In this document: positions 1 through 25,969 of the stretch, piece by piece
Position numbering within the stretch: position 1 is the stretch's first letter
Layout: each line of letters opens with the position of its first letter
Virus record (IMG/VR): IMGVR_UViG_2585427776_000011
DNA: 25,969 nucleotides
Source of the DNA: a virus
Lineage: Duplodnaviria; Heunggongvirae; Uroviricota; Caudoviricetes
Reading direction: 5' to 3' (one strand)
Translations under genes and position numbers: made by a program
Notes under the pieces: generated by a model
Databases searched by the model: none
Seen by the model: only the letters and a program-made list of their open reading frames with translations
Told to the model about the DNA's origin: nothing

Positions 1-1293
<1,293 letters not shown>

Positions 1294-1312
1294 TACCCAA
1301 TTTTTCTGAATC

Positions 1313-1336
1313 TAAAAAGCGCCTGCGGGCGCTTTA
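1313..1336 (+). terminator. hairpin immediately downstream of serS (AGCGCC-tgcg-GGCGCT), weak T-tract
   Basis: Inverted repeat 1318-1323 / 1328-1333 read directly; flanked by A5 upstream and TTT downstream. Confidence 0.4.
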
Positions 1337-1410
1337 AGTAGAAGTTTAATTATTTGAAAATAAATGGATTTTATTTTTAAGTGTCCATATAACGTCCATC
1401 TTTGAATGCA

Positions 1411-1448
1411 AAAAGCCCACAGCATTCTATGCTATGGGCTTTGTTTTT
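1411..1448 (+). terminator. rho-independent terminator-like hairpin with U-tract
   Basis: GCCCACAGCAT-tct-ATGCTATGGGC stem (one mismatch) followed by TTTGTTTTT; preceded by A-run so possibly bidirectional. Confidence 0.5.
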
Positions 1449-1925
1449 GGTGTCCTCATGAGTGAGGGAACCAAAAAGAAAACCCGCAGTTTTTACGCTG
1501 CGGGTTTGTTGTTCATGTCTGTGAGATAGGGTGCCTTATCGACCTTACCCTGGCAACCGATTGACGGGGGATTGCTCCCCCGTCGCGGTTTCCTTACTGC
1601 TTACACTGTAAGAACGCCGCAAACTCCGCTCCCCAGAAGCTCATCCGTATTTCACACAGCGAACCGTGCAGCATCCAGATTATGAGGATTACCGTCACGC
1701 AGAACGTGATGGCCGTAAGCGATTTTTGCGACATAGCGCTTGCTCCTTTGTTGGAGAGGCGCTAACCTATCACTTGCTTAAGGTAGATATGTTAGGGCCT
1801 CGGTTAAACAGAGATGTTTTCCGGGGCCTTTCCACATCCGGCCTTCGGGTATTCCCTCCGACCATCAGCCGAAAGGCACCCGCGCGTAATCTATCGCTTT
1901 TTTGTTACTCCGGCAATTCTGCCTG

Positions 1926-2186
1926 TTAATTCTGAGATAAAGGCAAACTCATCTGATTGTTTCCCCTGTGTGAAGCTGGCAACTCATGCCACGGGATACC
2001 TTCTGAAGAGTGAACGCCGGGGGCGTGTTTCGATGTGAATTTATGGAAAGCTTCCAGTGTTGAGAAACTTATGCCGCATTCCAGGTTGTTACACTGGTAA
2101 TATTTTTTCCGTACGGTGTTTGAATCATTTTCCGAACGACTGGTGCGGATACGGGCAGATGCGCCACAAAGCGGACAACGGAACAT
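1926..2186 (-). CDS. ogr: Ogr/Delta-family zinc-finger late transcription activator
   Basis: N-terminus MFRCPLCG...YYQCNNLEC matches the C-x2-C...C-x4-C zinc finger of P2 Ogr; strong RBS GGGAGG upstream of ATG at 2186; C-terminal tail differs from P2 Ogr as I remember it. Confidence 0.8.
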   Translation of the reverse strand: MFRCPLCGASARIRTSRSENDSNTVRKKYYQCNNLECGISFSTLEAFHKFTSKHAPGVHSSEGIPWHELPASHRGNNQMSLPLSQN

Positions 2187-2228
2187 AGCGACCTCCCTTA
2201 ACGTGGTGCTGCCGCTATTCTAAGTTGC

Positions 2229-3338
2229 TCACTCTGTTTCTGCTATCCATTCCGGGATTTTTGCTTCAAGCTCAAGCTGCGTGGTAAAGCCGCTGTTATC
2301 AATGGTGTGCTCGGCTTTTGCAATAATCCAGTCCTGATTGTCGATGTCACTTTTGAAGCCTGTCACCGTGCCATGCATTTCGGGGTAGAGTTCTGCGCGT
2401 CCACGAGCCAGTGTGATGGAGAATGATGCGGCTCCGCGTTGTAGTTGCTGCCACTTTGCCGCCGCTGCGCGTCTTGCTGCCTGCTCGTTCTGATAAGTCT
2501 TGCGTAACACAAACACATTGCCTTCCGCGCCTTCCATATAATCACCTTCACGGCTGCTGCTTTTCTCCTTTTTGGGTTTTGGCGGTTTACGGCGTTTCAC
2601 GCTGACTTTTTTCTTTTTCCCGTAATTAAGATCAAGCCAGTAGGCGCGTACCCCCGTATACGCCTCGCGGTCAGCAATACGGAACTGATGGCGATCGCCG
2701 CTGCTGCGTGTAATGGCGAACGAGGGCAACGGCTGGCCCTGTGCGTTCACGCCACCACCTGGCATGATGAATAACAGATTGCCGCTTTTTACCGTGGTGA
2801 TTGCGCCCAGCATTTCCGCCATGCGCGTAAGAAAGGACATGTCGCTTTCTTCGGTCTGGTCGGCGTGGTCGATTTCGATATCCATCAGCATTTCGCTGAT
2901 TTGCGGTTTCAGACCGTACCGATGAGCGATGGCGGATACCACACGCTCAACGGTCACATCATGCCAGGACACCTCACGTTTAACGTTAAATTCATCCCGA
3001 AAATCTGCGCTTCTGGCTGAAACAGTCAGCCTGTCCGGCGGTCCTTCGTGAGCGATTTCATCAACAATGTAAGTGCCTTTTTCTGTCAGCGGTTCCCCTT
3101 TCCAGCCAATGAGAACCGTCAGACGCGCGCCCCGTGGCGGTAGCTGCAACTGGCCATCGGCATCATCCAGCGTGATGGTGAGCTGGTCCGCCTCAAATCC
3201 CCGGTTGTCGGTCAGCGACAGGCTCATCAGGCGCTCTGCCACGCCGGACAGCGTTTTACCCTCCGCGAGAATATCAAAATCCGGCATTTTCACGGGGTCT
3301 GTGCCCTGACTGAGCAATTGCATGGTGGTGTCGGTCAT
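2229..3338 (-). CDS. D: P2 gpD-like tail protein (late control gene D)
   Basis: Translation from internal start MTDTTMQLLSQGTDPVKMPDFDILAEGK... is gpD-like; start chosen at ATG 3338 with RBS GGGAGGGAACAG, not the longer 413-aa ORF from 3470. Confidence 0.9.
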   Translation of the reverse strand: MTDTTMQLLSQGTDPVKMPDFDILAEGKTLSGVAERLMSLSLTDNRGFEADQLTITLDDADGQLQLPPRGARLTVLIGWKGEPLTEKGTYIVDEIAHEGPPDRLTVSARSADFRDEFNVKREVSWHDVTVERVVSAIAHRYGLKPQISEMLMDIEIDHADQTEESDMSFLTRMAEMLGAITTVKSGNLLFIMPGGGVNAQGQPLPSFAITRSSGDRHQFRIADREAYTGVRAYWLDLNYGKKKKVSVKRRKPPKPKKEKSSSREGDYMEGAEGNVFVLRKTYQNEQAARRAAAAKWQQLQRGAASFSITLARGRAELYPEMHGTVTGFKSDIDNQDWIIAKAEHTIDNSGFTTQLELEAKIPEWIAETE

Positions 3339-3495
3339 CTGTTCCCTCCCTGTGCGGCATGGTCGCATGTGCGTGCGGAGTGGGTTACTGCTTTTTGTTG
3401 TCGCCGTGGCGGGAGAATAGCGCAGGGGTGAGATTACGCGCGTGGTGGGTGATGATTGTTGCTGAATCATTTAACGGATACAAGGGGCTGAAGCT

Positions 3496-4680
3496 ATGAG
3501 TGAAACTCGTTTTCATGGTGCCCGTGTTACGGAAAGTACCGACCTGGTAACAGCGATTAATGATGTTGATTCCAGTGTTATCGGTATCGTGGCAACGGCG
3601 GATGATGCGGATGCGGAGCTGTTCCCGCTGAACAAGCCCACACTGCTGACCCGCGTCAATGACGTGCTGGGAAAATGCGGAACAACGGGGACGCTTTATC
3701 GTGCGCTTAAGGCCATCGCAGACCAGGTGAGCACAAAGGTGATCGTCGTTCGCGTGGCTGAACACAAAGAAGAAGACGGAAAAACGCAGGATCAACTGGT
3801 TATCGGTGGTTCTGAATCTGACGGCAGCTATACGGGGATGTATGCGCTGCTTGTTGCAGAGCAGGATGAAAGCATCGGATACCGTCCGCGTATTCTGGCC
3901 GCGCCGGAGCTGGACACGGAGGCGGTAACAAAATCCCTGTGCGTGATTGCAGGTAAACTGCGCGCGTTTGTGTATGCCTCATGTCACGGCTGTAACACGA
4001 TGGCTGAGGCGATTACCTACCGCCAGAAATTCAACGAACGTGAGGTGATGCTCTTATGGCCGGACTTCATCGCCTACAACCCGAAAAGTGGCAAAAACGA
4101 AACGTTCCCCGCGCCTGCCTATGCGTGCGGCCTTCGTGCGTACATTGACCATGAGCAGGGCTGGCACAAATCGCTGTCCAACGTTCCGGTTAAAAATGTG
4201 CTGGGGATGTCTAGGCATGTGTTCTGGTCGTTGCAGGCCGAAGACAGTGATGCCAACAGCCTCAACAACAAAGAAATCACGACCATTATTCGTCGCAACG
4301 GGTTCCGCTTCTGGGGCAACCGCACACCGGAAACGAACGCCTACATCTTTGAGGTGTATACCCGAACCGCACAGGTGCTGGCTGATTCAATTGCGGAAGC
4401 GCAGTTTGAAACCATCGACAGTCCACTGACGCCTGCGAACGTGAAAGATGTTATCAGTGCCATCAGGGCAAAACTGGATTCACTGGTTACTGCCGGGAAA
4501 CTGATTGGGGCGTCGTGCTGGTATGACGTGGTGGATAACGGCACCACGAATTTACGTCAGGGGCGCGTGCGTATTCGCTACAAATATACGCCTGTTCCCC
4601 CGCTGGAAGACATGGAGCTTTACCAGTCGTTTACTGATGAATTCTTTGGTCCCGCATTTGCGGTGCTGGGAGGTGCCTGA
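3496..4680 (+). CDS. FI: P2 gpFI-like contractile tail sheath protein
   Basis: 394-aa ORF, recognised as tail sheath (FI) family; stop overlaps FII start (ATGA). Confidence 0.93.
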   Translation: MSETRFHGARVTESTDLVTAINDVDSSVIGIVATADDADAELFPLNKPTLLTRVNDVLGKCGTTGTLYRALKAIADQVSTKVIVVRVAEHKEEDGKTQDQLVIGGSESDGSYTGMYALLVAEQDESIGYRPRILAAPELDTEAVTKSLCVIAGKLRAFVYASCHGCNTMAEAITYRQKFNEREVMLLWPDFIAYNPKSGKNETFPAPAYACGLRAYIDHEQGWHKSLSNVPVKNVLGMSRHVFWSLQAEDSDANSLNNKEITTIIRRNGFRFWGNRTPETNAYIFEVYTRTAQVLADSIAEAQFETIDSPLTPANVKDVISAIRAKLDSLVTAGKLIGASCWYDVVDNGTTNLRQGRVRIRYKYTPVPPLEDMELYQSFTDEFFGPAFAVLGGA

Positions 4681-5192
4681 TGGCTGTACCAAAACATCTT
4701 CGCTTTTTTACGCTGTTTGTGGATGGTGAAAACGAAGTGGGTAAGGTGACGTCCGTCACTCTGCCTAAGCTGACGCGCAAAACCGACAGCTACCGGGGTG
4801 GTGGCATGATGGGTGCGGTAAGTATTGATCTCGGTCTGGACGACTCCGCGCTTGATGCGAGCTTTGTCATGGGGGGCGCAGTTCGTGAGCTGTTCCTTAA
4901 GTATGGCGGCACGATTGACGGCACGCTGCTGCGTTTTGCGGGTGAATACTACACCGATGCAGAAAGCGACCTGTATGAAGTCGAAATGCGCGGACGTGTG
5001 ACGGAAATTGATATGGGGGAAGCCAAACAGGGCGAAGCCACATCACACACTTACGCCATTAAAAACACCTACTACAAGCTGAGTGTTAACGATCGCCCGT
5101 TGTGGGAGATTGACCTGCTGAACTTCATTTACCGGAAGGACGGCAAGGACATTGTGCCCGATCGCATCCGTTCCGCGCTCGGGCTTGGCTGA
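4680..5192 (+). CDS. FII: P2 gpFII-like tail tube protein
   Basis: 170-aa ORF immediately after sheath gene; tail tube family by sequence and synteny. Confidence 0.9.
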   Translation: MAVPKHLRFFTLFVDGENEVGKVTSVTLPKLTRKTDSYRGGGMMGAVSIDLGLDDSALDASFVMGGAVRELFLKYGGTIDGTLLRFAGEYYTDAESDLYEVEMRGRVTEIDMGEAKQGEATSHTYAIKNTYYKLSVNDRPLWEIDLLNFIYRKDGKDIVPDRIRSALGLG

Positions 5193-5247
5193 TAAGTAAT
5201 ATGCAGGCGGCGCAGTGCGTCGCCTCTGACTGAAAAGGAGACAACTG

Positions 5248-5622
5248 ATGAAAGACATCGATACTGAAACCCGGAATAACACCGTGGCGGATGATGTGAC
5301 GGCAGGTGAGGATATGGCTGTCGAACGTGGCGTAAAACTGACCCGACCAATTGAGCGTGGTGGCGAAAAAATCACGTATGTGGAGATCACCGGGGCTATT
5401 GAACAGGCTGGATCCCTGCGTGGTCTGTCGCTGTCTGATGTGCTGAATCTGAAAGCGGATACCATGTTCACGCTGTTGCCTCGCGTGACCTCGCCACGAC
5501 TGGATGAAGTGATGATTAAAAAAATGTCGTCACGCGATTTTATTCAGTTGTGCGCTGTGGCTGTAAATTTTATGAGCGAGCCAGACTCTGGCGCGAAGAG
5601 CGTGCAGGAGACGGCAGCGTAA
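5248..5622 (+). CDS. E: P2 gpE-like tail assembly chaperone
   Basis: 124-aa ORF between tube and tape-measure genes, the conserved position of gpE. Confidence 0.85.
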   Translation: MKDIDTETRNNTVADDVTAGEDMAVERGVKLTRPIERGGEKITYVEITGAIEQAGSLRGLSLSDVLNLKADTMFTLLPRVTSPRLDEVMIKKMSSRDFIQLCAVAVNFMSEPDSGAKSVQETAA

Positions 5623-5786
5623 TCACCCTGGTGTGCTTTGAGCACATCGAAGATCTGGTGGCAGATATCGCCGCCATTTTTAACTGGTCGCCCGCCGAAA
5701 TCTTCATGATGACGCCCGGCGAAGTGGTTAGCTGGCGTGAGCGGGCGGCACTTCGCAGCGGGAATGCAGACAATGAAGACTCTTGA
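5248..5786 (+). CDS. gpE+E' tail assembly chaperone extension made by programmed -1 frameshift
   Basis: The -1 frame is open from 5520 to the stop at 5784-5786 and overlaps the end of E; candidate slippery runs are A7 at 5518-5524 and AAATTTT at 5565-5571. Exact shift site not determined. Confidence 0.6.
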
Positions 5787-8580
5787 CATCCGGGTCGCTT
5801 TCAGCGCCGTTGACAGGCTGACCCGGCCTGCCGAAAACGCCCGCCGCCTGATGGGGCAGTTTGGTGACTCCATCCAGCGAACGCAGGGGGCGATCAAAAA
5901 TCTCGAGCGTCAGGCGCGTTCATTTGAGCGCGCCCGTGACGCTGTCGGTAAAGCGGATGCTGGCATATTGAAAGCACGACGCCAGCTTAACGCCCTTAAT
6001 CAGTTACAACGCACGGGTACAGTGCTCAGCGAAAAACAACAAAAGCTGATGCAGCAGTTAAGCACCCGGCTTGAACGCCTGAATGAATCGCGCACACGGG
6101 AAATTCAGAAAATGCGGGAGCTTGGCGGAGAGCTGAAACGCCACGGCATTTCCCTGACAGGCAGCGATAACACCATCCAGCAGGCCATCAGACGCACCGA
6201 ACAGTACAACAACCAGCTTGAACGCGAACGGCAGGCGCTTGCGCGTGTAACACGTGCGCGTGAGCGGTATTCGCGCGCGCAGGAAACCGCGGGAAAACTG
6301 AAAACAGGTGGTGCGCTGGCAATTGGTGCGGCAGCGGCTGGCAGCTATGCTGCCGGGCGTTTTTTGCAGCCTGCGATCGGGTTCGGGAAAGAGATGTCCC
6401 GCGTTCAGGCACTGACGCGAATCGACCAGAACAGCCCGCAGTTTAAGGCGCTGCGTGAACAGGCGTTAAAACTTGGCTCTGAAACGCAGTTCACTGCAGG
6501 CGATGCCGCCAGTGGGCAGGCATTTCTTGCAATGGCAGGCTTCACACCGCAGGCCATTCAGGCTGCGCTTCCCGGAGTGCTGAGCATGGCAACGGCTGGC
6601 GGTATGGATCTCGGCGAGACGGCAGATATTGGCTCAAATATCCTGACGCAGTTCGGCCTTTCTGCTGACCAGATGGACCGGGTCGGTGACACACTCACCG
6701 CAGCGTTTACCCGTACCAACACTGACCTTCGCGCACTGGGCGAAACCATGAAATATGCAGGTCCGGTGGCGGGTAAGCTGGGAATATCGCTGGAGCAGGC
6801 CGCAGCGATGGCTGGCGTGCTGGCGAATATGGGCATCAGAGGGAGTGATGCCGGGACGGCAATGCGTGCCAGCCTGGCTCGTCTGGCATCACCGCCAAAG
6901 GCGGCGGCAGAAGCTCTGAAAGAGCTGGGCGTGTCCGTCTCGGATGCCGGGGGTAAAATGCGCCCGATGGAGGATGTGCTGGCCGACCTTTATAAAGCCA
7001 CCCGCAAATACGGGGAAGTTGACCGGGTATCGTTCTTTAAGGACATTGCCGGAGAAGAGGCTTTCACATCGTTTATGGCGCTCGTTGATGCAGTGGGTGA
7101 CGGTTCCTTACCCAAACTGAGAAAAGAACTTGAAGGCGCGCGCGGTGAGGCTGAACGCACAGCAAAGGTTATGGCCAACAACCTTGACGGCGATCTGAAA
7201 TCACTCGGCAGTGCATGGGAAGGGTTGCGCATCCGCATTGCAGATCTGATTGACGGTCCGCTGCGTTCTGTCACGCAGTGGCTCACGCGGGTGGTATCAA
7301 GGGTGACGGCGCTGGCGCAGGCCCATCCGGCACTGACGCGCCAGCTACTGATAGCAGGCGGTGCGTTGCTGGCAATGACTGCAACGGTTGGCTCGTTGTC
7401 GCTGGCTATTGGTATGCTTGCTGGTCCGCTGGCAAAACTGCGTCTTGGTTTTTCTCTCCTGACCGGATCAATGAATGCTGTCAGGGTCCTGCCAGCACTA
7501 TGGGGAATGGTGACGGGTTCCGTTTCTTTACTGGGAGGCGCTATCGGGGCGCTGTTCAGTCCGGTTAGTCTTATCGTGGCTGCACTTGCCGGAGCTGCCG
7601 TTCTTATCTGGAAATACTGGGATCCCATCAGGGCATTTTTTGCCGGGGTGTTCAGCGGGATTATGGAAAGGCTGGCCCCGTTGCGCGAAACCTTTGAACG
7701 GTTTGGTCCTGTTTTTGACGCAATCGGAAGCGGGATCAGCCAGGTGTTTAACTGGTTTAAATCGCTGCTGTCACCGATGGAGTCCAGCAAGGAAACGCTG
7801 GAAAAATGTACCAGTGCTGGCGAGATATTCGGTAACGTTCTTGGCGGTGCGTTACAACTTGTTCTGACGCCTGCAAAAATGCTACTGGATACGCTGGCGT
7901 GGATACTTGAAAAACTTGGCGTCCTTCCGGATGAAGCGGAAAGGGCGCGCAAGAAAATCGAAGACGCACAGCGTGCGGCCATTCTTCAGGACAAGGTTGC
8001 CTTGCTTCAGGGGGACCTGGCGAAAATCAATCCGCCGAAGCCTGTGGAAAATGGCAATGGCACCGGAGGTGATAAACCCAAAGACAACAAACCGCTCACA
8101 GACAGCAATACCGGTACGCTACGCAGACTCAGCAAAATTGCTGATAACACAGGTAAGCTGGTTGATGAGACGAAAAAACGCATTGGCCCCGGCGATATTG
8201 TCTTTAAGAACCTGCCCCGCGCACTTGCTGTTCGTGGGGAGTGGCAGGAGCGGAAGATTGCGCAGGTCAGTAAGCCTGCTTCCGCAATCAACATCACACC
8301 CGTGGTCCCGACTCCTCTGCCTCCGGCGCTGGTCCCTGTTGTTGCGGCCAGCTCCCGCCCGGTGGCGGAGGCCATACGATCGCCAGTGGCATCAGTTCCT
8401 GCAACTTCCCGTAACCGGGAGCCTGTTGTCTCCGGATTTGGCGGTGAAATTCATGTTCATCTGCATAACGTTGTTACGCAGAATCCCCGCGAACTGGCGA
8501 AACTGGTCGGTGAAATGGTCAGGGCAGAATTGGAACGACGCGACCGTGCCGGACGTGGCAGTTTTTACGATAAAGATTGA
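5764..8580 (+). CDS. T: P2 gpT-like tail tape measure protein
   Basis: Long ORF (947 aa from 5737) with coiled-coil N-terminus and Gly/Ala-rich hydrophobic middle typical of tape measure; start placed at ATG 5764 (alternative 5773). Confidence 0.9.
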   Translation: MQTMKTLDIRVAFSAVDRLTRPAENARRLMGQFGDSIQRTQGAIKNLERQARSFERARDAVGKADAGILKARRQLNALNQLQRTGTVLSEKQQKLMQQLSTRLERLNESRTREIQKMRELGGELKRHGISLTGSDNTIQQAIRRTEQYNNQLERERQALARVTRARERYSRAQETAGKLKTGGALAIGAAAAGSYAAGRFLQPAIGFGKEMSRVQALTRIDQNSPQFKALREQALKLGSETQFTAGDAASGQAFLAMAGFTPQAIQAALPGVLSMATAGGMDLGETADIGSNILTQFGLSADQMDRVGDTLTAAFTRTNTDLRALGETMKYAGPVAGKLGISLEQAAAMAGVLANMGIRGSDAGTAMRASLARLASPPKAAAEALKELGVSVSDAGGKMRPMEDVLADLYKATRKYGEVDRVSFFKDIAGEEAFTSFMALVDAVGDGSLPKLRKELEGARGEAERTAKVMANNLDGDLKSLGSAWEGLRIRIADLIDGPLRSVTQWLTRVVSRVTALAQAHPALTRQLLIAGGALLAMTATVGSLSLAIGMLAGPLAKLRLGFSLLTGSMNAVRVLPALWGMVTGSVSLLGGAIGALFSPVSLIVAALAGAAVLIWKYWDPIRAFFAGVFSGIMERLAPLRETFERFGPVFDAIGSGISQVFNWFKSLLSPMESSKETLEKCTSAGEIFGNVLGGALQLVLTPAKMLLDTLAWILEKLGVLPDEAERARKKIEDAQRAAILQDKVALLQGDLAKINPPKPVENGNGTGGDKPKDNKPLTDSNTGTLRRLSKIADNTGKLVDETKKRIGPGDIVFKNLPRALAVRGEWQERKIAQVSKPASAINITPVVPTPLPPALVPVVAASSRPVAEAIRSPVASVPATSRNREPVVSGFGGEIHVHLHNVVTQNPRELAKLVGEMVRAELERRDRAGRGSFYDKD

Positions 8581-8586
8581 GGAGTC

Positions 8587-9081
8587 ATGGCCATGATGAT
8601 GATCTACGGCATGTTTGTTTTTGAGCTGCGCACATTGCCGCATCAGCAGTTACAGCAAAACAAAAGCTGGCGGCATGTGAAAAATGAACGCGTTAATCGT
8701 TCAGCAAGCTGGCAGTATATCGGCGCAGGTGATGATCGCATCGTGCTTTCCGGCGTGCTTTATCCTGAAATTACAGGTGGCGAAGTGTCGCTTTCGTTGC
8801 TGACCACGCAGGCATATACAGGACGCCCCTGGCCTCTGATTGATGGTGTCGGGCAGATTTACGGCATGTATGTACTGACTGAAACGAATACGACCCGTTC
8901 CGAGTTTGATCGCTACGGTAAGGCGAAAAAGATAGAATTTTCACTGACTCTTGGACGCTGTGATGAGGATTTGCGGGAGCGCCTGCAATCCTCATCGTTC
9001 AGTGATATGCTGTCCGGCTTCAAAGATAAGGTCACATCATCCCTTAACAGCGCGGCCAGCTCCGTTAAAGGGCTGTTTTGA
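8587..9081 (+). CDS. U: P2 gpU-like tail protein
   Basis: 164-aa ORF directly after T, gpU-like; start may be the second or third ATG (8593/8596) for better RBS spacing. Confidence 0.85.
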   Translation: MAMMMIYGMFVFELRTLPHQQLQQNKSWRHVKNERVNRSASWQYIGAGDDRIVLSGVLYPEITGGEVSLSLLTTQAYTGRPWPLIDGVGQIYGMYVLTETNTTRSEFDRYGKAKKIEFSLTLGRCDEDLRERLQSSSFSDMLSGFKDKVTSSLNSAASSVKGLF

Positions 9082-9088
9082 TTAACGC

Positions 9089-9120
9089 AAAACCGCTAAT
9101 GGTCAGATTAGCGGTTTTTA
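9089..9120. terminator. bidirectional intrinsic terminator between U and invertase
   Basis: Perfect inverted repeat AAAACCGCTAAT-ggtcag-ATTAGCGGTTTT with T/A runs on both sides; overlaps the 3' end of the invertase ORF. Confidence 0.6.
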
Positions 9121-9707
9121 TTTTCCTGAGTCTGCCTGGTTGTTTCTTCAGCCTGTATATCGCCTGCAGGGTGATAACGATAAATCGTCGATATGCCGAT
9201 GTCGTAAATGATCGCCAGTTGTTTCCTGTCATGACCGTTTTTAATCAGCCTCGCTATTTGCTCGTGTTGTTCTTTTGTCAACTTCGGGCGACGTCCGCCA
9301 ATGCGTCCTTGTGCGCGTGCTGCTGCCAGCCCGGCCAGTGTACGCTCTACAATTAATTCACGTTCCATTTCGGCTAAAGCCCCCATGACGTGAAAAAAGA
9401 AACGCCCCATGGGTGTTGATGTGTCAATGCTGTCCGTCAGACTACGGAAATTAACACCTTTTTCCCGCAATTCCTCAATAAGCGTGATCAGGTGTTTCAT
9501 ACTTCTGCCCAGTCTGTCCAGCTTCCAGACAACCAGCGTATCTCCTTCTGATAGCGTTCTGAGCAGTTTTTTCAATCCCGGTCTGGCTGATTTCGTTCCG
9601 CTGATTTTATCTTCAAAAATCAGTTCACATCCTGCGCAGTTCAGTGCATTGCGTTGTAAATCCGTGTTCTGGTCATTTGTTGACACACGAATATAGCCAA
9701 TTTGCAT
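9108..9707 (-). CDS. Gin/Pin/Hin-family serine DNA invertase
   Basis: Translation from MQIGYIRVSTNDQ... (resolvase catalytic serine motif) with C-terminal HTH ...LAIIYDIGISTIYRY; start at ATG 9707 with RBS AGAGGA, not the 264-aa ORF start. Confidence 0.9.
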   Translation of the reverse strand: MQIGYIRVSTNDQNTDLQRNALNCAGCELIFEDKISGTKSARPGLKKLLRTLSEGDTLVVWKLDRLGRSMKHLITLIEELREKGVNFRSLTDSIDTSTPMGRFFFHVMGALAEMERELIVERTLAGLAAARAQGRIGGRRPKLTKEQHEQIARLIKNGHDRKQLAIIYDIGISTIYRYHPAGDIQAEETTRQTQENKNR

Positions 9708-9721
9708 AAAAAACATCCTCT

Positions 9722-10207
9722 TTGTTTCGTGAAAAATACAGAGTTGGTATAGGTAGGGATAAAAACGAAAACGTTGGTTTGGGGGAAGGCTCTGCACTGC
9801 CCGTTGGTGTGCCCGTTCCGTGGTCCTCAGCAACACCACCAACGGGCTGGCTGAAATGTAACGGTGCAGCATTTTCTTCTGAAATGTATCCCAGACTGGC
9901 AAGGGCTTATCCCACCAATAAATTACCGGATTTACGCGGTGAATTTATCCGTGGCTGGGATGATGGGCGCGGGATTGATGCGGGACGTACCCTGCTTTCA
10001 GGGCAGGATGGTACAAGTTTTTCTCATTACGGAGGTAATTTCGACATTGGGTCTGGTCATTCAATCAATAACTATGACCAAATTGTTTCTAACCAACCAG
10101 GCTTTTCCCGTTTTTCATTTGCAGGGCCTTCACGAGGTGATGGGGTTAATTATGTAACCATTCGTCCTCGTAATATTGCGTTTAATTACATCGTAAGGGC
10201 AGCATGA
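9722..10207 (+). CDS. tail-fibre C-terminal cassette 1 (tail-collar-like domain), no canonical start
   Basis: ORF opens at TTG; contains GWLKCNGAAFSSEMYP...LPDLRGEFIRGWDDGRG, the pattern of phage tail-collar domains; ends NYIVRAA. Confidence 0.5.
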   Translation: MFREKYRVGIGRDKNENVGLGEGSALPVGVPVPWSSATPPTGWLKCNGAAFSSEMYPRLARAYPTNKLPDLRGEFIRGWDDGRGIDAGRTLLSGQDGTSFSHYGGNFDIGSGHSINNYDQIVSNQPGFSRFSFAGPSRGDGVNYVTIRPRNIAFNYIVRAA

Positions 10208-10217
10208 AAACGTTGGT

Positions 10218-10685
10218 TTGGGGGAAGGCTCTGCGTTGCCCGTTGGCGTGCCCGTTCCATGGCCCTCAGCCACGCTGCCAACGGGGTGGCTGAAATGTAA
10301 CGGCGCAGCATTTTCTTCTGAAATGTACCCCAATCTGGCAAAGGCCTACCCCACCAATAAATTACCGGATTTACGGGGCGAATTTATTCGCGGCTGGGAT
10401 GACGGACGGGGCGTTGATAATGGGCGCAACCTACTGTCTGCACAGTCTGACGCTATTCAGAATATAGTTGGCACTTTTGGGCGTACTCAGCTTTTTAAAG
10501 ATGCGCTTAATTCAGGACCATTTAGTCAAACTGACTCTATATTATCAGTAGGCTTACAACCAACTGAGATCATTGAAGGATATGGTGCTTCTGTATGGAC
10601 ATTCGACGCCTCTCGCTCAGTTCGCACAGCATCTGAAACACGCCCCCATAACATTGCGTTTAATTACATCGTAAGGGCAGCATGA
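10218..10685 (+). CDS. tail-fibre C-terminal cassette 2, no ATG start
   Basis: Same conserved 5' and 3' ends as cassette 1 with a different central segment; frame opens just after the previous stop. Confidence 0.5.
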   Translation: MGEGSALPVGVPVPWPSATLPTGWLKCNGAAFSSEMYPNLAKAYPTNKLPDLRGEFIRGWDDGRGVDNGRNLLSAQSDAIQNIVGTFGRTQLFKDALNSGPFSQTDSILSVGLQPTEIIEGYGASVWTFDASRSVRTASETRPHNIAFNYIVRAA

Positions 10686-10695
10686 AAACGTTGGT

Positions 10696-11202
10696 TTGGG
10701 GGAAGGCTCTGCACTGCCCGTTGGTGTACCCGTTCCGTGGCCCTTAGAAACACTGCCAACGGGATGGCTGAAATGTAACGGTGCAGCATTTTCTTCTGAA
10801 ATGTATCCCAGACTGGCAAAGGCTTATCCCACCAATAAATTACCGGATTTACGCGGTGAATTTATCCGTGGTTGGGATGACGGACGTGGTGTGGATGCGG
10901 GGAGAACAATATTATCCGCTCAAGGTGATGCCATACGTAATATCTATGGTGAGTTCAAGACTGTAAACACCGAAAATTATTCAATATGGGAATCAGTAGG
11001 CTCATTTAAGGGGGCAGTGGTGCCTTTGAGTCCCTCAACGAACAATAGTTATTTCTCCTTCACCAGAAGTATGGTGACAGAAAGAACAGACGGCACTGTT
11101 TACCCAAAAGTGATAGGCCTTGATGCTTCAAGAATTGTTCCAACTGCAAACGAAAACCGTCCTCGTAACATTGCGTTTAATTACATCGTAAGGGCAGTAT
11201 GA
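10696..11202 (+). CDS. tail-fibre C-terminal cassette 3, no ATG start
   Basis: Same architecture as cassettes 1 and 2 with a third variable centre. Confidence 0.5.
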   Translation: MGEGSALPVGVPVPWPLETLPTGWLKCNGAAFSSEMYPRLAKAYPTNKLPDLRGEFIRGWDDGRGVDAGRTILSAQGDAIRNIYGEFKTVNTENYSIWESVGSFKGAVVPLSPSTNNSYFSFTRSMVTERTDGTVYPKVIGLDASRIVPTANENRPRNIAFNYIVRAV

Positions 11203-11312
11203 AAACGTTGGTTTGGGGGAAGGCTCTGCGTTGCCCGTTGGTGTACCTGTTCCGTGGCCCTCAGCCACACCGCCAGCAGGGTGGCTGAAATGTAACGGTG
11301 CAGCATTTTCTT

Positions 11313-11531
11313 CTAAAATGTACCCAAAACTGGCAAAGGCCTAGCGGAAAACTCGCTACCGGGGAGTGGTGACAGGATGTGCTCAATATTCACACGTGCA
11401 CCATAAACGGACGGGTTATAACTGGTGGCGGCAGCTTTCAGCATGTCGCCGTTGATTTCGCGCCCGTCTGCCGTTACACCGGAGACAGCCACGCGAAACT
11501 TTTTGCGGGATGTCTTTTTTTCATTAGCCAT
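11313..11531 (-). pseudogene. truncated remnant of P2 gpO-like capsid scaffold gene (N-terminal ~60 codons only)
   Basis: MANEKKTSRKKFRVAVSGVTADGREINGDML...VYGARVNIEHI resembles the gpO N-terminus as I remember it; homology stops at about 11346 where the cassette array abuts; RBS AGAGGGG before ATG 11531; divergent from P as in P2. Confidence 0.6.
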
Positions 11532-11685
11532 AGTTTTTGCCCCTCTGACTGGTTCTTCAGTCATGATGGCAAAGCGTAACAGGCTGATACAAAGGGCTTT
11601 TGTTGTAAGAAAACGGCCAGAACAGGGGGTTAAGGAGAACAGTTTCGCGCGCGGGTAATCTTCCTGTAATTACTCAGGGGGAGCA

Positions 11686-13437
11686 ATGATTCAGGACGCT
11701 TTTGTGCGCCAGCGTGCGCGGCAACTTTACTGGCAGGGTTATCCGCCCGCAGAAATATCACGTCTGATGGGAATAAACCCGAACACGATTTATGCGTGGA
11801 AAAAACGCGACCAGTGGGATGAAACGCCACCCGTGCAGCGTGTCACGCAGTCCATCGATGCGCGCCTCATCCAGCTCACTGAAAAACAGAATAAAACAGG
11901 TGGTGACTTCAAGGAAATAGACCTGCTGACCCGGCAGCTTAAAAAACTGCATGATGGCCAGCCGGATGCGACGGCCACAGGAAAGAAAGGCCGGGCGAAA
12001 AAACTCAAAAATCATTTCACGCCGGAACAGATTGCCGCACTGCGGGAAAAAATCATCAGCAGGCTGGAGTGGCATCAGCGGGGCTGGTTTGACTCCCTGA
12101 CCCTTTGCAGGGAAGCCGGGATACGTAACAGGATGATCCTGAAATCCCGACAGATTGGGGCGACCTGGTATTTTGCACAGGAAGCACTGCTGATGGCGCT
12201 GCGTGACGATGTGGCGCAACCTTACCAGCGTAACCAGATTTTTTTGTCTGCGTCGCGTCGTCAGGCGTTCCAGTTTAAAAGCATTATTCAGAAGGCCGCG
12301 GCTGAAGTTGATGTGGAGCTGAAAGGGGGCGATAAAATCATCCTCTCAAACGGCGCAGAGCTGCATTTTCTCGGCACTTCTGCTGCGTCGGCACAGTCCT
12401 ATACGGGCAATTTTTATTTTGATGAATTTTTCTGGGTCAGTCGCTTTGCCGAACTGCGCAAGGTGGCTGGCGCTATGGCAACCCTCAGCGGACTGCGGCG
12501 CACCTACTTCTCCACGCCATCCACCGAAACGCACGAGGCATACGCCTACTGGAACGGCGACCGCTGGAACGAGAAAAAGGCCACGCATAAACGCCAGCGT
12601 TTTTCTGTGGACTGGAAAACGCTGCATAACGGGCTTATCTGCCCTGACCGGACGTGGCGGCAAATTGTCACGCTGGAAGATGTGGTTAAACACGGCTGGA
12701 AACACACCGATATCGACGAAATTCGTGATGAAAACACCGAAGACGAGTTCCTCAATCTCTATATGTGTGAGTTTGTCCGCGAAGGGGAATCGGCATTTAA
12801 CCTGAATATCCTGATTGGCTGCGGTGTTGACGGATACGACGACTGGAAAGACTGGAAACCTTTTGCTCCCCGCCCGATGGGGAATCGTCCGGTATGGATT
12901 GGGTATGACGCAAACGGCAGCAGTGGCAACGGGGACAGCGGCGCTGTGTCCGTGGTGGTTCCTCCGGCTGTTCCTGGTGGCCGTTTTCGAACGGTGGAGA
13001 CGCGACGCGTTCAGGGGCTGGAGTTTGAAGAACAGGCCAGAGTCATTGAAGAGTTCACGTGTCGCTACAACGTGGAACACATCGGCATTGATGTGACGGG
13101 CGGGAACGGGGAGGCTGTTTATCAGATAGTGAAGCGGTTTTTCCCTGCTGCTATTCCGTACACCTTCACGCTGTCATCCAAACGGTCGCTGGTACTGAAA
13201 ATGCTGCAAATAATGCGTGCCGGACGGTGGGAATACGATCGCGCCGAACGCGAGCTGGTCGCGGCCTTTAACGCCGTGCGTAAGGTGAAAACACCGGGTG
13301 GCTTTATCACTTACGAAACGGACCGCGCGAGGGGGATCAGCCACGGCGACCTTGCGTGGGCAACCATGCTTGCTGTCATTAACGAACCAATTGGCGGCGA
13401 AGGAGAAAACGAGCGTTTCACGGTTATGGAGTTCTGA
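11686..13437 (+). CDS. P: P2 gpP-like terminase large (ATPase) subunit
   Basis: 583-aa ORF recognised as P2-type terminase ATPase; stop overlaps Q start (ATGA). Confidence 0.93.
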   Translation: MIQDAFVRQRARQLYWQGYPPAEISRLMGINPNTIYAWKKRDQWDETPPVQRVTQSIDARLIQLTEKQNKTGGDFKEIDLLTRQLKKLHDGQPDATATGKKGRAKKLKNHFTPEQIAALREKIISRLEWHQRGWFDSLTLCREAGIRNRMILKSRQIGATWYFAQEALLMALRDDVAQPYQRNQIFLSASRRQAFQFKSIIQKAAAEVDVELKGGDKIILSNGAELHFLGTSAASAQSYTGNFYFDEFFWVSRFAELRKVAGAMATLSGLRRTYFSTPSTETHEAYAYWNGDRWNEKKATHKRQRFSVDWKTLHNGLICPDRTWRQIVTLEDVVKHGWKHTDIDEIRDENTEDEFLNLYMCEFVREGESAFNLNILIGCGVDGYDDWKDWKPFAPRPMGNRPVWIGYDANGSSGNGDSGAVSVVVPPAVPGGRFRTVETRRVQGLEFEEQARVIEEFTCRYNVEHIGIDVTGGNGEAVYQIVKRFFPAAIPYTFTLSSKRSLVLKMLQIMRAGRWEYDRAERELVAAFNAVRKVKTPGGFITYETDRARGISHGDLAWATMLAVINEPIGGEGENERFTVMEF

Positions 13438-14483
13438 TGAGCAGAAAAAATAAAAAAATGCGCATGAGTTCACGCATTGATCTCGCTGATGCGCTCAGGA
13501 AAGAATCATCGCTCAGTGCATTCACATTTGATGGTCCTTATCGCCTGACCGGGCATGACCTGCTGGACAATATGTACTGTGCTGATAACGGGCGATGGTA
13601 TGAAACCCCGGTGGACTGGTACGGTCTGGCAAGAGCCGCCCGGCAAACGTCCTGGCATCAGTCTGCGCTTTACTTTAAGCGCAATGTATTGCTCGGTTGC
13701 TACATCCCGCACCCGCTGCTTTCCCGGCAGGATTTCTCGGCGCTGGCGCTGGACTGGTTTGTGTTCGGTAACGCATTCCTTGAGCTTCGGAGCAATATGC
13801 TCGGCGAACCACTTAAATTACGGCACGCACTGGCGAAATACATGCGACGCGGAAGCGATCTTGAATCATGGTGGTATGTGCAGGATGGCAAGGACGCGTT
13901 TCAGTTTCGCCCTGGCAAAGTGTGCCACCTGATGAATCCGGACATTAACCAGGAAATTTACGGCATGCCGGAATATCTTGGCGCATTACTCTCGGCCAGC
14001 CTGTCTCATTCGGCGGACATGTTCAGAAAATTGTATTACGACAATGGATCCCACGCCGGGTGCATCATCTACATCGGTGCAGCGCAGGTAAACCGCGAAA
14101 GCATGGACTCCCTGAAAGAAACGTTACAGGGTGCGCGTGGTGGTGGTGCGTTTAAAAACGTGCTCATCCATGCGCCCAACGGGGGCAAAGAGGGGGTGCA
14201 AATTTTGCCGTTCCAGCAGATCACCGCAAAGGATGAGTTCATGAATGTTAAGGCGGCATCCCGTGATGATGTGCTGGCTGCGCACCGCGTTCCGCCGCAA
14301 CTGATGGGGGCGATGCCGGGCGAAAAAAGTGCGTTTGGTGATGTGGAGAAGGCCGCGCGGGTTTACGCAATTAACGAGCTGATGCCTGTCATGGAGGCCA
14401 TGAAGCACATCAATGACTGGCTTGGCGAAGAGGTGATCCGCTTTAACCCTTACGCACTGTTAGACACCCAGCCCACATCCTGA
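13437..14483 (+). CDS. Q: P2 gpQ-like portal protein
   Basis: 348-aa ORF following P, portal family by sequence and synteny. Confidence 0.93.
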   Translation: MSRKNKKMRMSSRIDLADALRKESSLSAFTFDGPYRLTGHDLLDNMYCADNGRWYETPVDWYGLARAARQTSWHQSALYFKRNVLLGCYIPHPLLSRQDFSALALDWFVFGNAFLELRSNMLGEPLKLRHALAKYMRRGSDLESWWYVQDGKDAFQFRPGKVCHLMNPDINQEIYGMPEYLGALLSASLSHSADMFRKLYYDNGSHAGCIIYIGAAQVNRESMDSLKETLQGARGGGAFKNVLIHAPNGGKEGVQILPFQQITAKDEFMNVKAASRDDVLAAHRVPPQLMGAMPGEKSAFGDVEKAARVYAINELMPVMEAMKHINDWLGEEVIRFNPYALLDTQPTS

Positions 14484-14900
14484 CGCGCTTCGCTTGTCTG
14501 CTGCTTCGCCGGGGCATAAAAAATTTATCCCCCGACTCTCCAGCTCCTGTATCAGTCAGATAATTTCACGACGCTTTCCTGCTGATTGCCATCATCGACA
14601 GTCAGACTCTTACGCAATCCCACCGCGTTGACTGCATGTTCTCGCCGTCTCAGTGCGATTTTGACGGCCTTACCTTTCACCCCATCAAATCAAAAGCCCT
14701 CACGTCTTTTTCACGCTCAGCGTGAGAAATACAGCCATTCTGTTGTATCTCTGCGACATCGTTCAGGGAATGCTATTTACCCCCTGAAACGCGGGCTGTT
14801 CCCCCGTCACCTGCGCGCAGAAAAAATGCGTTTTTTTGTGCACGCACGGATCCTTGACGGATCCAGCCACCATGCGGGCCGGAAGGGCAAAAAGTCGTTC
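14484..14900. other. putative cos/packaging region (assigned by synteny only)
   Basis: In P2-like genomes cos lies just beyond the end of Q; I could not find the P2 cohesive-end sequence by eye. Region contains the palindrome CACGCTcAGCGTG (about 14709-14721). Confidence 0.3.
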
Positions 14901-14907
14901 AAAAAAA

Positions 14908-14934
14908 TTGTGCAAATTTGTGCACTATTGTGCA
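14908..14934 (+). promoter_or_regulatory. three helically phased TTGTGCA direct repeats upstream of the accessory operon
   Basis: TTGTGCA at 14908, 14918 and 14928 (10-bp period), with a fourth copy near 14837 and a CGGATCC direct repeat at about 14847-14866. Confidence 0.5.
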
Positions 14935-15013
14935 TTTGTATAGTGAAAAAAATATAGCAGAAAGTATACTTAGCGCCTTGTGGGCTACGTTAACTTTGCA
15001 GGAACATTTGGAA

Positions 15014-16393
15014 ATGAAAAAAATCAATAAAGAAGATTCTAAAAGAACCTTTTTACGTGGATGGTTGCGATTTCTTCGTAGCGTTGAGAGAGCTAAGAAA
15101 AAAAAGCCTGCGCAAGAGAAAAATGGTAGTCTTCGTTTTTCCGATGAAACAACTCCTGTCCAAAACCAAGTCGCTACGTTCATTGAAAATATATCGATTA
15201 TAAAAGAGTATGACTCATCAATTCTTCGTCGTGACGCAGAGAAGATATTAATACCTAAATATTTTGACTTATATGACAATCCAGAGAAATCTCTGCTATT
15301 TATTAGTGCAGCCACAAAATTAATTGCAAGAGGTAAATGGAAATCATATATTTTTGATTACAAGAAAAACAAAAAACACTGTCTTGGTCTTGAGTGTCTA
15401 TTAGGTGTTGCTCTTACAGCAGCAAGGCAAAGTAATATAAATTTCAAAGATACGATGATTCAGATTAATGGTATCTACCCTAAAGATGAACAGTATCTTG
15501 AAATTATCAGGGATGTCGGGCTTGTAAAAGAGATTAGTAATGCTGCACCAGGTAAAGTTCTGGACTCTACTGAAGCATCGAAAAAAGCGAATCCGAAGAA
15601 ACGAATCTTCTCTGCTGATAGTATCGGAAAGGAGAATGCTTCTGCCTTTGCCCATGACAGAAAAAATGTCACTGCTGAAAAATTTACCGCATACATAAAC
15701 GAATGCTTAAATGATCATAATTTAAAACTTGTACATGAGGCAGAAAAGCATTTAACTTCCTGCATGGGGGAACTCCTTGATAATGCGGAGCGGCATTGTG
15801 GGTTAGAGCAACGCCCACGCTGGTATTTGAGAGGTTTTGTTAATAATAACGTACGAAACCCCATATGTGAGTTGGCTGTTTTCAATTTTGGGAAAACTAT
15901 CAGCGAAACTTTTGATAATTTACCTGAGGATCATTTTTCATTAAGTCAACAAGTTAATCCATACATAAATAAGCATATTAAGAAAAAGGGTATGTTTAAG
16001 GAAGGATTAACAACAGTAGCGGCCTTGCAAGGGCGGGTGAGTTGTAAAAACGAGAAAGAAACTGACAGTTCTGGCACCGGAACAATTGAATTATTGAAGT
16101 TATTTCAAGATATGCATGATAATCTTAAAAAAATGGGAAGAGATATTAAAGGTGGGATAAAAATGACTTTAATATCTGGTAGTACTCATATTAACTTTGA
16201 TGGATCATATAAATTAAAGCAAAGGTTGGTTAATGACGAGGAAAGTGACATTTTTACTTACCCTTTTAATGATGTAGGGCTTGAATCTGAACCGGATCGC
16301 AACTATCTTAAGCGTATGAAGGATGCTCGATTTCCTGGAGTTATGATCAATATTCGTTTTCCTCTACCAGAAAACGCCACCCAGCGAACTTGA
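15014..16393 (+). CDS. hypothetical protein with GHKL-type ATPase / anti-sigma-factor serine-kinase-like motif (accessory operon gene 1)
   Basis: ATG 15014 with AGGA RBS; 459 aa, AT-rich codon usage; motif GELLDNAERHCG resembles the N-box (E..NA..H.G) of SpoIIAB/RsbW-type kinases and SSGTGTIELL a G2-like box. Function is inferred, not verified. Confidence 0.75.
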   Translation: MKKINKEDSKRTFLRGWLRFLRSVERAKKKKPAQEKNGSLRFSDETTPVQNQVATFIENISIIKEYDSSILRRDAEKILIPKYFDLYDNPEKSLLFISAATKLIARGKWKSYIFDYKKNKKHCLGLECLLGVALTAARQSNINFKDTMIQINGIYPKDEQYLEIIRDVGLVKEISNAAPGKVLDSTEASKKANPKKRIFSADSIGKENASAFAHDRKNVTAEKFTAYINECLNDHNLKLVHEAEKHLTSCMGELLDNAERHCGLEQRPRWYLRGFVNNNVRNPICELAVFNFGKTISETFDNLPEDHFSLSQQVNPYINKHIKKKGMFKEGLTTVAALQGRVSCKNEKETDSSGTGTIELLKLFQDMHDNLKKMGRDIKGGIKMTLISGSTHINFDGSYKLKQRLVNDEESDIFTYPFNDVGLESEPDRNYLKRMKDARFPGVMINIRFPLPENATQRT

Positions 16394-16403
16394 GGACAGG
16401 TAC

Positions 16404-16748
16404 ATGAAAATGGCTGACATCACCATAGATTTCAATAAGTTAGTAAAAGATAGTAACAAGAAACTTTTTGCTGGACGTTCTAATGGGCGCCAGGCCTATG
16501 ATTACTTTAATATAGGGAAATTTTGCACAACCAGTAATGATAGATTATATCTATTGATCCCCAAGGGAATTGTTGTATCAAGCTCATACTTTCTAGGTAT
16601 GCTTGAAACGGTTTTGCCGAAATTTTCTTCGCCTAGCGAATTTTATAGTCGCACTGTACTTGATGGTCGTGAATATAAAGAAGGTATGCTTTCTGAATTA
16701 GATAGAGCTGTAAGGAGAGGCTTACATAAAAATGTTCCCTTCTTTTAA
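16404..16748 (+). CDS. hypothetical small protein, STAS-like / DUF4325-like (accessory operon gene 2)
   Basis: 114 aa, RBS GAGGA; segment IVVSSSYFLGMLE resembles the serine-containing core of STAS-like domains recalled from memory; sits next to the kinase-like gene. Confidence 0.7.
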   Translation: MKMADITIDFNKLVKDSNKKLFAGRSNGRQAYDYFNIGKFCTTSNDRLYLLIPKGIVVSSSYFLGMLETVLPKFSSPSEFYSRTVLDGREYKEGMLSELDRAVRRGLHKNVPFF

Positions 16749-17541
16749 AAATATTTTTCAAATCAAAATGACAGCGCTGTCTGTCATTTTTTTTATATTC
16801 CCCGCAGCTTGCTCTGTGACAGATTTTTCCAATAAAGAAAACATTGAATGTAATGAGTCACTTTATCCAAACACGCCTTTTTATATTCCCGATTCAGGAC
16901 TTAGTGGTATATCATCACCGTTTTTGTTATCCGGAAACCCGAATGATGGCTTGATGTTTTGTGAAAAGGCAAACGACACCTTTCATAAGTTATCTCTGGC
17001 AAGGGATAACAAAAAAGATTTATTTGCTAATTATTTCAAAGATGTTCCAAATTCCTATGATATATATAATATTGTAAAGGTTCCGGAAAATGGTCCAGAG
17101 TGGATTTCTATTGGCATCTCTTTATTTGCTTTAGTTTCATCCTTTGTTATTCCTTGTGTTCAACATAGAAAAGAACGTAAAGAAGCTATTAATGAAGGGT
17201 ATTGGGTAAGAGAAGTAATTATGCCTAAAATTAATGGGTTGGCATTCGATGTTGTGCAAAGTTTTAAAAACTCCATGGCATTATCAGAAGAGGAGTTTCT
17301 TAGTGTATTCAGTAATACTCTTTTACCAAAACTAGGAGAGTTACGGGATTCATTATATTTGTTTAATAGTTTTCCAGAATTAAATGCAGATATTGAAAAT
17401 CTAGAAAGTATTTGTGACTCCTTGGAGGAAGAAGTTTCCAATCATATAGACTCGCCTAATGAAATAAGAATTTCTGATATATCAATGTTTCATTCCAAAT
17501 TAATACAGAAATTAATTTTACTTCATAAGAAGATAGGTTGA
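16732..17541 (+). CDS. hypothetical membrane protein (accessory operon gene 3)
   Basis: 269 aa; N-terminal hydrophobic signal-like segment MTALSVIFFIFPAAC (lipobox-like Cys) and an internal hydrophobic helix WISIGISLFALVSSFVIPCV; overlaps the end of gene 2. Confidence 0.7.
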   Translation: MFPSFKNIFQIKMTALSVIFFIFPAACSVTDFSNKENIECNESLYPNTPFYIPDSGLSGISSPFLLSGNPNDGLMFCEKANDTFHKLSLARDNKKDLFANYFKDVPNSYDIYNIVKVPENGPEWISIGISLFALVSSFVIPCVQHRKERKEAINEGYWVREVIMPKINGLAFDVVQSFKNSMALSEEEFLSVFSNTLLPKLGELRDSLYLFNSFPELNADIENLESICDSLEEEVSNHIDSPNEIRISDISMFHSKLIQKLILLHKKIG

Positions 17542-17586
17542 TTTTCAAGGCCTCCTTATTCCTAGGGCGGCCTTAGCTCTATATTT

Positions 17587-20319
17587 CTATCGTGTTCGAT
17601 GCAATAAACTGATTTTTTTGCGAGCATGTTTAGTGGTTTCACTGATTCTCTGTGCGTGCTCTGCGTCGCGGATGGCGCGCAGCATGTCAGAAAGTACGGT
17701 AACGGGTGTTTTCATGGTGTTCTGGTCTTGCTGAAGTGTGGATGCCAGGCGTGCGGCGGCTTCAGGGTCTGATGCCTCTAGTTGTTCCAGATAGCTGGCG
17801 ACCGGGTTATGGCGGATCTCCGTGCTGCTTACGCCGTGATTACGACTCAGGCGTTGCCAGAGCTGCGTGATTCGGCTGTCCGGGCGGGTATCCTGTTTGC
17901 GTACAATTTCAAATCCCTGCGGTGCAATGATGCTGCCGCCAACGTACAGACTGCCGCCCCGTAACAGGTGCTGCATCTGCTGTTCACCGATATGCAGGCC
18001 GAGAGATTCAGCAGACTCCCGCCATTCTTTAGCGAGTAACTCGTGGTTATCAGGCAAAGGCTGTGGCTGTTTGCGGCTCTGTGTCCAGTTCTGCATTTCA
18101 TCACTGCTGTTTTTTGCCTGTTTGTCACGCAGCGAACGCATCAGTGCCCGGCGTTCGTGCCGTTTCAGTGAGCGCATCCATTCATTCACGTCAACGCCTT
18201 CAGGAAGCCGCGGCCACGGTGCTGGCCGTTCTTCCGGCTGTTCTGTCCCGTTGTTGTCCGTTTCCTGTACACGGGGACAGTTATTGCCACGAGTCCAAGG
18301 GGCGGCAGGGCCGCCCTGAAGGTCAAAACCATTTTCGCGGGCGCTGTCTTCCGTTTCCGGTTTACGTCTTACCAGTTTCCAGTTATCCGGATGCGTGCAC
18401 ACACGGGAGGATTCCCCGATGAGTGGTGACCAGATCCCGTAAATCTGTACGCTCTGTTCGCCGTAATCATTCAGCTCATCTGCGAGGTCGTAGGCGGTGC
18501 GAATCAGGTAGTCTTTGCGTGGAACAAGTACGCCGCCCTGTTTTTCAATGTAGGTGGCAAAACACCCGGCATCGGCGGCAGCGAGTACCGCATCCATTGC
18601 GTCATCTTTCAGTCGTTGCGGGCCTTCCGGGTTGCGTGCCATCTGGCTGGCAAGGCGGCGCAGTTCACGCCACACCTGACGGGAGGGGATGCCAAAGAAC
18701 TGGAACTGGCGGACCCGATGAAGGCGCGCCCAGCCGATGGCGCGCTCCACACTCTCGGCCATTGATTTTCCGGTTTCGTGGTCAACGCGTGGCTTGCCCG
18801 TTTTCGGGTCGATGCCATCCACGGCGCGGCTGTCCAGGTTCTTTCCGATGTAGGTCGCGATATAGCTGGTTGGTGTGCCTTTTGAGCCGTCGACATACTC
18901 CGCCTTAAAGCGCGGAGTAATATCATTGCCCAGCTCGTGGCGGTCTTCCTGAATGGCAATATCGCGGGTGATGGCCACGATGCTGTCGATTTCTTCCGGA
19001 TGAGCAAAGACCATCATATGCCAGTGCACGGTGCCGTCATGGTGAGGCTCCACCGTGCGGATGCCATACCAGCGAAGACCGTCGCGGTTCAGTTTTTTGC
19101 GGACCGCCGCAAAAAACGTGTTAACCAGGTAATCGCTGGAGTCGCGCATGGTGGCCCCGTTCCATTTGGGATTCGGATGACCGTTCTCTGTTGTGGCGTG
19201 GTATTTTGACGGGCAGGTGACAGTCAGAAACACCGCTTTGTCGCCACGGGCTTCGGCCAGAAGTTCCAGCCCCTTCATGGTGGCCATCATTTCTGCCTTA
19301 CGGTGAACCGGGTTACTTACTCCCGCGTAATACACTGTCTCGAGATCAATCGTGAACCCGTCTTCGTTTTCCAGCATGAAACTTTTCAGGAAATCGCGTG
19401 TTTTCTCGCGCTGTGCGCGAAACTCGCTTAACGCGTCCTGGCTCAGATAGGGCGATGTTTTTCTGGAAACCAGACAGGCGGCGCGGAGTTGTTCTTCCCG
19501 CCACTCGCAACGTAACAGCCACAGTTTGCGTTTCCACCATTCCGCACAGGTCAGGCGAAGGATTGCGCCCGGTAACAGTTCCGTATCCGGATCGCTCTTG
19601 TTCAGAGCTTCGTAATGTGGCGGCATGGTGTGCAGATGTAACGCCATGCGGGCCAGCATCTGATATGCCTTCAGCGTCACCTCCATGGTCAGCTCGCCAT
19701 CTCTGGCACCAAGGCCATCACAGAGTGTTTCGAATGTGCTGCTGAACATCGCCGCCGTCATGGTGGCCAGCGTCTGTATCTGTTGCTTGTTAAGCTGCGG
19801 CAGGTAAAGCAAATCGTCCAGGCGTTCGCGTCCGGCAAGGGCGCGATAACCCGGTGTCAGCCAGCGGCTGTCGGTGTGGTCCAGACGTTCGAATATTTTG
19901 CGCAGGCTTCCGCGCGCGTAGCGTTCTGCCTGCCAGCTCTTTTTGCCTTTCCGGCGATCGGCTTCCTGTTTTTTGCGCAGGAAGGAGAGGTGGCGAATAA
20001 GCGGATCGCGCAGATAGGACGGCAGCAGGCGCAGCGAGGCCATGGCTTCATCCACCGCGCCGCGTGCCTGTTTTCTGGCGTCTCCTGCCAGTGCGATGGT
20101 TTTGTCCTGTTTTTCCTGTGCGTCCAGGCTTTTATTAATCAGGTTGCCCAGCGGCGTGGCGGAGAACGCCGCATCAGCCATTTCCTGGCGGCGCTCGTTC
20201 TCTACCCGGTAGGCATCCAGCCAGGAGGAGAGCGTGGATTCAGGAGCGGGGATCCCCGTTCCTTCACGCCCCACTGCGTGGCGCGGTTGTTGCCAGTCCC
20301 TGATGTACTCTGCCGTCAT
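17587..20319 (-). CDS. A: P2 gpA-like rolling-circle replication initiator (HUH endonuclease)
   Basis: 910-aa ORF with HUH motif HHDGTVHWHMMVF and tyrosine motif SYIATYIGK typical of P2 A / phiX174 A-type initiators. Confidence 0.93.
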   Translation of the reverse strand: MTAEYIRDWQQPRHAVGREGTGIPAPESTLSSWLDAYRVENERRQEMADAAFSATPLGNLINKSLDAQEKQDKTIALAGDARKQARGAVDEAMASLRLLPSYLRDPLIRHLSFLRKKQEADRRKGKKSWQAERYARGSLRKIFERLDHTDSRWLTPGYRALAGRERLDDLLYLPQLNKQQIQTLATMTAAMFSSTFETLCDGLGARDGELTMEVTLKAYQMLARMALHLHTMPPHYEALNKSDPDTELLPGAILRLTCAEWWKRKLWLLRCEWREEQLRAACLVSRKTSPYLSQDALSEFRAQREKTRDFLKSFMLENEDGFTIDLETVYYAGVSNPVHRKAEMMATMKGLELLAEARGDKAVFLTVTCPSKYHATTENGHPNPKWNGATMRDSSDYLVNTFFAAVRKKLNRDGLRWYGIRTVEPHHDGTVHWHMMVFAHPEEIDSIVAITRDIAIQEDRHELGNDITPRFKAEYVDGSKGTPTSYIATYIGKNLDSRAVDGIDPKTGKPRVDHETGKSMAESVERAIGWARLHRVRQFQFFGIPSRQVWRELRRLASQMARNPEGPQRLKDDAMDAVLAAADAGCFATYIEKQGGVLVPRKDYLIRTAYDLADELNDYGEQSVQIYGIWSPLIGESSRVCTHPDNWKLVRRKPETEDSARENGFDLQGGPAAPWTRGNNCPRVQETDNNGTEQPEERPAPWPRLPEGVDVNEWMRSLKRHERRALMRSLRDKQAKNSSDEMQNWTQSRKQPQPLPDNHELLAKEWRESAESLGLHIGEQQMQHLLRGGSLYVGGSIIAPQGFEIVRKQDTRPDSRITQLWQRLSRNHGVSSTEIRHNPVASYLEQLEASDPEAAARLASTLQQDQNTMKTPVTVLSDMLRAIRDAEHAQRISETTKHARKKISLLHRTR

Positions 20320-20325
20320 AGTGAT

Positions 20326-20691
20326 TTACTTCGTCATACCATTCAGGGTGTCGCGGTAGACTGTAGCCAGCCGCTGAATTTCCAGCACGGTGTCTTCTGT
20401 GTCGGCATGGCGATGTGTGATGCGGATGCTGTCGGCAATCACATCGACGATTGCAGAGGATGGGCGCTGGTAAATGCCAATAACGGACGGGGTGCCACCT
20501 TCAATGCGGTAAAGCCTGTAATTTCCCTCGTGGCTGTCAATCATGTAGCGACCATCAATAACAATCTTTCCGTCAGCGAGCTGCGGTACAGGCAGGGATT
20601 TCTGGTACATGTCATAACGATCACGCACGCGAGCGGCAAGATCACGTTCTGTGTTGAGCAGGTATTCAAGAAAGTCGTTGGCGAGAATCAT
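20326..20691 (-). CDS. hypothetical phage protein immediately upstream of A
   Basis: 121-aa ORF with RBS AGAGG; stop 4 nt before the A start. Confidence 0.65.
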   Translation of the reverse strand: MILANDFLEYLLNTERDLAARVRDRYDMYQKSLPVPQLADGKIVIDGRYMIDSHEGNYRLYRIEGGTPSVIGIYQRPSSAIVDVIADSIRITHRHADTEDTVLEIQRLATVYRDTLNGMTK

Positions 20692-20763
20692 TGCGGCAAT
20701 CCTCTTGTTACAGATGTGCGAAGGCCTCCCGCCGCAAGGTGCAGGAAAGGCCCGGAACAGGAA

Positions 20764-20994
20764 TTAATGGAGTTTGTTTTGCTGCTGGATGAGCTGTTGA
20801 AGCTCGTGCAGATCATCCGCCAGATAGCTGAAAACAGAGGCGGAATAAATGTTTGATAGTGCGTGGCTGCGCTCATGCAGCATATTGATGTGCATGATTT
20901 GCGCGACGCGTGATGCGCGGGAAAGTCTGCGGTTGATTTCAGTCTGGATGTGACGACGCTCCGCGATAGCGCGGTGTGGTTTGCGGTTTGCCAT
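20764..20994 (-). CDS. hypothetical phage protein
   Basis: 76-aa ORF with RBS AAGGGG 7 nt before ATG 20994. Confidence 0.6.
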   Translation of the reverse strand: MANRKPHRAIAERRHIQTEINRRLSRASRVAQIMHINMLHERSHALSNIYSASVFSYLADDLHELQQLIQQQNKLH

Positions 20995-21171
20995 GGTGTG
21001 GCCCCTTGTGTAGTAAGTTGTGAAAACTCACCATCCAGAGCTGCGAAACTGTGGGTGGCGAGACGTACGAGGTTCGCAGTACCGGCTACACAAGAACCCG
21101 GCCCGACCGAAGTCGGCCCCGTACGCCCCGCCATAATTCTGACGCGAAAAAAACGTGGCAATACAGTACGC

Positions 21172-21196
21172 ACAAAAAAACCGCTGGCGCGGTTGT
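21172..21196 (-). terminator. intrinsic terminator on minus strand inside the early operon
   Basis: On the minus strand AACCGC-gcca-GCGGTT is followed by TTTTTTTGTG. Confidence 0.5.
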
Positions 21197-21316
21197 GCGC
21201 TTGTGTAGTCAGCAGGCTGCGAAACCCGACACCCGTTTTGTGAGGTGCAGCGGAAATGTAACCTGACTGATTGCGGCATGGCAAGCGGTTTTTTTGTGTG
21301 TGCATGTTCTGGTTTC

Positions 21317-21616
21317 TTACTGGTTCAGAAAAAAATCAAAAACCTTGTCAATGCGTTGCAGCAGCTCTTGCTGTATTGCTTCCGGTGTTTCCGGTTCGCC
21401 TGGCGCCTTCAACGTCGCGCAGAAATCAGCGATTTCATGATGGAGCGTCAGGCGAATGGCAGGAGCCGTGGTACTGGCGTGCTCCAGCTCATCCAGCAGT
21501 GCCAGCACGGCAGACGGCGAGAGCATTGCGCGAAATGCCAGTAATTTTTGAGGCGTTGCCATTCGTTGCAGGGCAAATGCCAGTTCGCGTAGCTTCTGGT
21601 GGTTGATGTTGCTCAT
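21317..21616 (-). CDS. hypothetical phage protein
   Basis: 99-aa ORF; start overlaps upstream stop (ATGA), translationally coupled. Confidence 0.6.
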   Translation of the reverse strand: MSNINHQKLRELAFALQRMATPQKLLAFRAMLSPSAVLALLDELEHASTTAPAIRLTLHHEIADFCATLKAPGEPETPEAIQQELLQRIDKVFDFFLNQ

Positions 21617-21879
21617 GTTCTGGCTTCCTTCAGTAGCTGGTTAAACATGTGAGTAAGTGGATTGCTACACCCGAACGGCATCGGGTTTACGTGGTAAGAA
21701 GCTTGGCCTCCTGTTTTGCGAGCGCGACCACCTGTGCTGCGGTTTGTTCTGATGACTAAGCCGCCACGCCAAAGTCGGCGTAACTCAGCATTAATGGCTG
21801 TGGTTGGAGTATTCAGTGCTGCGGCGATTTCTCCGCCGCTACAACCCTGATGGGTAGCGATGTAGTCCAGAATGGTCAT
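21613..21879 (-). CDS. hypothetical phage protein, possible DNA-binding
   Basis: 88-aa ORF with RBS AGGAG; ATGA coupling with both neighbours; DNA-binding is a guess from basic residues. Confidence 0.6.
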   Translation of the reverse strand: MTILDYIATHQGCSGGEIAAALNTPTTAINAELRRLWRGGLVIRTNRSTGGRARKTGGQASYHVNPMPFGCSNPLTHMFNQLLKEART

Positions 21880-22079
21880 CTGCGTGGCTCCTGTACCTGT
21901 CGGATAAGATTCACCCGCGCCACGTTGGTGGCGCAGAAGTAAGTGCCGTCAGTGAGGTAGATGTGGTGTGCATCCTTTTCCGAACGGTGTTTGTCGATTG
22001 TGGTAATCAGGCGTTCGTCGACTTCGTATTCACGCCCTCTGGAGGTAAAACGAACGACAGGAAAATGCTTAATTGCCAT
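21876..22079 (-). CDS. hypothetical phage protein
   Basis: 67-aa ORF with RBS AAGGAGG upstream of ATG 22079. Confidence 0.55.
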   Translation of the reverse strand: MAIKHFPVVRFTSRGREYEVDERLITTIDKHRSEKDAHHIYLTDGTYFCATNVARVNLIRQVQEPRR

Positions 22080-22165
22080 TACGCCTCCTTGGCGTGTGCG
22101 AATACCTCCGCTAATGCGGATTGTTTTTACATTTTCTTATTTAATCTGTGGTTTTATTTGCTCTG

Positions 22166-22279
22166 TTATTCGCCAGTGAAAAAGCGTTCAATCTTTTTTA
22201 TTGAATGAATAATTCGCATAATCCCAATAGCGCAGGCCACCGAAATAATCAGAACAAGCCATGAGATAAATATACTCAT
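22166..22279 (-). CDS. 37-aa hydrophobic single-helix peptide (not in ORF track)
   Basis: Hand translation of minus strand gives MSIFISWLVLIISVACAIGIMRIIHSIKKIERFFTGE; its ATG overlaps the stop of the upstream gene (ATGA); RBS-like GGGGAA upstream. Confidence 0.35.
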   Translation of the reverse strand: MSIFISWLVLIISVACAIGIMRIIHSIKKIERFFTGE

Positions 22280-22518
22280 GCGATATTCCCCAGCTTATAC
22301 GGTTCAATATGTTCCCCGCATTCTGCGGCACAGATTAGCTCGGAAAGTTCGTTAAGTGCATCCAGATCATCAGCGTAAAAAGCCACGTCATACAGACTTC
22401 GGATTGCTCTGGTCAATGAGTCACGGGCCGCACGTTCAGCATGAGCGCCTGATGCACTTAAGCGAAAATAAAAACGCTCAAGTGCTTTGTTAATGAGAGT
22501 TTTATATTCTTTGCCCAT
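22276..22518 (-). CDS. hypothetical phage protein
   Basis: 80-aa ORF from ATG 22518 (ORF track starts one codon earlier at GTG); RBS AAGGA. Confidence 0.55.
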   Translation of the reverse strand: MGKEYKTLINKALERFYFRLSASGAHAERAARDSLTRAIRSLYDVAFYADDLDALNELSELICAAECGEHIEPYKLGNIA

Positions 22519-22529
22519 CACAACGTCCT

Positions 22530-22817
22530 TTAATCTGCTTTCTGTATTTCAGCTTCTGAATCCATACAAATAATTTCGATATAGGGTTCATCGCCATTAG
22601 CCTGGCGTGCCTTTTCAGCTTCGCTAATGATTTCTCGTACGGTCTGGTACGGAAGTTCCACAAGCAGTCGCGTGCCGTTCAGATAAACGTAAGTGGCTTC
22701 GTCGGCTCCGTTTTTACCCGCCGGAGTCACTCCGTCAATAGCGGATGCACGTAATAACAGTTCACCGCGAAAATCAATAAAACGGATAAATACACCTTGT
22801 GCATGCTCTTTGGTCAT
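22530..22817 (-). CDS. hypothetical phage protein
   Basis: Start chosen at internal ATG 22817 (MTKEHAQGVF...) with RBS AGGTG; 95 aa. Confidence 0.55.
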   Translation of the reverse strand: MTKEHAQGVFIRFIDFRGELLLRASAIDGVTPAGKNGADEATYVYLNGTRLLVELPYQTVREIISEAEKARQANGDEPYIEIICMDSEAEIQKAD

Positions 22818-22827
22818 AACGCACCTG

Positions 22828-23178
22828 TTATAAATCAGCCTGTTTAATAAAACTTTGCCCGCGAAGCAGACGATCAACCGTGCGAAGTGCTTCGTATAAT
22901 GTGAAATCCTGCCCGAACTGATTGTCGCCGCAGCTCAATGCAAAAATGCGGTTTCCGGTAAACGGATTGCGTGGGCATTTGTGGACCACAATTCCAGCTT
23001 TCTCAATCAGCCAGGTATGCTCGCCGATTTGTTTTATTGGGTAGCCATCCGGCGTTGCGTGTGTTTCGCTCAGGCTGTAGCGAGAGTTGCTACGTGATGC
23101 ACTGATAGCGAAACGGTTAGCATGGCGTTCCGCACCGTTGCGGAAGCGCTGCTGTGAATAATTGCGCTGTAGTTTCAT
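22828..23178 (-). CDS. hypothetical phage protein
   Basis: 116-aa ORF; first gene of a leftward block downstream of the 23179-23314 intergenic region. Confidence 0.5.
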   Translation of the reverse strand: MKLQRNYSQQRFRNGAERHANRFAISASRSNSRYSLSETHATPDGYPIKQIGEHTWLIEKAGIVVHKCPRNPFTGNRIFALSCGDNQFGQDFTLYEALRTVDRLLRGQSFIKQADL

Positions 23179-23314
23179 ATTAAAACTCTGTACCTTCGGT
23201 AAGGTGTACTCGTGTCACCTTGTATTGATTTGTGGTATTTTTTTGTGTGTCTAGGACTTGGACTGGCCGGTTCAGGTCCTGGCTTATGTTTAATTAAATT
23301 GTTAAGGGGTTTTC

Positions 23315-23506
23315 ATGTCAGAAGATAAAAAAGTTGTTAATTTGTTGAGTGAACTTAGTGCTGCTCTGGATAACATTAACCCTCCCAGGGTAAAAACGAC
23401 GGGTGATAAAGACGCATTAAACGCAGAGATTCATATATTACTGGCGTTAGTAACTGACAAAATTCAGCGTAAATACCCACCTGTCACACAACTGGTTGAT
23501 TTTTAA
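23315..23506 (+). CDS. hypothetical small protein (AT-rich accessory gene)
   Basis: 63-aa ORF with RBS AAGGGG; the only plus-strand gene in the early region; convergent with the next gene. Confidence 0.5.
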   Translation: MSEDKKVVNLLSELSAALDNINPPRVKTTGDKDALNAEIHILLALVTDKIQRKYPPVTQLVDF

Positions 23507-23512
23507 TTTGAT

Positions 23513-23935
23513 TTATGCCGGGCTGCTCCCGGCATCTTCTAGCTGCCATAATGTCTCGTCACCTGATAGAGCAAAACGAAATGAGTGAAGTATATCCTCC
23601 CGAGAGAAGCTCACGGCTACAGCTGCGGGAAAGTCAAATATAATCCCACCTTCATTTTTAAAACGATTACGCAATTGATAGGCTATCGGTTTGATTTGTG
23701 CAGGAAGAGTATCTATATCTCTTCCATTGACAACAGAATCTTTGTTTTCAAGTACTGATTTAGCGATTAGATATAGATGCCAGTAACTGGTTACAATTGT
23801 TACTCCTGTGATGTGTCGTAAATTAATTGCAATTCGTCCGTTATTATGTTTTTCCGCAAGGTATTTCAGGTTATCAATTAATGGTTGGTCATTTTTTGAA
23901 ATAGTTATTGTGAAATCTGGCGTGTTTGTTTTCAT
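23513..23935 (-). CDS. hypothetical protein (AT-rich accessory gene)
   Basis: Start at internal ATG 23935 (MKTNTPDF...) with GAGG RBS, 140 aa; the longer 221-aa ORF would overlap the upstream gene; visibly AT-rich. Confidence 0.55.
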   Translation of the reverse strand: MKTNTPDFTITISKNDQPLIDNLKYLAEKHNNGRIAINLRHITGVTIVTSYWHLYLIAKSVLENKDSVVNGRDIDTLPAQIKPIAYQLRNRFKNEGGIIFDFPAAVAVSFSREDILHSFRFALSGDETLWQLEDAGSSPA

Positions 23936-23939
23936 ACGA

Positions 23940-24461
23940 TTAGTTGCCTCTGTTGTTTCTGAGTTGGTCCAGTTTTGAGCTTCTGCCTGTATAAACTCGC
24001 TTACCGTTAATGGTCTGGCAGTCTTCTTTATTAGCTGGAGAGAACTTCCTTTTCTGGCGGTCATACGTCCAGTAACTTTTCCAGTTGTGCCATTCTGGGG
24101 GCTCGTGCTCTGGTAGCTCATCAGCCAACTTGTCCCACTCTTTGGCGTTAAACCACCATACTCCGTCTGAGTTTTCATCTTCCGGGTTTGTGCGCGTCTT
24201 GTGTCCCGGCATTTGACCGCGATGAATGGCTACGCGCAGTGCAGATTTTGTTAGCCCAATATATGCCGCGCCTTTTTCCAGAGAGCAAAGCCCGGCGATC
24301 GGACCATCCAGCCGTAAAGTCGCTCCTTTTTTGTAGGAACGCTTTTTCTTGTTTTCTTCGTGTTCGTCGTCGTTGGCGGCATCAATGGATCCGCTGAGTG
24401 CGTCACTTTCCTGAAGTGGTTGGTGGTCAGATAACTCTTTATCGGCAATGAAGTCCCGCAT
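23940..24461 (-). CDS. Cox/Apl-like HTH protein, first gene of the early lytic operon (unusually long)
   Basis: Strong RBS AAGAGGA before ATG 24461; segment AAYIGLTKSALRVAIHRGQMPG resembles the Cox HTH as I remember it; 173 aa with acidic N-terminal extension; divergent from C. Confidence 0.55.
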   Translation of the reverse strand: MRDFIADKELSDHQPLQESDALSGSIDAANDDEHEENKKKRSYKKGATLRLDGPIAGLCSLEKGAAYIGLTKSALRVAIHRGQMPGHKTRTNPEDENSDGVWWFNAKEWDKLADELPEHEPPEWHNWKSYWTYDRQKRKFSPANKEDCQTINGKRVYTGRSSKLDQLRNNRGN

Positions 24462-24520
24462 TTGTTATCCTCTTGCGTTGGTGCGCTTGTCGCGCCTTGT
24501 GATGGTTTGTTTTGGCTTGT

Positions 24521-24574
24521 AAAGATAACCAAAAGGTTATCTTTGTGCGAGAGGTTAATACTCAAATGGTTATC
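24521..24574. promoter_or_regulatory. operator region between Cox-like gene and C: perfect palindrome plus repeated half-site
   Basis: AAAGATAACC-aaaa-GGTTATCTTT (24521-24544) and another GGTTATCTT at 24565-24573 overlapping the C start. Confidence 0.5.
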
Positions 24575-24907
24575 TTGTCAATAGACTATGCAAAAAAGTT
24601 ACGTCAGATACGTAAGGCGGAAGGGTTAACACAAAAGCAGTTTGCGGATATTACTGGGTTGTCTTTGGCAACCATAAGGAATTACGAATCGGGGCAAAAG
24701 AACGCTAGAGCAAAAATCGTTGAGGCGGTTCTGCAAGTCGATCGCTTTGAAAAATACATGCTGTGGCTAATAAAAGATAAGACGCTACCTGTCGCCGGGC
24801 AGATTGCTCCGGCTCTCTCTCTTGATGGATCTATTCAGTCGGAGGGCGATCAGGTTTCAATCGGTATTACCCAAAAATCACCCCGATCAGGCAGCAATGT
24901 TGGCTGA
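24566..24907 (+). CDS. C: P2 C-type immunity repressor
   Basis: From ATG 24566 (RBS GAGAGG): HTH LTQKQFADITGLSLATIRNYESGQ and ...FEKYMLWL...AGQIAPAL... match the P2 C repressor pattern; the ORF-track start at 24512 is TTG. Confidence 0.88.
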   Translation: MVILSIDYAKKLRQIRKAEGLTQKQFADITGLSLATIRNYESGQKNARAKIVEAVLQVDRFEKYMLWLIKDKTLPVAGQIAPALSLDGSIQSEGDQVSIGITQKSPRSGSNVG

Positions 24908-24976
24908 CTCTACACATTGAGCGAATTACATATCGCAAGGAGTGTTTAGTTAATTTATCCGTTGGAGGGGCTAATC

Positions 24977-25969
24977 ATGTCGATTAAGCAACTCAAAGAC
25001 GGACGTTATCAGGTCGATGTCAGACCGCAGGGGGCGGAAGGAAAGCGGATTCGAAAAATCTTTGCCCTGAAATCAAAGGCTCAGGAGTTTGAGAAGTATG
25101 TGTTACAGAACTTTCATGACAAGCCATGGCAGGCTAAGCCAGCTGATCAGCGGCGATTATCAGAGCTGCTTGATGCGTGGTGGATGCTTGATGGGCGTAA
25201 TCAGGCTTACGGGGATAGCTACAGAGTTAGGCTAGGGAAGGTTGTTCGTGAAATGGGAGATCCTCGCGCCAGTCAGATGACGCGAAAATTTATGCTTGAA
25301 TATCGGTCAGAGAAATTACAGGCCGGATTAATGCCGTCCAGTATTAATCGTGACTTATGCGTACTGTCTACCATGTTCACGGTGCTGATTGAAGCTGAGG
25401 TCTTTCACAACGCGAACCCTGTACGCGGTATACGAAAACTGAAAGTTCAGAACACAGAGATGGCCTTTCTTTCTGATGATGAGATTGAACGGCTTCTTGA
25501 ACGACTGGAGGGTGATGCGCGTCGTGTTGCCATTCTGTGTCTTTCTACTGGTGCCCGATGGAGTGAAGCATCGGAACTACGTGGAGAGCATATCGTTGGC
25601 AACCGGGTGACGTTCTTTAACACCAAAAACGGAAAATCCCGTTCGGTTCCTGTGGCGGATTCGGTCGTGCCTCTGATTAAAACCCGTCGAACGGGGTTAT
25701 TGTATCAGGTTGATTATCTGAAGTTCCGGGAGATTCTTCAGGAGGTGAAACCGGATTTGCCGAAGGGGCAGGCTACGCATGTCATGCGTCATACATTTGC
25801 CACACACTTTATGATGAATGGCGGAAATATTGTTACGTTGCAACGAATCCTGGGGCACGCAACGATTCAGCAAACAATGACGTACGCTCATTTTTCGCCG
25901 GACTTTTTACAGGACGCGATCAACTTTAATCCGCTGGCTGAAAGTGTCCATAAACTGTCCATCGATTAG
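24977..25969 (+). CDS. int: P2-type tyrosine integrase
   Basis: From ATG 24977 (RBS GGAGGGG): MSIKQLKDGRYQVDVRP... with C-terminal catalytic region HVMRHTFATHF...LQRILGH...YAHF; stop at 25967-25969, the window edge. Confidence 0.95.
   Translation: MSIKQLKDGRYQVDVRPQGAEGKRIRKIFALKSKAQEFEKYVLQNFHDKPWQAKPADQRRLSELLDAWWMLDGRNQAYGDSYRVRLGKVVREMGDPRASQMTRKFMLEYRSEKLQAGLMPSSINRDLCVLSTMFTVLIEAEVFHNANPVRGIRKLKVQNTEMAFLSDDEIERLLERLEGDARRVAILCLSTGARWSEASELRGEHIVGNRVTFFNTKNGKSRSVPVADSVVPLIKTRRTGLLYQVDYLKFREILQEVKPDLPKGQATHVMRHTFATHFMMNGGNIVTLQRILGHATIQQTMTYAHFSPDFLQDAINFNPLAESVHKLSID

Follow-up and report, generated by a model that had tools for sequence, protein, structure and literature searches.

The closest described relatives of the element analysed here are P88 and other Xuanwuvirus phages (P884B11, Citrobacter phage phiSM, PhiR44_2, 520873 and Chuche), in which hok, ogr and D are followed by FI-U, an invertase gene, fibre cassettes and the genes through to O, and onward by P and Q, a cargo hotspot, A and finally cox, C and int. 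In the P88 annotation D is on the minus strand, sheath to U on the plus strand, the invertase on the minus strand ahead of the fibre cassettes, H to O on the minus strand, and P and Q on the plus strand. Plaques or lysogens are formed by both P88 (PMC5285337) and phiSM (PMC6456863). Gene order is discussed neither in the P88 paper nor in a 2026 paper on P2-like diversity. In P2 (Peduovirus), by contrast, FI-FII-E-T-U-D-ogr are annotated as co-oriented genes of a single F operon, and there is no invertase. Further points of comparison are Min of p15B, Cin of P1, Gin of Mu and Pin of e14, systems in which a serine invertase lies beside promoterless cassettes for tail-fibre C-termini, each preceded by an AAAC..GGTTT-type crossover site.

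The window, a stretch of 25,969 nucleotides, holds a prophage of this already known P88 type (Peduoviridae, Xuanwuvirus type), located at serS in E. coli. With high confidence, we interpret the whole region as a P88-like prophage in native gene order that has undergone a single, illegitimate internal deletion of ~10-11 kb. It shares order and orientation with the Xuanwuvirus phages at 94-96% nucleotide identity in the common parts, which for P88, P884B11 and phiSM cover ~69% of the window's first 25 kb. A serS prophage of E. coli WS1933D matches both arms (96.5% and 98-99.7%), and 316 of 5,426 complete E. coli genomes share the serS-hok-ogr junction. The hok/mokW-type toxin gene at the ogr-proximal prophage end (1597..1734, minus strand) encodes a product 100% identical over 46 aa to the MokW-like protein of P88; relatives in E. 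coli carry the annotation Hok/Gef. The window differs from P88 in lacking the ~10-11 kb from the tail-fibre assembly gene through O codon 64, in having a multi-cassette array where P88 has a two-state segment, in carrying different cargo between Q and A, with no ParM/ParR, and in its cox, C and int alleles (28-50% amino acid identity). The late-gene and other families ogr, D, FI, FII, E/E', T, U, O, P, Q, A and int are common to the window and P2, but DNA similarity to P2 is too low for a megablast join. The window does not contain a complete virion gene set (capsid, scaffold, small terminase, baseplate, fibre and lysis genes), and represents a defective derivative rather than a viable member of the P88 type.

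An earlier note on this DNA had described a P2-like prophage in which FI-U is inverted relative to D and ogr. The gene identities and strands that it assigned are borne out by Pfam and by tblastn with P88 proteins. On the minus strand lie ogr, a late-gene activator with an Ogr/Delta zinc finger (1926..2186; PF04606, E=1e-15), and the full-length, 369-codon tail/baseplate hub gene D (2229..3338; PF05954), to which P88 gpD residues 1-366 are 98.9% identical by tblastn. Across a native 157-bp gap (3339..3495), of the length and position originally claimed, the plus strand carries FI (sheath, 3496-4680), FII (tube, 4680-5192), the chaperone genes E (5248-5622) and E' (ending at 5786), T (tape measure, 5773-8580) and U (8587-9081), a block identified by Pfam hits. 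All proteins of this block (3496..9081) are full-length and 97-100% identical to those of P88 by tblastn, with the exception of E (75%). A terminator scan located a hairpin with a 12-bp stem and T runs (9089..9118) where U and the invertase gene converge; it falls within the block collinear with P88, and is probably a bidirectional terminator that closes the FI-U operon.

It is true that the P2 late genes share one orientation, and the FI-U block is indeed inverted compared with P2 itself, since the window departs from P2-type late-gene architecture in having D and ogr on the strand opposite FI-U. P2 is, however, the wrong comparator for a P88-like lineage, and a P2-type prophage that recently inverted FI-U against D/ogr and also suffered a deletion is an extremely improbable account of this locus. 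Window positions 1473-9701 form a single collinear HSP with P88 627-8832 (94%, 8,243 bp), in the order ogr(-) D(-), FI-FII-E-T-U(+), invertase(-), fibre segment. The D-FI junction is unbroken in 13 phage records at 94-99.5% identity, and in more distant Peduoviridae it matches as two pieces on the same strand; the same order is also annotated in Novemvirus phiT5282H, Reipivirus ST16-OXA48phi5.4 and Serratia phage KSP20, and thus spans at least three Peduoviridae genera (Xuanwuvirus, Novemvirus and Reipivirus). None of the 25 longest inverted-repeat pairs in 3250-9800 links the supposed breakpoints (3339-3495 and 9082-9107), the D-FI gap contains a box that is conserved across genera, and the FI-U operon appears to have its own terminator. 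Because intact phages, P88 and phiSM among them, have this same order natively, the inversion claim is refuted, and judged from these sequence comparisons P88-like phages natively have D/ogr diverging from FI-U, with no rearrangement. That the P88-type records are themselves misoriented assemblies is very unlikely, as they are independent and come from four host genera.

The conserved box, TTTTTGTTGTCGCCGT (3392-3407), lies ~100 nt upstream of the FI ATG and is shared with P88 and Novemvirus phiT5282H. In sequence it is close to the TGTTGT/GTTGTG cores of the annotated pF, pO/pP and pV activator sites of P2, in which FI is preceded by a TGTTGT-type box at a comparable spacing, suggesting a promoter role. 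An exact P2-style TGT-N12-ACA dyad is absent from the gap, the window having only four matches to it, fewer than expected by chance. A relaxed search (TGT-N12-A[CG]A) gave a single match per late intergenic region along with many in other places, and for that reason we rely solely on the cross-genus conserved box. Matches in a sigma-70 promoter scan of 1300-11700 were fewer than in shuffled sequence, with none in the D-FI gap.

What the earlier note had called a cassette array can now be specified as an invertase gene at 9108-9701 (minus strand) followed by three complete cassettes and one truncated cassette at 9722-11343 (plus strand). The invertase is intact and of the Hin/Gin/Cin type (PF00239, E=3e-51; PF02796, E=6e-13), with the resolvase catalytic domain and HTH_7 of a serine recombinase and an N-terminal YIRVSTNDQ motif; by tblastn it shares 82.6% identity with its P88 counterpart over residues 3-195, and it is collinear with E. 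coli EC10 at 98.3%. The complete, promoterless cassettes (9722-10207, 10218-10685 and 10696-11202) carry the collar domain PF07484 and match the C-terminal part of the tail collar fibre phrog_523 (profile positions 481-638 of 673). The fourth (11213..11343) is truncated after ~43 codons in the open reading frame listing, and homology to the cassettes of the relative L002 stops at 11343. Four identical 27-bp crossover-site repeats, AAACGTTGGTTTGGGGGAAGGCTCTGC, start at 9769, 10208, 10686 and 11203 (9769..11229), all in direct orientation. A pattern search of both strands allowing up to three mismatches found these four matches, all on the plus strand, against zero expected by chance; with no site on the minus strand at that threshold, the array lacks a pair of inverted sites. 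Nor does a constant 5' fibre gene read into the segment: H is absent by tblastn, and all cassettes point away from where it would lie. In three relatives (L002, L003 and L005) the same cassette arrays adjoin an intact H gene. The arrangement of invertase, promoterless cassettes and preceding sites is thus that of the Min, Cin, Gin and Pin systems, from which the window differs in that its sites are all direct repeats and the constant 5' fibre part is deleted, so that no switching is possible. Having lost every inverted partner site as well as its target gene, the invertase would leave the cassette array frozen.

The deletion is real, private to this prophage, and can be bracketed at 10.3-10.9 kb relative to L005, WS1933D and P88. 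It removed O codons 64-278, N, M, L, X, Y, K, lysB/C, R, S, V, W, J, I, H and the tail-fibre assembly gene(s). The loss that had been noted as 'N through H/G' stands, but its extent was underestimated, the true set running from O(64-278) to the tail-fibre assembly gene(s). In tblastn searches, none of the P88 proteins encoded from the tail-fibre genes up to and including N matched the window, and O matched by residues 1-63 only, while all other shared P88 proteins matched over their full length. The O fragment of ~60 codons reported to abut the cassette array is there: a scaffold gene remnant on the minus strand (11531-11343; 62-63 codons of 278, P88 gpO residues 1-63; PF05929, profile 2-55 of 268) directly adjoins the truncated tail-fibre cassette. 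Read directly from the bases, the junction lies at 11342..11343 within a silent cassette, with a 2-bp 'TA' microhomology: intact cassettes read ...GGCCTA/CCCCACC and intact O reads ...CGCCCATA/GCGGAAAAC (slashes mark the junction), while the window reads GGCCTAGCGGAAAAC across it. From 11342 onward, nucleotide identity with many intact E. coli prophages is 100%. The cassette-O junction itself was found in none of the 5,426 complete E. coli genomes and is absent from GTDB species representatives.

We propose that one illegitimate, non-homologous deletion joined a point ~130 bp into a silent cassette to O codon ~63, and in doing so would have taken out everything beyond that point in the invertible segment, the tail-fibre assembly gene and H, the genes for baseplate and lysis along with R and S, and X, L, M, N and the bulk of O. 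A similar loss is described in CRPr20 of C. rodentium, a phiSM-like remnant that by the published description retains its ends, lacks its centre and has one deletion end at the invertase/fibre region (PMC6456863); this was an independent event in another species, and its reported partners are an invertase ORF and a 'recombinase' ORF rather than a cassette and O. Invertases of the Hin family are strongly biased against deleting DNA between direct sites. That background weighs against the idea that the resident invertase made the deletion by recombining a cassette site with a pseudo-site in O, even though the enzyme gene and four crossover sites directly adjoin the deletion and CRPr20 lost its centre from the invertase gene (PMC6456863). 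The nearest 27-bp site has its centre 134 bp away from the junction and neither parental sequence resembles the site core (AAACG-TT-GGTTT), and we reject this mechanism as having almost no chance of being correct. Somewhat less remote, though still improbable, is an assembly artefact, with a contig wrongly joined in the repetitive, invertible cassette region of a prophage that is really intact: the left breakpoint falls within a ~200-bp repeat family with four copies here, invertible segments are heterogeneous within populations, and the public WS1933D record shows what is plainly an end-overlap duplication running through the corresponding region. However, O has no homology to the cassettes, so repeat collapse cannot make the join, the overlap at the join is only 2 bp, and both flanks are otherwise clean and continuous. 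The illegitimate deletion looks recent, given that surviving genes are all full-length and 94-100% identical to counterparts in functional phages and that the junction is absent from 5,426 genomes; the full-length survivors and recent loss described in the earlier note are supported in this sense.

To the right of the junction, window positions 11344-14936 form a second HSP with P88 (21322-24914) that includes the full-length large terminase and portal genes P and Q (11686..14483, plus strand, by Pfam), whose products are 98.3% and 99.7% identical to those of P88. The gpQ-gpA hotspot, a location described previously (PMC9122126), holds an unannotated three-gene cassette (15014..17541, plus strand; 459, 114 and 269 aa) of low GC content (33-41%). 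The same cassette is carried by 21 of 5,426 E. coli genomes, and its proteins have no match in Pfam, PADLOC or NCBIfam, nor has the cargo protein a significant one among PDB sequences. The replication/early region and lysogeny module (17587..25969) are 98-99.7% identical to the WS1933D serS prophage at the nucleotide level and comprise full-length A (17587-20319, minus strand), early genes, cox (23940-24461, minus strand), C (24512-24907, plus strand) and full-length int (24962-25969, plus strand), as determined by searches with PF05840, PF00589 and PF24624 and by tblastn against P88. Previously noted as intact, int, C, A, P, Q and the sheath, tube and tape-measure genes are confirmed as such by Pfam and tblastn, with C and cox representing divergent immunity alleles.

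From its gene content the element is expected to be unable to build heads, baseplates or fibres or to lyse the cell, which supports the view that it cannot make virions and is defective through deletion. An R-type tailocin is not indicated, as baseplate, fibre and lysis genes are absent while terminase P and portal Q are present. Intact lysogeny and replication modules, ogr, hok and hotspot cargo may permit persistence as a cryptic prophage. It is conceivable, though we consider it very unlikely, that the element is excised, replicated and packaged by an intact P88/P2-like helper resident in the same cell, and that its orphan invertase flips fibre segments of other prophages in trans. P2-family cos sites lie in the Q-proximal non-coding region. 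That region is retained here in collinearity with P88, and together with the retained int, cox, C, A plus the origin region, ogr, P and Q it might allow helper-dependent spread; the P2 cos 19-mer had no match in the window with up to four mismatches, and cos was not located. If true, the element would be a ~24-kb helper-dependent hitchhiker with hok and the hotspot cassette as its cargo.

The deletion would represent textbook prophage decay at an early stage, in which one illegitimate event with no other lesions orphaned the invertase and froze the cassette array; the case raises no new questions. The main significance is instead a correction: divergence of D from FI-U is, on the comparisons made here, a lineage trait of P88-like Peduoviridae, and comparisons made only with P2 will therefore repeatedly raise false 'inversion' flags.

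The window opens with serS (1-1293; identified with Pfam and 99.3% identical to E. coli), and everything beyond it is a single P2-family prophage, whose genes were identified with Pfam, PHROGs and tblastn searches with all annotated proteins of P88, a plaque-forming Escherichia phage. A hok/mokW-type toxin gene (1597-1734, minus strand), 100% identical in P88 and possibly a stabilising module for a cryptic element, lies at the prophage end between serS and ogr. The minus-strand genes ogr (1926-2186) and D (2229-3338) are followed by a 157-bp gap and then, on the plus strand, by FI (3496-4680), FII (4680-5192), E/E' (5248-5786), T (5773-8580) and U (8587-9081). A serine invertase (9108-9701, minus), three complete and one truncated tail-fibre C-terminal cassettes (9722-11343, plus) and a remnant of 62-63 codons of the scaffold gene O (11531-11343, minus) precede P (11686-13437, plus), Q (13437-14483, plus), a low-GC cargo cassette, A (17587-20319, minus), the early genes and finally cox, C and int, which end at 25969. 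Given these identifications, the genes and strands read in the earlier note are correct, coordinates included.

That note had interpreted the FI-U block as inverted relative to D and ogr. It described P2 accurately (FI-FII-E-T-U-D-ogr are all co-oriented there, unlike in the window), but P2 is the wrong comparator for a P88-type element. The closest phages in a megablast search of phage records are P88-type (genus Xuanwuvirus), 94-96% identical with all pieces on the same strand, and direct BLAST aligns 1473-9701 with P88 627-8832 as one unbroken 8,243-bp HSP spanning ogr, D, the gap, FI-U and the invertase. In the annotation of P88, D and the sheath-to-U genes occupy opposite strands, and a convergent invertase, the fibre segment, H through O, and P and Q come after them. 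A 1.1-kb probe centred on the D/FI gap aligns without a break to 13 phage records (94-99.5% identity) and, in more distant phages, as two pieces on the same strand (about 67-70%); the order ogr(-) D(-), FI..U(+) is also annotated in Enterobacter phage phiT5282H (Novemvirus), Klebsiella phage ST16-OXA48phi5.4 (Reipivirus) and Serratia phage KSP20. P88 has been reported to be inducible and to form plaques (PMC5285337), and phiSM to be released spontaneously and to lysogenise K-12 (PMC6456863), so phages with this order do make virions. None of the 25 longest inverted-repeat pairs in 3250-9800 connects the two supposed breakpoints. The 'inverted' order is native.

With a conserved box in the gap and a strong hairpin terminator (9089-9118) directly after U, the arrangement also looks functional as it stands. 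The box, TTTTTGTTGTCGCCGT (3392-3407, some 100 nt ahead of the FI start codon), is kept between Xuanwuvirus and Novemvirus (phiT5282H) while the remainder of the gap has diverged, and it has a GTTGT core in common with the P2 pF activator site, which lies about 93 nt ahead of the start codon of P2 FI. A TTTTGTTGT core, similar to the cores of the Ogr-dependent activator sites annotated in P2, is common to the D/FI gap (3392-3416) and the O/P gap (11597-11621) and extends at both to a TGT-N12-AGA match. Judged from sequence, both likely serve P88-type phages as late-promoter elements.

The other half of the earlier interpretation, a prophage made defective by deletion, was borne out. By direct BLAST, 1.64 kb of cassettes stand where P88 has 8832-21322 (12.5 kb), which leaves the window about 10.9 kb short of P88 on balance; measured against E. 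coli Res13-Lact-PEB08-01 the loss comes to about 10.3 kb, and against the serS-integrated prophage of E. coli WS1933D to about 10.7 kb. Searched with P88 proteins (tblastn), the window has no match to the tail-fibre assembly proteins, H, I, J, W, V, S, R, lysB, K, Y, X, L, M or N, and only residues 1-63 of O align. From base 11342 onwards, the O flank is identical (100%) to many intact E. coli prophages; the cassette flank is homologous to intact cassettes as far as 11343. The parental sequences, GGCCTA/CCCCACC in intact cassettes and CGCCCATA/GCGGAAAAC in intact O, meet in the window as GGCCTAGCGGAAAAC with a 2-bp 'TA' overlap, as is characteristic of illegitimate end-joining or replication slippage. 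We rejected the invertase as the agent, because the centre of its nearest crossover site (the 27-mer AAACGTTGGTTTGGGGGAAGGCTCTGC at 11203) lies 134 bp from the junction. The deletion is real. For CRPr20, a phiSM-like remnant in Citrobacter rodentium, a comparable central deletion starting at the invertase gene has been described (PMC6456863); the literature already includes P88-type prophages that are defective in this way.

The surviving genes common with P88 align at full length without frameshift. Both arms match the WS1933D serS prophage (96.5% and 98-99.7%), which makes them parts of a single lineage at a single site and not a chimera of two prophages. In the public 'complete' record of WS1933D (NZ_CP035836.1), the FI-to-J region is apparently duplicated between the two ends of the record; the invertible fibre segment differs in state between them, and several copies are frameshifted. 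An end-overlap or circularisation artefact of that assembly is the probable cause. Of 5,426 complete E. coli genomes, 316 have the serS-hok-ogr junction and none has the cassette/O junction, which is also absent from the GTDB representative genomes. This supports a recent, private event; that the junction is itself an assembly error is less likely.

Two further differences from P88 are ordinary mosaicism: 14936-17628 carries the cargo cassette instead of ParM/ParR partition genes (P88 24914-27152), and a 1.1-kb segment with a lipoprotein/SPFH-type gene (P88 30837-31925) is absent at 21298/21299. The cassette (15014-17541, plus) lies between Q and A, a P2-family anti-phage hotspot (PMC9122126), and encodes proteins of 459, 114 and 269 aa at 33-41% GC, with no match in Pfam, PADLOC or NCBIfam. 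It recurs in 21 of 5,426 E. coli genomes, and in other genomes too it is accompanied by a shorter A (910 aa here and 915 in WS1933D, vs 940 in P88). Homologues of the 459-aa protein form 55 clusters, none of them named, from Enterobacterales and Aeromonas; the alignment shows a G354-T-G356-T357 motif and, within ELLDNAERH, invariant E253, N257 and H261. In a Foldseek search the AlphaFold model of this protein (pLDDT 80.6, pTM 0.82) gave weak hits to the ATP-binding domains of SpoIIAB and CheA-P4 (E=0.02-0.1, probabilities reaching 0.98, target-normalised TM-score about 0.6), suggesting a GHKL-type ATPase or kinase. From its hotspot location, the cassette is a candidate uncharacterised defence system.

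E. coli EC10 shares the invertase and cassettes (98.3% identity over 9000-10900), and relatives with them carry more cassettes and a tail-fibre assembly gene in opposite orientation, running into an intact H. In the window H is absent and the invertase intact. The four perfectly identical 27-bp crossover sites (9769-9795, 10208-10234, 10686-10712 and 11203-11229) are all direct repeats, with none found on the other strand, leaving the enzyme nothing to invert: the array is an orphaned, frozen multi-cassette tail-fibre switch. The prophage as a whole is of a known phage type, keeps the gene order native to it and carries a single, ordinary deletion.

Follow-up and report, generated by a model that had tools for sequence, protein, structure and literature searches.

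A serine invertase beside a tandem store of tail-fibre C-terminal cassettes in a P88-like prophage: probable remnant of a multiple-inversion system cut by a deletion

The stretch of DNA analysed here (the window; 25,969 nucleotides, IMG/VR record IMGVR_UViG_2585427776_000011) contains a serine invertase gene followed by a row of tail-fibre C-terminal segments that all lie on one strand, with no fibre gene for them to join, and it raises the question of what such a locus is and how it came to lack its partner. A preliminary description had offered two readings, an orphaned multi-cassette host-range reservoir or a product of aberrant recombination, of which the former is supported by our results. 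We consider it very likely that what the window holds is the half nearest the invertase of a multiple-inversion host-range system of Gin/Pin type, beheaded by an illegitimate deletion. The anatomy of the array, the identity of its sites, the end points of the deletion and the permutation of cassettes among genomes, on which this reading is built, were all observed directly.

The window is E. coli chromosome (its serS is 99.4% identical to that of E. coli) with a P88-like, P2-family prophage integrated beside serS. The gene order D (minus), FI-FII-E-T-U (plus), invertase (minus), cassettes (plus), O (minus), P-Q (plus), A and int agrees with that of P88 and of the EC10 prophage, bar a deleted block from H to O, and is the order found in P88-like phages (Xuanwuvirus, Peduoviridae). 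DNA of the U-invertase region is 86-88% identical to P88-group phages, and the succession of U by the invertase is common to phage P88 and to E. coli EC10, E2348/69 and MEI1O2-23. Three cargo ORFs at 14918-17541 gave no match in PADLOC, Pfam or NCBIfam and matched, weakly, one PHROG family whose function is unknown; the 459-aa ORF of this group had no PDB sequence match. Two genes frame the locus:

8587..9081, plus strand: tail gene U (Pfam Phage_P2_GpU, E 2.5e-38), last of the FI-FII-E-T-U tail block before the invertase
11686..13437, plus strand: terminase large subunit P (Terminase_6N, Terminase_6C and Terminase_5 domains), to the right of the deletion

Between them, the invertase gene and its presumed control element are placed as follows:

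9108..9707, minus strand: intact Gin/Pin-type serine DNA invertase of 199 aa (Pfam Resolvase, E 1.4e-51; HTH_7, E 3.8e-13)
9618..9689, minus strand: presumed Fis-bound recombinational enhancer, nt 19-90 of the invertase gene, by DNA homology to the P1 cin enhancer

The predicted protein has the architecture of a small serine recombinase, an N-terminal resolvase catalytic domain with a C-terminal helix-turn-helix, and across 191 aa it shares 73% identity with Mu Gin, the N-terminal IGYxRVSTNDQ motif included, which confirms the earlier assignment of a Gin/Pin-type invertase upstream of the cassettes and opposite to them. At 600 nt, the gene has the length annotated in EC10 and E2348/69. In Mu and P1 an enhancer lies within the 5' end of the invertase gene, and the window has a putative counterpart: 57 of 72 nt (79%) match the annotated P1 cin enhancer, a likeness for which coding constraint could account and which equals the level elsewhere (Mu gin, 55/72; e14 pinE, 57/72). 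Fis-like 15-mers begin at nt 22 and nt 71 of the gene. Judged from this homology, the invertase may depend on Fis and an enhancer.

Downstream of the invertase gene, the 19-mer GAAAACGTTGGTTTGGGGG occurs in four exact copies (at 9767, 10206, 10684 and 11201), all on the plus strand and each opening a cassette; about 0.01 matches are expected by chance, even with three mismatches tolerated. Each copy belongs to a longer site:

9762..9787, plus strand: crossover site 1, the 26-mer AAAACGAAAACGTTGGTTTGGGGGAA, with its TT centre at 9774-9775, 55-60 bp from the invertase start codon
10201..10226, plus strand: crossover site 2, AGCATGAAAACGTTGGTTTGGGGGAA, overlapping the stop codon of cassette 1
10679..10704, plus strand: crossover site 3, from the 19-mer search, site comparison and weight matrix
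11196..11221, plus strand: crossover site 4, from the 19-mer search, site comparison and weight matrix

The core, ...GAAAACG-TT-GGTTTGGGGGAA, places AAAC and GGTTT half-site cores about a 2-bp centre within 26 bp; a degenerate form of the site reads [AT][AT]AC[CG]TTGGTTTGG. The core of the motif had been said to resemble Hin/Gin/Cin-family crossover sites, and alignment with gix, cix and pix, whose sequences were taken straight from the Mu, P1 and K-12 records, supports a crossover site of Hin/Gin/Cin/Pin type. The window site is identical to e14 pix (arms AAACGTTGGTTTGGGAGAAGG and AAACCTTGGTTTGGGAGAAGG) at 20 of 21 bases, it shares the TT centre of cix, for which the P1 record places the crossover between the two central T's of ...AAACC-TT-GGTTT..., and its right half agrees by eye with Mu gix (TTATCCAAAACCTCGGTTTACAGGAA) at 9 of 12 positions. 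On a weight matrix built from the window, H, pix, cix and gix sites, real sites score 29-33 bits; site 1 reaches 33.4 bits, against 11.0 for the best non-site in the window, and its placement relative to the invertase gene is that of gixR beside gin and of pix beside pinE. A search for an inverted partner, proposed in the preliminary description, found none in the 26-kb window either with the 19-mer at up to three mismatches or with the weight matrix: the best minus-strand score, 10.2 bits, lies under the shuffle maximum of 18.8. An inverted pair of sites in cis is absent from the window and present in the intact relatives EC10, E2348/69 and MEI1O2-23.

The sites delimit three complete tail-collar cassettes and a stub of a fourth, arranged head to tail on the plus strand:

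9767..10207, plus strand: cassette 1 (collar domain, unique 158-nt middle, conserved C-terminus NIAFNYIVRAA)
10206..10685, plus strand: cassette 2 (collar domain; alignment)
10684..11202, plus strand: cassette 3 (collar domain; alignment)
11201..11343, plus strand: cassette 4, truncated (first 143 nt left, 89-92% identical to the starts of cassettes 1-3 and unrelated beyond 11343)

An array of three and a half cassettes had been reported; the array stands, and the count is to be lowered to three and 143 nt, or about 0.3, of a fourth. Start-to-start spacings are 439, 478 and 517 nt, and Pfam recognises a Collar domain in each cassette (E about 1e-14). The conserved 5' part, divergent middle and conserved 3' end noted at the outset can now be given values: among cassettes 1-3 the first 235 nt are 85-90% identical and the last 48 nt 88-92%, while the middles (158, 197 and 236 nt) are mutually 45-50% identical, exactly the range of shuffled controls. 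Tandem Repeats Finder was blank on the array because the units are too divergent in the middle; a repeat search and MAFFT revealed them. That a single gene was duplicated in tandem in the ordinary way, without a variable core and with no bearing on site-specific recombination, is suggested by the head-to-tail order of the cassettes and by ends 85-92% identical, yet we regard this as next to impossible: the middles differ in length and are no more alike than shuffled sequence, an exact pix-type site stands at every boundary, and the same cassettes recur in other orders, orientations and H fusions in other genomes. The alignment of the middles and the permutations among genomes together refute it.

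As had been described, each cassette starts directly past the preceding stop without start signals of its own; the stop is a TGA, and the frame differs each time. The sole 'start codon' there is a TTG within the crossover site; neither a Shine-Dalgarno sequence nor a promoter was found at the cassette starts, a sigma-70 scan of 9000-11700 giving 2 promoter-like matches against 3.9 expected. The array has at least three sites (four, for 3.3 cassettes), each at the 5' end of a C-terminal cassette lacking start signals. The cassette ORFs have predicted products of 144-170 aa, and RefSeq annotates homologous ORFs as 'phage tail protein' CDSs, as would suit a working multi-gene locus in which each short ORF is expressed alone, from the TTG in its site, as a small tail protein. 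We hold this to be very unlikely, since the starts fall inside a recombination site and have neither ribosome-binding nor promoter-like sequence, the same modules form the ends of long fibre proteins (H in MEI1O2-23, Stf of HK97), and the prophage is without a baseplate to which any fibre could attach.

The preliminary description was also right that the body gene is missing, no tail-fibre body gene H being present anywhere in the 26-kb window. What the cassettes would have joined is seen in the relatives: in EC10, E2348/69 and MEI1O2-23 the same invertase and plus-strand cassettes lie opposite a minus-strand tail-fibre gene H, with TTCTTGATTACCTTGGTTTGGGGGAA on the opposite strand at the border of its constant and variable parts. 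The constant part of H closes with the inverted site TTCTTGATTACC-TT-GGTTTGGGGGAA, so that a constant 5' part ending in a joinable site is present in the relatives and missing from the window. An H-type constant end reads ...GVLDYLGLGEGS. It had been held that classical invertible segments do not store cassettes in tandem and in the same orientation; the intact relatives contradict this, their silent cassettes normally being stored in tandem on one strand and inverted relative to H.

Individual cassettes of the window recur in these genomes in other settings. The middle of cassette 1 recurs unchanged (100% identity) in the first silent cassette of E2348/69 and, at 99.4% identity, in an oppositely oriented cassette of MEI1O2-23, where five cassettes are present; that of cassette 2 is 99% identical to the C-terminus fused to H in MEI1O2-23 (L010 8699-10303), and that of cassette 3 is 95.8% identical to the invertase-adjacent cassette of the same genome. 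Database proteins have the cassette 3 type fused behind an H-type constant end (...SVLDYLGLGEGS...) and behind two further fibre N-termini. These differences in order, orientation and H fusion lend indirect support, from comparison of genomes, to segment inversion.

The window follows the EC10 prophage through to the cassettes and picks up again at L001 24926, within gene O, with about 10.7 kb missing. The break and the gene beyond it are:

11342..11345, no strand: deletion junction, ...GGCAAAGGCCTA / GCGGAAAACTCGC..., the parental sequences having just 'TA' in common
11344..11531, minus strand: remnant of capsid-scaffold gene O, first ~63 codons, running into antisense cassette 4 and stopping at 11313

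Compared with the full-length EC10 protein, the remnant covers only positions 2-55 of the 268 of the Pfam Phage_GPO profile. The junction, at 11343/11344, shows 2 bp of microhomology (parental sequences GGCC-TA-CCCC and CCCA-TA-GCGG).

An intact invertase adjoining four perfect sites invites the view that the enzyme itself made the break, whether by a deletion or inversion that involved a cassette site and a quasi (secondary) site within gene O, or by resolvase-like recombination of direct repeats, and recombination at secondary sites is known for Cin. The position of the junction speaks strongly against it: it falls outside any site, 135 nt downstream from the site 4 centre, and the two parental sequences, sharing TA alone, score -14.6 and -32.8 bits on the matrix on which real sites reach 29-33. 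Nor is a cassette-to-cassette deletion product evident, the three complete cassettes all being different. We therefore give aberrant invertase action very little credence, and the earlier proposal of aberrant recombination gives way to loss of the body gene by a deletion with ends outside the crossover sites.

Cassette arrays break short-read assemblies, and the Logan contig of SRR1186685 stops 31 nt past the junction ORF, within the array; the missing body gene might on these grounds be ascribed to a mis-join across repeated cassettes. This is harder still to credit, since the junction links a cassette to unique gene O sequence with two shared bases only, and the 72-aa ORF that spans it was found on five contigs of differing sources. 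Among them are the run SRR1186685 and a 290-kb NCBI contig (GCA_000714105.1) that carries the same junction at 99.95% identity, with 10 mismatches in 20.2 kb, and represents a different genome. The same deletion was found in none of the complete E. coli genomes of the collection, where no place covered at least 80% of 8600-11900.

An illegitimate deletion from a multiple-inversion system would accommodate these observations as follows. In the intact phage, H lies on the opposite strand with a constant part ending in a crossover site, and promoterless C-terminal cassettes, each behind a site, are stored in tandem beside the invertase, inverted relative to H. The invertase, presumed to need Fis and an enhancer located in the 5' part of its own gene, would recombine the H site with any cassette site of opposite orientation, exchanging DNA at the central TT; each exchange would couple a different receptor-binding tip to H and reshuffle the order and orientation of the cassettes. 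In the window, a deletion of some 10-11 kb, from nt 143 of the fourth stored cassette to about codon 63 of gene O, has taken out H and the expressed cassette, together with the genes for baseplate, lysis and head, and left over an intact invertase gene with four directly repeated sites and no inverted partner. We infer that the locus is inactive: the cassette store is no longer expressible and, judged over 26 kb of the genome, very probably no longer switchable, although an inverted partner site could lie elsewhere in the genome, in e14 or another P2-like prophage.

Several known systems share parts of this design. In the P segment of e14 (Pin; E. coli K-12), pix differs at one of 21 bases, a divergently oriented invertase gene likewise has the site about 60 bp upstream, and the junction peptide ...NLGLGEG... 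is shared; unlike the window, e14 is a lambdoid element that has two sites and a pair of cassettes, neither of collar type and each accompanied by an assembly gene of its own. The Mu G (Gin) and P1 C (Cin) segments have the 26-bp dyad with AAAC..GGTTT cores and crossover at the central dinucleotide, but they are two-site, two-state switches with S/U gene pairs, whereas in the window the sites are many and each collar cassette is a single ORF with no assembly gene. The Min system of plasmid p15B, reported by Sandmeier, Iida and Arber in the early 1990s, is said to have six mix sites and a serine invertase that works on more than two crossover sites and permutes several C-terminal cassettes of the tail fibre; its reported carrier is a P1-like plasmid, not a P2-like prophage, and we liken the system to the window by its description.

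The multiple-inversion locus of E2348/69 (EPEC) has the same prophage type, gene order and identical site sequences; the two invertase genes agree at every one of their first 130 nt, and the stretch from U through cassette 2 shows 98% identity as a whole. Both store silent cassettes in tandem, in E2348/69 on the strand opposite to H; E2348/69 retains H, the inverted site and a tail-fibre assembly gene and stores two cassettes, whereas the window stores at least four and has lost H and the inverted site. For a P2-like prophage of that strain, three inverted repeats, four coexisting PCR-confirmed variants and three alternative C-termini have been described (Goldberg et al. 2014; PMC4272514), the inversions measuring 'around 2,200' and 'around 1,800' bp. 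The locus that we analysed carries exactly two plus sites and one minus site, spaced 2.0 and 1.6 kb, and fits the published one, being matched by site number and geometry rather than by the paper's coordinates. The temperate Enterobacter phage FR-phi has a gin-dependent tail-fibre 'shufflon' with three C-terminal isoforms and a demonstrated effect on receptor use (PMC13418256); phage and cassettes are different, and we liken it to the window by description. A shufflon in the strict sense (R64-type, with the Rci tyrosine recombinase acting on sfx repeats at pilV) was rejected, the recombinase of the window being a serine resolvase/invertase, and the term fits the array only as an analogy.

Tail-fibre switches that work by a serine invertase and have more than two cassettes are thus already on record, including in the near-identical prophage of E2348/69, and the array of the window is a decayed copy of a described, known system, not a new arrangement. 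There is a slight chance that array and invertase may still act in trans, as cassette donor and source of recombinase for other Pin/Gin-type loci of the same cell, and that the direct repeats may rarely recombine and resize the store. Candidate partner loci would be e14, with pix one base off, another P2-like prophage or an infecting phage. If so, a functional phage could draw on a dead prophage for new receptor-binding tips, through site-specific and not homologous recombination. For annotation, 'phage tail protein' CDSs in such arrays are to be read as silent C-terminal cassettes, not genes, and tandem same-strand cassettes beside an invertase as the normal geometry of storage. For the decay of prophages, the window illustrates that a recent deletion can leave a perfectly preserved recombination module stranded.

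The window begins in serS (99.4% identity to E. coli), and its gene order is shared with phage P88 (Xuanwuvirus, Peduoviridae) and with many prophages of E. coli, where an invertase gene on the opposite strand comes after an FI-U block. Beyond serS lies a P2-family prophage, made up of the hok and ogr region, D (minus strand), FI, FII, E, T and U (plus strand), the invertase gene (minus strand), tail-fiber cassettes (plus strand), a stump of the capsid-scaffold gene O (minus strand), terminase P and portal Q (plus strand), three unknown ORFs, replication gene A (minus strand) and the integrase gene. The features of principal concern are:

9108-9707, minus strand: serine recombinase (invertase) ORF of 199 aa with Resolvase and HTH_7 domains
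9767, 10206, 10684 and 11201, plus strand: exact 19-mer GAAAACGTTGGTTTGGGGG, opening cassettes 1 to 4
14918-17541, plus strand: three ORFs of 491 (459 from the first ATG), 114 and 269 aa, between Q and A

The 19-mer occurs on the plus strand only and spaces the cassettes 439, 478 and 517 nt apart, start to start; even with three mismatches permitted, about 0.01 chance matches would be expected. Three complete cassettes follow in succession, each opening in a new frame directly after the preceding TGA; only the first 143 nt of the fourth remain. Cassettes 1-3 share 85-90% identity over their initial 235 nt and 88-92% over their final 48 nt, while identity between their middles (158, 197 and 236 nt) is 45-50%, no higher than in shuffled sequence. 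The features reported for the invertase and array in the preliminary description are real. Every unit carries a Pfam phage tail Collar domain and resembles, in sequence, the receptor-binding regions of T4 gp37 and gp12; upstream of the cassettes, neither a promoter-like site nor a Shine-Dalgarno sequence was found for any of them.

The invertase is 73% identical to Mu Gin, and nt 19-90 of its gene match the annotated cin enhancer at 57 of 72 positions (gin and pinE being alike in this), which is consistent with, and not proof of, a Fis-dependent enhancer in its 5' part. Between the convergent U and invertase genes, a hairpin at 9089-9118 with a 12-bp stem and T runs on either side is a likely bidirectional terminator. 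Several likenesses identify the cassette-boundary sites as invertase crossover sites. The arms of the e14 P segment, AAACCTTGGTTTGGGAGAAGG and AAACGTTGGTTTGGGAGAAGG, are one base off the H-type and cassette-type sites; cixL and cixR in the P1 record have AAACC-TT-GGTTT, with the Cin crossover annotated between its two middle T's; and Mu gix is TTATCCAAAACCTCGGTTTACAGGAA on both sides. Some 60 bp separate site 1 from the start of the divergent invertase gene, an arrangement like that of gixR beside gin and of pix beside pinE. No inverted partner for the four sites was found within the window, all four being direct repeats.

This same-strand arrangement had been regarded as a departure from classical invertible segments, a premise that fails on comparison with intact relatives. 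The EC10 prophage carries three plus-strand cassettes after the invertase and, further on, on the minus strand, the tail-fiber body gene H, then I, J, W, V, lysis genes and head genes down to O. The sequence of EC10 H, ...GVLDYLGLGEGSALPVGVPVPW..., shows that the constant part of the gene closes with TTCTTGATTACC-TT-GGTTTGGGGGAA; this is the cassette site in inverted orientation, differing in its left half. E. coli E2348/69 has two sites on the plus strand and one on the minus strand, and E. coli MEI1O2-23 two and three, respectively. Stored cassettes therefore normally stand in tandem on one strand, all of them inverted relative to the body gene. At L001 14780-15421 and 15163-15177 in EC10, H itself is annotated as a pseudogene without a C-terminus; its cassette diverges downstream of the collar domain, and then come a degenerate site, AAAACGTTGGTTTAT, and part of a tail-fiber assembly gene. 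This may be the scar of an earlier rearrangement within the invertible region.

Switching of this kind has been described. For the P2-like prophage of E2348/69, Goldberg et al. (2014) reported an invertible locus of complex structure, with three inverted repeats, four coexisting PCR-validated variants and three alternative C-termini (PMC4272514). The site geometry that we find at this locus matches the published one exactly (sites 2.0 and 1.6 kb apart, or ~2.2 and ~1.8 kb counting the ~230-bp repeats). In its invertase and first cassette the window is practically identical to this strain, in which switching was demonstrated. A gin-dependent fiber "shufflon" with three isoforms and receptor consequences is also known from an Enterobacter phage (PMC13418256). 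The system itself is already known, and the window array is a decayed copy of it.

The body gene is missing from the window. The window aligns to the EC10 prophage from 1529 to 10900 and resumes from 11342 in gene O, within the coding sequence for the first ~63 residues, and ~10.7 kb of the EC10 map is missing. The parental sequences (slash at the join) are ...GGCAAAGGCCTA/CCCCACC... in the cassette and ...ATCGCCCATA/GCGGAAAAC... in gene O, sharing only the bases TA there. Neither is like a crossover site, the scores being -14.6 and -32.8 bits against 29-33 bits for real sites. Loss of the body gene is an ordinary illegitimate deletion, which took H and the expressed cassette(s) together with any assembly gene, most of the head genes and those for baseplate and lysis. 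A junction-spanning ORF of 72 aa occurs on five contigs from different sources, so that the deletion is real and common to more than one isolate; among them are one from run SRR1186685 and a contig of 290 kb in GCA_000714105.1, which has 10 mismatches to the window over 20.2 kb (99.95% identity). The collection's 5,426 complete E. coli genomes all lack the deletion. That sites, cassettes and invertase gene are all perfectly conserved points to a recent event.

The same cassettes occupy other positions elsewhere, evidence that they do get exchanged. The 534-aa H protein of MEI1O2-23 has window cassette 2 as its expressed C-terminus (99% identity in the variable middle). A counterpart of cassette 1 (99.4%) stands behind this one, likewise on the minus strand, and the first plus-strand cassette beside the invertase is cassette 3 (95.8%). 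Among database proteins, the cassette-3 type is fused to an H-type end (...SVLDYLGLGEGS...) and also to two unrelated short fiber N-termini, MAKNDFKAF... and MHRIDTKTAQ... (proteins P0063 and P0039). Both of the latter joins run through ...ENLGLGEGS..., the peptide encoded by the crossover site; the site therefore doubles as a module boundary common to different phage types. The non-invertible side tail fiber of HK97 ends in the whole module, from LGLGEGS to NIAFNYIVRA(A/V); the conserved 3' end of the cassettes is therefore a protein feature. Such cassettes are widespread: a 235-nt cassette start has matches in 321 genomes of the collection, at a median of 3 and a maximum of 12 places per genome, and about half of these places are on plasmids.

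The three ORFs at 14918-17541 occupy the old/tin position of P2, a known hotspot for anti-phage cargo. They had no match in Pfam, PADLOC or NCBIfam, nor the 459-aa ORF in PDB sequences; the sole match was weak, to phrog_3364, a family of unknown function. Inspected by eye, the large ORF has an ELLDNAERH motif reminiscent of the GHKL ATPase N-box and the last looks membrane-anchored. The same genes are present in GCA_000714105.1, and we regard them as a candidate uncharacterized defense or cargo operon. In a related serS-adjacent prophage of E. coli W13-16 (L003), a TIR-domain gene absent from the window lies between ogr and D (22430-23338); that prophage is decayed too, in another manner: its head-completion gene is truncated and its terminase gene carries IS elements. 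As its route of decay differs from that of the window, serS-linked P88-like prophages seem to undergo repeated, independent decay.

In the intact system, the invertase would act at the central TT, recombining the site in H with whichever cassette site has the opposite orientation, thereby swapping the receptor-binding tip and permuting the cassette store. Wild-type invertases of the Hin/Gin family show a strong bias against recombination between direct repeats. The one reading that retains some novelty, in which the orphaned store and its invertase work in trans on other loci, is unlikely and has no support here. The store in the window is not expressible and, given this bias and four direct-repeat sites without an inverted partner, very probably not rearrangeable either.

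What the first reader, a model, noticed from the sequence alone, without database searches (positions are those of the whole stretch)
15014..17541. AT-rich three-gene operon in the P2 tin/old hotspot: kinase-like GHKL protein, STAS-like partner and membrane protein
The block sits between Q/cos and the replication gene A, where P2 carries tin/old and where P2-like prophages are known to swap anti-phage cargo. It is visibly AT-rich against GC-richer phage core genes and reads as one plus-strand operon with overlapping or closely spaced genes. Gene 1 (459 aa) carries GELLDNAERHCG, which resembles the N-box of SpoIIAB/RsbW-type GHKL serine kinases, plus a possible G2 box SSGTGTIELL, behind a ~250-aa N-terminal region of unknown nature. 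Gene 2 (114 aa) has IVVSSSYFLGMLE, resembling the phosphorylatable-serine core of STAS-like domains. Gene 3 (269 aa) has a signal/lipobox-like N-terminus and an internal transmembrane helix. A partner-switching-like kinase/STAS pair coupled to a membrane protein inside a defence hotspot is not a named system I can recognise, so it is a candidate uncharacterised defence or abortive-infection module.
Basis: partly seen in the sequence, partly recalled or inferred. Interest (0 to 1): 0.9.

Follow-up and report, generated by a model that had tools for sequence, protein, structure and literature searches.

The report
Kinase–STAS–membrane protein prophage defence candidate
A P2-like prophage carries a conserved three-gene cassette (a SpoIIAB-like kinase fused to a STAS domain, a small STAS-like partner and a membrane protein) that looks like a membrane-acting cousin of the recently described VapKSC anti-phage toxin–antitoxin system; it was listed as an untested candidate in 2022.

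Summary
An AT-rich (35% GC) three-gene plus-strand operon lies between portal Q/cos and replication gene A of a P2-like prophage.

- **Gene 2:** a divergent DUF4325/STAS-like protein. The link is transitive, because its own Pfam and fold searches fail. Its counterpart in a distant cassette passes the Pfam DUF4325 cut-off.
- **Gene 3:** signal peptide, variable periplasmic stretch, one TM helix and a conserved cytoplasmic domain.
- **Conservation:** all 30 cassettes examined keep the three genes in order, many beside RM or TA genes.
- **Prior record:** not new as a candidate. Rousset et al. 2022 list this exact cassette as P2-hotspot system #19, "HATPase_c | DUF4325" (155 occurrences), and it is absent from their tables of tested systems.
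- **Closest characterised relative:** VapKSC (Chambers et al. 2026), which has a PIN toxin where this cassette has the membrane protein.
- **Best model (inferred):** the kinase phosphorylates gene 2 (Ser60/61), which releases a membrane-damaging gene 3.
- **Oddity:** the ATP-binding G1-box Asp is replaced by Asn in all 32 aligned family members.

The parts
14943..14970 (+). Promoter-like site (GTGAAA-16-TATACT) at the start of the cargo, 44 nt upstream of the g1 ATG; low confidence
   Evidence: Consensus scan, 9 of 12 matches; the number of such sites in the region does not exceed shuffles. It lies just after the end of the flank shared with other P2-like phages.
15014..16393 (+). g1: 459-aa STAS + GHKL (SpoIIAB/RsbW-like) kinase-like protein
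15014..15148 (+). g1 N-terminal basic helix (aa 1-45; net charge +9 over aa 1-50)
   Evidence: Helix 6-29 in the AF2 model. Charge count. A basic N-terminus is kept in distant members.
15221..15628 (+). g1 STAS-like domain (about aa 70-205); boundaries approximate
15656..16378 (+). g1 GHKL/Bergerat domain (about aa 215-455)
15767..15802 (+). N box GELLDNAERHCG (E253, N257 and H261 invariant)
   Evidence: Invariant in 32 sequences down to 28% identity. Same E-x3-N-x3-H pattern as VapK (EIYANSFEH) and CapK (ELIGNVRDH). Coordinates checked.
15878..15898 (+). G1-box position VFNFGKT: the canonical Asp is replaced by Asn291 and the second Gly by Thr
   Evidence: N291 and G293 are invariant in alignment A1. 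The position is Ser in the divergent L015 member. VapK, CapK and the P4-hotspot homologue have DxGxG.
16064..16093 (+). G2-box-like DSSGTGTIEL (G354 and G356 invariant, T357 nearly so)
   Evidence: Alignment A1; coordinates checked.
16404..16748 (+). g2: 114-aa divergent DUF4325/STAS-like protein
   Evidence: Family of 41 clusters, encoded next to g1 homologues. AF2 pLDDT 89.6. The profile search gives 126 hits, 13 of which match DUF4325. The counterpart in the L015 cassette passes the Pfam cut-off. hhalign against a DUF4325 set that includes VapS: probability 97%, E 2e-10, but only when intermediate sequences are included.
16578..16586 (+). g2 Ser59-Ser60-Ser61 at the N-terminus of helix 60-67: candidate phospho-acceptor
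   Evidence: All three are invariant in A2. S61 is kept in at least 90% of the 126 sequences of the extended alignment A4 (g2 plus its 125 profile hits). hhalign aligns VapS Ser48, the experimentally shown phosphosite, with g2 S60. By my manual alignment on the LG motif, using the B. subtilis SpoIIAA sequence recalled from memory, SpoIIAA S58 aligns with S61.
16692..16745 (+). g2 conserved C-terminal helix and tail SELDRAVRRGLHKNVPFF
   Evidence: E98, R101, A102 and R105 are invariant; G106, L107, N110 and F114 are nearly invariant. Helix 97-107 in the model. In VapS the C-terminal helix is the part that inhibits the toxin; the analogy is an inference.
16732..17541 (+). g3: 269-aa membrane protein, the proposed effector
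   Evidence: ORF overlaps g2 by 17 nt. Family of 24 clusters with no Pfam domain. Homologous third gene in every cassette examined.
16732..16812 (+). g3 signal peptide with lipobox-like FPAAC (Cys27)
   Evidence: Hydropathy scan. Cys kept in most enterobacterial homologues (PTAC, LTAC, IIGC, LTGC) but absent in others. Phobius signal peptide reported by Rousset et al..
16813..17100 (+). g3 periplasmic segment (aa 28-123), poorly conserved
   Evidence: Mean column conservation 0.37, against 0.62-0.73 for the TM and juxtamembrane parts.
17101..17160 (+). g3 transmembrane helix WISIGISLFALVSSFVIPCV, followed by QHRKERK (positive-inside)
   Evidence: Kyte-Doolittle 19-residue window up to 2.26. 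W124 is invariant among five distant homologues.
17188..17226 (+). g3 juxtamembrane motif I-x4-W-x-R-E-V-I-x-P, the best conserved part of g3
   Evidence: I153, W158, R160 and P165 are invariant in five distant homologues. Conservation is at least 0.85 in 31 sequences.
17161..17538 (+). g3 cytoplasmic domain (aa 144-269), acidic (net -7)
   Evidence: Topology follows from the signal peptide, the TM helix and the positive-inside rule. Conservation 0.54-0.73.
17548..17581 (+). Terminator-like hairpin between convergent g3 and gene A; weak
   Evidence: Consensus scan; sequence.

Best explanation
The block is a three-component conflict module of the kinase–STAS–effector type, carried as cargo in the cos-proximal defence hotspot of a P2-like prophage.

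**Shown here**
- g1 is a single polypeptide with a STAS-like domain followed by a SpoIIAB-like GHKL domain.
- g2 is a small DUF4325-related STAS-like protein with an invariant Ser triplet at the start of its second helix and a highly conserved C-terminal helix.
- g3 is an envelope protein with a signal peptide, a variable periplasmic segment, one TM helix and a conserved cytoplasmic domain.
- The three genes always occur together and in this order.

**Inferred, by analogy with VapKSC (VapK phosphorylates the STAS antitoxin VapS on Ser48, which releases the VapC toxin)**
1. In uninfected lysogens g2 binds the cytoplasmic domain of g3 and keeps it inactive.
2. An infection cue activates g1. The cue may be a nucleic acid sensed by the basic N-terminus or the groove between the STAS and GHKL domains.
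3. g1 phosphorylates g2 on Ser60 or Ser61, and g2 lets go of g3.
4. Free g3 damages the inner membrane or envelope and aborts the infection.

No phosphatase is encoded, so the switch would be one-way.
For: **Folds**
- The N box (E253, N257, H261) and the G2 glycines are invariant.

**g2**
- Its profile retrieves DUF4325 proteins.
- P0198, the middle gene of the divergent L015 cassette, passes the Pfam DUF4325 cut-off. Its neighbours match the g1 HMM at 1e-97 and the g3 HMM at 8e-14.
- VapS is itself a DUF4325 protein at 62.7 bits.
- hhalign aligns g2 over its full length with a DUF4325 set headed by VapS, and VapS S48 falls on g2 S60.
- The best PDB sequence hit of the g2 profile is the STAS protein TM1081, in the right register (E 0.31).

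**Operon logic**
- The g1-g2-g3 order is kept in 30 of 30 cassettes.
- The g2/g3 overlap, 17 nt in most enterobacterial members, suggests translational coupling, as in toxin–antitoxin pairs.

**Membrane link**
- Remote g2-like domains are fused directly to TM segments (P0144, P0163).

**Context**
- P2 Q/A hotspot in E. coli, Klebsiella and other Enterobacteriaceae.
- Next to type I, II or III restriction-modification genes, AAA_15, HicB, Phd/ParE, PIN, HipA, and NERD/HNH genes elsewhere.

**Precedent**
- VapKSC protects against phage Bas42, and the VapC D28A, VapS S48A and VapK F54A mutations each abolish protection.
Against: - No experiment exists for this cassette, and I did not find it among the systems Rousset et al. 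tested.
- g1 shows no significant sequence similarity to VapK, CapK or the P4-hotspot homologue (hhalign E 0.014-0.06).
- g2 shows none to VapS directly (3-4 bits; hhalign E 0.6 with independent templates).
- The G1-box Asp is Asn in all 32 aligned family members and Ser in L015. In GyrB and Hsp90 this Asp contacts adenine and the Asp-to-Asn change abolishes ATP binding (from my own knowledge). g1 could therefore bind nucleotide differently or not be a kinase.
- Nothing computed here shows that g3 is toxic or that g2 binds g3.
- g3 has a single TM helix and no recognisable effector domain.
- The trigger is unknown. The aromatic residue used by CapK and VapK for ssDNA could not be mapped onto g1.
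Confidence: 0.42

Rival explanations
1. Classical SpoIIAB-type partner switch. g1 acts mainly as a binding protein, in the way an anti-sigma factor holds its sigma factor. It sequesters the cytoplasmic domain of g3. Unphosphorylated g2 competes for g1 and thereby frees g3. Phosphorylation, or only nucleotide binding, resets the switch.
For: - The best structural match of g1 is the anti-sigma factor SpoIIAB itself.
- Loss of the G1 Asp would fit a protein selected for binding rather than catalysis.
- g1 is strongly basic (+16) and the cytoplasmic domain of g3 is acidic (-7).
Against: - No PP2C phosphatase or other way to regenerate unphosphorylated g2 is encoded in or next to any cassette.
- The conserved overlap is between g2 and g3, not g1 and g3.
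- In the only anti-phage relative studied, the STAS protein is the inhibitor of the effector.
- The invariant N-box Glu/Asn and the G2 glycines argue for retained nucleotide chemistry.
Confidence: 0.15
2. g3 is the sensor rather than the effector. Its periplasmic segment or its TM helix detects an envelope event, such as phage adsorption, DNA injection or membrane stress, and passes the signal to g1 and g2. The output lies elsewhere, for example phosphorylation of host or phage proteins, or g2 acting on another target.
For: - g3 exposes a periplasmic segment, and its best conserved part is the juxtamembrane motif, as in signalling receptors.
- g3 has no recognisable toxin domain.
- The CapK/CapS relatives are regulators rather than killers.
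Against: - The periplasmic segment is the least conserved part (0.37) and varies in length, which is odd for a ligand-binding sensor.
- g2 has no DNA-binding domain, unlike CapS.
- No other gene is consistently linked to the cassette that could serve as the output.
Confidence: 0.15
3. The cassette is not an anti-phage system. It could be a prophage 'moron' or a general stress-response or addiction module, such as a tripartite toxin–antitoxin system that stabilises the element, or a regulator of envelope physiology of the lysogen.
For: - P2 hotspots also carry non-defence cargo, such as partition systems and CDT toxin.
- Chambers et al. stress that the line between stress response and immunity is blurred.
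- PADLOC has no model that matches.
Against: - The cassette recurs in unrelated mobile contexts next to restriction-modification and toxin–antitoxin genes.
- It sits in the same hotspot where old, tin and other validated systems reside.
- VapKSC protects against a phage.
Confidence: 0.18

Closest known systems
VapKSC (Chambers, Rani, Min, Villa, Corbett, EMBO J 2026; PMC13373217)
   Same: - Three-gene operon in the order kinase, STAS protein, effector.
- The kinase has a STAS domain followed by a SpoIIAB-like GHKL domain.
- The middle protein is about 115 aa, of the DUF4325 type, with a conserved Ser at the start of helix 2 and a functional C-terminal helix.
- No phosphatase is encoded.
- Found on mobile elements and near defence genes.
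   Different: - The effector is a signal-peptide plus TM envelope protein, not a PIN nuclease.
- g1 is about 160 aa longer, with a basic N-terminal extension.
- g1 lacks the G1 Asp that VapK has (DFGVG).
- No significant direct sequence similarity to VapK or VapS.
CapK/CapS regulators of immune operons (same paper)
   Same: A STAS + GHKL kinase encoded immediately upstream of a STAS-domain substrate that is phosphorylated on a conserved Ser.
   Different: - CapS carries a wHTH domain and represses transcription; g2 has no DNA-binding domain.
- CapK has an N-terminal HTH; g1 has a basic helix instead.
- A CapKS pair is followed by a whole immune operon, not by one membrane protein.
SpoIIAB–SpoIIAA and RsbW–RsbV partner-switching modules
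   Different: - No sigma factor and no PP2C phosphatase.
- STAS and kinase are fused in g1.
- G1 Asp is replaced by Asn.
- The output is a membrane protein.
Rousset et al. 2022 P2-hotspot system #19, 'HATPase_c | DUF4325' (PMC9122126, Table S5B)
   Same: It is this cassette. Proteins 1 and 2 are present with the same sequences and protein 3 differs by a few residues. The table notes a signal peptide and 1 TM in protein 3 and 155 occurrences.
   Different: That entry is only a catalogue line with HHpred labels. I found no phenotype or mechanism for it, and its sequences are absent from the tables of tested systems.
P4-hotspot system #69, 'HATPase_c | DUF4325' (same paper, Table S1B)
   Same: - Protein 1 has a basic N-terminus, a STAS domain (Pfam STAS E 0.003) and a GHKL domain, collinear with g1.
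- Protein 2 is a DUF4325 protein at 53 bits.
   Different: - Two genes only, with no membrane protein.
- Canonical G1 box (YDLGVG).
- Sequence similarity to g1 is not significant (E 0.014).

Membership tests
GHKL (Bergerat-fold) ATPase/kinase superfamily | Bergerat alpha/beta sandwich fold | tested here: met
GHKL (Bergerat-fold) ATPase/kinase superfamily | N box with the Mg-binding Asn (E-x3-N) | tested here: met
   E253, N257 and H261 are invariant in 32 sequences.
GHKL (Bergerat-fold) ATPase/kinase superfamily | G1 box D-x-G-x-G with the adenine-contacting Asp | tested here: not met
   The position reads N291-F-G293-K-T. Asn is invariant in alignment A1 and the position is Ser in L015. Register checked against the SpoIIAB, VapK and CapK motifs by strand position and spacing (the SpoIIAB motif is from my own knowledge).
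GHKL (Bergerat-fold) ATPase/kinase superfamily | G2 box (glycine-rich ATP lid hinge) | tested here: met
   G354-T-G356-T357 are conserved; compare RGLG in VapK and CapK.
GHKL (Bergerat-fold) ATPase/kinase superfamily | ATP binding and hydrolysis or phosphotransfer | not testable with these tools
   Needs biochemistry. The missing G1 Asp makes this an open question.
Pfam HATPase_c (PF02518) and relatives | Score above the Pfam gathering threshold | tested here: not met
   No HATPase hit for g1 at E<=1. Rousset et al. obtained the label by HHpred.
Pfam DUF4325 (PF14213, STAS-like) | g2 scores above the gathering threshold (23 bits) | tested here: not met
   No hit at E<=10 for g2 or for any of 30 close family members.
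Pfam DUF4325 (PF14213, STAS-like) | Homology to bona fide members through intermediate sequences or counterparts in the same system | tested here: met
   - 13 of 125 hits of the g2 profile match DUF4325.
- P0195 (27.4 bits) and P0198 (26.7 bits) pass the cut-off.
- P0198 is the middle gene of a g1/g3-positive cassette.
- hhalign gives probability 97% with intermediates, but E 0.6 without them.
STAS fold | g2 model superposes on solved STAS domains with a convincing score | tested here: inconclusive
VapKSC | Kinase with STAS and GHKL domains in one chain | tested here: met
VapKSC | Detectable sequence homology of the kinase to VapK | tested here: not met
   hhalign of alignment A1 against VapK gives E 0.04, and against a VapK/CapK/P4 set E 0.056. 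The templates were single sequences or very shallow alignments, so the test is weak.
VapKSC | STAS (DUF4325) antitoxin with a conserved Ser/Thr and a C-terminal inhibitory region | tested here: inconclusive
   The Ser triplet and the conserved C-terminal helix are present, and the alignment puts VapS S48 on g2 S60. Antitoxin function is not testable here.
VapKSC | VapC-like PIN nuclease toxin as the third gene | tested here: not met
   g3 has no PIN or other Pfam, NCBIfam or PADLOC match and is a membrane protein.
VapKSC | Anti-phage activity dependent on kinase, Ser and toxin | not testable with these tools
   Needs plaque assays.
SpoIIAB/RsbW partner-switching module | Cognate sigma factor and PP2C phosphatase | tested here: not met
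   Neither is present in the window around the cassette or in the other loci examined.
Rst_3HP ('hp + hp + hp', the validated P2-hotspot system of Rousset et al.) | Homology to the three E1114 proteins | tested here: not met
   Read directly, the published sequences are unrelated in length and content. No PADLOC model matches g1 or g2.
Bacterial lipoprotein (g3) | Canonical lipobox [LVI][ASTVI][GAS]C after a signal peptide | tested here: inconclusive
   g3 reads FPAAC, with Pro at -3. The Cys is conserved in most enterobacterial homologues, some with canonical boxes (LTAC, IIGC, LTGC), but is absent in several distant ones.

The most novel reading that the evidence does not exclude
g3 is a new kind of regulated envelope effector. 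If the lipobox Cys27 is lipidated, and the Ser at +2 sends the lipid anchor to the outer membrane while the TM helix stays in the inner membrane, g3 would bridge both membranes like a unimolecular spanin. Unlike a spanin, it would carry a cytoplasmic control domain gated by a phospho-STAS switch, so that infection triggers fusion or rupture of the envelope. In the same reading, the Asp-to-Asn change in the G1 box would mark a GHKL kinase with altered nucleotide use. The evidence does not exclude this, but nothing here tests it directly.
Probability: 0.06. Interest if true: 0.85.

Novelty: new variant of a known kind. Interest (0 to 1): 0.55.

Why it matters
If the model holds, the GHKL kinase plus DUF4325/STAS pair is a portable trigger that can be wired to quite different killers: a PIN nuclease in VapKSC and a membrane protein here. 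That would extend the modularity theme raised by the 2026 VapKSC work.

The cassette accounts for 155 of about 18,150 E. coli P2-hotspot loci in Rousset et al. It is present in 21 of 5,426 complete E. coli genomes, and it also occurs in Klebsiella, Citrobacter, Morganella, Vibrio, Aeromonas and others. It has no match in PADLOC v2.0.0, so that tool would miss it.

It also offers a natural test of what a GHKL kinase does without its G1 aspartate, and a small, tractable membrane effector whose activation can be followed by phosphorylation of a 114-residue protein.

Tried and rejected
**Searches that gave nothing**
- Direct family scans of the three proteins (Pfam, NCBIfam, PADLOC, PHROGs) gave nothing interpretable. 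The only real hit was phrog_3364, of unknown function, for g1 (E 2.4e-7).
- The g1 profile against PDB sequences gave no hits.
- The g2 profile against PDB sequences gave only a weak STAS hit (TM1081, E 0.31).

**Identity with Rst_3HP: rejected**
- The validated three-hypothetical-protein system of the P2 hotspot has different proteins.

**Direct homology to VapK and VapS: not demonstrated**
- hhalign against single sequences gave E 0.04-0.1.
- The g2 HMMs against VapS and CapS scored 4 bits or less.
- The strong hhalign result (E 2e-10) disappears when the three templates that had been found with the g2 profile are removed (E 0.6). A reversed-template control gave E 0.2.
- I therefore treat the link as transitive. 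It is rescued by the counterpart argument from L015.

**Side leads**
- The internal hairpin plus U8 at 16765-16790 was considered as a conserved attenuator between antitoxin and toxin. Comparable hairpins exist in only 3 of 6 loci, so it is not claimed as part of the system.
- Contexts of remote g2-like proteins were uninformative: P0144 lies next to RtcB on a 2.4-kb contig, and P0105 lies among ankyrin-repeat genes without a kinase.
- Effector swapping within the g1 family was looked for and not found: 30 of 30 cassettes carry a g3 homologue (and earlier).
- Literature searches found no paper that tests this cassette. The GHKL domain in V. cholerae VcSduA belongs to an unrelated Shedu variant.


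Full report
**1. What is there.**
- The window is an IMG/VR contig (UViG_2585427782_000010). It holds serS and then a P2-like prophage.
- Between the portal gene Q (13437-14483, +) and the replication endonuclease gene A (17587-20319, -) lies a block of 35.1% GC. Q is 53.6% GC and A is 57.2%.
- The block contains three plus-strand ORFs: g1 15014-16393 (459 aa), g2 16404-16748 (114 aa) and g3 16732-17541 (269 aa). g1 and g2 are 10 nt apart, and g2 and g3 overlap by 17 nt.
- Only the left flank (14500-14934) is shared with other P2-like phages.
- The whole block is found in 21 of 5,426 complete E. coli genomes, annotated as three hypothetical proteins.

**2. Gene 1.**
- Sequence libraries are silent: Pfam, NCBIfam, PADLOC and PDB sequences give nothing. 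PHROGs gives only an unknown-function family.
- An alignment of 32 homologues down to 28% identity gave an AlphaFold2 model with pLDDT 83 and pTM 0.83.
- g1 therefore consists of a basic N-terminal helix (net +9 in the first 50 residues), a STAS-like domain (about aa 70-205) and a SpoIIAB-like GHKL domain (about aa 215-455).
- The N box (E253, N257, H261) and the G2 glycines (G354, G356) are invariant.
- At the G1 box the family reads N291-x-G293-x-T/S instead of D-x-G-x-G. Asn is invariant in all 32 aligned sequences, and a still more distant member has Ser.
- In other GHKL proteins this Asp contacts the adenine, and changing it to Asn abolishes ATP binding (from my own knowledge of GyrB and Hsp90). 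Kinase activity is thus plausible but not assured.

**3. Gene 2.**
- g2 and its 29 close relatives do not match Pfam even at E<=10.
- The link to STAS is therefore indirect, but it is consistent:
  - A profile search of 1.84 billion representatives gave 126 hits. Thirteen of the 125 hits match Pfam DUF4325, 'STAS-like domain of unknown function', and no other family recurs.
  - Two hits, P0195 and P0198, pass the Pfam cut-off.
  - P0198 is the middle gene of a divergent cassette. Its upstream gene matches the g1 HMM at 1e-97 and its downstream gene matches the g3 HMM at 8e-14. It is thus the counterpart of g2 in a distant copy of the same system.
  - The best PDB sequence hit of the g2 profile is the STAS protein TM1081 (E 0.31). 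It is aligned so that the g2 Ser triplet falls on the DSFS motif.
  - Rousset et al. independently labelled the protein DUF4325 by HHpred.
- A profile-profile alignment to a DUF4325 set headed by VapS is strong (97%, E 2e-10). It vanishes when the intermediates are removed. I count this as transitive evidence only.
- The conserved features are LFAGRxNG, the triplet S59-S60-S61 at the start of helix 60-67, and the C-terminal helix E98-x2-R-A-x2-R-G-L. S61 is kept in at least 90% of the 126 sequences of the extended alignment.

**4. Gene 3.**
- g3 has an N-terminal signal peptide ending in a lipobox-like FPAAC and a poorly conserved periplasmic stretch (aa 28-123, conservation 0.37).
- One TM helix follows (aa 124-143), then QHRKERK.
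- The best conserved element comes next, the motif I-x4-W-x-R-E-V-I-x-P (aa 153-165).
- The rest is an acidic cytoplasmic domain that runs to the end of the protein.
- The lipobox Cys is kept in most enterobacterial homologues, some with canonical boxes, but not in distant ones.
- No library recognises the protein.

**5. One system.**
- In every locus examined, the three genes occur together and in order:
  - 2 distinct P2-like prophage types in Klebsiella and other Enterobacteriaceae
  - a Vibrio island
  - two metagenomic islands
  - a P2-like prophage with the cassette near its integrase
  - an Aeromonas prophage and a Pantoea plasmid
  - the L015/L016 cassette
  - 20 IMG/VR contigs
- The g2/g3 overlap, 17 nt in most enterobacterial members, suggests translational coupling.
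- Outside P2 hotspots the neighbours are type I, II and III restriction-modification genes, AAA_15, HicB, Mrr_N, Phd/ParE, PIN/VapC50, Fic, HipA, NERD and McrA-like HNH genes, and integrases. This is defence-island company.
- In remote relatives the g2-like domain is fused directly to TM segments (P0144, P0163), which links this STAS type to membranes.

**6. What is already known.**
- The cassette is not new as a candidate. Table S5B of Rousset et al. 2022 (PMC9122126) lists it as P2-hotspot system #19, 'HATPase_c | DUF4325', with 155 occurrences, a signal peptide in protein 3 and 1 TM in protein 3.
- Its protein sequences are absent from that paper's tables of tested systems.
- The validated 'hp + hp + hp' system (Rst_3HP) is a different set of proteins.
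- The closest characterised systems are CapK/CapS and VapKSC (Chambers et al., EMBO J 2026, PMC13373217):
  - CapK and VapK contain STAS and GHKL kinase domains and are activated by ssDNA.
  - They phosphorylate a conserved Ser in the STAS protein.
  - In VapKSC the 116-aa VapS is an antitoxin that holds the PIN toxin VapC through its STAS domain and C-terminal helix. The S48E mutation releases VapC.
  - The VapKSC operon protects against phage Bas42.
- VapS is a clear DUF4325 protein (62.7 bits).
- No paper in the library describes the membrane-protein variant.

**7. Most likely mechanism.**
- By architecture and by analogy, I propose VapKSC-type wiring with a different killer:
  1. g2 holds the cytoplasmic domain of g3.
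  2. A phage cue activates g1.
  3. g1 phosphorylates g2 on Ser60 or Ser61.
  4. g3 is freed and damages the membrane, which aborts the infection.
- Shown here: the folds and domain order of g1, the family link of g2, the topology of g3, the strict three-gene linkage and the genomic company.
- Inferred: kinase activity, the phosphosite, g2-g3 binding, g3 toxicity, the trigger and the anti-phage phenotype.
- My confidence falls step by step:

| Claim | Confidence |
|---|---|
| It is a functional three-part GHKL/STAS/membrane module | about 0.9 |
| It is an anti-phage or abortive-infection module | about 0.65 |
| It has the specific wiring proposed above | about 0.4 |

- The rivals are a SpoIIAB-style sequestration switch, g3 as the sensor, and a non-defence stress or addiction role.

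**8. Verdict.**
- It is a new variant of a known kind: a kinase-STAS-effector system with a membrane effector and an atypical G1 box.
- It was catalogued as a candidate in 2022, I found no test of it, and PADLOC does not detect it.
- Interest is moderate (0.55). The experiments are straightforward, and the G1-box change and the envelope effector are the parts most likely to yield something new.

Noticed in passing
window 14836-14934: TTGTGCA occurs three times phased at exactly 10 bp (14908, 14918, 14928), with a fourth copy at 14836. The whole 26-kb window has only 8 copies. The array sits at the very end of the flank shared with other P2-like phages, just upstream of the promoter-like site and g1. 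It could be an operator or a cos-proximal protein-binding array. Among the fetched loci it is present only in the near-identical E. coli prophage L001.
   Followed up: partly
window 1-13437: The prophage looks rearranged or defective. After serS (1-1293) come gpD (-), the sheath, tube and tape-measure genes, and a Hin/Cin-type resolvase-invertase (9108-9902, -). Three tandem tail-collar-domain cassettes (9722-11202) follow, then directly terminase L and the portal gene, with no capsid module in between. The junction 9000-12200 is not contiguous in any of 5,426 complete E. coli genomes.
   Followed up: partly
window 16765-16790: A perfect 10-bp hairpin followed by U8 lies inside the first 60 nt of g3 and covers the internal ATG at 16768 (dG -9.9 kcal/mol, z -2.45). 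It could limit g3 expression relative to g2. Comparable hairpins occur at the g3 start in L007 and L008 but not in L002, L004 or L006.
   Followed up: partly
P0144 and P0163 (remote g2-like proteins): The DUF4325-like domain is fused to hydrophobic TM segments, C-terminal in P0144 and N-terminal in P0163. This is a Rosetta-stone hint that this STAS subfamily works at membranes. The only context retrieved, for P0144, was a 2.4-kb contig next to RtcB.
   Followed up: partly
Rousset et al. 2022 Table S1B, P4-hotspot system #69: A two-gene 'HATPase_c | DUF4325' system (9 occurrences) sits in the P4 satellite hotspot. Its kinase-like protein has the same layout as g1 (basic N-terminus, STAS, GHKL) but a canonical G1 box (YDLGVG), and there is no third gene. 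Its output is unknown.
   Followed up: partly
L014:3162-5612: A fairly close g2 relative (75 bits to the g2 HMM) lies among ankyrin-repeat proteins, with no GHKL kinase and no g3 homologue. The small STAS-like protein is thus also used in another, unexplained context.
   Followed up: no
L015:620-3112 and L016:1368-3860: A divergent copy of the whole system (434, 107 and 294 aa) lies next to a phage integrase in L015 and a Phage_GPA gene in L016. Its kinase-like protein has Ser at the G1 position, and its g3 homologue has a long repetitive periplasmic segment (repeated (I/V)xVxxP-like units).
   Followed up: partly
window 20688-21305 (-) and 22000-24200: An Ash-family protein lies downstream of gene A (just below the Pfam cut-off: 25.0 bits against 26). 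A second stretch of lower GC (39-46%) contains ORFs with no Pfam match (for example 23513-24178 and 22530-22877, both on the minus strand). This may be further accessory cargo in the early region.
   Followed up: no

Follow-up and report, generated by a model that had tools for sequence, protein, structure and literature searches.

The 322-bp gap at 20995-21316 (minus strand) in the early operon of a P88-like prophage very probably holds an RNA-based regulatory cassette of the P1 c4/P4 CI type. It contains an IsrK-like leader RNA and a C4-type antisense RNA, with loops that match the repeated motifs of the gap; most likely these RNAs shut off the next gene, which encodes a relative of the P4 anti-repressor. 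Both RNA families concerned are already catalogued, and the locus is a clear but ordinary fresh example of a known switch. The window, that is, the whole stretch of 25,969 nucleotides that was analysed (IMG/VR record IMGVR_UViG_2585427776_000011), belongs to a P88-like (Xuanwuvirus) P2-family E. coli prophage. Its DNA is 96-98% identical to Xuanwuvirus-type phage records, it encodes gpA (Pfam Phage_GPA, E = 1e-129), a terminase, a portal protein, Cox and an HTH repressor (about 24566-24907), and the prophage lineage occurs in about a quarter of complete E. coli genomes (1279 of 5426).

The gap lies between the stop of an Ead/Ea22-like gene (21317) and the ATG of a 76-aa gene (20994). The first-pass annotation had marked a noncoding gap of about 320 bp (21000-21316), which is real with these slightly different bounds, and its boundary between early genes and a replication module is correct anatomy, with gpA downstream. 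No tRNA or tmRNA was found in the gap by ARAGORN. The three GenBank/RefSeq records inspected list no RNA feature at this position, so that annotators see an empty gap or spurious ORFs; in the annotation of phage 1720a-02, the anti-repressor CDS is extended over both RNAs.

Two RNA families and their signals

Two Rfam families match the minus strand of the gap in tandem, with the isrK match ending 35 nt ahead of the start of the C4 match. An isrK family match just 5' of C4 is also present in P4, P88, 1720a-02, a Citrobacter phage and E. albertii. The elements, all on the minus strand, are as follows.

21255-21284, minus: promoter-like site for the IsrK-like RNA, -35 TTGCCA (21284-21279), 18-nt spacer, -10 TACATT (21260-21255)
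21174-21248, minus: IsrK-like RNA (Rfam RF01394, 61.9 bits against a gathering threshold of 50, model positions 1-77 of 77), starting with two hairpins, continuing in a single-stranded linker and closing with an intrinsic terminator; bears targets a1 and b1
21217-21223, minus: a1, UUCGCAG, loop sequence of the second IsrK-like hairpin and complement of C4 a'
21200-21208, minus: b1, CUACACAAG, the upstream 10-mer, in the linker ahead of the terminator, complementary to C4 loop b'
21174-21194, minus: intrinsic terminator of the IsrK-like RNA, AACCGC-GCCA-GCGGUU then U7; stem 21194-21179, T-run to 21174
21051-21138, minus: C4-type antisense RNA (Rfam RF01695, 83.2 bits against a gathering threshold of 45, positions 1-87 of 87, E = 3e-15)
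21133-21117 with 21072-21056, minus: C4 closing stem, 17 bp, enclosing the UUCG hairpin and the b' hairpin
21116-21103, minus: C4 UUCG hairpin, CCGAC-UUCG-GUCGG
21086-21094, minus: b', CUUGUGUAG, the C4 loop and "inverted copy", pairs with b1 and b2
21073-21079, minus: a', CUGCGAA, unpaired C4 segment, pairs with a1 and a2
21041-21047, minus: a2, UUCGCAG, separated by a few bases from the 3' side of the C4 closing stem
21013-21005, minus: b2, CUACACAAG, the downstream 10-mer, overlapping the SD AAGGGG (21007-21002) of the 76-aa gene

The minimum-free-energy and centroid folds of the C4-type RNA both equal the family consensus (-47.7 kcal/mol, z = -4.46, with none of 200 shuffles as good), and the second hairpin carries b' in a 12-nt loop and is followed by the single-stranded a' segment. 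The tetraloop hairpin, which the first-pass annotation had read as CCGAC-cgaa-GTCGG near 21104-21117, is present one base away, and a compensatory variant, CCAGC-AUCA-GCUGG, occurs in one specificity type. An AUG is contained in AAUUAUGG, a conserved sequence with which C4 opens at its 5' end.

The intrinsic terminator proposed on the minus strand at 21172-21196 was recovered by a terminator scan and is the terminal hairpin of the Rfam isrK model. The IsrK-like RNA is the equivalent of the 'c4-a1b1' motif and of the P4 seqA leader. Upstream of it, the promoter-like site has 9 of 12 consensus matches, and 7 nt separate its end from the start of the isrK match; its GTTACAyT -10 block is invariant in P88-like loci and retained in the ~70%-identical phage 1720a-02. 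This site may act as a promoter, by analogy with the mapped isrK promoter of Gifsy-1 (PMC4825925). A second promoter-like site past the terminator (TTGCCA-17-AATTAT, 21161-21133) does not qualify as a conserved element: 1720a-02 keeps the flanking RNA elements but has a 12-nt deletion that ruins the spacing of the site.

The reading made from the first pass thus holds in part. Of the two options it offered, that of a small RNA locus is right, the terminator, hairpin and repeats being parts of two known RNA genes. That of a terminator followed by a re-initiation site is incomplete; the terminator is real, but the better promoter-like site lies upstream of it (21284-21255), and the repeats are partners in RNA-RNA pairing and no signals for a restart.

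Pairing partners of the repeats and their covariation

On the minus strand the 10-mer ACTACACAAG occurs at 21005-21014 and 21200-21209, one base away from where the two direct copies had been placed (21004-21013 and 21201-21210). The inverted copy is the 9-mer CTACACAAG at 21086-21094 on the plus strand, and corresponds to the C4 loop b'. Similar GC-rich sequence had been said to follow each 10-mer, a description that fits poorly, as the shared stretch CTnACTACACAAG (13 nt) extends 5' and not 3'. The copy described as immediately preceding the RBS of the 76-aa gene overlaps the SD itself. The number of 10-mers is unremarkable when taken alone, with three matches (at most one mismatch) where chance would give 1.24 +/- 1.09 in 26 kb, and with three reached in 14 of 100 shuffles; what is non-random is that all three fall inside 210 bp and covary across related phages. 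A second repeat set, absent from the first-pass annotation, is formed by TTTCGCAGC, of which the window has just two exact copies (21216-21224 and 21040-21048). This set contains TTCGCAG twice, and the complement CUGCGAA is found in C4 at 21079-21073, giving a1, a2 and a'.

The C4-type RNA therefore carries exact 9-nt and 7-nt complements of target sequences that lie on the same strand, both upstream and downstream of it. The SD AAGGGG lies 7 nt ahead of the ATG at 20994, and opposite its conserved AGAG/AGGG stands the UUCU that flanks b' on the 5' side and never varies.

Conservation analysis in related prophages shows that the repeats covary three ways over 33 distinct loci representing at least 12 specificity types. 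In these sequences, the positions of a'/b' and a1/b1 are paired in 99.8% of cases, and 12 of the 16 pairs show changes on both sides; for a'/b' and a2/b2 the figures are 96.2% and 10 of 16. For the individual blocks, the pairs changed on both sides and the percentages paired are 5 of 7 and 100% for a1-a', 7 of 9 and 99.7% for b1-b', 4 of 7 and 97.8% for a2-a', and 6 of 9 and 94.9% for b2-b'. Slid alignments gave only 31-57% pairing, and none of 500 shuffles reached the covariation score. The complementary blocks are exact and at fixed positions in every specificity type, and it is on these six blocks that variation centres, with 0.73 bits per column against 0.15. In the few cases where a change is one-sided or departs from Watson-Crick pairing, the result is a G-U pair in the minus-strand RNA, which points to RNA pairing and not to DNA sites. 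Predicted duplex energies average about -32 kcal/mol for cognate and -20 kcal/mol for non-cognate combinations, and serve as supporting evidence only; the high scores of some non-cognate duplexes come from a or b cassettes common to different types and from the inclusion of GC-rich stem flanks.

Specificity was also compared with that of P4-like satellites. In 80 P4-like loci the a'/b' sequences fall into 13 types, and no a', no b' and no combination of both is shared between these and the P88-like types. A pattern scan of IMG/VR for the specificity of the window itself returned P88-like contexts only. Cross-talk with P4-like satellites was accordingly rejected, and there is no evidence in these sets for the C4 of this prophage targeting satellites. 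When more distant epsilon-like/C4 contexts were sought, a scan of genome contigs gave a single locus, in E. albertii, and a profile scan of viral contigs gave the same 80 loci again.

A putative switch on an epsilon-like gene and the alternatives

The genes and frames downstream of the RNAs, again on the minus strand, are as follows.

20764-20994, minus: 76-aa gene, presumed regulated target (Pfam PF25738 'Derepression', 32.5 bits against a cutoff of 27)
20688-21134, minus: 148-codon frame, the 3' part of a 205-aa ORF, uncertain; starts at the AUG of AAUUAUGG at the C4 5' end
20326-20691, minus: 121-aa ORF, downstream in the same transcription unit
17587-20319, minus: 910-aa replication endonuclease gpA (Phage_GPA match as above; PHROG 3237)

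The 76-aa protein also matches PHROG 3688 (E = 1e-46), is named 'derepression protein' in RefSeq, and aligns with P4 epsilon at 29% identity over 66 aa (pairwise E = 4e-9). On sequence grounds, it is homologous to epsilon, the helper-derepression (anti-repressor) protein of P4, and an anti-repressor function is predicted on the strength of that 29% identity. The 121-aa protein, in turn, has no homology to P4 orf151 (best pairwise E-value 0.17).

We infer RNA processing, repression in vivo and a decoy role in the following scheme. The promoter at 21284-21255 would start the IsrK-like RNA, most transcripts would stop at the terminator (21194-21174) and some would read through, with transcripts from an upstream early promoter also entering here. 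A C4-type RNA of ~77 nt, within 21138-21051, would be excised from the read-through RNA, as C4 RNAs are by RNase P, and its a' (CUGCGAA) and loop b' (CUUGUGUAG, with the conserved UUCU flank) would pair with a2 (UUCGCAG) and b2 (CUACACAAG) just downstream. The resulting duplex would cover the SD of the epsilon-like gene and block its translation, and loss of transcription-translation coupling would then reduce the output of the 121-aa gene and of replication gene A; such polarity on the unit at 17587-20691 is suggested by the operon layout. The IsrK-like RNA, bearing the decoys a1 and b1, would compete for C4 in cis (read-through RNA) or in trans (short RNA) and may thereby set the threshold of the switch. 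Since pairing rests on only ~16 nt, the cassette would define a specificity (immunity) type, and at least 12 such types are present among phages that are otherwise nearly identical. Folding of the full leader pairs a1/b1 with a'/b' in cis (z = -3.3), resembling the experimentally probed IsrK-orf45 helix of Gifsy-1 (PMC4825925). In the minimum-free-energy fold of the full read-through RNA the SD is unpaired, and repression would therefore depend on C4 that acts in trans or has first been processed. A block of the ribosome-binding site of an anti-repressor operon by C4 is known from P1/P7 (PMC12197685), and the IsrK-C4 pair is the immunity system of P4, P1, P7 and N15 (PMC3632133, PMC4825925, PMC2864571).

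The same two RNAs could instead operate mainly as in P4, with C4 pairing on the nascent transcript at a1/b1 and a2/b2 and causing premature termination, at the IsrK-like terminator and/or at Rho-dependent sites downstream. The primary output would then be a block of gene A and not of 76-aa translation, a course that we consider quite possible, if somewhat short of probable. P4 has the same isrK-plus-C4 arrangement by Rfam, and its CI RNA, whose effect there is premature termination of transcription and not a plain RBS block, is given a termination role via seqA and seqC in the P4 literature (summarised in PMC4825925 and PMC3632133). The intrinsic terminator directly after b1, and gene A downstream in the same unit, are likewise in keeping with termination, but the location of b2 on the SD of the first downstream gene is the hallmark of a P1-type translational block. 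The two modes are not mutually exclusive; in P1, Biere et al. are said to have reported in 1992 that the translational block itself is then followed by Rho-dependent termination. A logic of the Gifsy-1 type, in which the read-through RNA is inert through intramolecular pairing, the short IsrK-like RNA opens it in trans, and the epsilon-like gene is switched ON under stress to trigger induction, is in our view rather unlikely. At the homologous Gifsy-1 locus, IsrK activates anrP translation 100- to 170-fold, as supported by compensatory mutations, the measured output being activation by short IsrK and not repression by the C4-like RNA, and a constitutive C4-like species gave no relief of IsrK toxicity (PMC4825925). 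In addition, P88 phage was obtained following mitomycin C treatment (PMC5285337), yet the LexA-box pattern has no match near the module, its sole match in the window falling within gpA, so that another trigger would be needed. Nevertheless, the predicted cis structure here leaves the SD of the 76-aa gene free, and the tight b2-b' covariation fits C4-target and not IsrK-target pairing, because IsrK has the same sense sequence as b2.

A plain operon boundary, with early transcription ending at the terminator, an internal promoter serving the replication module afresh and repeats of no significance, would accommodate the terminator, the two promoter-like sites and a raw 10-mer count that is not significant by itself. 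It is highly improbable in view of two curated RNA families above threshold, three-way compensatory covariation over at least 12 types, and the loss of spacing at the promoter-like site past the terminator in 1720a-02, where the RNAs are kept. It is equally hard to credit that the repeats, two direct and one inverted, are DNA sites (operators or iterons) for a co-evolving sequence-specific protein. Three co-changing copies would also be expected for a variable DNA-binding protein, but the inverted copy coincides exactly with the loop of an RNA hairpin that is strongly predicted and conserved in the family, and the imperfect repeats are G-U-compatible only on the minus-strand RNA. Moreover, the a and b repeats form two independent sets that are combined in different ways, always at the same places in the structure, and no candidate for a cognate variable protein was identified.

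The last alternative, that the gap is coding, concerns the 205-aa ORF (21305-20688), which the first-pass annotation had dismissed as spurious, or its 148-codon 3' part. The dismissal is supported as regards a protein product, through overlap, absence of amino-acid selection and natural breaks, but the 148 codons at the 3' end are oddly stop-free. The promoter and the IsrK-like RNA fall within the first 57 codons of the ORF. The remainder runs out of frame over the whole of the 76-aa gene, which has Pfam support, to a TGA that shares bases with the ATG of the 121-aa gene (ATGA), and a junction of this kind with the next gene is seen in two downstream contexts that differ from each other. Of 33 distinct sequences spanning the gap, 28 keep the frame open there, and all 36 distinct sequences of the 76-aa gene keep it open across that gene; given the protein sequence, the probability of no stop is 0.089 and 0.015 for two alleles, which makes the absence of stops in the 148-codon frame mildly unexpected. 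Synonymous to non-synonymous counts are 28:81 in this frame, the same as in the non-coding third frame (25:84) and worse than in the 76-aa frame (40:69). This test covers close relatives only, since the wider scans gave only the E. albertii locus and the same 80 loci. The predicted product is of low complexity, and the ORF is truncated to 16-143 codons in six natural variants. A real protein is therefore improbable. Translation through the 148-codon stretch may nevertheless occur, as translation through the equivalent stretch has been shown for orf45 of Gifsy-1 (PMC4825925).

Relation to known systems and significance

With the RNA-based cassette as the preferred reading, one close parallel is the P4 immunity region, which consists of the PLE leader with seqA, the CI RNA with seqB, seqC and then epsilon, orf151 and alpha. 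Both loci have the same Rfam families in the same order (60.8 bits for isrK and 74.9 bits for C4 in P4), upstream and downstream target copies at comparable distances, combinatorial a/b types, an epsilon-family gene followed by a replication gene, and a long open frame from the C4 5' AUG to the start of the downstream gene. They differ in that P4 is a satellite with the alpha primase, whereas the element described here is a complete P2-family phage with the gpA endonuclease, terminase and portal. P4 also has ~245 nt between CI and epsilon, whereas here epsilon comes first after C4, with b2 on the SD. With its structural genes and gpA, the prophage is not a P4-like element, although the module would work like the P4 system. 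Unlike P4, the phage also has a protein repressor and Cox, so that the RNA is not the sole determinant of immunity. The P2 and 186 early regions contain no isrK or C4 match by Rfam, and the module is therefore not general to the P2 family.

The c4 arrangement of the P1/P7 immI operon was reportedly described by Citron & Schuster in 1990. It shares with the present locus, where processing, control of the target and heteroimmunity are predicted, a C4-family RNA processed from the transcript of its target, with a'/b' matching a1/b1 upstream and a2/b2 downstream, a b2 that covers the RBS of the first downstream gene, control of an anti-repressor-type gene, and specificity differences leading to heteroimmunity (PMC12197685). 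Here, however, the target is a P4-epsilon homologue and not Icd/Ant, and the cassette is found within the early lytic operon, ahead of a replication gene, and not in an immunity operon of its own. The downstream proteins have no match to the Icd/Ant family, and match the Derepression family and PHROG 3237 instead. The resemblance to the P1 immI operon is one of mechanism only.

The isrK-orf45(STnc1160)-anrP locus of Gifsy-1 and Stx/other lambdoid loci form a third group, with ~70% nucleotide similarity to the present locus across isrK, C4 and target (Stx, 1720a-02) and, in 1720a-02, the same two Rfam families. IsrK of Gifsy-1 has its own promoter and a leaky terminator, and its pairing with the C4 region forms a 30-nt cis helix (PMC4825925), features that are predicted here; an AUG at the C4 5' edge opens a frame running to the next gene in both. 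The Gifsy-1 target differs, being the lambdoid anti-repressor AnrP acting on an anti-terminator pathway, and orf45 comprises 45 codons and abuts anrP, whereas the frame here has 148 codons and overlaps the whole epsilon-like gene. In terms of structure, the locus is an instance of both the 'c4 antisense RNA' (RF01695) and 'c4-a1b1' motifs of Weinberg et al. 2010, without structural difference, and both motifs were listed there for Proteobacteria and phages (PMC2864571). No description of a P2-family context with an epsilon-like target of the c4/isrK pair was found in the literature searched.

A tentative possibility is that of a second, RNA-based checkpoint for immunity and induction in the early lytic operon of a P2-family helper-type phage, gating an epsilon-type anti-repressor and gpA. 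Its interchangeable cassettes would constitute heteroimmunity groups, its ancestry would be shared with the P4 module, and the 148-codon stop-free frame would couple ribosomes to the replication genes. Current understanding is not overturned by the locus. Recognising the module explains the gap and predicts cross-immunity at the RNA level among prophages, and the module, with no LexA box nearby, is a candidate control point for the induction of P88-like phages. Finally, a module that joins an antisense RNA to epsilon is homologous between a helper-type P2-family phage and its satellite P4, which bears on the exchange of regulatory parts between satellites and helpers.

Two RNA families in the early-operon gap

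The minus-strand early operon carries, in order, a Cox-like gene, several small ORFs, MarR-like and Ead/Ea22-like genes, a gap, the 76-aa and 121-aa genes and gpA, with the integrase and HTH repressor on the opposite strand. Searching the whole window against Rfam at gathering threshold returned two families, whose minus-strand matches both fall within the gap; they bear out the small RNA locus proposed as one option in the first-pass annotation. No tRNA or tmRNA was found.

Features of the early operon and flanking region
21613-21879, minus, MarR-like gene
21317-21616, minus, Ead/Ea22-like gene
20995-21316, minus, gap between the Ead/Ea22-like and 76-aa genes
21248-21174, minus, isrK (RF01394), 61.9 bits against a gathering threshold of 50
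21138-21051, minus, C4 antisense RNA (RF01695), full length, 83.2 bits against a gathering threshold of 45
20688-21134, minus, 148-codon frame from the AUG of conserved AAUUAUGG (21134), within the C4 5' end
20764-20994, minus, 76-aa gene
20326-20691, minus, 121-aa gene
17587-20319, minus, replication endonuclease gpA
13437-14483, portal gene

The isolated C4 sequence folds as the family consensus (-47.7 kcal/mol, z = -4.46): in the predicted structure a 17-bp closing stem is joined by a UUCG hairpin and by another hairpin whose loop is 12 nt long, and one segment is left unpaired. Structures recognised earlier fall into place within these RNAs: the terminator (stem 21194-21179 plus T-run) ends the IsrK-like RNA, and C4 has CCGAC-UUCG-GUCGG (21116-21103) as its UUCG hairpin. 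The 10-mer ACTACACAAG does have two minus-strand copies, at 21005-21014 and 21200-21209, one nucleotide from the positions first reported, and its inverted copy is a 9-mer at 21086-21094. The number of copies in the 26-kb window (three versus 1.24 expected, a count reached in 14 of 100 shuffles) is not significant, and the motif counts as real because the copies cluster within 210 bp and because of the comparative evidence. The inverted copy is the C4 loop (b'), one direct copy (b1) belongs to the IsrK-like RNA, where it lies in the single-stranded linker, and the other (b2) overlaps the Shine-Dalgarno AAGGGG of the 76-aa gene. A second repeat set, previously missed, consists of TTTCGCAGC at 21216-21224 and 21040-21048, with no other exact copy in the window, and its complement CUGCGAA at 21079-21073. 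These provide a1 in the loop of the second IsrK-like hairpin, a' in the unpaired C4 segment and a2 just 3' of C4. The a1/b1, a'/b', a2/b2 layout defines the P1/P7 c4 and P4 seqA, seqB(CI), seqC systems (PMC2864571, PMC3632133, PMC4825925, PMC12197685). The gap element is a C4/CI-type antisense RNA with an IsrK/seqA-type leader, a well-understood kind.

The E. coli RefSeq and P88 records that were inspected (L001, L002) show no RNA feature at the module, and the P88 record places a 62-aa 'hypothetical protein' antisense to the stretch that holds both RNAs. In the P4 record (L004:8168-8584) the CI RNA is still covered by a CDS for a 137-aa 'cI gene product', and in phage 1720a-02 the 'putative antirepressor' CDS (L003:2941-3804) is extended upstream across both RNAs.

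Covariation of the antisense module across relatives

Comparison with related loci, suggested as a check in the first-pass annotation, covered 80 IMG/VR loci encoding the 76-aa protein together with P88, a Citrobacter Xuanwuvirus, an E. albertii prophage, lambdoid phage 1720a-02 and P4. The module is present in every P88-like locus, and its targets covary. Six short hypervariable blocks, which coincide exactly with a1, b1, b', a', a2 and b2, stand in near-invariant surroundings (mean column entropy 0.73 bits within the blocks versus 0.15 outside), and at least 12 specificity types occur, each with complements at constant positions. Among 33 distinct sequences, a'/b' is 99.8% paired with a1/b1, both partners having changed in 12 of 16 pairs, and 96.2% paired with a2/b2, where this holds for 10 of 16; moving the partners by 1-3 columns reduces pairing to 31-57%. 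The covariation score was reached by none of 500 shuffles, a significance that is overstated as the sequences are close relatives, but kinship does not affect the slid control or the number of independent pair types (up to four per pair). The rare one-sided or non-Watson-Crick changes are G-U pairs when read on minus-strand RNA, which argues for RNA-RNA pairing on that strand and against repeated DNA sites. Both P88-like phages and P4-like satellites carry the a and b cassettes in combinatorial arrangements, and the natural covariation of the module is unusually clean.

In one compared locus (L075:77-391, IMGVR_UViG_2582580934_000004), a 17-nt C4 insertion creates two tandem b' loops with a CCGG arm in common, one of the window type and the other of the type found in locus L031, with targets of the window type only. 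Recombination, dual specificity of the RNA or an error of assembly may account for this variant.

Escherichia phages of the P88/Xuanwuvirus group (Peduoviridae) are 96-98% identical to the window over the probed kilobase, an E. coli O139:H1 P15-25 prophage is 100% identical, and related DNA is present in 1279 of 5426 complete E. coli genomes. Between the portal gene and gpA, ORFs of 491, 114 and 269 aa (14918-17541, plus strand) occupy the site of old/tin in P2 and of ParM/partition genes in other P88-like phages; they have no match in Pfam or PADLOC, and could represent a defence system or cargo that is uncharacterised.

Proposed control and the overlapping reading frame

The last base of a promoter-like site, TTGCCA-18-TACATT (21284-21255), lies 7 nt upstream of where the isrK match starts, and the diverged 1720a-02 retains the -10 block of this site; by analogy with the promoter mapped in Gifsy-1, the site probably drives the IsrK-like RNA. 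The terminator of this RNA would stop most transcripts, and C4 would be carried by read-through transcripts and by those of the upstream early promoter, presumably to be excised from the longer RNA as in P1 and P4. Pairing of C4 with a2/b2 would cover the Shine-Dalgarno sequence of the epsilon-like 76-aa gene and block its translation, and with coupling lost, less transcription would reach the 121-aa gene and gene A; the IsrK-like RNA would carry a decoy copy of the C4 targets. In the predicted fold of the whole leader, a1/b1 is paired with a'/b' in cis (z = -3.3), a pairing whose Gifsy-1 counterpart was probed experimentally. Within this same system the dominant effect in vivo could be the translational block, as in P1, antisense-promoted termination, as in P4, or IsrK-mediated activation, as in Gifsy-1. 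No LexA box was found near the module.

A second promoter-like site, TTGCCA-17-AATTAT (21133-21161, minus), has a -10 overlapping the conserved AAUUAU at the C4 5' edge, and is probably not a promoter, its spacing not being conserved in 1720a-02; the conserved AAUUAUGG at this edge may instead serve processing or translation initiation. The module also contains a 21-nt inverted repeat (21281-21301 versus 21168-21188, 90% complementary). The A-rich ACACAAAAAAACCGCUUGC, which directly precedes the -35, is able to base-pair with the U-tract and 3' half of the IsrK-like terminator, and could be an anti-terminator for transcripts from the early promoter or simply a UP-element-like A-tract. The conserved module starts exactly at this A-rich stretch, even where the upstream gene differs.

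The 205-aa ORF overlapping the gap (21305-20688), earlier called likely spurious, is indeed not credible as a protein. Its predicted product is low-complexity. The IsrK-like RNA and the promoter-like site before it lie within the first 57 codons, and further on the ORF overlaps, in another phase, the 76-aa gene, which has Pfam support. Synonymous and non-synonymous changes in the ORF number 28:81, as against 25:84 in the non-coding third frame and 40:69 in the 76-aa frame. Its 148-codon 3' part is, however, oddly open. This frame extends out of phase past the entire 76-aa gene, its TGA overlapping the ATG of the 121-aa gene (ATGA), and it is without stops in all 36 distinct 76-aa-gene sequences (chance, given the protein sequence, 0.089 and 0.015 for the two alleles). 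The arrangement occurs in 77 of 84 loci (P88-like, except lambdoid 1720a-02), in two different downstream contexts, and the AUG offset from the IsrK start, +115 versus +107 and +120 in Gifsy-1, approximately matches the translated orf45. However, the frame shows no amino-acid-level selection, and natural variants shortened to 16-143 codons (loci L027, L069, L081, L205, L054 and L123) count against a required function. The equivalent frame stops just past the epsilon start codon in P4 and is fused to the anti-repressor in 1720a-02. Translation through the 148-codon frame is possible but unproven.

Relation to P4, lambdoid and P2-like systems

The P4 immunity region has the same two Rfam families in the same order (isrK, 60.8 bits at 8692-8615; C4, 74.9 bits at 8507-8420). 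The next gene in the P4 operon encodes epsilon, the helper-derepression protein, and the 76-aa protein is likewise a member of Pfam family PF25738 (32.5 bits, cutoff 27), with 29% identity to P4 epsilon over 66 residues (pairwise E = 4e-9); the 121-aa protein has no similarity to P4 orf151. The 80 P4-like satellite loci from IMG/VR (L124-L203), whose epsilon genes are 70-99% identical (78 of 80 at least 96%), display 13 combinations of a' and b' alleles, mirroring the cassette exchange of P88-like phages. No a'/b' type is common to the P88-like C4 RNAs and the 80 P4-like CI RNAs, and the window's own specificity was not found in IMG/VR outside a P88-like context.

Stx-converting and other lambdoid phages carry a stretch approximately 70% identical to the window's isrK, C4 and target; in the one inspected, 1720a-02, an anti-repressor gene comes next. 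This stretch is the locus studied in Gifsy-1 as isrK-orf45-anrP, where IsrK pairs with STnc1160, a processed species of approximately 80 nt downstream of IsrK that was likened by the authors to P4 CI RNA (PMC4825925).

The epsilon-like protein (loci L108, L112 and L204; L086, L093 and L103) occurs as two alleles of approximately 70% identity that differ mainly in residues 21-65, and also as a variant with an 18-residue N-terminal deletion. Its variable central part might follow the specificity of the repressor.

Neither isrK nor C4 RNA is present in the early regions of P2 and 186, and the module therefore belongs to the P88-like lineage and not to the whole P2 family. In the literature, the IsrK-C4 system is described for P4, P1, P7, N15 and lambdoid prophages; no report tying it to P2-like phages, Xuanwuvirus or a 'derepression protein' was found, which is weak evidence as subscription journals were mostly outside coverage. 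None of the literature found describes the present context: a P2-family phage in which a P4-epsilon homologue is the first target and gene A lies downstream.

Follow-up and report, generated by a model that had tools for sequence, protein, structure and literature searches.

Does a reading frame of only 37 codons, lying between a DUF4754 gene and a short spacer in the early region of a P2-like prophage, encode a genuine protein, and what would such a protein do? The window, i.e. the whole stretch of DNA that was analysed (25,969 nt), contains a P2-family prophage of the P88/Xuanwuvirus type that adjoins the host serS gene. The frame occupies positions 22166..22279 of the minus strand, stop codon included; it opens with an ATG, closes with a TAA (22168..22166) and specifies the 37-aa sequence MSIFISWLVLIISVACAIGIMRIIHSIKKIERFFTGE. 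Reading the sequence again reproduced exactly the minus-strand coordinates and the peptide given in a preliminary description of this DNA.

That description also presented the peptide as unannotated, which turned out to be true of the ORF track only, since RefSeq, GenBank, the P88 record and UniRef all carry it. An identical protein exists in RefSeq (WP_000021652.1, ‘hypothetical protein’, MULTISPECIES Enterobacteriaceae), and gp07 of phage P88 (SF19_gp07, YP_009113050.1), labelled ‘membrane protein’, is 97% identical to it (I27V). By tblastn, the identity with P88, P884B11 and PhiSM is 97-100%, and the relatives H1 and H11 have an annotated protein that is 100% identical. UniRef uses the label ‘Prophage membrane protein’; there, a 90% cluster with 183 members contains the exact sequence, which was seen on about a thousand contigs. 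The gene is not new: catalogues already have it, as a hypothetical or as a membrane protein. It is also widespread: the surrounding 1.3 kb were found in 1369 of 5426 complete E. coli genomes (about 25%).

The only family of which the peptide is a full member is its own, P88 gp07, with which it shares full-length identity, the position just after DUF4754 in the cox-to-gpA operon and the same 4-nt overlap, and which is represented by annotation records only. Beyond that family, the peptide and four diverged homologues gave nothing above noise in Pfam, PHROGs, NCBIfam, PADLOC or a PDB sequence search, and no mention of the peptide, its accessions, its sequence or DUF4754 was found in the literature.

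Overlap with DUF4754 and selection on the reading frame

The upstream gene (22276..22518, minus strand) codes for 80 aa from its ATG, matches DUF4754 (Pfam PF15946, E = 2.9e-54) and terminates with a TGA at 22278..22276. Four bases, ATGA (22276..22279, minus strand; context ...ATCGC-ATGA-GTATA), are therefore common to its stop codon and to the start codon of the peptide. A purine run, GGGGAA (22286..22291, minus strand), is found 8 nt upstream of the peptide ATG, within the 3' end of DUF4754; it could be the Shine-Dalgarno (SD) site of the peptide gene. The overlap with the stop of the 80-aa gene had already been pointed out in the preliminary description, and both it and the SD-like run are kept in diverged relatives. 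Two of these, the prophage loci L196 and L197, have GAAGGGGA and GAGGAG 4-5 nt 5' of the ATG, in spite of the different DUF4754 C-termini that these sequences also encode. From the ATGA overlap, and from it only, we infer that translation of the peptide may be coupled to that of DUF4754. Overlaps of 4 nt are the rule in the early operon, being present also in the 67-aa/MarR and MarR/Ead gene pairs, and because they recur in this way the overlap alone does not imply a specific partnership between the peptide and DUF4754. An alternative ORF of 47 aa beginning with GTG and running across both genes (22188..22331, minus strand) was considered and rejected: it is off-frame, and the two off-frames do not behave as coding sequence (see pN/pS values below).

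To follow the frame across related prophages, a check that the preliminary description had proposed, 195 related loci were fetched from IMG/VR and from species-representative genomes; some contigs are present twice, and the set contains 111 distinct downstream sequences. In all loci but one, which is truncated, an ORF starts at an ATG (once at a GTG) overlapping the DUF4754 stop codon, the overlap motif being ATGA (once GTGA). The full-length peptide (37 or 41 aa) is present in 181 of the 195 loci, representing about 110 distinct sequences, all from a narrow and freely recombining group of enterobacterial P2-like prophages, and its conservation is partly a matter of recent common descent. The others have altered tails (about 7% of the loci): a 45-aa variant with a frameshifted tail in 11 of the 195, and a 30-aa truncation in 3. 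A phmmer search of 1.84 billion representative proteins returned 8 clusters only, including 41-aa forms that are 57-68% identical. The four clusters that were checked (P0080, P0082, P0084 and the window's own type) are peptides of 37-41 aa in the same context; the remaining four are close, tail-frameshifted or truncated variants. P0084 and P0082 come from the diverged P2-like prophages L196 and L197, the latter adjoining E. coli glsA; in both, the order is DUF4761, an 80-aa DUF4754-like gene, then the peptide with its 4-nt overlap.

The pattern of substitution is that of a protein-coding gene. Among 59 distinct 37-codon alleles the pN/pS ratio (Nei-Gojobori) is 0.27 in the peptide frame against 1.34 and 1.07 in the other two; purifying selection acts in the peptide frame only. 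In paired haplotypes DUF4754 has a ratio of 0.20 and the peptide one of 0.31, with 0.21 in its transmembrane part and 0.38 in its tail. When the window is compared to L196 and L197, 39-41 of 111 nucleotides differ (35-37% divergence), and the differences at codon positions 1/2/3 number 12/7/22 and 11/6/22, respectively; this third-position bias is the signature of a translated sequence. Identity in the same comparisons is 57-59% for the peptide, 32-41% for DUF4754 and 25-31% for the next gene (DUF4754/peptide/next small gene: 41/57/31% and 32/59/25%); on either side of this block, DUF4761 (81/72%) and the derepression protein (83/75%) remain similar. The frame is thus kept in about 110 distinct loci with substitutions biased towards third positions, and we consider it very probable that it encodes a real, translated membrane protein.

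A few oddities were revealed by the set of loci. A run of T5-6 in codons 32-34 (...CG(C/T)TTTTT(T)C..., 22178..22186) is one base shorter in 11 of the 195 loci, belonging to several diverged lineages (e.g. L160, L161, L072 and L095), which converts the FFTGE end into the 45-aa form ending ...RFSL(A/V/M/T)NN... The shortening could reflect recurrent slippage, real alleles or homopolymer sequencing errors; likewise, the tail-altered copies mean either that the last residues are dispensable, or that these copies are decaying, or that they contain sequencing errors. Another oddity is the mosaic DUF4754 gene of L195 (1501..1853), which keeps the common type in its first 14 and last 10 residues and has its central ~50 residues replaced (44% identity); to judge by its sequence, this gene has recombination breakpoints inside DUF4754. 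The peptide downstream of it is of the common type.

A hydrophobic helix with a basic tail

The peptide can be divided into two parts, a hydrophobic transmembrane core (codons 3-21, IFISWLVLIISVACAIGIM; 22217..22273, minus strand), seen in the Kyte-Doolittle profile and in the AlphaFold2 (AF2) helix, and a basic amphipathic juxtamembrane tail (codons 22-37, RIIHSIKKIERFFTGE; 22169..22216, minus strand), seen in the helical moment and in column conservation. The top 19-residue Kyte-Doolittle window, residues 3-21, has a mean of 2.68, well over the 1.6 that is usually taken as the threshold for a membrane helix, and the peptide ranks second in hydrophobicity among the 106 ATG-started ORFs of 25-60 aa within the window. 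AlphaFold2 predicts one continuous helix from residue 2 to residue 34 (pLDDT 92). The core is uniformly hydrophobic, with no polar face (helical moment 0.14, mean hydrophobicity 0.89), and residues 22-34 are strongly amphipathic (helical hydrophobic moment 0.80). No charged residue precedes R22; from there on, R22, K28, K29 and R32, plus H25, stand against E31 and E37, so that the tail is net basic, and the 41-aa homologues have an extra C-terminal KRRK or KHHK that makes it more positive. The single transmembrane helix and basic C-terminus of the preliminary description are thereby borne out.

Because no charge precedes R22 and the tail is net positive, the positive-inside rule probably gives an N-out/C-in topology in the inner membrane, with a periplasmic N-terminus of two residues and a cytoplasmic tail; the extra KRRK or KHHK reinforces this orientation.

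Per-column conservation singles out M1, S6, W7, G19, I23, I24, K28 and I30 as invariant, and F4, L10, I11, E31 (E/D) and F34 (F/Y) as nearly so. Core positions 13 and 17 are mostly small (S or A at 13; A, rarely T or V, at 17), and the tail conserves the motif K28-x-I30-E31-x-[FL]-F34-T-G-[ED]. Since invariant residues are found in both the helix and the tail, and since the peptide is more conserved than its neighbours, it would make specific contacts rather than act as a generic anchor. The conserved transmembrane and tail residues are, as far as sequence can tell, compatible with binding to a partner.

The early operon and its surroundings

Read along the minus strand, the window has first the integrase and C-type repressor genes, which are encoded by the opposite strand, then cox, a variable insert, DUF4761, a 95-aa ORF, DUF4754 and the peptide. 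An 86-nt spacer separates the peptide gene from a 67-aa ORF, after which come MarR-like and Ead/Ea22-like genes, the isrK and C4 RNAs, the gene of a 76-aa ‘derepression’ protein, an ORF of 121 aa and gpA, the replication endonuclease. This order agrees with that of the RefSeq-annotated copies and of phage P88, and its counterpart in P2 and 186 is the early (Pe/pR) operon (int, C, cox ... A). The placement in an early operon made by the preliminary description fits this cox-to-gpA synteny with P2, 186 and P88; the ‘early operon’ label and the timing of expression that it implies are, by synteny only, a fair assignment. No promoter-like site was found in a scan just upstream of the peptide gene.

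The spacer that follows the gene (22080..22165) contains a hairpin with a 5-bp stem and a 4-nt loop, TCCGC-ATTA-GCGGA (22107..22120, minus strand). Each of the 84 distinct downstream sequences, L196 and L197 included, has a readable stem-loop; our tabulation gave 82 of 84, the other two (TCCGC-ATTA-GCGGA and TCCGC-ACTC-GCGGA) having missed the search pattern only in the flank. It varies by two compensatory C-G to T-A changes, by G-U wobbles and by a loop that changes freely, and it accompanies the peptide gene whichever of three different genes lies downstream. On the plus strand, the scan found it terminator-like, a hairpin followed by TTGTTTTTAC. It could serve RNA processing or stability, or act as a weak or antisense terminator; other possibilities are a palindrome to which a protein binds and a sequence conserved at module junctions.

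The position of the gene invites comparison with early genes of two relatives, fil and dhr in 186 and orf78 and B in P2, which lie in the same stretch of the operon, directly 3' of cox/apl and 5' of a hairpin or terminator that sets this first part of the operon off from the remainder. Record annotations attribute a block of cell division to Fil of 186 and a block of host DNA replication to Dhr. The peptide gene is the last before its hairpin, as dhr is before tR1 in 186 and B before a putative terminator in P2, an analogy of position only: the fil, dhr, orf78 and B products are not hydrophobic (top Kyte-Doolittle windows of 0.17-1.26) and have no homology to the peptide. No transmembrane micro-ORF exists anywhere in the early operons of P2 or 186; the peptide is therefore a lineage-specific addition. 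The same narrowness applies to its neighbour. A DUF4754 profile run against one genome per species gave only 2 loci, in E. albertii and in a likely contaminated ‘Vagococcus’ assembly, and a homology search seeded with the diverged DUF4754-like protein of L197 gave only the self match; both results confine the module to a few enterobacterial P2-like phages.

Other features of the prophage were recorded on the way. The variable insert between cox and DUF4761 (23315..23935) carries a 140-aa ORF (23513..23935, minus strand) and a 63-aa ORF (23315..23506, plus strand), neither of which has a family match; it is missing from phage P88 and looks like a moron. A hairpin with a 14-bp stem lies beside it (23251..23282). 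Rfam reports, above the gathering score, a C4 antisense RNA (83 bits; 21051..21138, minus strand) and an isrK Hfq-binding RNA (62 bits; 21174..21248, minus strand). They are on the operon strand, about 1 kb from the peptide gene, between the Ead-like gene and the 76-aa ORF (20764..20994, minus strand), whose homologues belong to the Pfam family ‘Derepression’ (PF25738) and are labelled ‘derepression protein’ in P88; this arrangement suggests an RNA control of an antirepressor, of the P1/P4/Gifsy type, within the early operon of a P2-like phage. Between the portal gene and gpA, at the position of the P2 old/tin cargo hotspot, are three plus-strand ORFs (491, 114 and 269 aa; 14918..17541) without Pfam or PADLOC match and with one weak match to a PHROG whose function is unknown; at the old/tin-type site H1, which is the closest E. 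coli relative, has ParM and a partition gene instead. The three ORFs are possible accessory or defence cargo. The segment 9108..11202 is a Gin/Cin-like invertible host-range segment, made of a resolvase/invertase gene (9108..9902, minus strand) and of three tandem ORFs (9722..11202, plus strand), each of which matches only the C-terminal part of a tail fibre. These tail-fibre cassettes abut the terminase gene, only about 23 kb separate serS (1..1293) from int, and no capsid, lysis or baseplate ORF was seen among the window ORFs of at least 110 aa; the prophage looks rearranged or partly deleted.

Candidate roles of the peptide

The reading that we lean towards, with confidence only a little better than even, is that of a single-pass inner-membrane modulator of P88-like phages, active early in lytic growth on a host membrane protein and/or on DUF4754. 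The peptide would be transcribed with the early lytic operon (cox ... DUF4761, 95-aa ORF, DUF4754, peptide ... gpA) and translated, probably from the SD-like site inside the end of DUF4754; residues 3-21 would cross the membrane, leaving the tail (22-37) on its cytoplasmic face. Devoid of catalytic capacity, it would bind and modulate a larger membrane protein early in lytic growth. The contact surface would be formed by S6-W7, the small residues at 13, 17 and 19 and the tail motif K-x-I-E-x-[FL]-F-T-G-[ED], and the target would be a host inner-membrane protein (e.g. of the division or envelope-synthesis machinery) and/or the DUF4754 protein. That it acts by binding and modulating a partner, and not by forming a pore, we hold to be slightly favoured. 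For proteins of this kind, two modes of action are established, modulation of a larger membrane protein by binding to it and damage to the membrane. Modulation is preferred to membrane damage because the helix has no polar face, because there is neither an antisense RNA nor a separate promoter and because a lethal early product would harm the phage.

The working model is provided by the small single-pass bacterial membrane modulators AcrZ, MgtS, MgrB, CydX, KdpF and Blr (reviewed in PMC12648545). Like the peptide, modulators of the AcrZ/MgtS/MgrB type are shorter than 50 aa, cross the membrane with one helix, end in a short charged tail and lack a catalytic domain; their action presumably relies on helix-helix or tail contacts. 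They constitute a working class, not a homology family, which the peptide fits by its length (<50 aa), its one helix and its lack of an enzymatic domain. The differences are that they are encoded by chromosomal, stress-regulated genes whereas the peptide belongs to a polycistronic phage early operon, and that there is no sequence similarity.

Three of the rival explanations also have the frame encode a membrane protein. One is that the peptide serves DUF4754 as membrane tether or subunit: the two co-translated products would form a complex, the cytoplasmic tail of the peptide recruiting DUF4754 to the inner membrane, where both would act together, and the peptide would have no host target of its own. 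The DUF4754 protein is predicted to be soluble and all-helical (AF2 model with pLDDT 88.8; helices 4-48 and 52-66), the two genes lie side by side and overlap by 4 nt at all the loci found (L196 and L197 among them), DUF4754, the peptide and the next small gene diverge as a block between flanks that stay similar, and the tail motif is strongly conserved. On the other hand, ATGA overlaps are too common in the operon to be specific of this pair, the replacement of the DUF4754 centre in L195 next to a peptide of the common type argues against tight co-evolution, and the DUF4754 model shows no obvious peptide-binding fold or informative structural neighbour: against the PDB it gave only insignificant helical-bundle matches (best E = 1.7) and no functional lead. 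We regard a tether without host target as doubtful, if still worth keeping in mind. Proteins of 103-128 aa listed as ‘DUF4754’ were considered as possible fusions to the peptide, of the Rosetta-stone kind, and rejected: they are frameshifted reads, continuing mostly in another frame (HEYIYLMACSDYFGG...), and are mostly single sequences or small clusters from raw-read assemblies. A peptide similar to type I toxins or holins, which would oligomerise in the inner membrane, dissipate the proton-motive force and arrest or kill the host, is suggested by the resemblance in length, single hydrophobic helix and inner-membrane location to Hok/Gef, Ldr, TisB, Ibs, ShoB, DinQ and ZorO, by a basic end like that of Hok, Ldr, TisB, DinQ and ZorO-type toxins, and by the small residues S13, A17 and G19, which could pack helix against helix. 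Reviews in this field are PMC8309996 and PMC12648545. The core lacks the polar or charged face of the pore formers TisB and DinQ, however, and the genetic setting is not that of a type I toxin, with its own transcription unit and structured 5' UTR: the start is embedded in the upstream gene, where the SD-like run also lies. At the gathering threshold, Rfam reports only C4 and isrK, both on the operon strand, and no antitoxin RNA, although an undescribed one may exist; no plus-strand promoter-like site was found in the scan across the gene (22100-22300). The peptide matches no type I toxin family (Hok/Gef, Ldr, TisB, Ibs and others) in Pfam, NCBIfam or PADLOC, and no Pfam toxin family even at E <= 10. 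A holin or antiholin gene would be expected under late transcription in the lysis cassette, beside endolysin and spanin genes; this one sits between cox and gpA with the lysis genes far away. A strongly lethal product at this stage would also work against the phage, whose replication and late gene expression still depend on an energised host. Such a membrane-damaging role is improbable.

Superinfection exclusion or defence in the lysogen, with the peptide blocking the entry of other phages' DNA at the inner membrane in the manner of HK97 gp15 or T4 Imm/Sp, would agree with a role that is frequent among small inner-membrane phage proteins, with the presence of the gene in about a quarter of complete E. 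coli genomes and with its survival in the short, apparently rearranged prophage of the window. It is very improbable in view of the operon position, which argues for repression in lysogens: the cox-to-gpA operon is shut off by the immunity repressor in those of P2 and 186 (record annotations), no convincing internal promoter came out of the scan, no PADLOC model matches, and the known lysogenic-conversion genes of P2-like phages are separate transcription units at other sites. The last reading denies that the frame is a functional protein and explains it by chance, by linkage to DUF4754 or as a nucleic-acid element, i.e. a leader ORF regulating the hairpin and the downstream gene. The ORF is indeed short, it is followed by a conserved hairpin and, in the MFE fold, its stop-codon region pairs with sequence just 3' of the hairpin (z = -3.7). 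This pairing is not maintained, the variants GGCATTCAC and GACGAATAA showing no compensation, which led us to reject the leader-peptide or attenuator idea; the hairpin is kept in front of three different downstream genes, third positions change most with a pN/pS of about 0.3 in the peptide frame only, and, with 35-37% of the nucleotides changed and 57-59% amino acid identity, both the hydrophobic profile and the tail motif are still there. The substitution evidence already largely refutes the non-protein reading, which we find hardly credible.

Returning to a modulator that binds a partner, the proposal that this partner is a host protein and the effect a form of host takeover, such as a block of division or of envelope synthesis, is a more tentative one, possible but below even chance. 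Precedents are found in Gram-positive hosts. Gp56 of the B. subtilis phage SP01 is reportedly a small membrane early protein that blocks division and binds FtsL. Gp11, a small early membrane protein of the staphylococcal phage PhiNM1, blocks division and has MurG and DivIC as its binding partners (PMC11237401). Both are small, membrane-anchored products of early phage genes that act by binding host membrane proteins (MurG/DivIC in S. aureus, FtsL for gp56), as is proposed here for the peptide; they differ from it by their hosts and have no homology to it. Host killing or division inhibition, which the preliminary description suggested, is plausible for the peptide by analogy but would be speculation. 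In its most specific form, which we put forward as an unlikely but attractive conjecture, the peptide, alone or with DUF4754, would be a host-takeover effector of Xuanwuvirus-type phages, acting on an essential inner-membrane machine of E. coli (divisome, lipid II synthesis or FtsH) and docking on it via the invariant S6-W7 ... G19 face of the helix and the K-x-I-E-x-F-F-T-G-E tail.

Taken as it stands, the peptide is one more phage early gene already listed in databases, and the current understanding is unchanged. Small membrane proteins often go unnoticed or remain ‘hypothetical’; this one is under clear purifying selection, and no family has been described for it. Should it prove to bind a target in the host membrane, it would be a natural inhibitor of compact size; experiment is made easy by the fact that P88 and PhiSM plaque on laboratory E. 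coli. Were the effector conjecture true, about a quarter of the sequenced E. coli strains would carry, in this peptide of 37 aa, a new inhibitor of a defined target of the species.

Follow-up and report, generated by a model that had tools for sequence, protein, structure and literature searches.

A convergent gene pair in the early region of P2-like prophages of Escherichia coli and Salmonella, with a possible effector/neutraliser role

A small gene that runs against the early operon of a P2-like prophage, and whose stop codon lies within a few base pairs of that of an early gene converging on it, raises the question of what keeps two such genes together and what the pair does. The case analyzed here lies in a stretch of 25,969 bp (the window), which is part of a P88-like prophage (Xuanwuvirus, Peduoviridae) of E. 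coli; this prophage adjoins dmsA in EC958 and UTI89. The features concerned are the following.

22828-23178, minus strand: DUF4761 gene (PF15958, E=1e-69), the next early gene, where the backbone common with P88 begins
23256-23943, both strands: block deleted in E. coli PRO_A-1504-6M-A (from alignment and the annotation of locus L004)
23315-23506, plus strand: orf63, 63 aa, open reading frame and SD read from the sequence, annotated as WP_001287828
23513-23935, minus strand: orf140, 140 aa, on the early-operon strand
23940-24461, minus strand: cox-like gene, 173 aa, which opens the early operon and directly precedes orf140 (PF10743, E=1.9e-7; phrog_23196, E=1e-116)
24566-24907, plus strand: C repressor gene (HTH_3)
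24962-25969, plus strand: int

Layout, coding status and protein features

The overall layout is the one that a reading of the sequence alone had proposed (hereafter, the sequence-only reading). The two genes converge with 6 bp (23507-23512) between their stop codons, and both are annotated as CDSs in near-identical NCBI records. The orientation of orf63 is that of C and int (the lysogenic direction), and the flanking early genes, which are followed beyond the DUF4761 gene by more minus-strand early genes as far as gpA, all lie on the opposite strand, making orf63 antisense to early transcription, again as proposed. The assignment of the neighboring gene as Cox-like is confirmed by its match to PF10743, and the AT-rich character of the pair by the computed base composition. 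Indeed, the GC content of the 762-bp region is 38.3%, as compared to 50.3% for the window and 49.6% for each of cox and the DUF4761 gene, and the GC3 of the pair genes is 0.31 and 0.29, as compared to 0.53 and 0.50 for the flanking genes. A still lower GC content is found elsewhere in the window, at 14.6-17.5 kb, where it drops down to 32%.

Judged by their conservation, both orf63 and orf140 are true coding genes and not chance ORFs, since they have homologues at 21-46% protein identity (24-42% for the Orf63 homologues in nine Salmonella-type loci) and dN/dS values in the range of 0.07-0.37. The estimates for the large gene (0.21-0.31) and for the small gene (0.07-0.37 overall, 0.07-0.16 among close relatives) are indicative of purifying selection on both, the small gene being the slower-evolving of the two. 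The variation within E. coli (4 substitutions across both genes) was insufficient for a selection test.

Orf63 is an acidic protein (pI 5.6), and its family has kept the motifs M(N/S)EDEKxxxLL, (N)I(N/S)PPR and KYP. For Orf140, an AF2 model based on a 13-sequence alignment was of moderate quality (pLDDT 64, pTM 0.58), and it predicts a fold without known relatives in which an alpha-beta-beta-alpha unit is internally duplicated; the internal repeat is visible by BLASTP too. Neither protein had any match in Pfam, NCBIfam, PHROGs or PADLOC when used as a single query (for Pfam, also as 13 aligned members of the orf140 family): PADLOC returned 0 families, and the best PHROGs matches of both proteins were to families of unknown function at E>0.04. 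Matches to DUF1408 and HTH_micro in the family searches were dismissed as sub-threshold noise. PDB sequence profile searches with both families gave no match, the comparison with known folds revealed no related fold for either protein, and no sequence or fold membership in the toxin/antitoxin families of Pfam, NCBIfam and PADLOC was found for either of them. In addition, no HTH and no similarity to CII could be detected in Orf140. The sequence-only reading had offered superinfection exclusion, anti-defence or toxin/antitoxin activity as possible roles of the pair, and for these the profile and structure searches, in which no known family was matched, provided no support.

A tblastn search against 50,697 phage records retrieved only three near-identical E. 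coli prophage records, and the HMMs of both families detected nothing significant in phage 186 (positions 20000-30624, early region included) or in the early regions of P88 and Shae_phiSM. The earlier impression that neither gene is like a P2 gene was thus upheld by tblastn and HMMs, and extends to the genes of 186 and P88. An Rfam search of the 22-25 kb portion of the window gave no match, and a literature search by WP accession and by topic found no study of orf63 or orf140. Overall, the two genes represent a previously undescribed, narrowly distributed two-gene family, which belongs to a known category, that of a phage accessory cassette within a minor known cargo interval.

Paired relatives, distribution and dispensability

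Word-seeded searches covering 5.8 billion proteins returned near-identical E. coli copies only. An exhaustive HMMER search of 1.84 billion representatives identified a 138-aa protein from Salmonella (P0014) that is 33% identical to Orf140 (BLASTP E=1e-16); three other HMMER matches (P0012, P0016 and P0017) were dismissed as giant repeat proteins, matched on short stretches due to low complexity or repeats. The gene of the Salmonella protein is located in another P2-like prophage, where it runs with the early operon and faces a convergent 62-aa partner, whose product is 42% identical to Orf63 and contains the NINPPR and KYP motifs. Altogether, ∼16 protein clusters emerged from profile searches and locus look-ups, none of them outside Salmonella enterica and E. 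coli. They represent 10 distinct contexts in P2-like prophages, which differ in integrase, attachment site, repressor, cox type and neighbors. According to HMM scans of all fetched loci, the arrangement is the same in each of the 10: a gene of ∼131-149 aa is found on the early-operon strand and a homologous gene of 59-63 aa is convergent with it, their stops overlapping by 4 bp or lying 0-6 bp apart. Whenever either homologue is present in these contexts (10 examined, two host genera), its partner is adjacent and convergent, and this holds both ways. The question of whether the pair travels together in other prophages, posed by the sequence-only reading, is thereby answered in the affirmative.

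These results should be viewed together with the scope of the searches, as the orf140-family profile was run against 5.8 billion proteins, and the orf63 family was sought with the window protein and by pattern scans of contig collections only. Neither family was found alone in those searches, and both genes were present in each context examined. Two scans of genome contig collections found no relatives, and a metagenome scan found the E. coli allele only. P0004, P0011 and P0013, which are truncated alleles, were weighed as potential cases of single-gene loss and dismissed; the contigs inspected for the first two are short, error-rich or end-of-contig Logan assemblies.

Across locus pairs, the pairwise identities of the small and large proteins are correlated (r=0.88). 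L018 and L034 share 87% identity in the small protein and 56% in the large one, which is indicative of recombination inside the pair. Additional orf140-family paralogues that have no second small gene are found in L036/L037 and L044. The Salmonella loci also contain second convergent pairs, which have no Pfam or PADLOC match and show a size asymmetry analogous to that of orf63/orf140. The early regions of all these prophages are highly mosaic and composed of short cassettes, some of which start with a common sequence (AACGAGGTACAAAATGAAA...). As far as can be judged from these sequence comparisons, the pair is a strictly co-occurring mobile cassette of P2-like (Peduoviridae) prophages.

The cassette is accessory in the lineage of the window as well. 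In a Megablast search against phage records, P88, P884B11, PhiR44_2, 520873 and Shae_phiSM matched the DUF4761 side, with homology ending at ∼23148-23195; the block is absent from P88, Xuanwuvirus P884B11, PhiR44_2, phage 520873 and Shae_phiSM, in which cox adjoins the DUF4761 gene or nearly so (in P88 the two are 37 bp apart). Only three phage records have the block (98% identity). Among 5,426 complete E. coli genomes, 272 (∼5%) carry it, each as a single chromosomal copy, and in 254 of these it is ≥99% identical; the carriers include EC958 and JJ1886, reference strains of the pandemic ST131 lineage, and UTI89. A further allele is that of E. coli PRO_A-1504-6M-A, which has the same int, C and cox as the window and has lost both genes along with the leader hairpin of orf63 (described below) and the cox stop, so that Cox is lengthened by 12 codons. 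The native C-terminus of the window Cox matches that of the homologous Cox in L030, which implies that the deletion is secondary and that the block is dispensable as a unit. The 23256-23943 deletion marks the limits of this dispensable unit, and by sequence comparison the block as a whole is a dispensable accessory insertion. It is located in the int-gpA interval, outside the major gpA-gpQ hotspot; in P2-like prophages, this interval holds 8% of recognisable defence systems and is considered a minor hotspot (2026 survey, PMC13586616).

For orf63 alone, the dispensability could be assessed from the TraDIS study of EC958 (Phan et al. 2013, PMC3789825 Table S1). In that dataset, EC958_1050 is a plus-strand CDS between EC958_1049 (DUF4761) and EC958_1051 (int), and it corresponds to orf63, its coordinates being shifted by 121,420 just as those of its neighbors are. 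It has 19 insertion sites with 247 reads (insertion index 0.11, is.essential = N) and shows no growth or serum phenotype; orf140, cox and C are without annotation in the same study (PMC3789825). Orf63 is therefore dispensable in the EC958 lysogen, where orf140 is expected to be repressed, and the tolerated insertions imply that any leak of Orf140 in the lysogen is not lethal.

Regulatory elements on the two strands

The start codon of orf140 lies 4 nt past the stop codon of cox and has a GAGG 11 nt before it. This spacing places orf140 in the early operon, and no separate promoter was found for it. The Salmonella copies likewise occupy an early-operon position behind a conserved GAGG SD. The intergenic region between C and cox contains a palindrome (AAAGATAACC-n4-GGTTATCTTT) and a third half-site, through which C presumably represses the early operon. 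Operator-like GGTTATCT repeats occur in the C-cox intergenic region only, and a search for C-operator sites near the promoter motif of orf63 found none. The following elements are associated with orf63.

23231-23241, plus strand: TGTGGTATTTT motif, a putative extended -10 element (TGnTATnTT) with the TG at 23233-34 and the hexamer TATTTT at 23236-41, 84 nt upstream of the orf63 ATG
23251-23282, plus strand: hairpin in the leader of the orf63 transcript, with 14 pairs, among them G.U pairs that confer plus-strand specificity; flagged as terminator-like on the plus strand
23304-23309, plus strand: AAGGGG, SD of orf63 read from the sequence, 5 nt before the ATG
23515-23535, both strands: GC-rich hairpin AUGCCGGG-cugcu-CCCGGCAU with an 8-bp stem, just 3' of the orf63 stop and in the last 7 codons of orf140

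The pattern TGTGNTAYNTT has a single match across the 25,969-bp window with both strands counted, and this match is the motif upstream of orf63. In the 10 loci (∼110 kb) it occurs 15 times, each time 75-84 nt before an ATG and on the strand opposite to that of the early genes, with none elsewhere. The genes that it precedes are the 10 orf63 homologues and five second leftward genes unrelated to them (encoding 103/108 aa, 49+166 aa or 168 aa), which sit behind unrelated rightward genes. A generic sigma-70 scan called no promoter at this site; from the conserved placement we infer that TGTGGTATTTT is a putative promoter of orf63.

A hairpin downstream of the motif and before the small gene is present in all 10 loci (the window and the nine Salmonella-type ones), and a hairpin also follows the motif in L005, the only second-gene leader that was read. 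In the window, the calculated stability of this leader hairpin is −21.9 kcal/mol as a plus-strand RNA versus −7.8 kcal/mol as a minus-strand RNA, a strand asymmetry that points to the plus-strand transcript as the target of selection, and not to a palindrome in the DNA or to the early mRNA. At the position of the orf63 SD, the Salmonella loci have AAAAGGAAC.

At the other end of orf63, the GC hairpin that the sequence-only reading had the two genes share does exist (−13.7 kcal/mol on the plus strand and −15.1 kcal/mol on the minus strand), but it is embedded in the last codons of orf140 rather than located between the genes, and does not constitute a shared terminator. It has no U-run on either strand and hence is not a canonical intrinsic terminator, although it may act as a weak or partial terminator or as a 3' stabiliser. 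As no strong terminator separates the convergent genes, early transcription must cross orf63 in the antisense direction.

The same reading took the pair for a horizontally acquired moron, which proved to be correct in part. The block is accessory and deviant in composition, and the description fits orf63 with its own putative promoter, but not orf140, which is in the early operon 4 nt after cox. Compared to known phage morons (HK97/lambda; tin, old and fun(Z) of P2), the similarity consists in the insertion relative to P88, the AT-rich deviation, the dispensability of the block, and the putative promoter and 3' hairpin of orf63. On the other hand, the moron layout is limited to orf63, with orf140 being embedded in the early operon; the block is a fixed convergent pair and not a single promoter-gene-terminator unit; and it follows cox instead of occupying one of the classical hotspots (gpA-gpQ or tail).

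Possible roles of the pair

A functional coupling of orf63 and orf140 is likely, because they have stayed paired in mosaic surroundings and through recombination within the pair itself. In the opposite case, orf140 would be one more early gene that is not essential and orf63 a moron unrelated to it, the two being co-inherited as one recombination cassette; if they were also phenotypically silent, they would amount to ordinary prophage dark matter. Such independence, which we consider rather unlikely, is in keeping with the mosaicism of the early regions, with their short cassettes and partly common cassette starts, and with the fact that other motif-bearing leftward genes adjoin unrelated rightward genes; furthermore, nothing points to an interaction between Orf63 and Orf140. 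It is, however, hard to reconcile with the co-occurrence in 10 out of 10 contexts although the neighbors differ on both sides, with the ability of this co-occurrence to withstand recombination between the two genes, and with the failure to find either family alone in the searches made, where each context examined had both.

Our preferred reading, to which we assign a probability of about one in three, is that Orf63 is a neutraliser (immunity protein) of an early effector, Orf140, and that the expression of the two is reciprocal. In this model, orf140, as the second gene of the C-repressed early operon, would be made only on infection or induction, and its product would act as a host-directed or pro-lytic effector. 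Orf63 could be made in the lysogen from its own promoter (TGTGGTATTTT) and leader, running in the direction of C and int, and would buffer leaky early expression there. With the start of the lytic programme, early transcription running antisense across orf63 and its promoter would silence the gene, both by collision and by antisense pairing. We infer the promoter activity, the reciprocal expression, the physical interaction and the assignment of which protein neutralises which; the role of neutraliser is given to Orf63 because of the relative size of the proteins, the acidity of Orf63 and the like size asymmetry in the second convergent pairs.

This effector/neutraliser reading draws support from the strict co-occurrence of the genes and their pairing through internal recombination, from the purifying selection, from the inclusion of orf140 in the early operon, from the placement of the motif in 15 out of 15 occurrences, the asymmetry of the leader hairpin and the confinement of operator-like repeats to the C-cox region, and from the joint loss of both genes without harm to the lysogen. 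Counting against it are the lack of any homology or fold that would point to an activity of either protein, the tolerance of orf63 to insertions in EC958, the existence of orf140 paralogues without a second small gene (awkward if a dedicated antidote is needed), and the fact that the co-occurrence is based on just 10 contexts from two host genera. We also take the slower evolution of the small gene to be opposite to what is usual for antitoxins. An effector and a neutraliser toggled by convergent transcription would be a compact new regulatory design for P2-like phages, and the pair would then offer for study a new activity directed at the host or at phages.

The polarity of the pair might also be the reverse, with Orf63 being an exclusion or abortive factor of the lysogen, directed against related phages or satellites and also hindering the phage's own lytic growth, and Orf140 an early escape (self-immunity) protein. 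The moron-like makeup of orf63 (putative promoter, leader and 3' hairpin), the presence of the same promoter and leader before other leftward genes that are unrelated, and its dispensability in the lysogen would be consistent with this assignment, and the extra orf140 paralogues without small genes would be easier to view as a wider antidote repertoire than as more toxins. The position in the int-gpA interval, a minor defence hotspot with 8% of recognisable systems (PMC13586616), is also in its favor. Its logic would be analogous to that of SieB/Esc of P22. More generally, the P22/lambda SieB-Esc and P22 immI (mnt / arc-ant, sar antisense RNA) systems resemble the pair in that lysogenic and lytic functions are antagonistic and transcription is opposing or antisense. 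Neither system has sequence or fold similarity to the pair; Esc is an in-frame product of sieB, whereas orf63 and orf140 are separate convergent genes, and immI encodes DNA-binding repressors and an antirepressor, whereas no DNA-binding domain is detectable here. We regard the reverse assignment as doubtful, since a soluble acidic protein of 63 aa with no sensor or enzymatic domain is not a likely abortive effector, exclusion factors acting at entry require no self-antidote, and neither protein has a defence or anti-defence match in PADLOC or PHROGs.

A role mainly at the level of RNA or transcription is less probable still. In this scenario, the promoter of orf63 would damp cox-distal early transcription or read back to C and int in the manner of pE of phage 186, and the peptide would be secondary. 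The convergent geometry, in which the 3' ends overlap and no terminator of the canonical type is present, as well as the conservation of the promoter motif, could be taken in this sense, and phage 186 does have (by annotation) a leftward pE within its early operon. The pR/pL and CII-dependent pE arrangement of 186 is similar to the present one in having a leftward promoter in or against an early lytic operon, with transcriptional interference expected. In 186, however, pE lies between apl and cII and depends on CII, whereas the promoter described here would be downstream of orf140, the second early gene, and not at the cox-orf140 junction, with no CII-like activator and no HTH or CII similarity detected. 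Moreover, the product of its leftward transcript is a conserved protein with no relationship to CI or Int, and the constraint on this protein (dN/dS of 0.07-0.16 among close relatives) argues that the peptide matters.

Finally, a classical type II toxin-antitoxin addiction module (a constitutive toxin with a labile antitoxin), akin to the toxin/antitoxin-like pair of the sequence-only reading, is suggested by a small acidic protein always linked to a larger partner in a mobile, prophage-borne unit, but is very improbable, as the genes are convergent in 10 out of 10 loci instead of forming an autoregulated operon, the large gene is under a repressed lytic promoter, the candidate antitoxin is non-essential in the lysogen and tolerates insertions in EC958, and no similarity to TA families (Pfam, NCBIfam, PADLOC) is seen.

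To return to the preferred effector/neutraliser reading, it is conceivable, if rather speculative, that the pair is the founding case of a hitherto unrecognised class of lytic/lysogenic toggle cassettes, each combining an early effector with a convergent, stop-overlapping partner under a shared TGTGnTAYnTT and 5' hairpin element, and together forming a small lysogen-state regulon that is interleaved with the early operon and silenced by it. In the prophages analyzed, this element is found ahead of at least three unrelated families of leftward genes, and the promoter-leader motif offers a sequence handle for lysogen-direction genes hidden in their early operons.

Second convergent pairs and other genes in related early regions

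Five loci of P2-like prophages that carry homologues of orf140 and orf63, the convergent small genes of the window, hold a second convergent arrangement, in which an early-strand gene of 225-260 aa meets a gene running leftward (103/108 aa, 49+166 aa or 168 aa).

Second convergent arrangements in the related loci
L005 7493-7886
L036 6382-6775
L040 6401-6803
L042 5517-6244
L044 5562-6144

The extended -10-like motif TGTGnTAYnTT lies at -75 to -82 of the leftward genes of these second pairs, as it does for orf63, and in L005, the sole such leader read, it is followed by the same leader hairpin. The rightward gene of the second pair in L036/L037 contains the N-terminal domain of the orf140 family, and the second-pair proteins of the five loci gave no Pfam or PADLOC matches.

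A conserved sequence is found directly upstream of the orf140 homologue in Salmonella loci (5877-5990 in L005, with the equivalent position occupied in L018, L030, L031, L034 and L036). The L005 copy codes for the last part of a short hydrophobic peptide (...AATIKFIITYLF*). The translation-initiation region and first codons (AACGAGGTACAAAATGAAA.TCACC..GAAGAT) recur at the next early gene in L005 and L018. This element resembles a recombination sequence at a cassette boundary.

Some Salmonella relatives encode an 85-aa ParE_like protein (PF24732) at a later position in the early operon; the window lacks this gene.

ParE_like genes in the relatives
L031 6924-7181
L042 7293-7550

In both loci it is directly preceded by a 146/147-aa gene, with which it may form a co-directional toxin-antitoxin-like pair in the same early region.

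Cox and the C-cox intergenic region

The window Cox (23940-24461) is unusually long at 173 aa (141 aa in P88, 95 aa in Shae_phiSM), and its Cox domain is confined to residues 58-129, with an acidic N-terminal extension ahead of it. In E. coli PRO_A-1504-6M-A (L004 2537-3094), a 688-bp deletion has lengthened Cox to 185 aa. The region between cox and the repressor gene C (24521-24575) contains a perfect palindrome, AAAGATAACC-n4-GGTTATCTTT, and a third half-site, GGTTATCT, overlapping the C start; exact copies of either were absent elsewhere in the window. These repeats are likely the C-repressor operators of the window's immunity type.

The AT-rich block at 14581-17541

The lowest GC content of the window (0.32 near 16781, calculated over 762 bp) falls in the block 14581-17541, whose three plus-strand ORFs are placed upstream of gpA.

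ORFs of the AT-rich block
14918-16393, plus strand, 491 aa
16404-16748, plus strand, 114 aa
16732-17541, plus strand, 269 aa

None of the three had a Pfam/PADLOC match at E<=1e-3. The block is probably what the sequence-only reading had counted as the first accessory module, and it is a candidate for an unknown defence system. If the adjoining genes are packaging genes, its position would correspond to the classical P2 tin/old defence hotspot.
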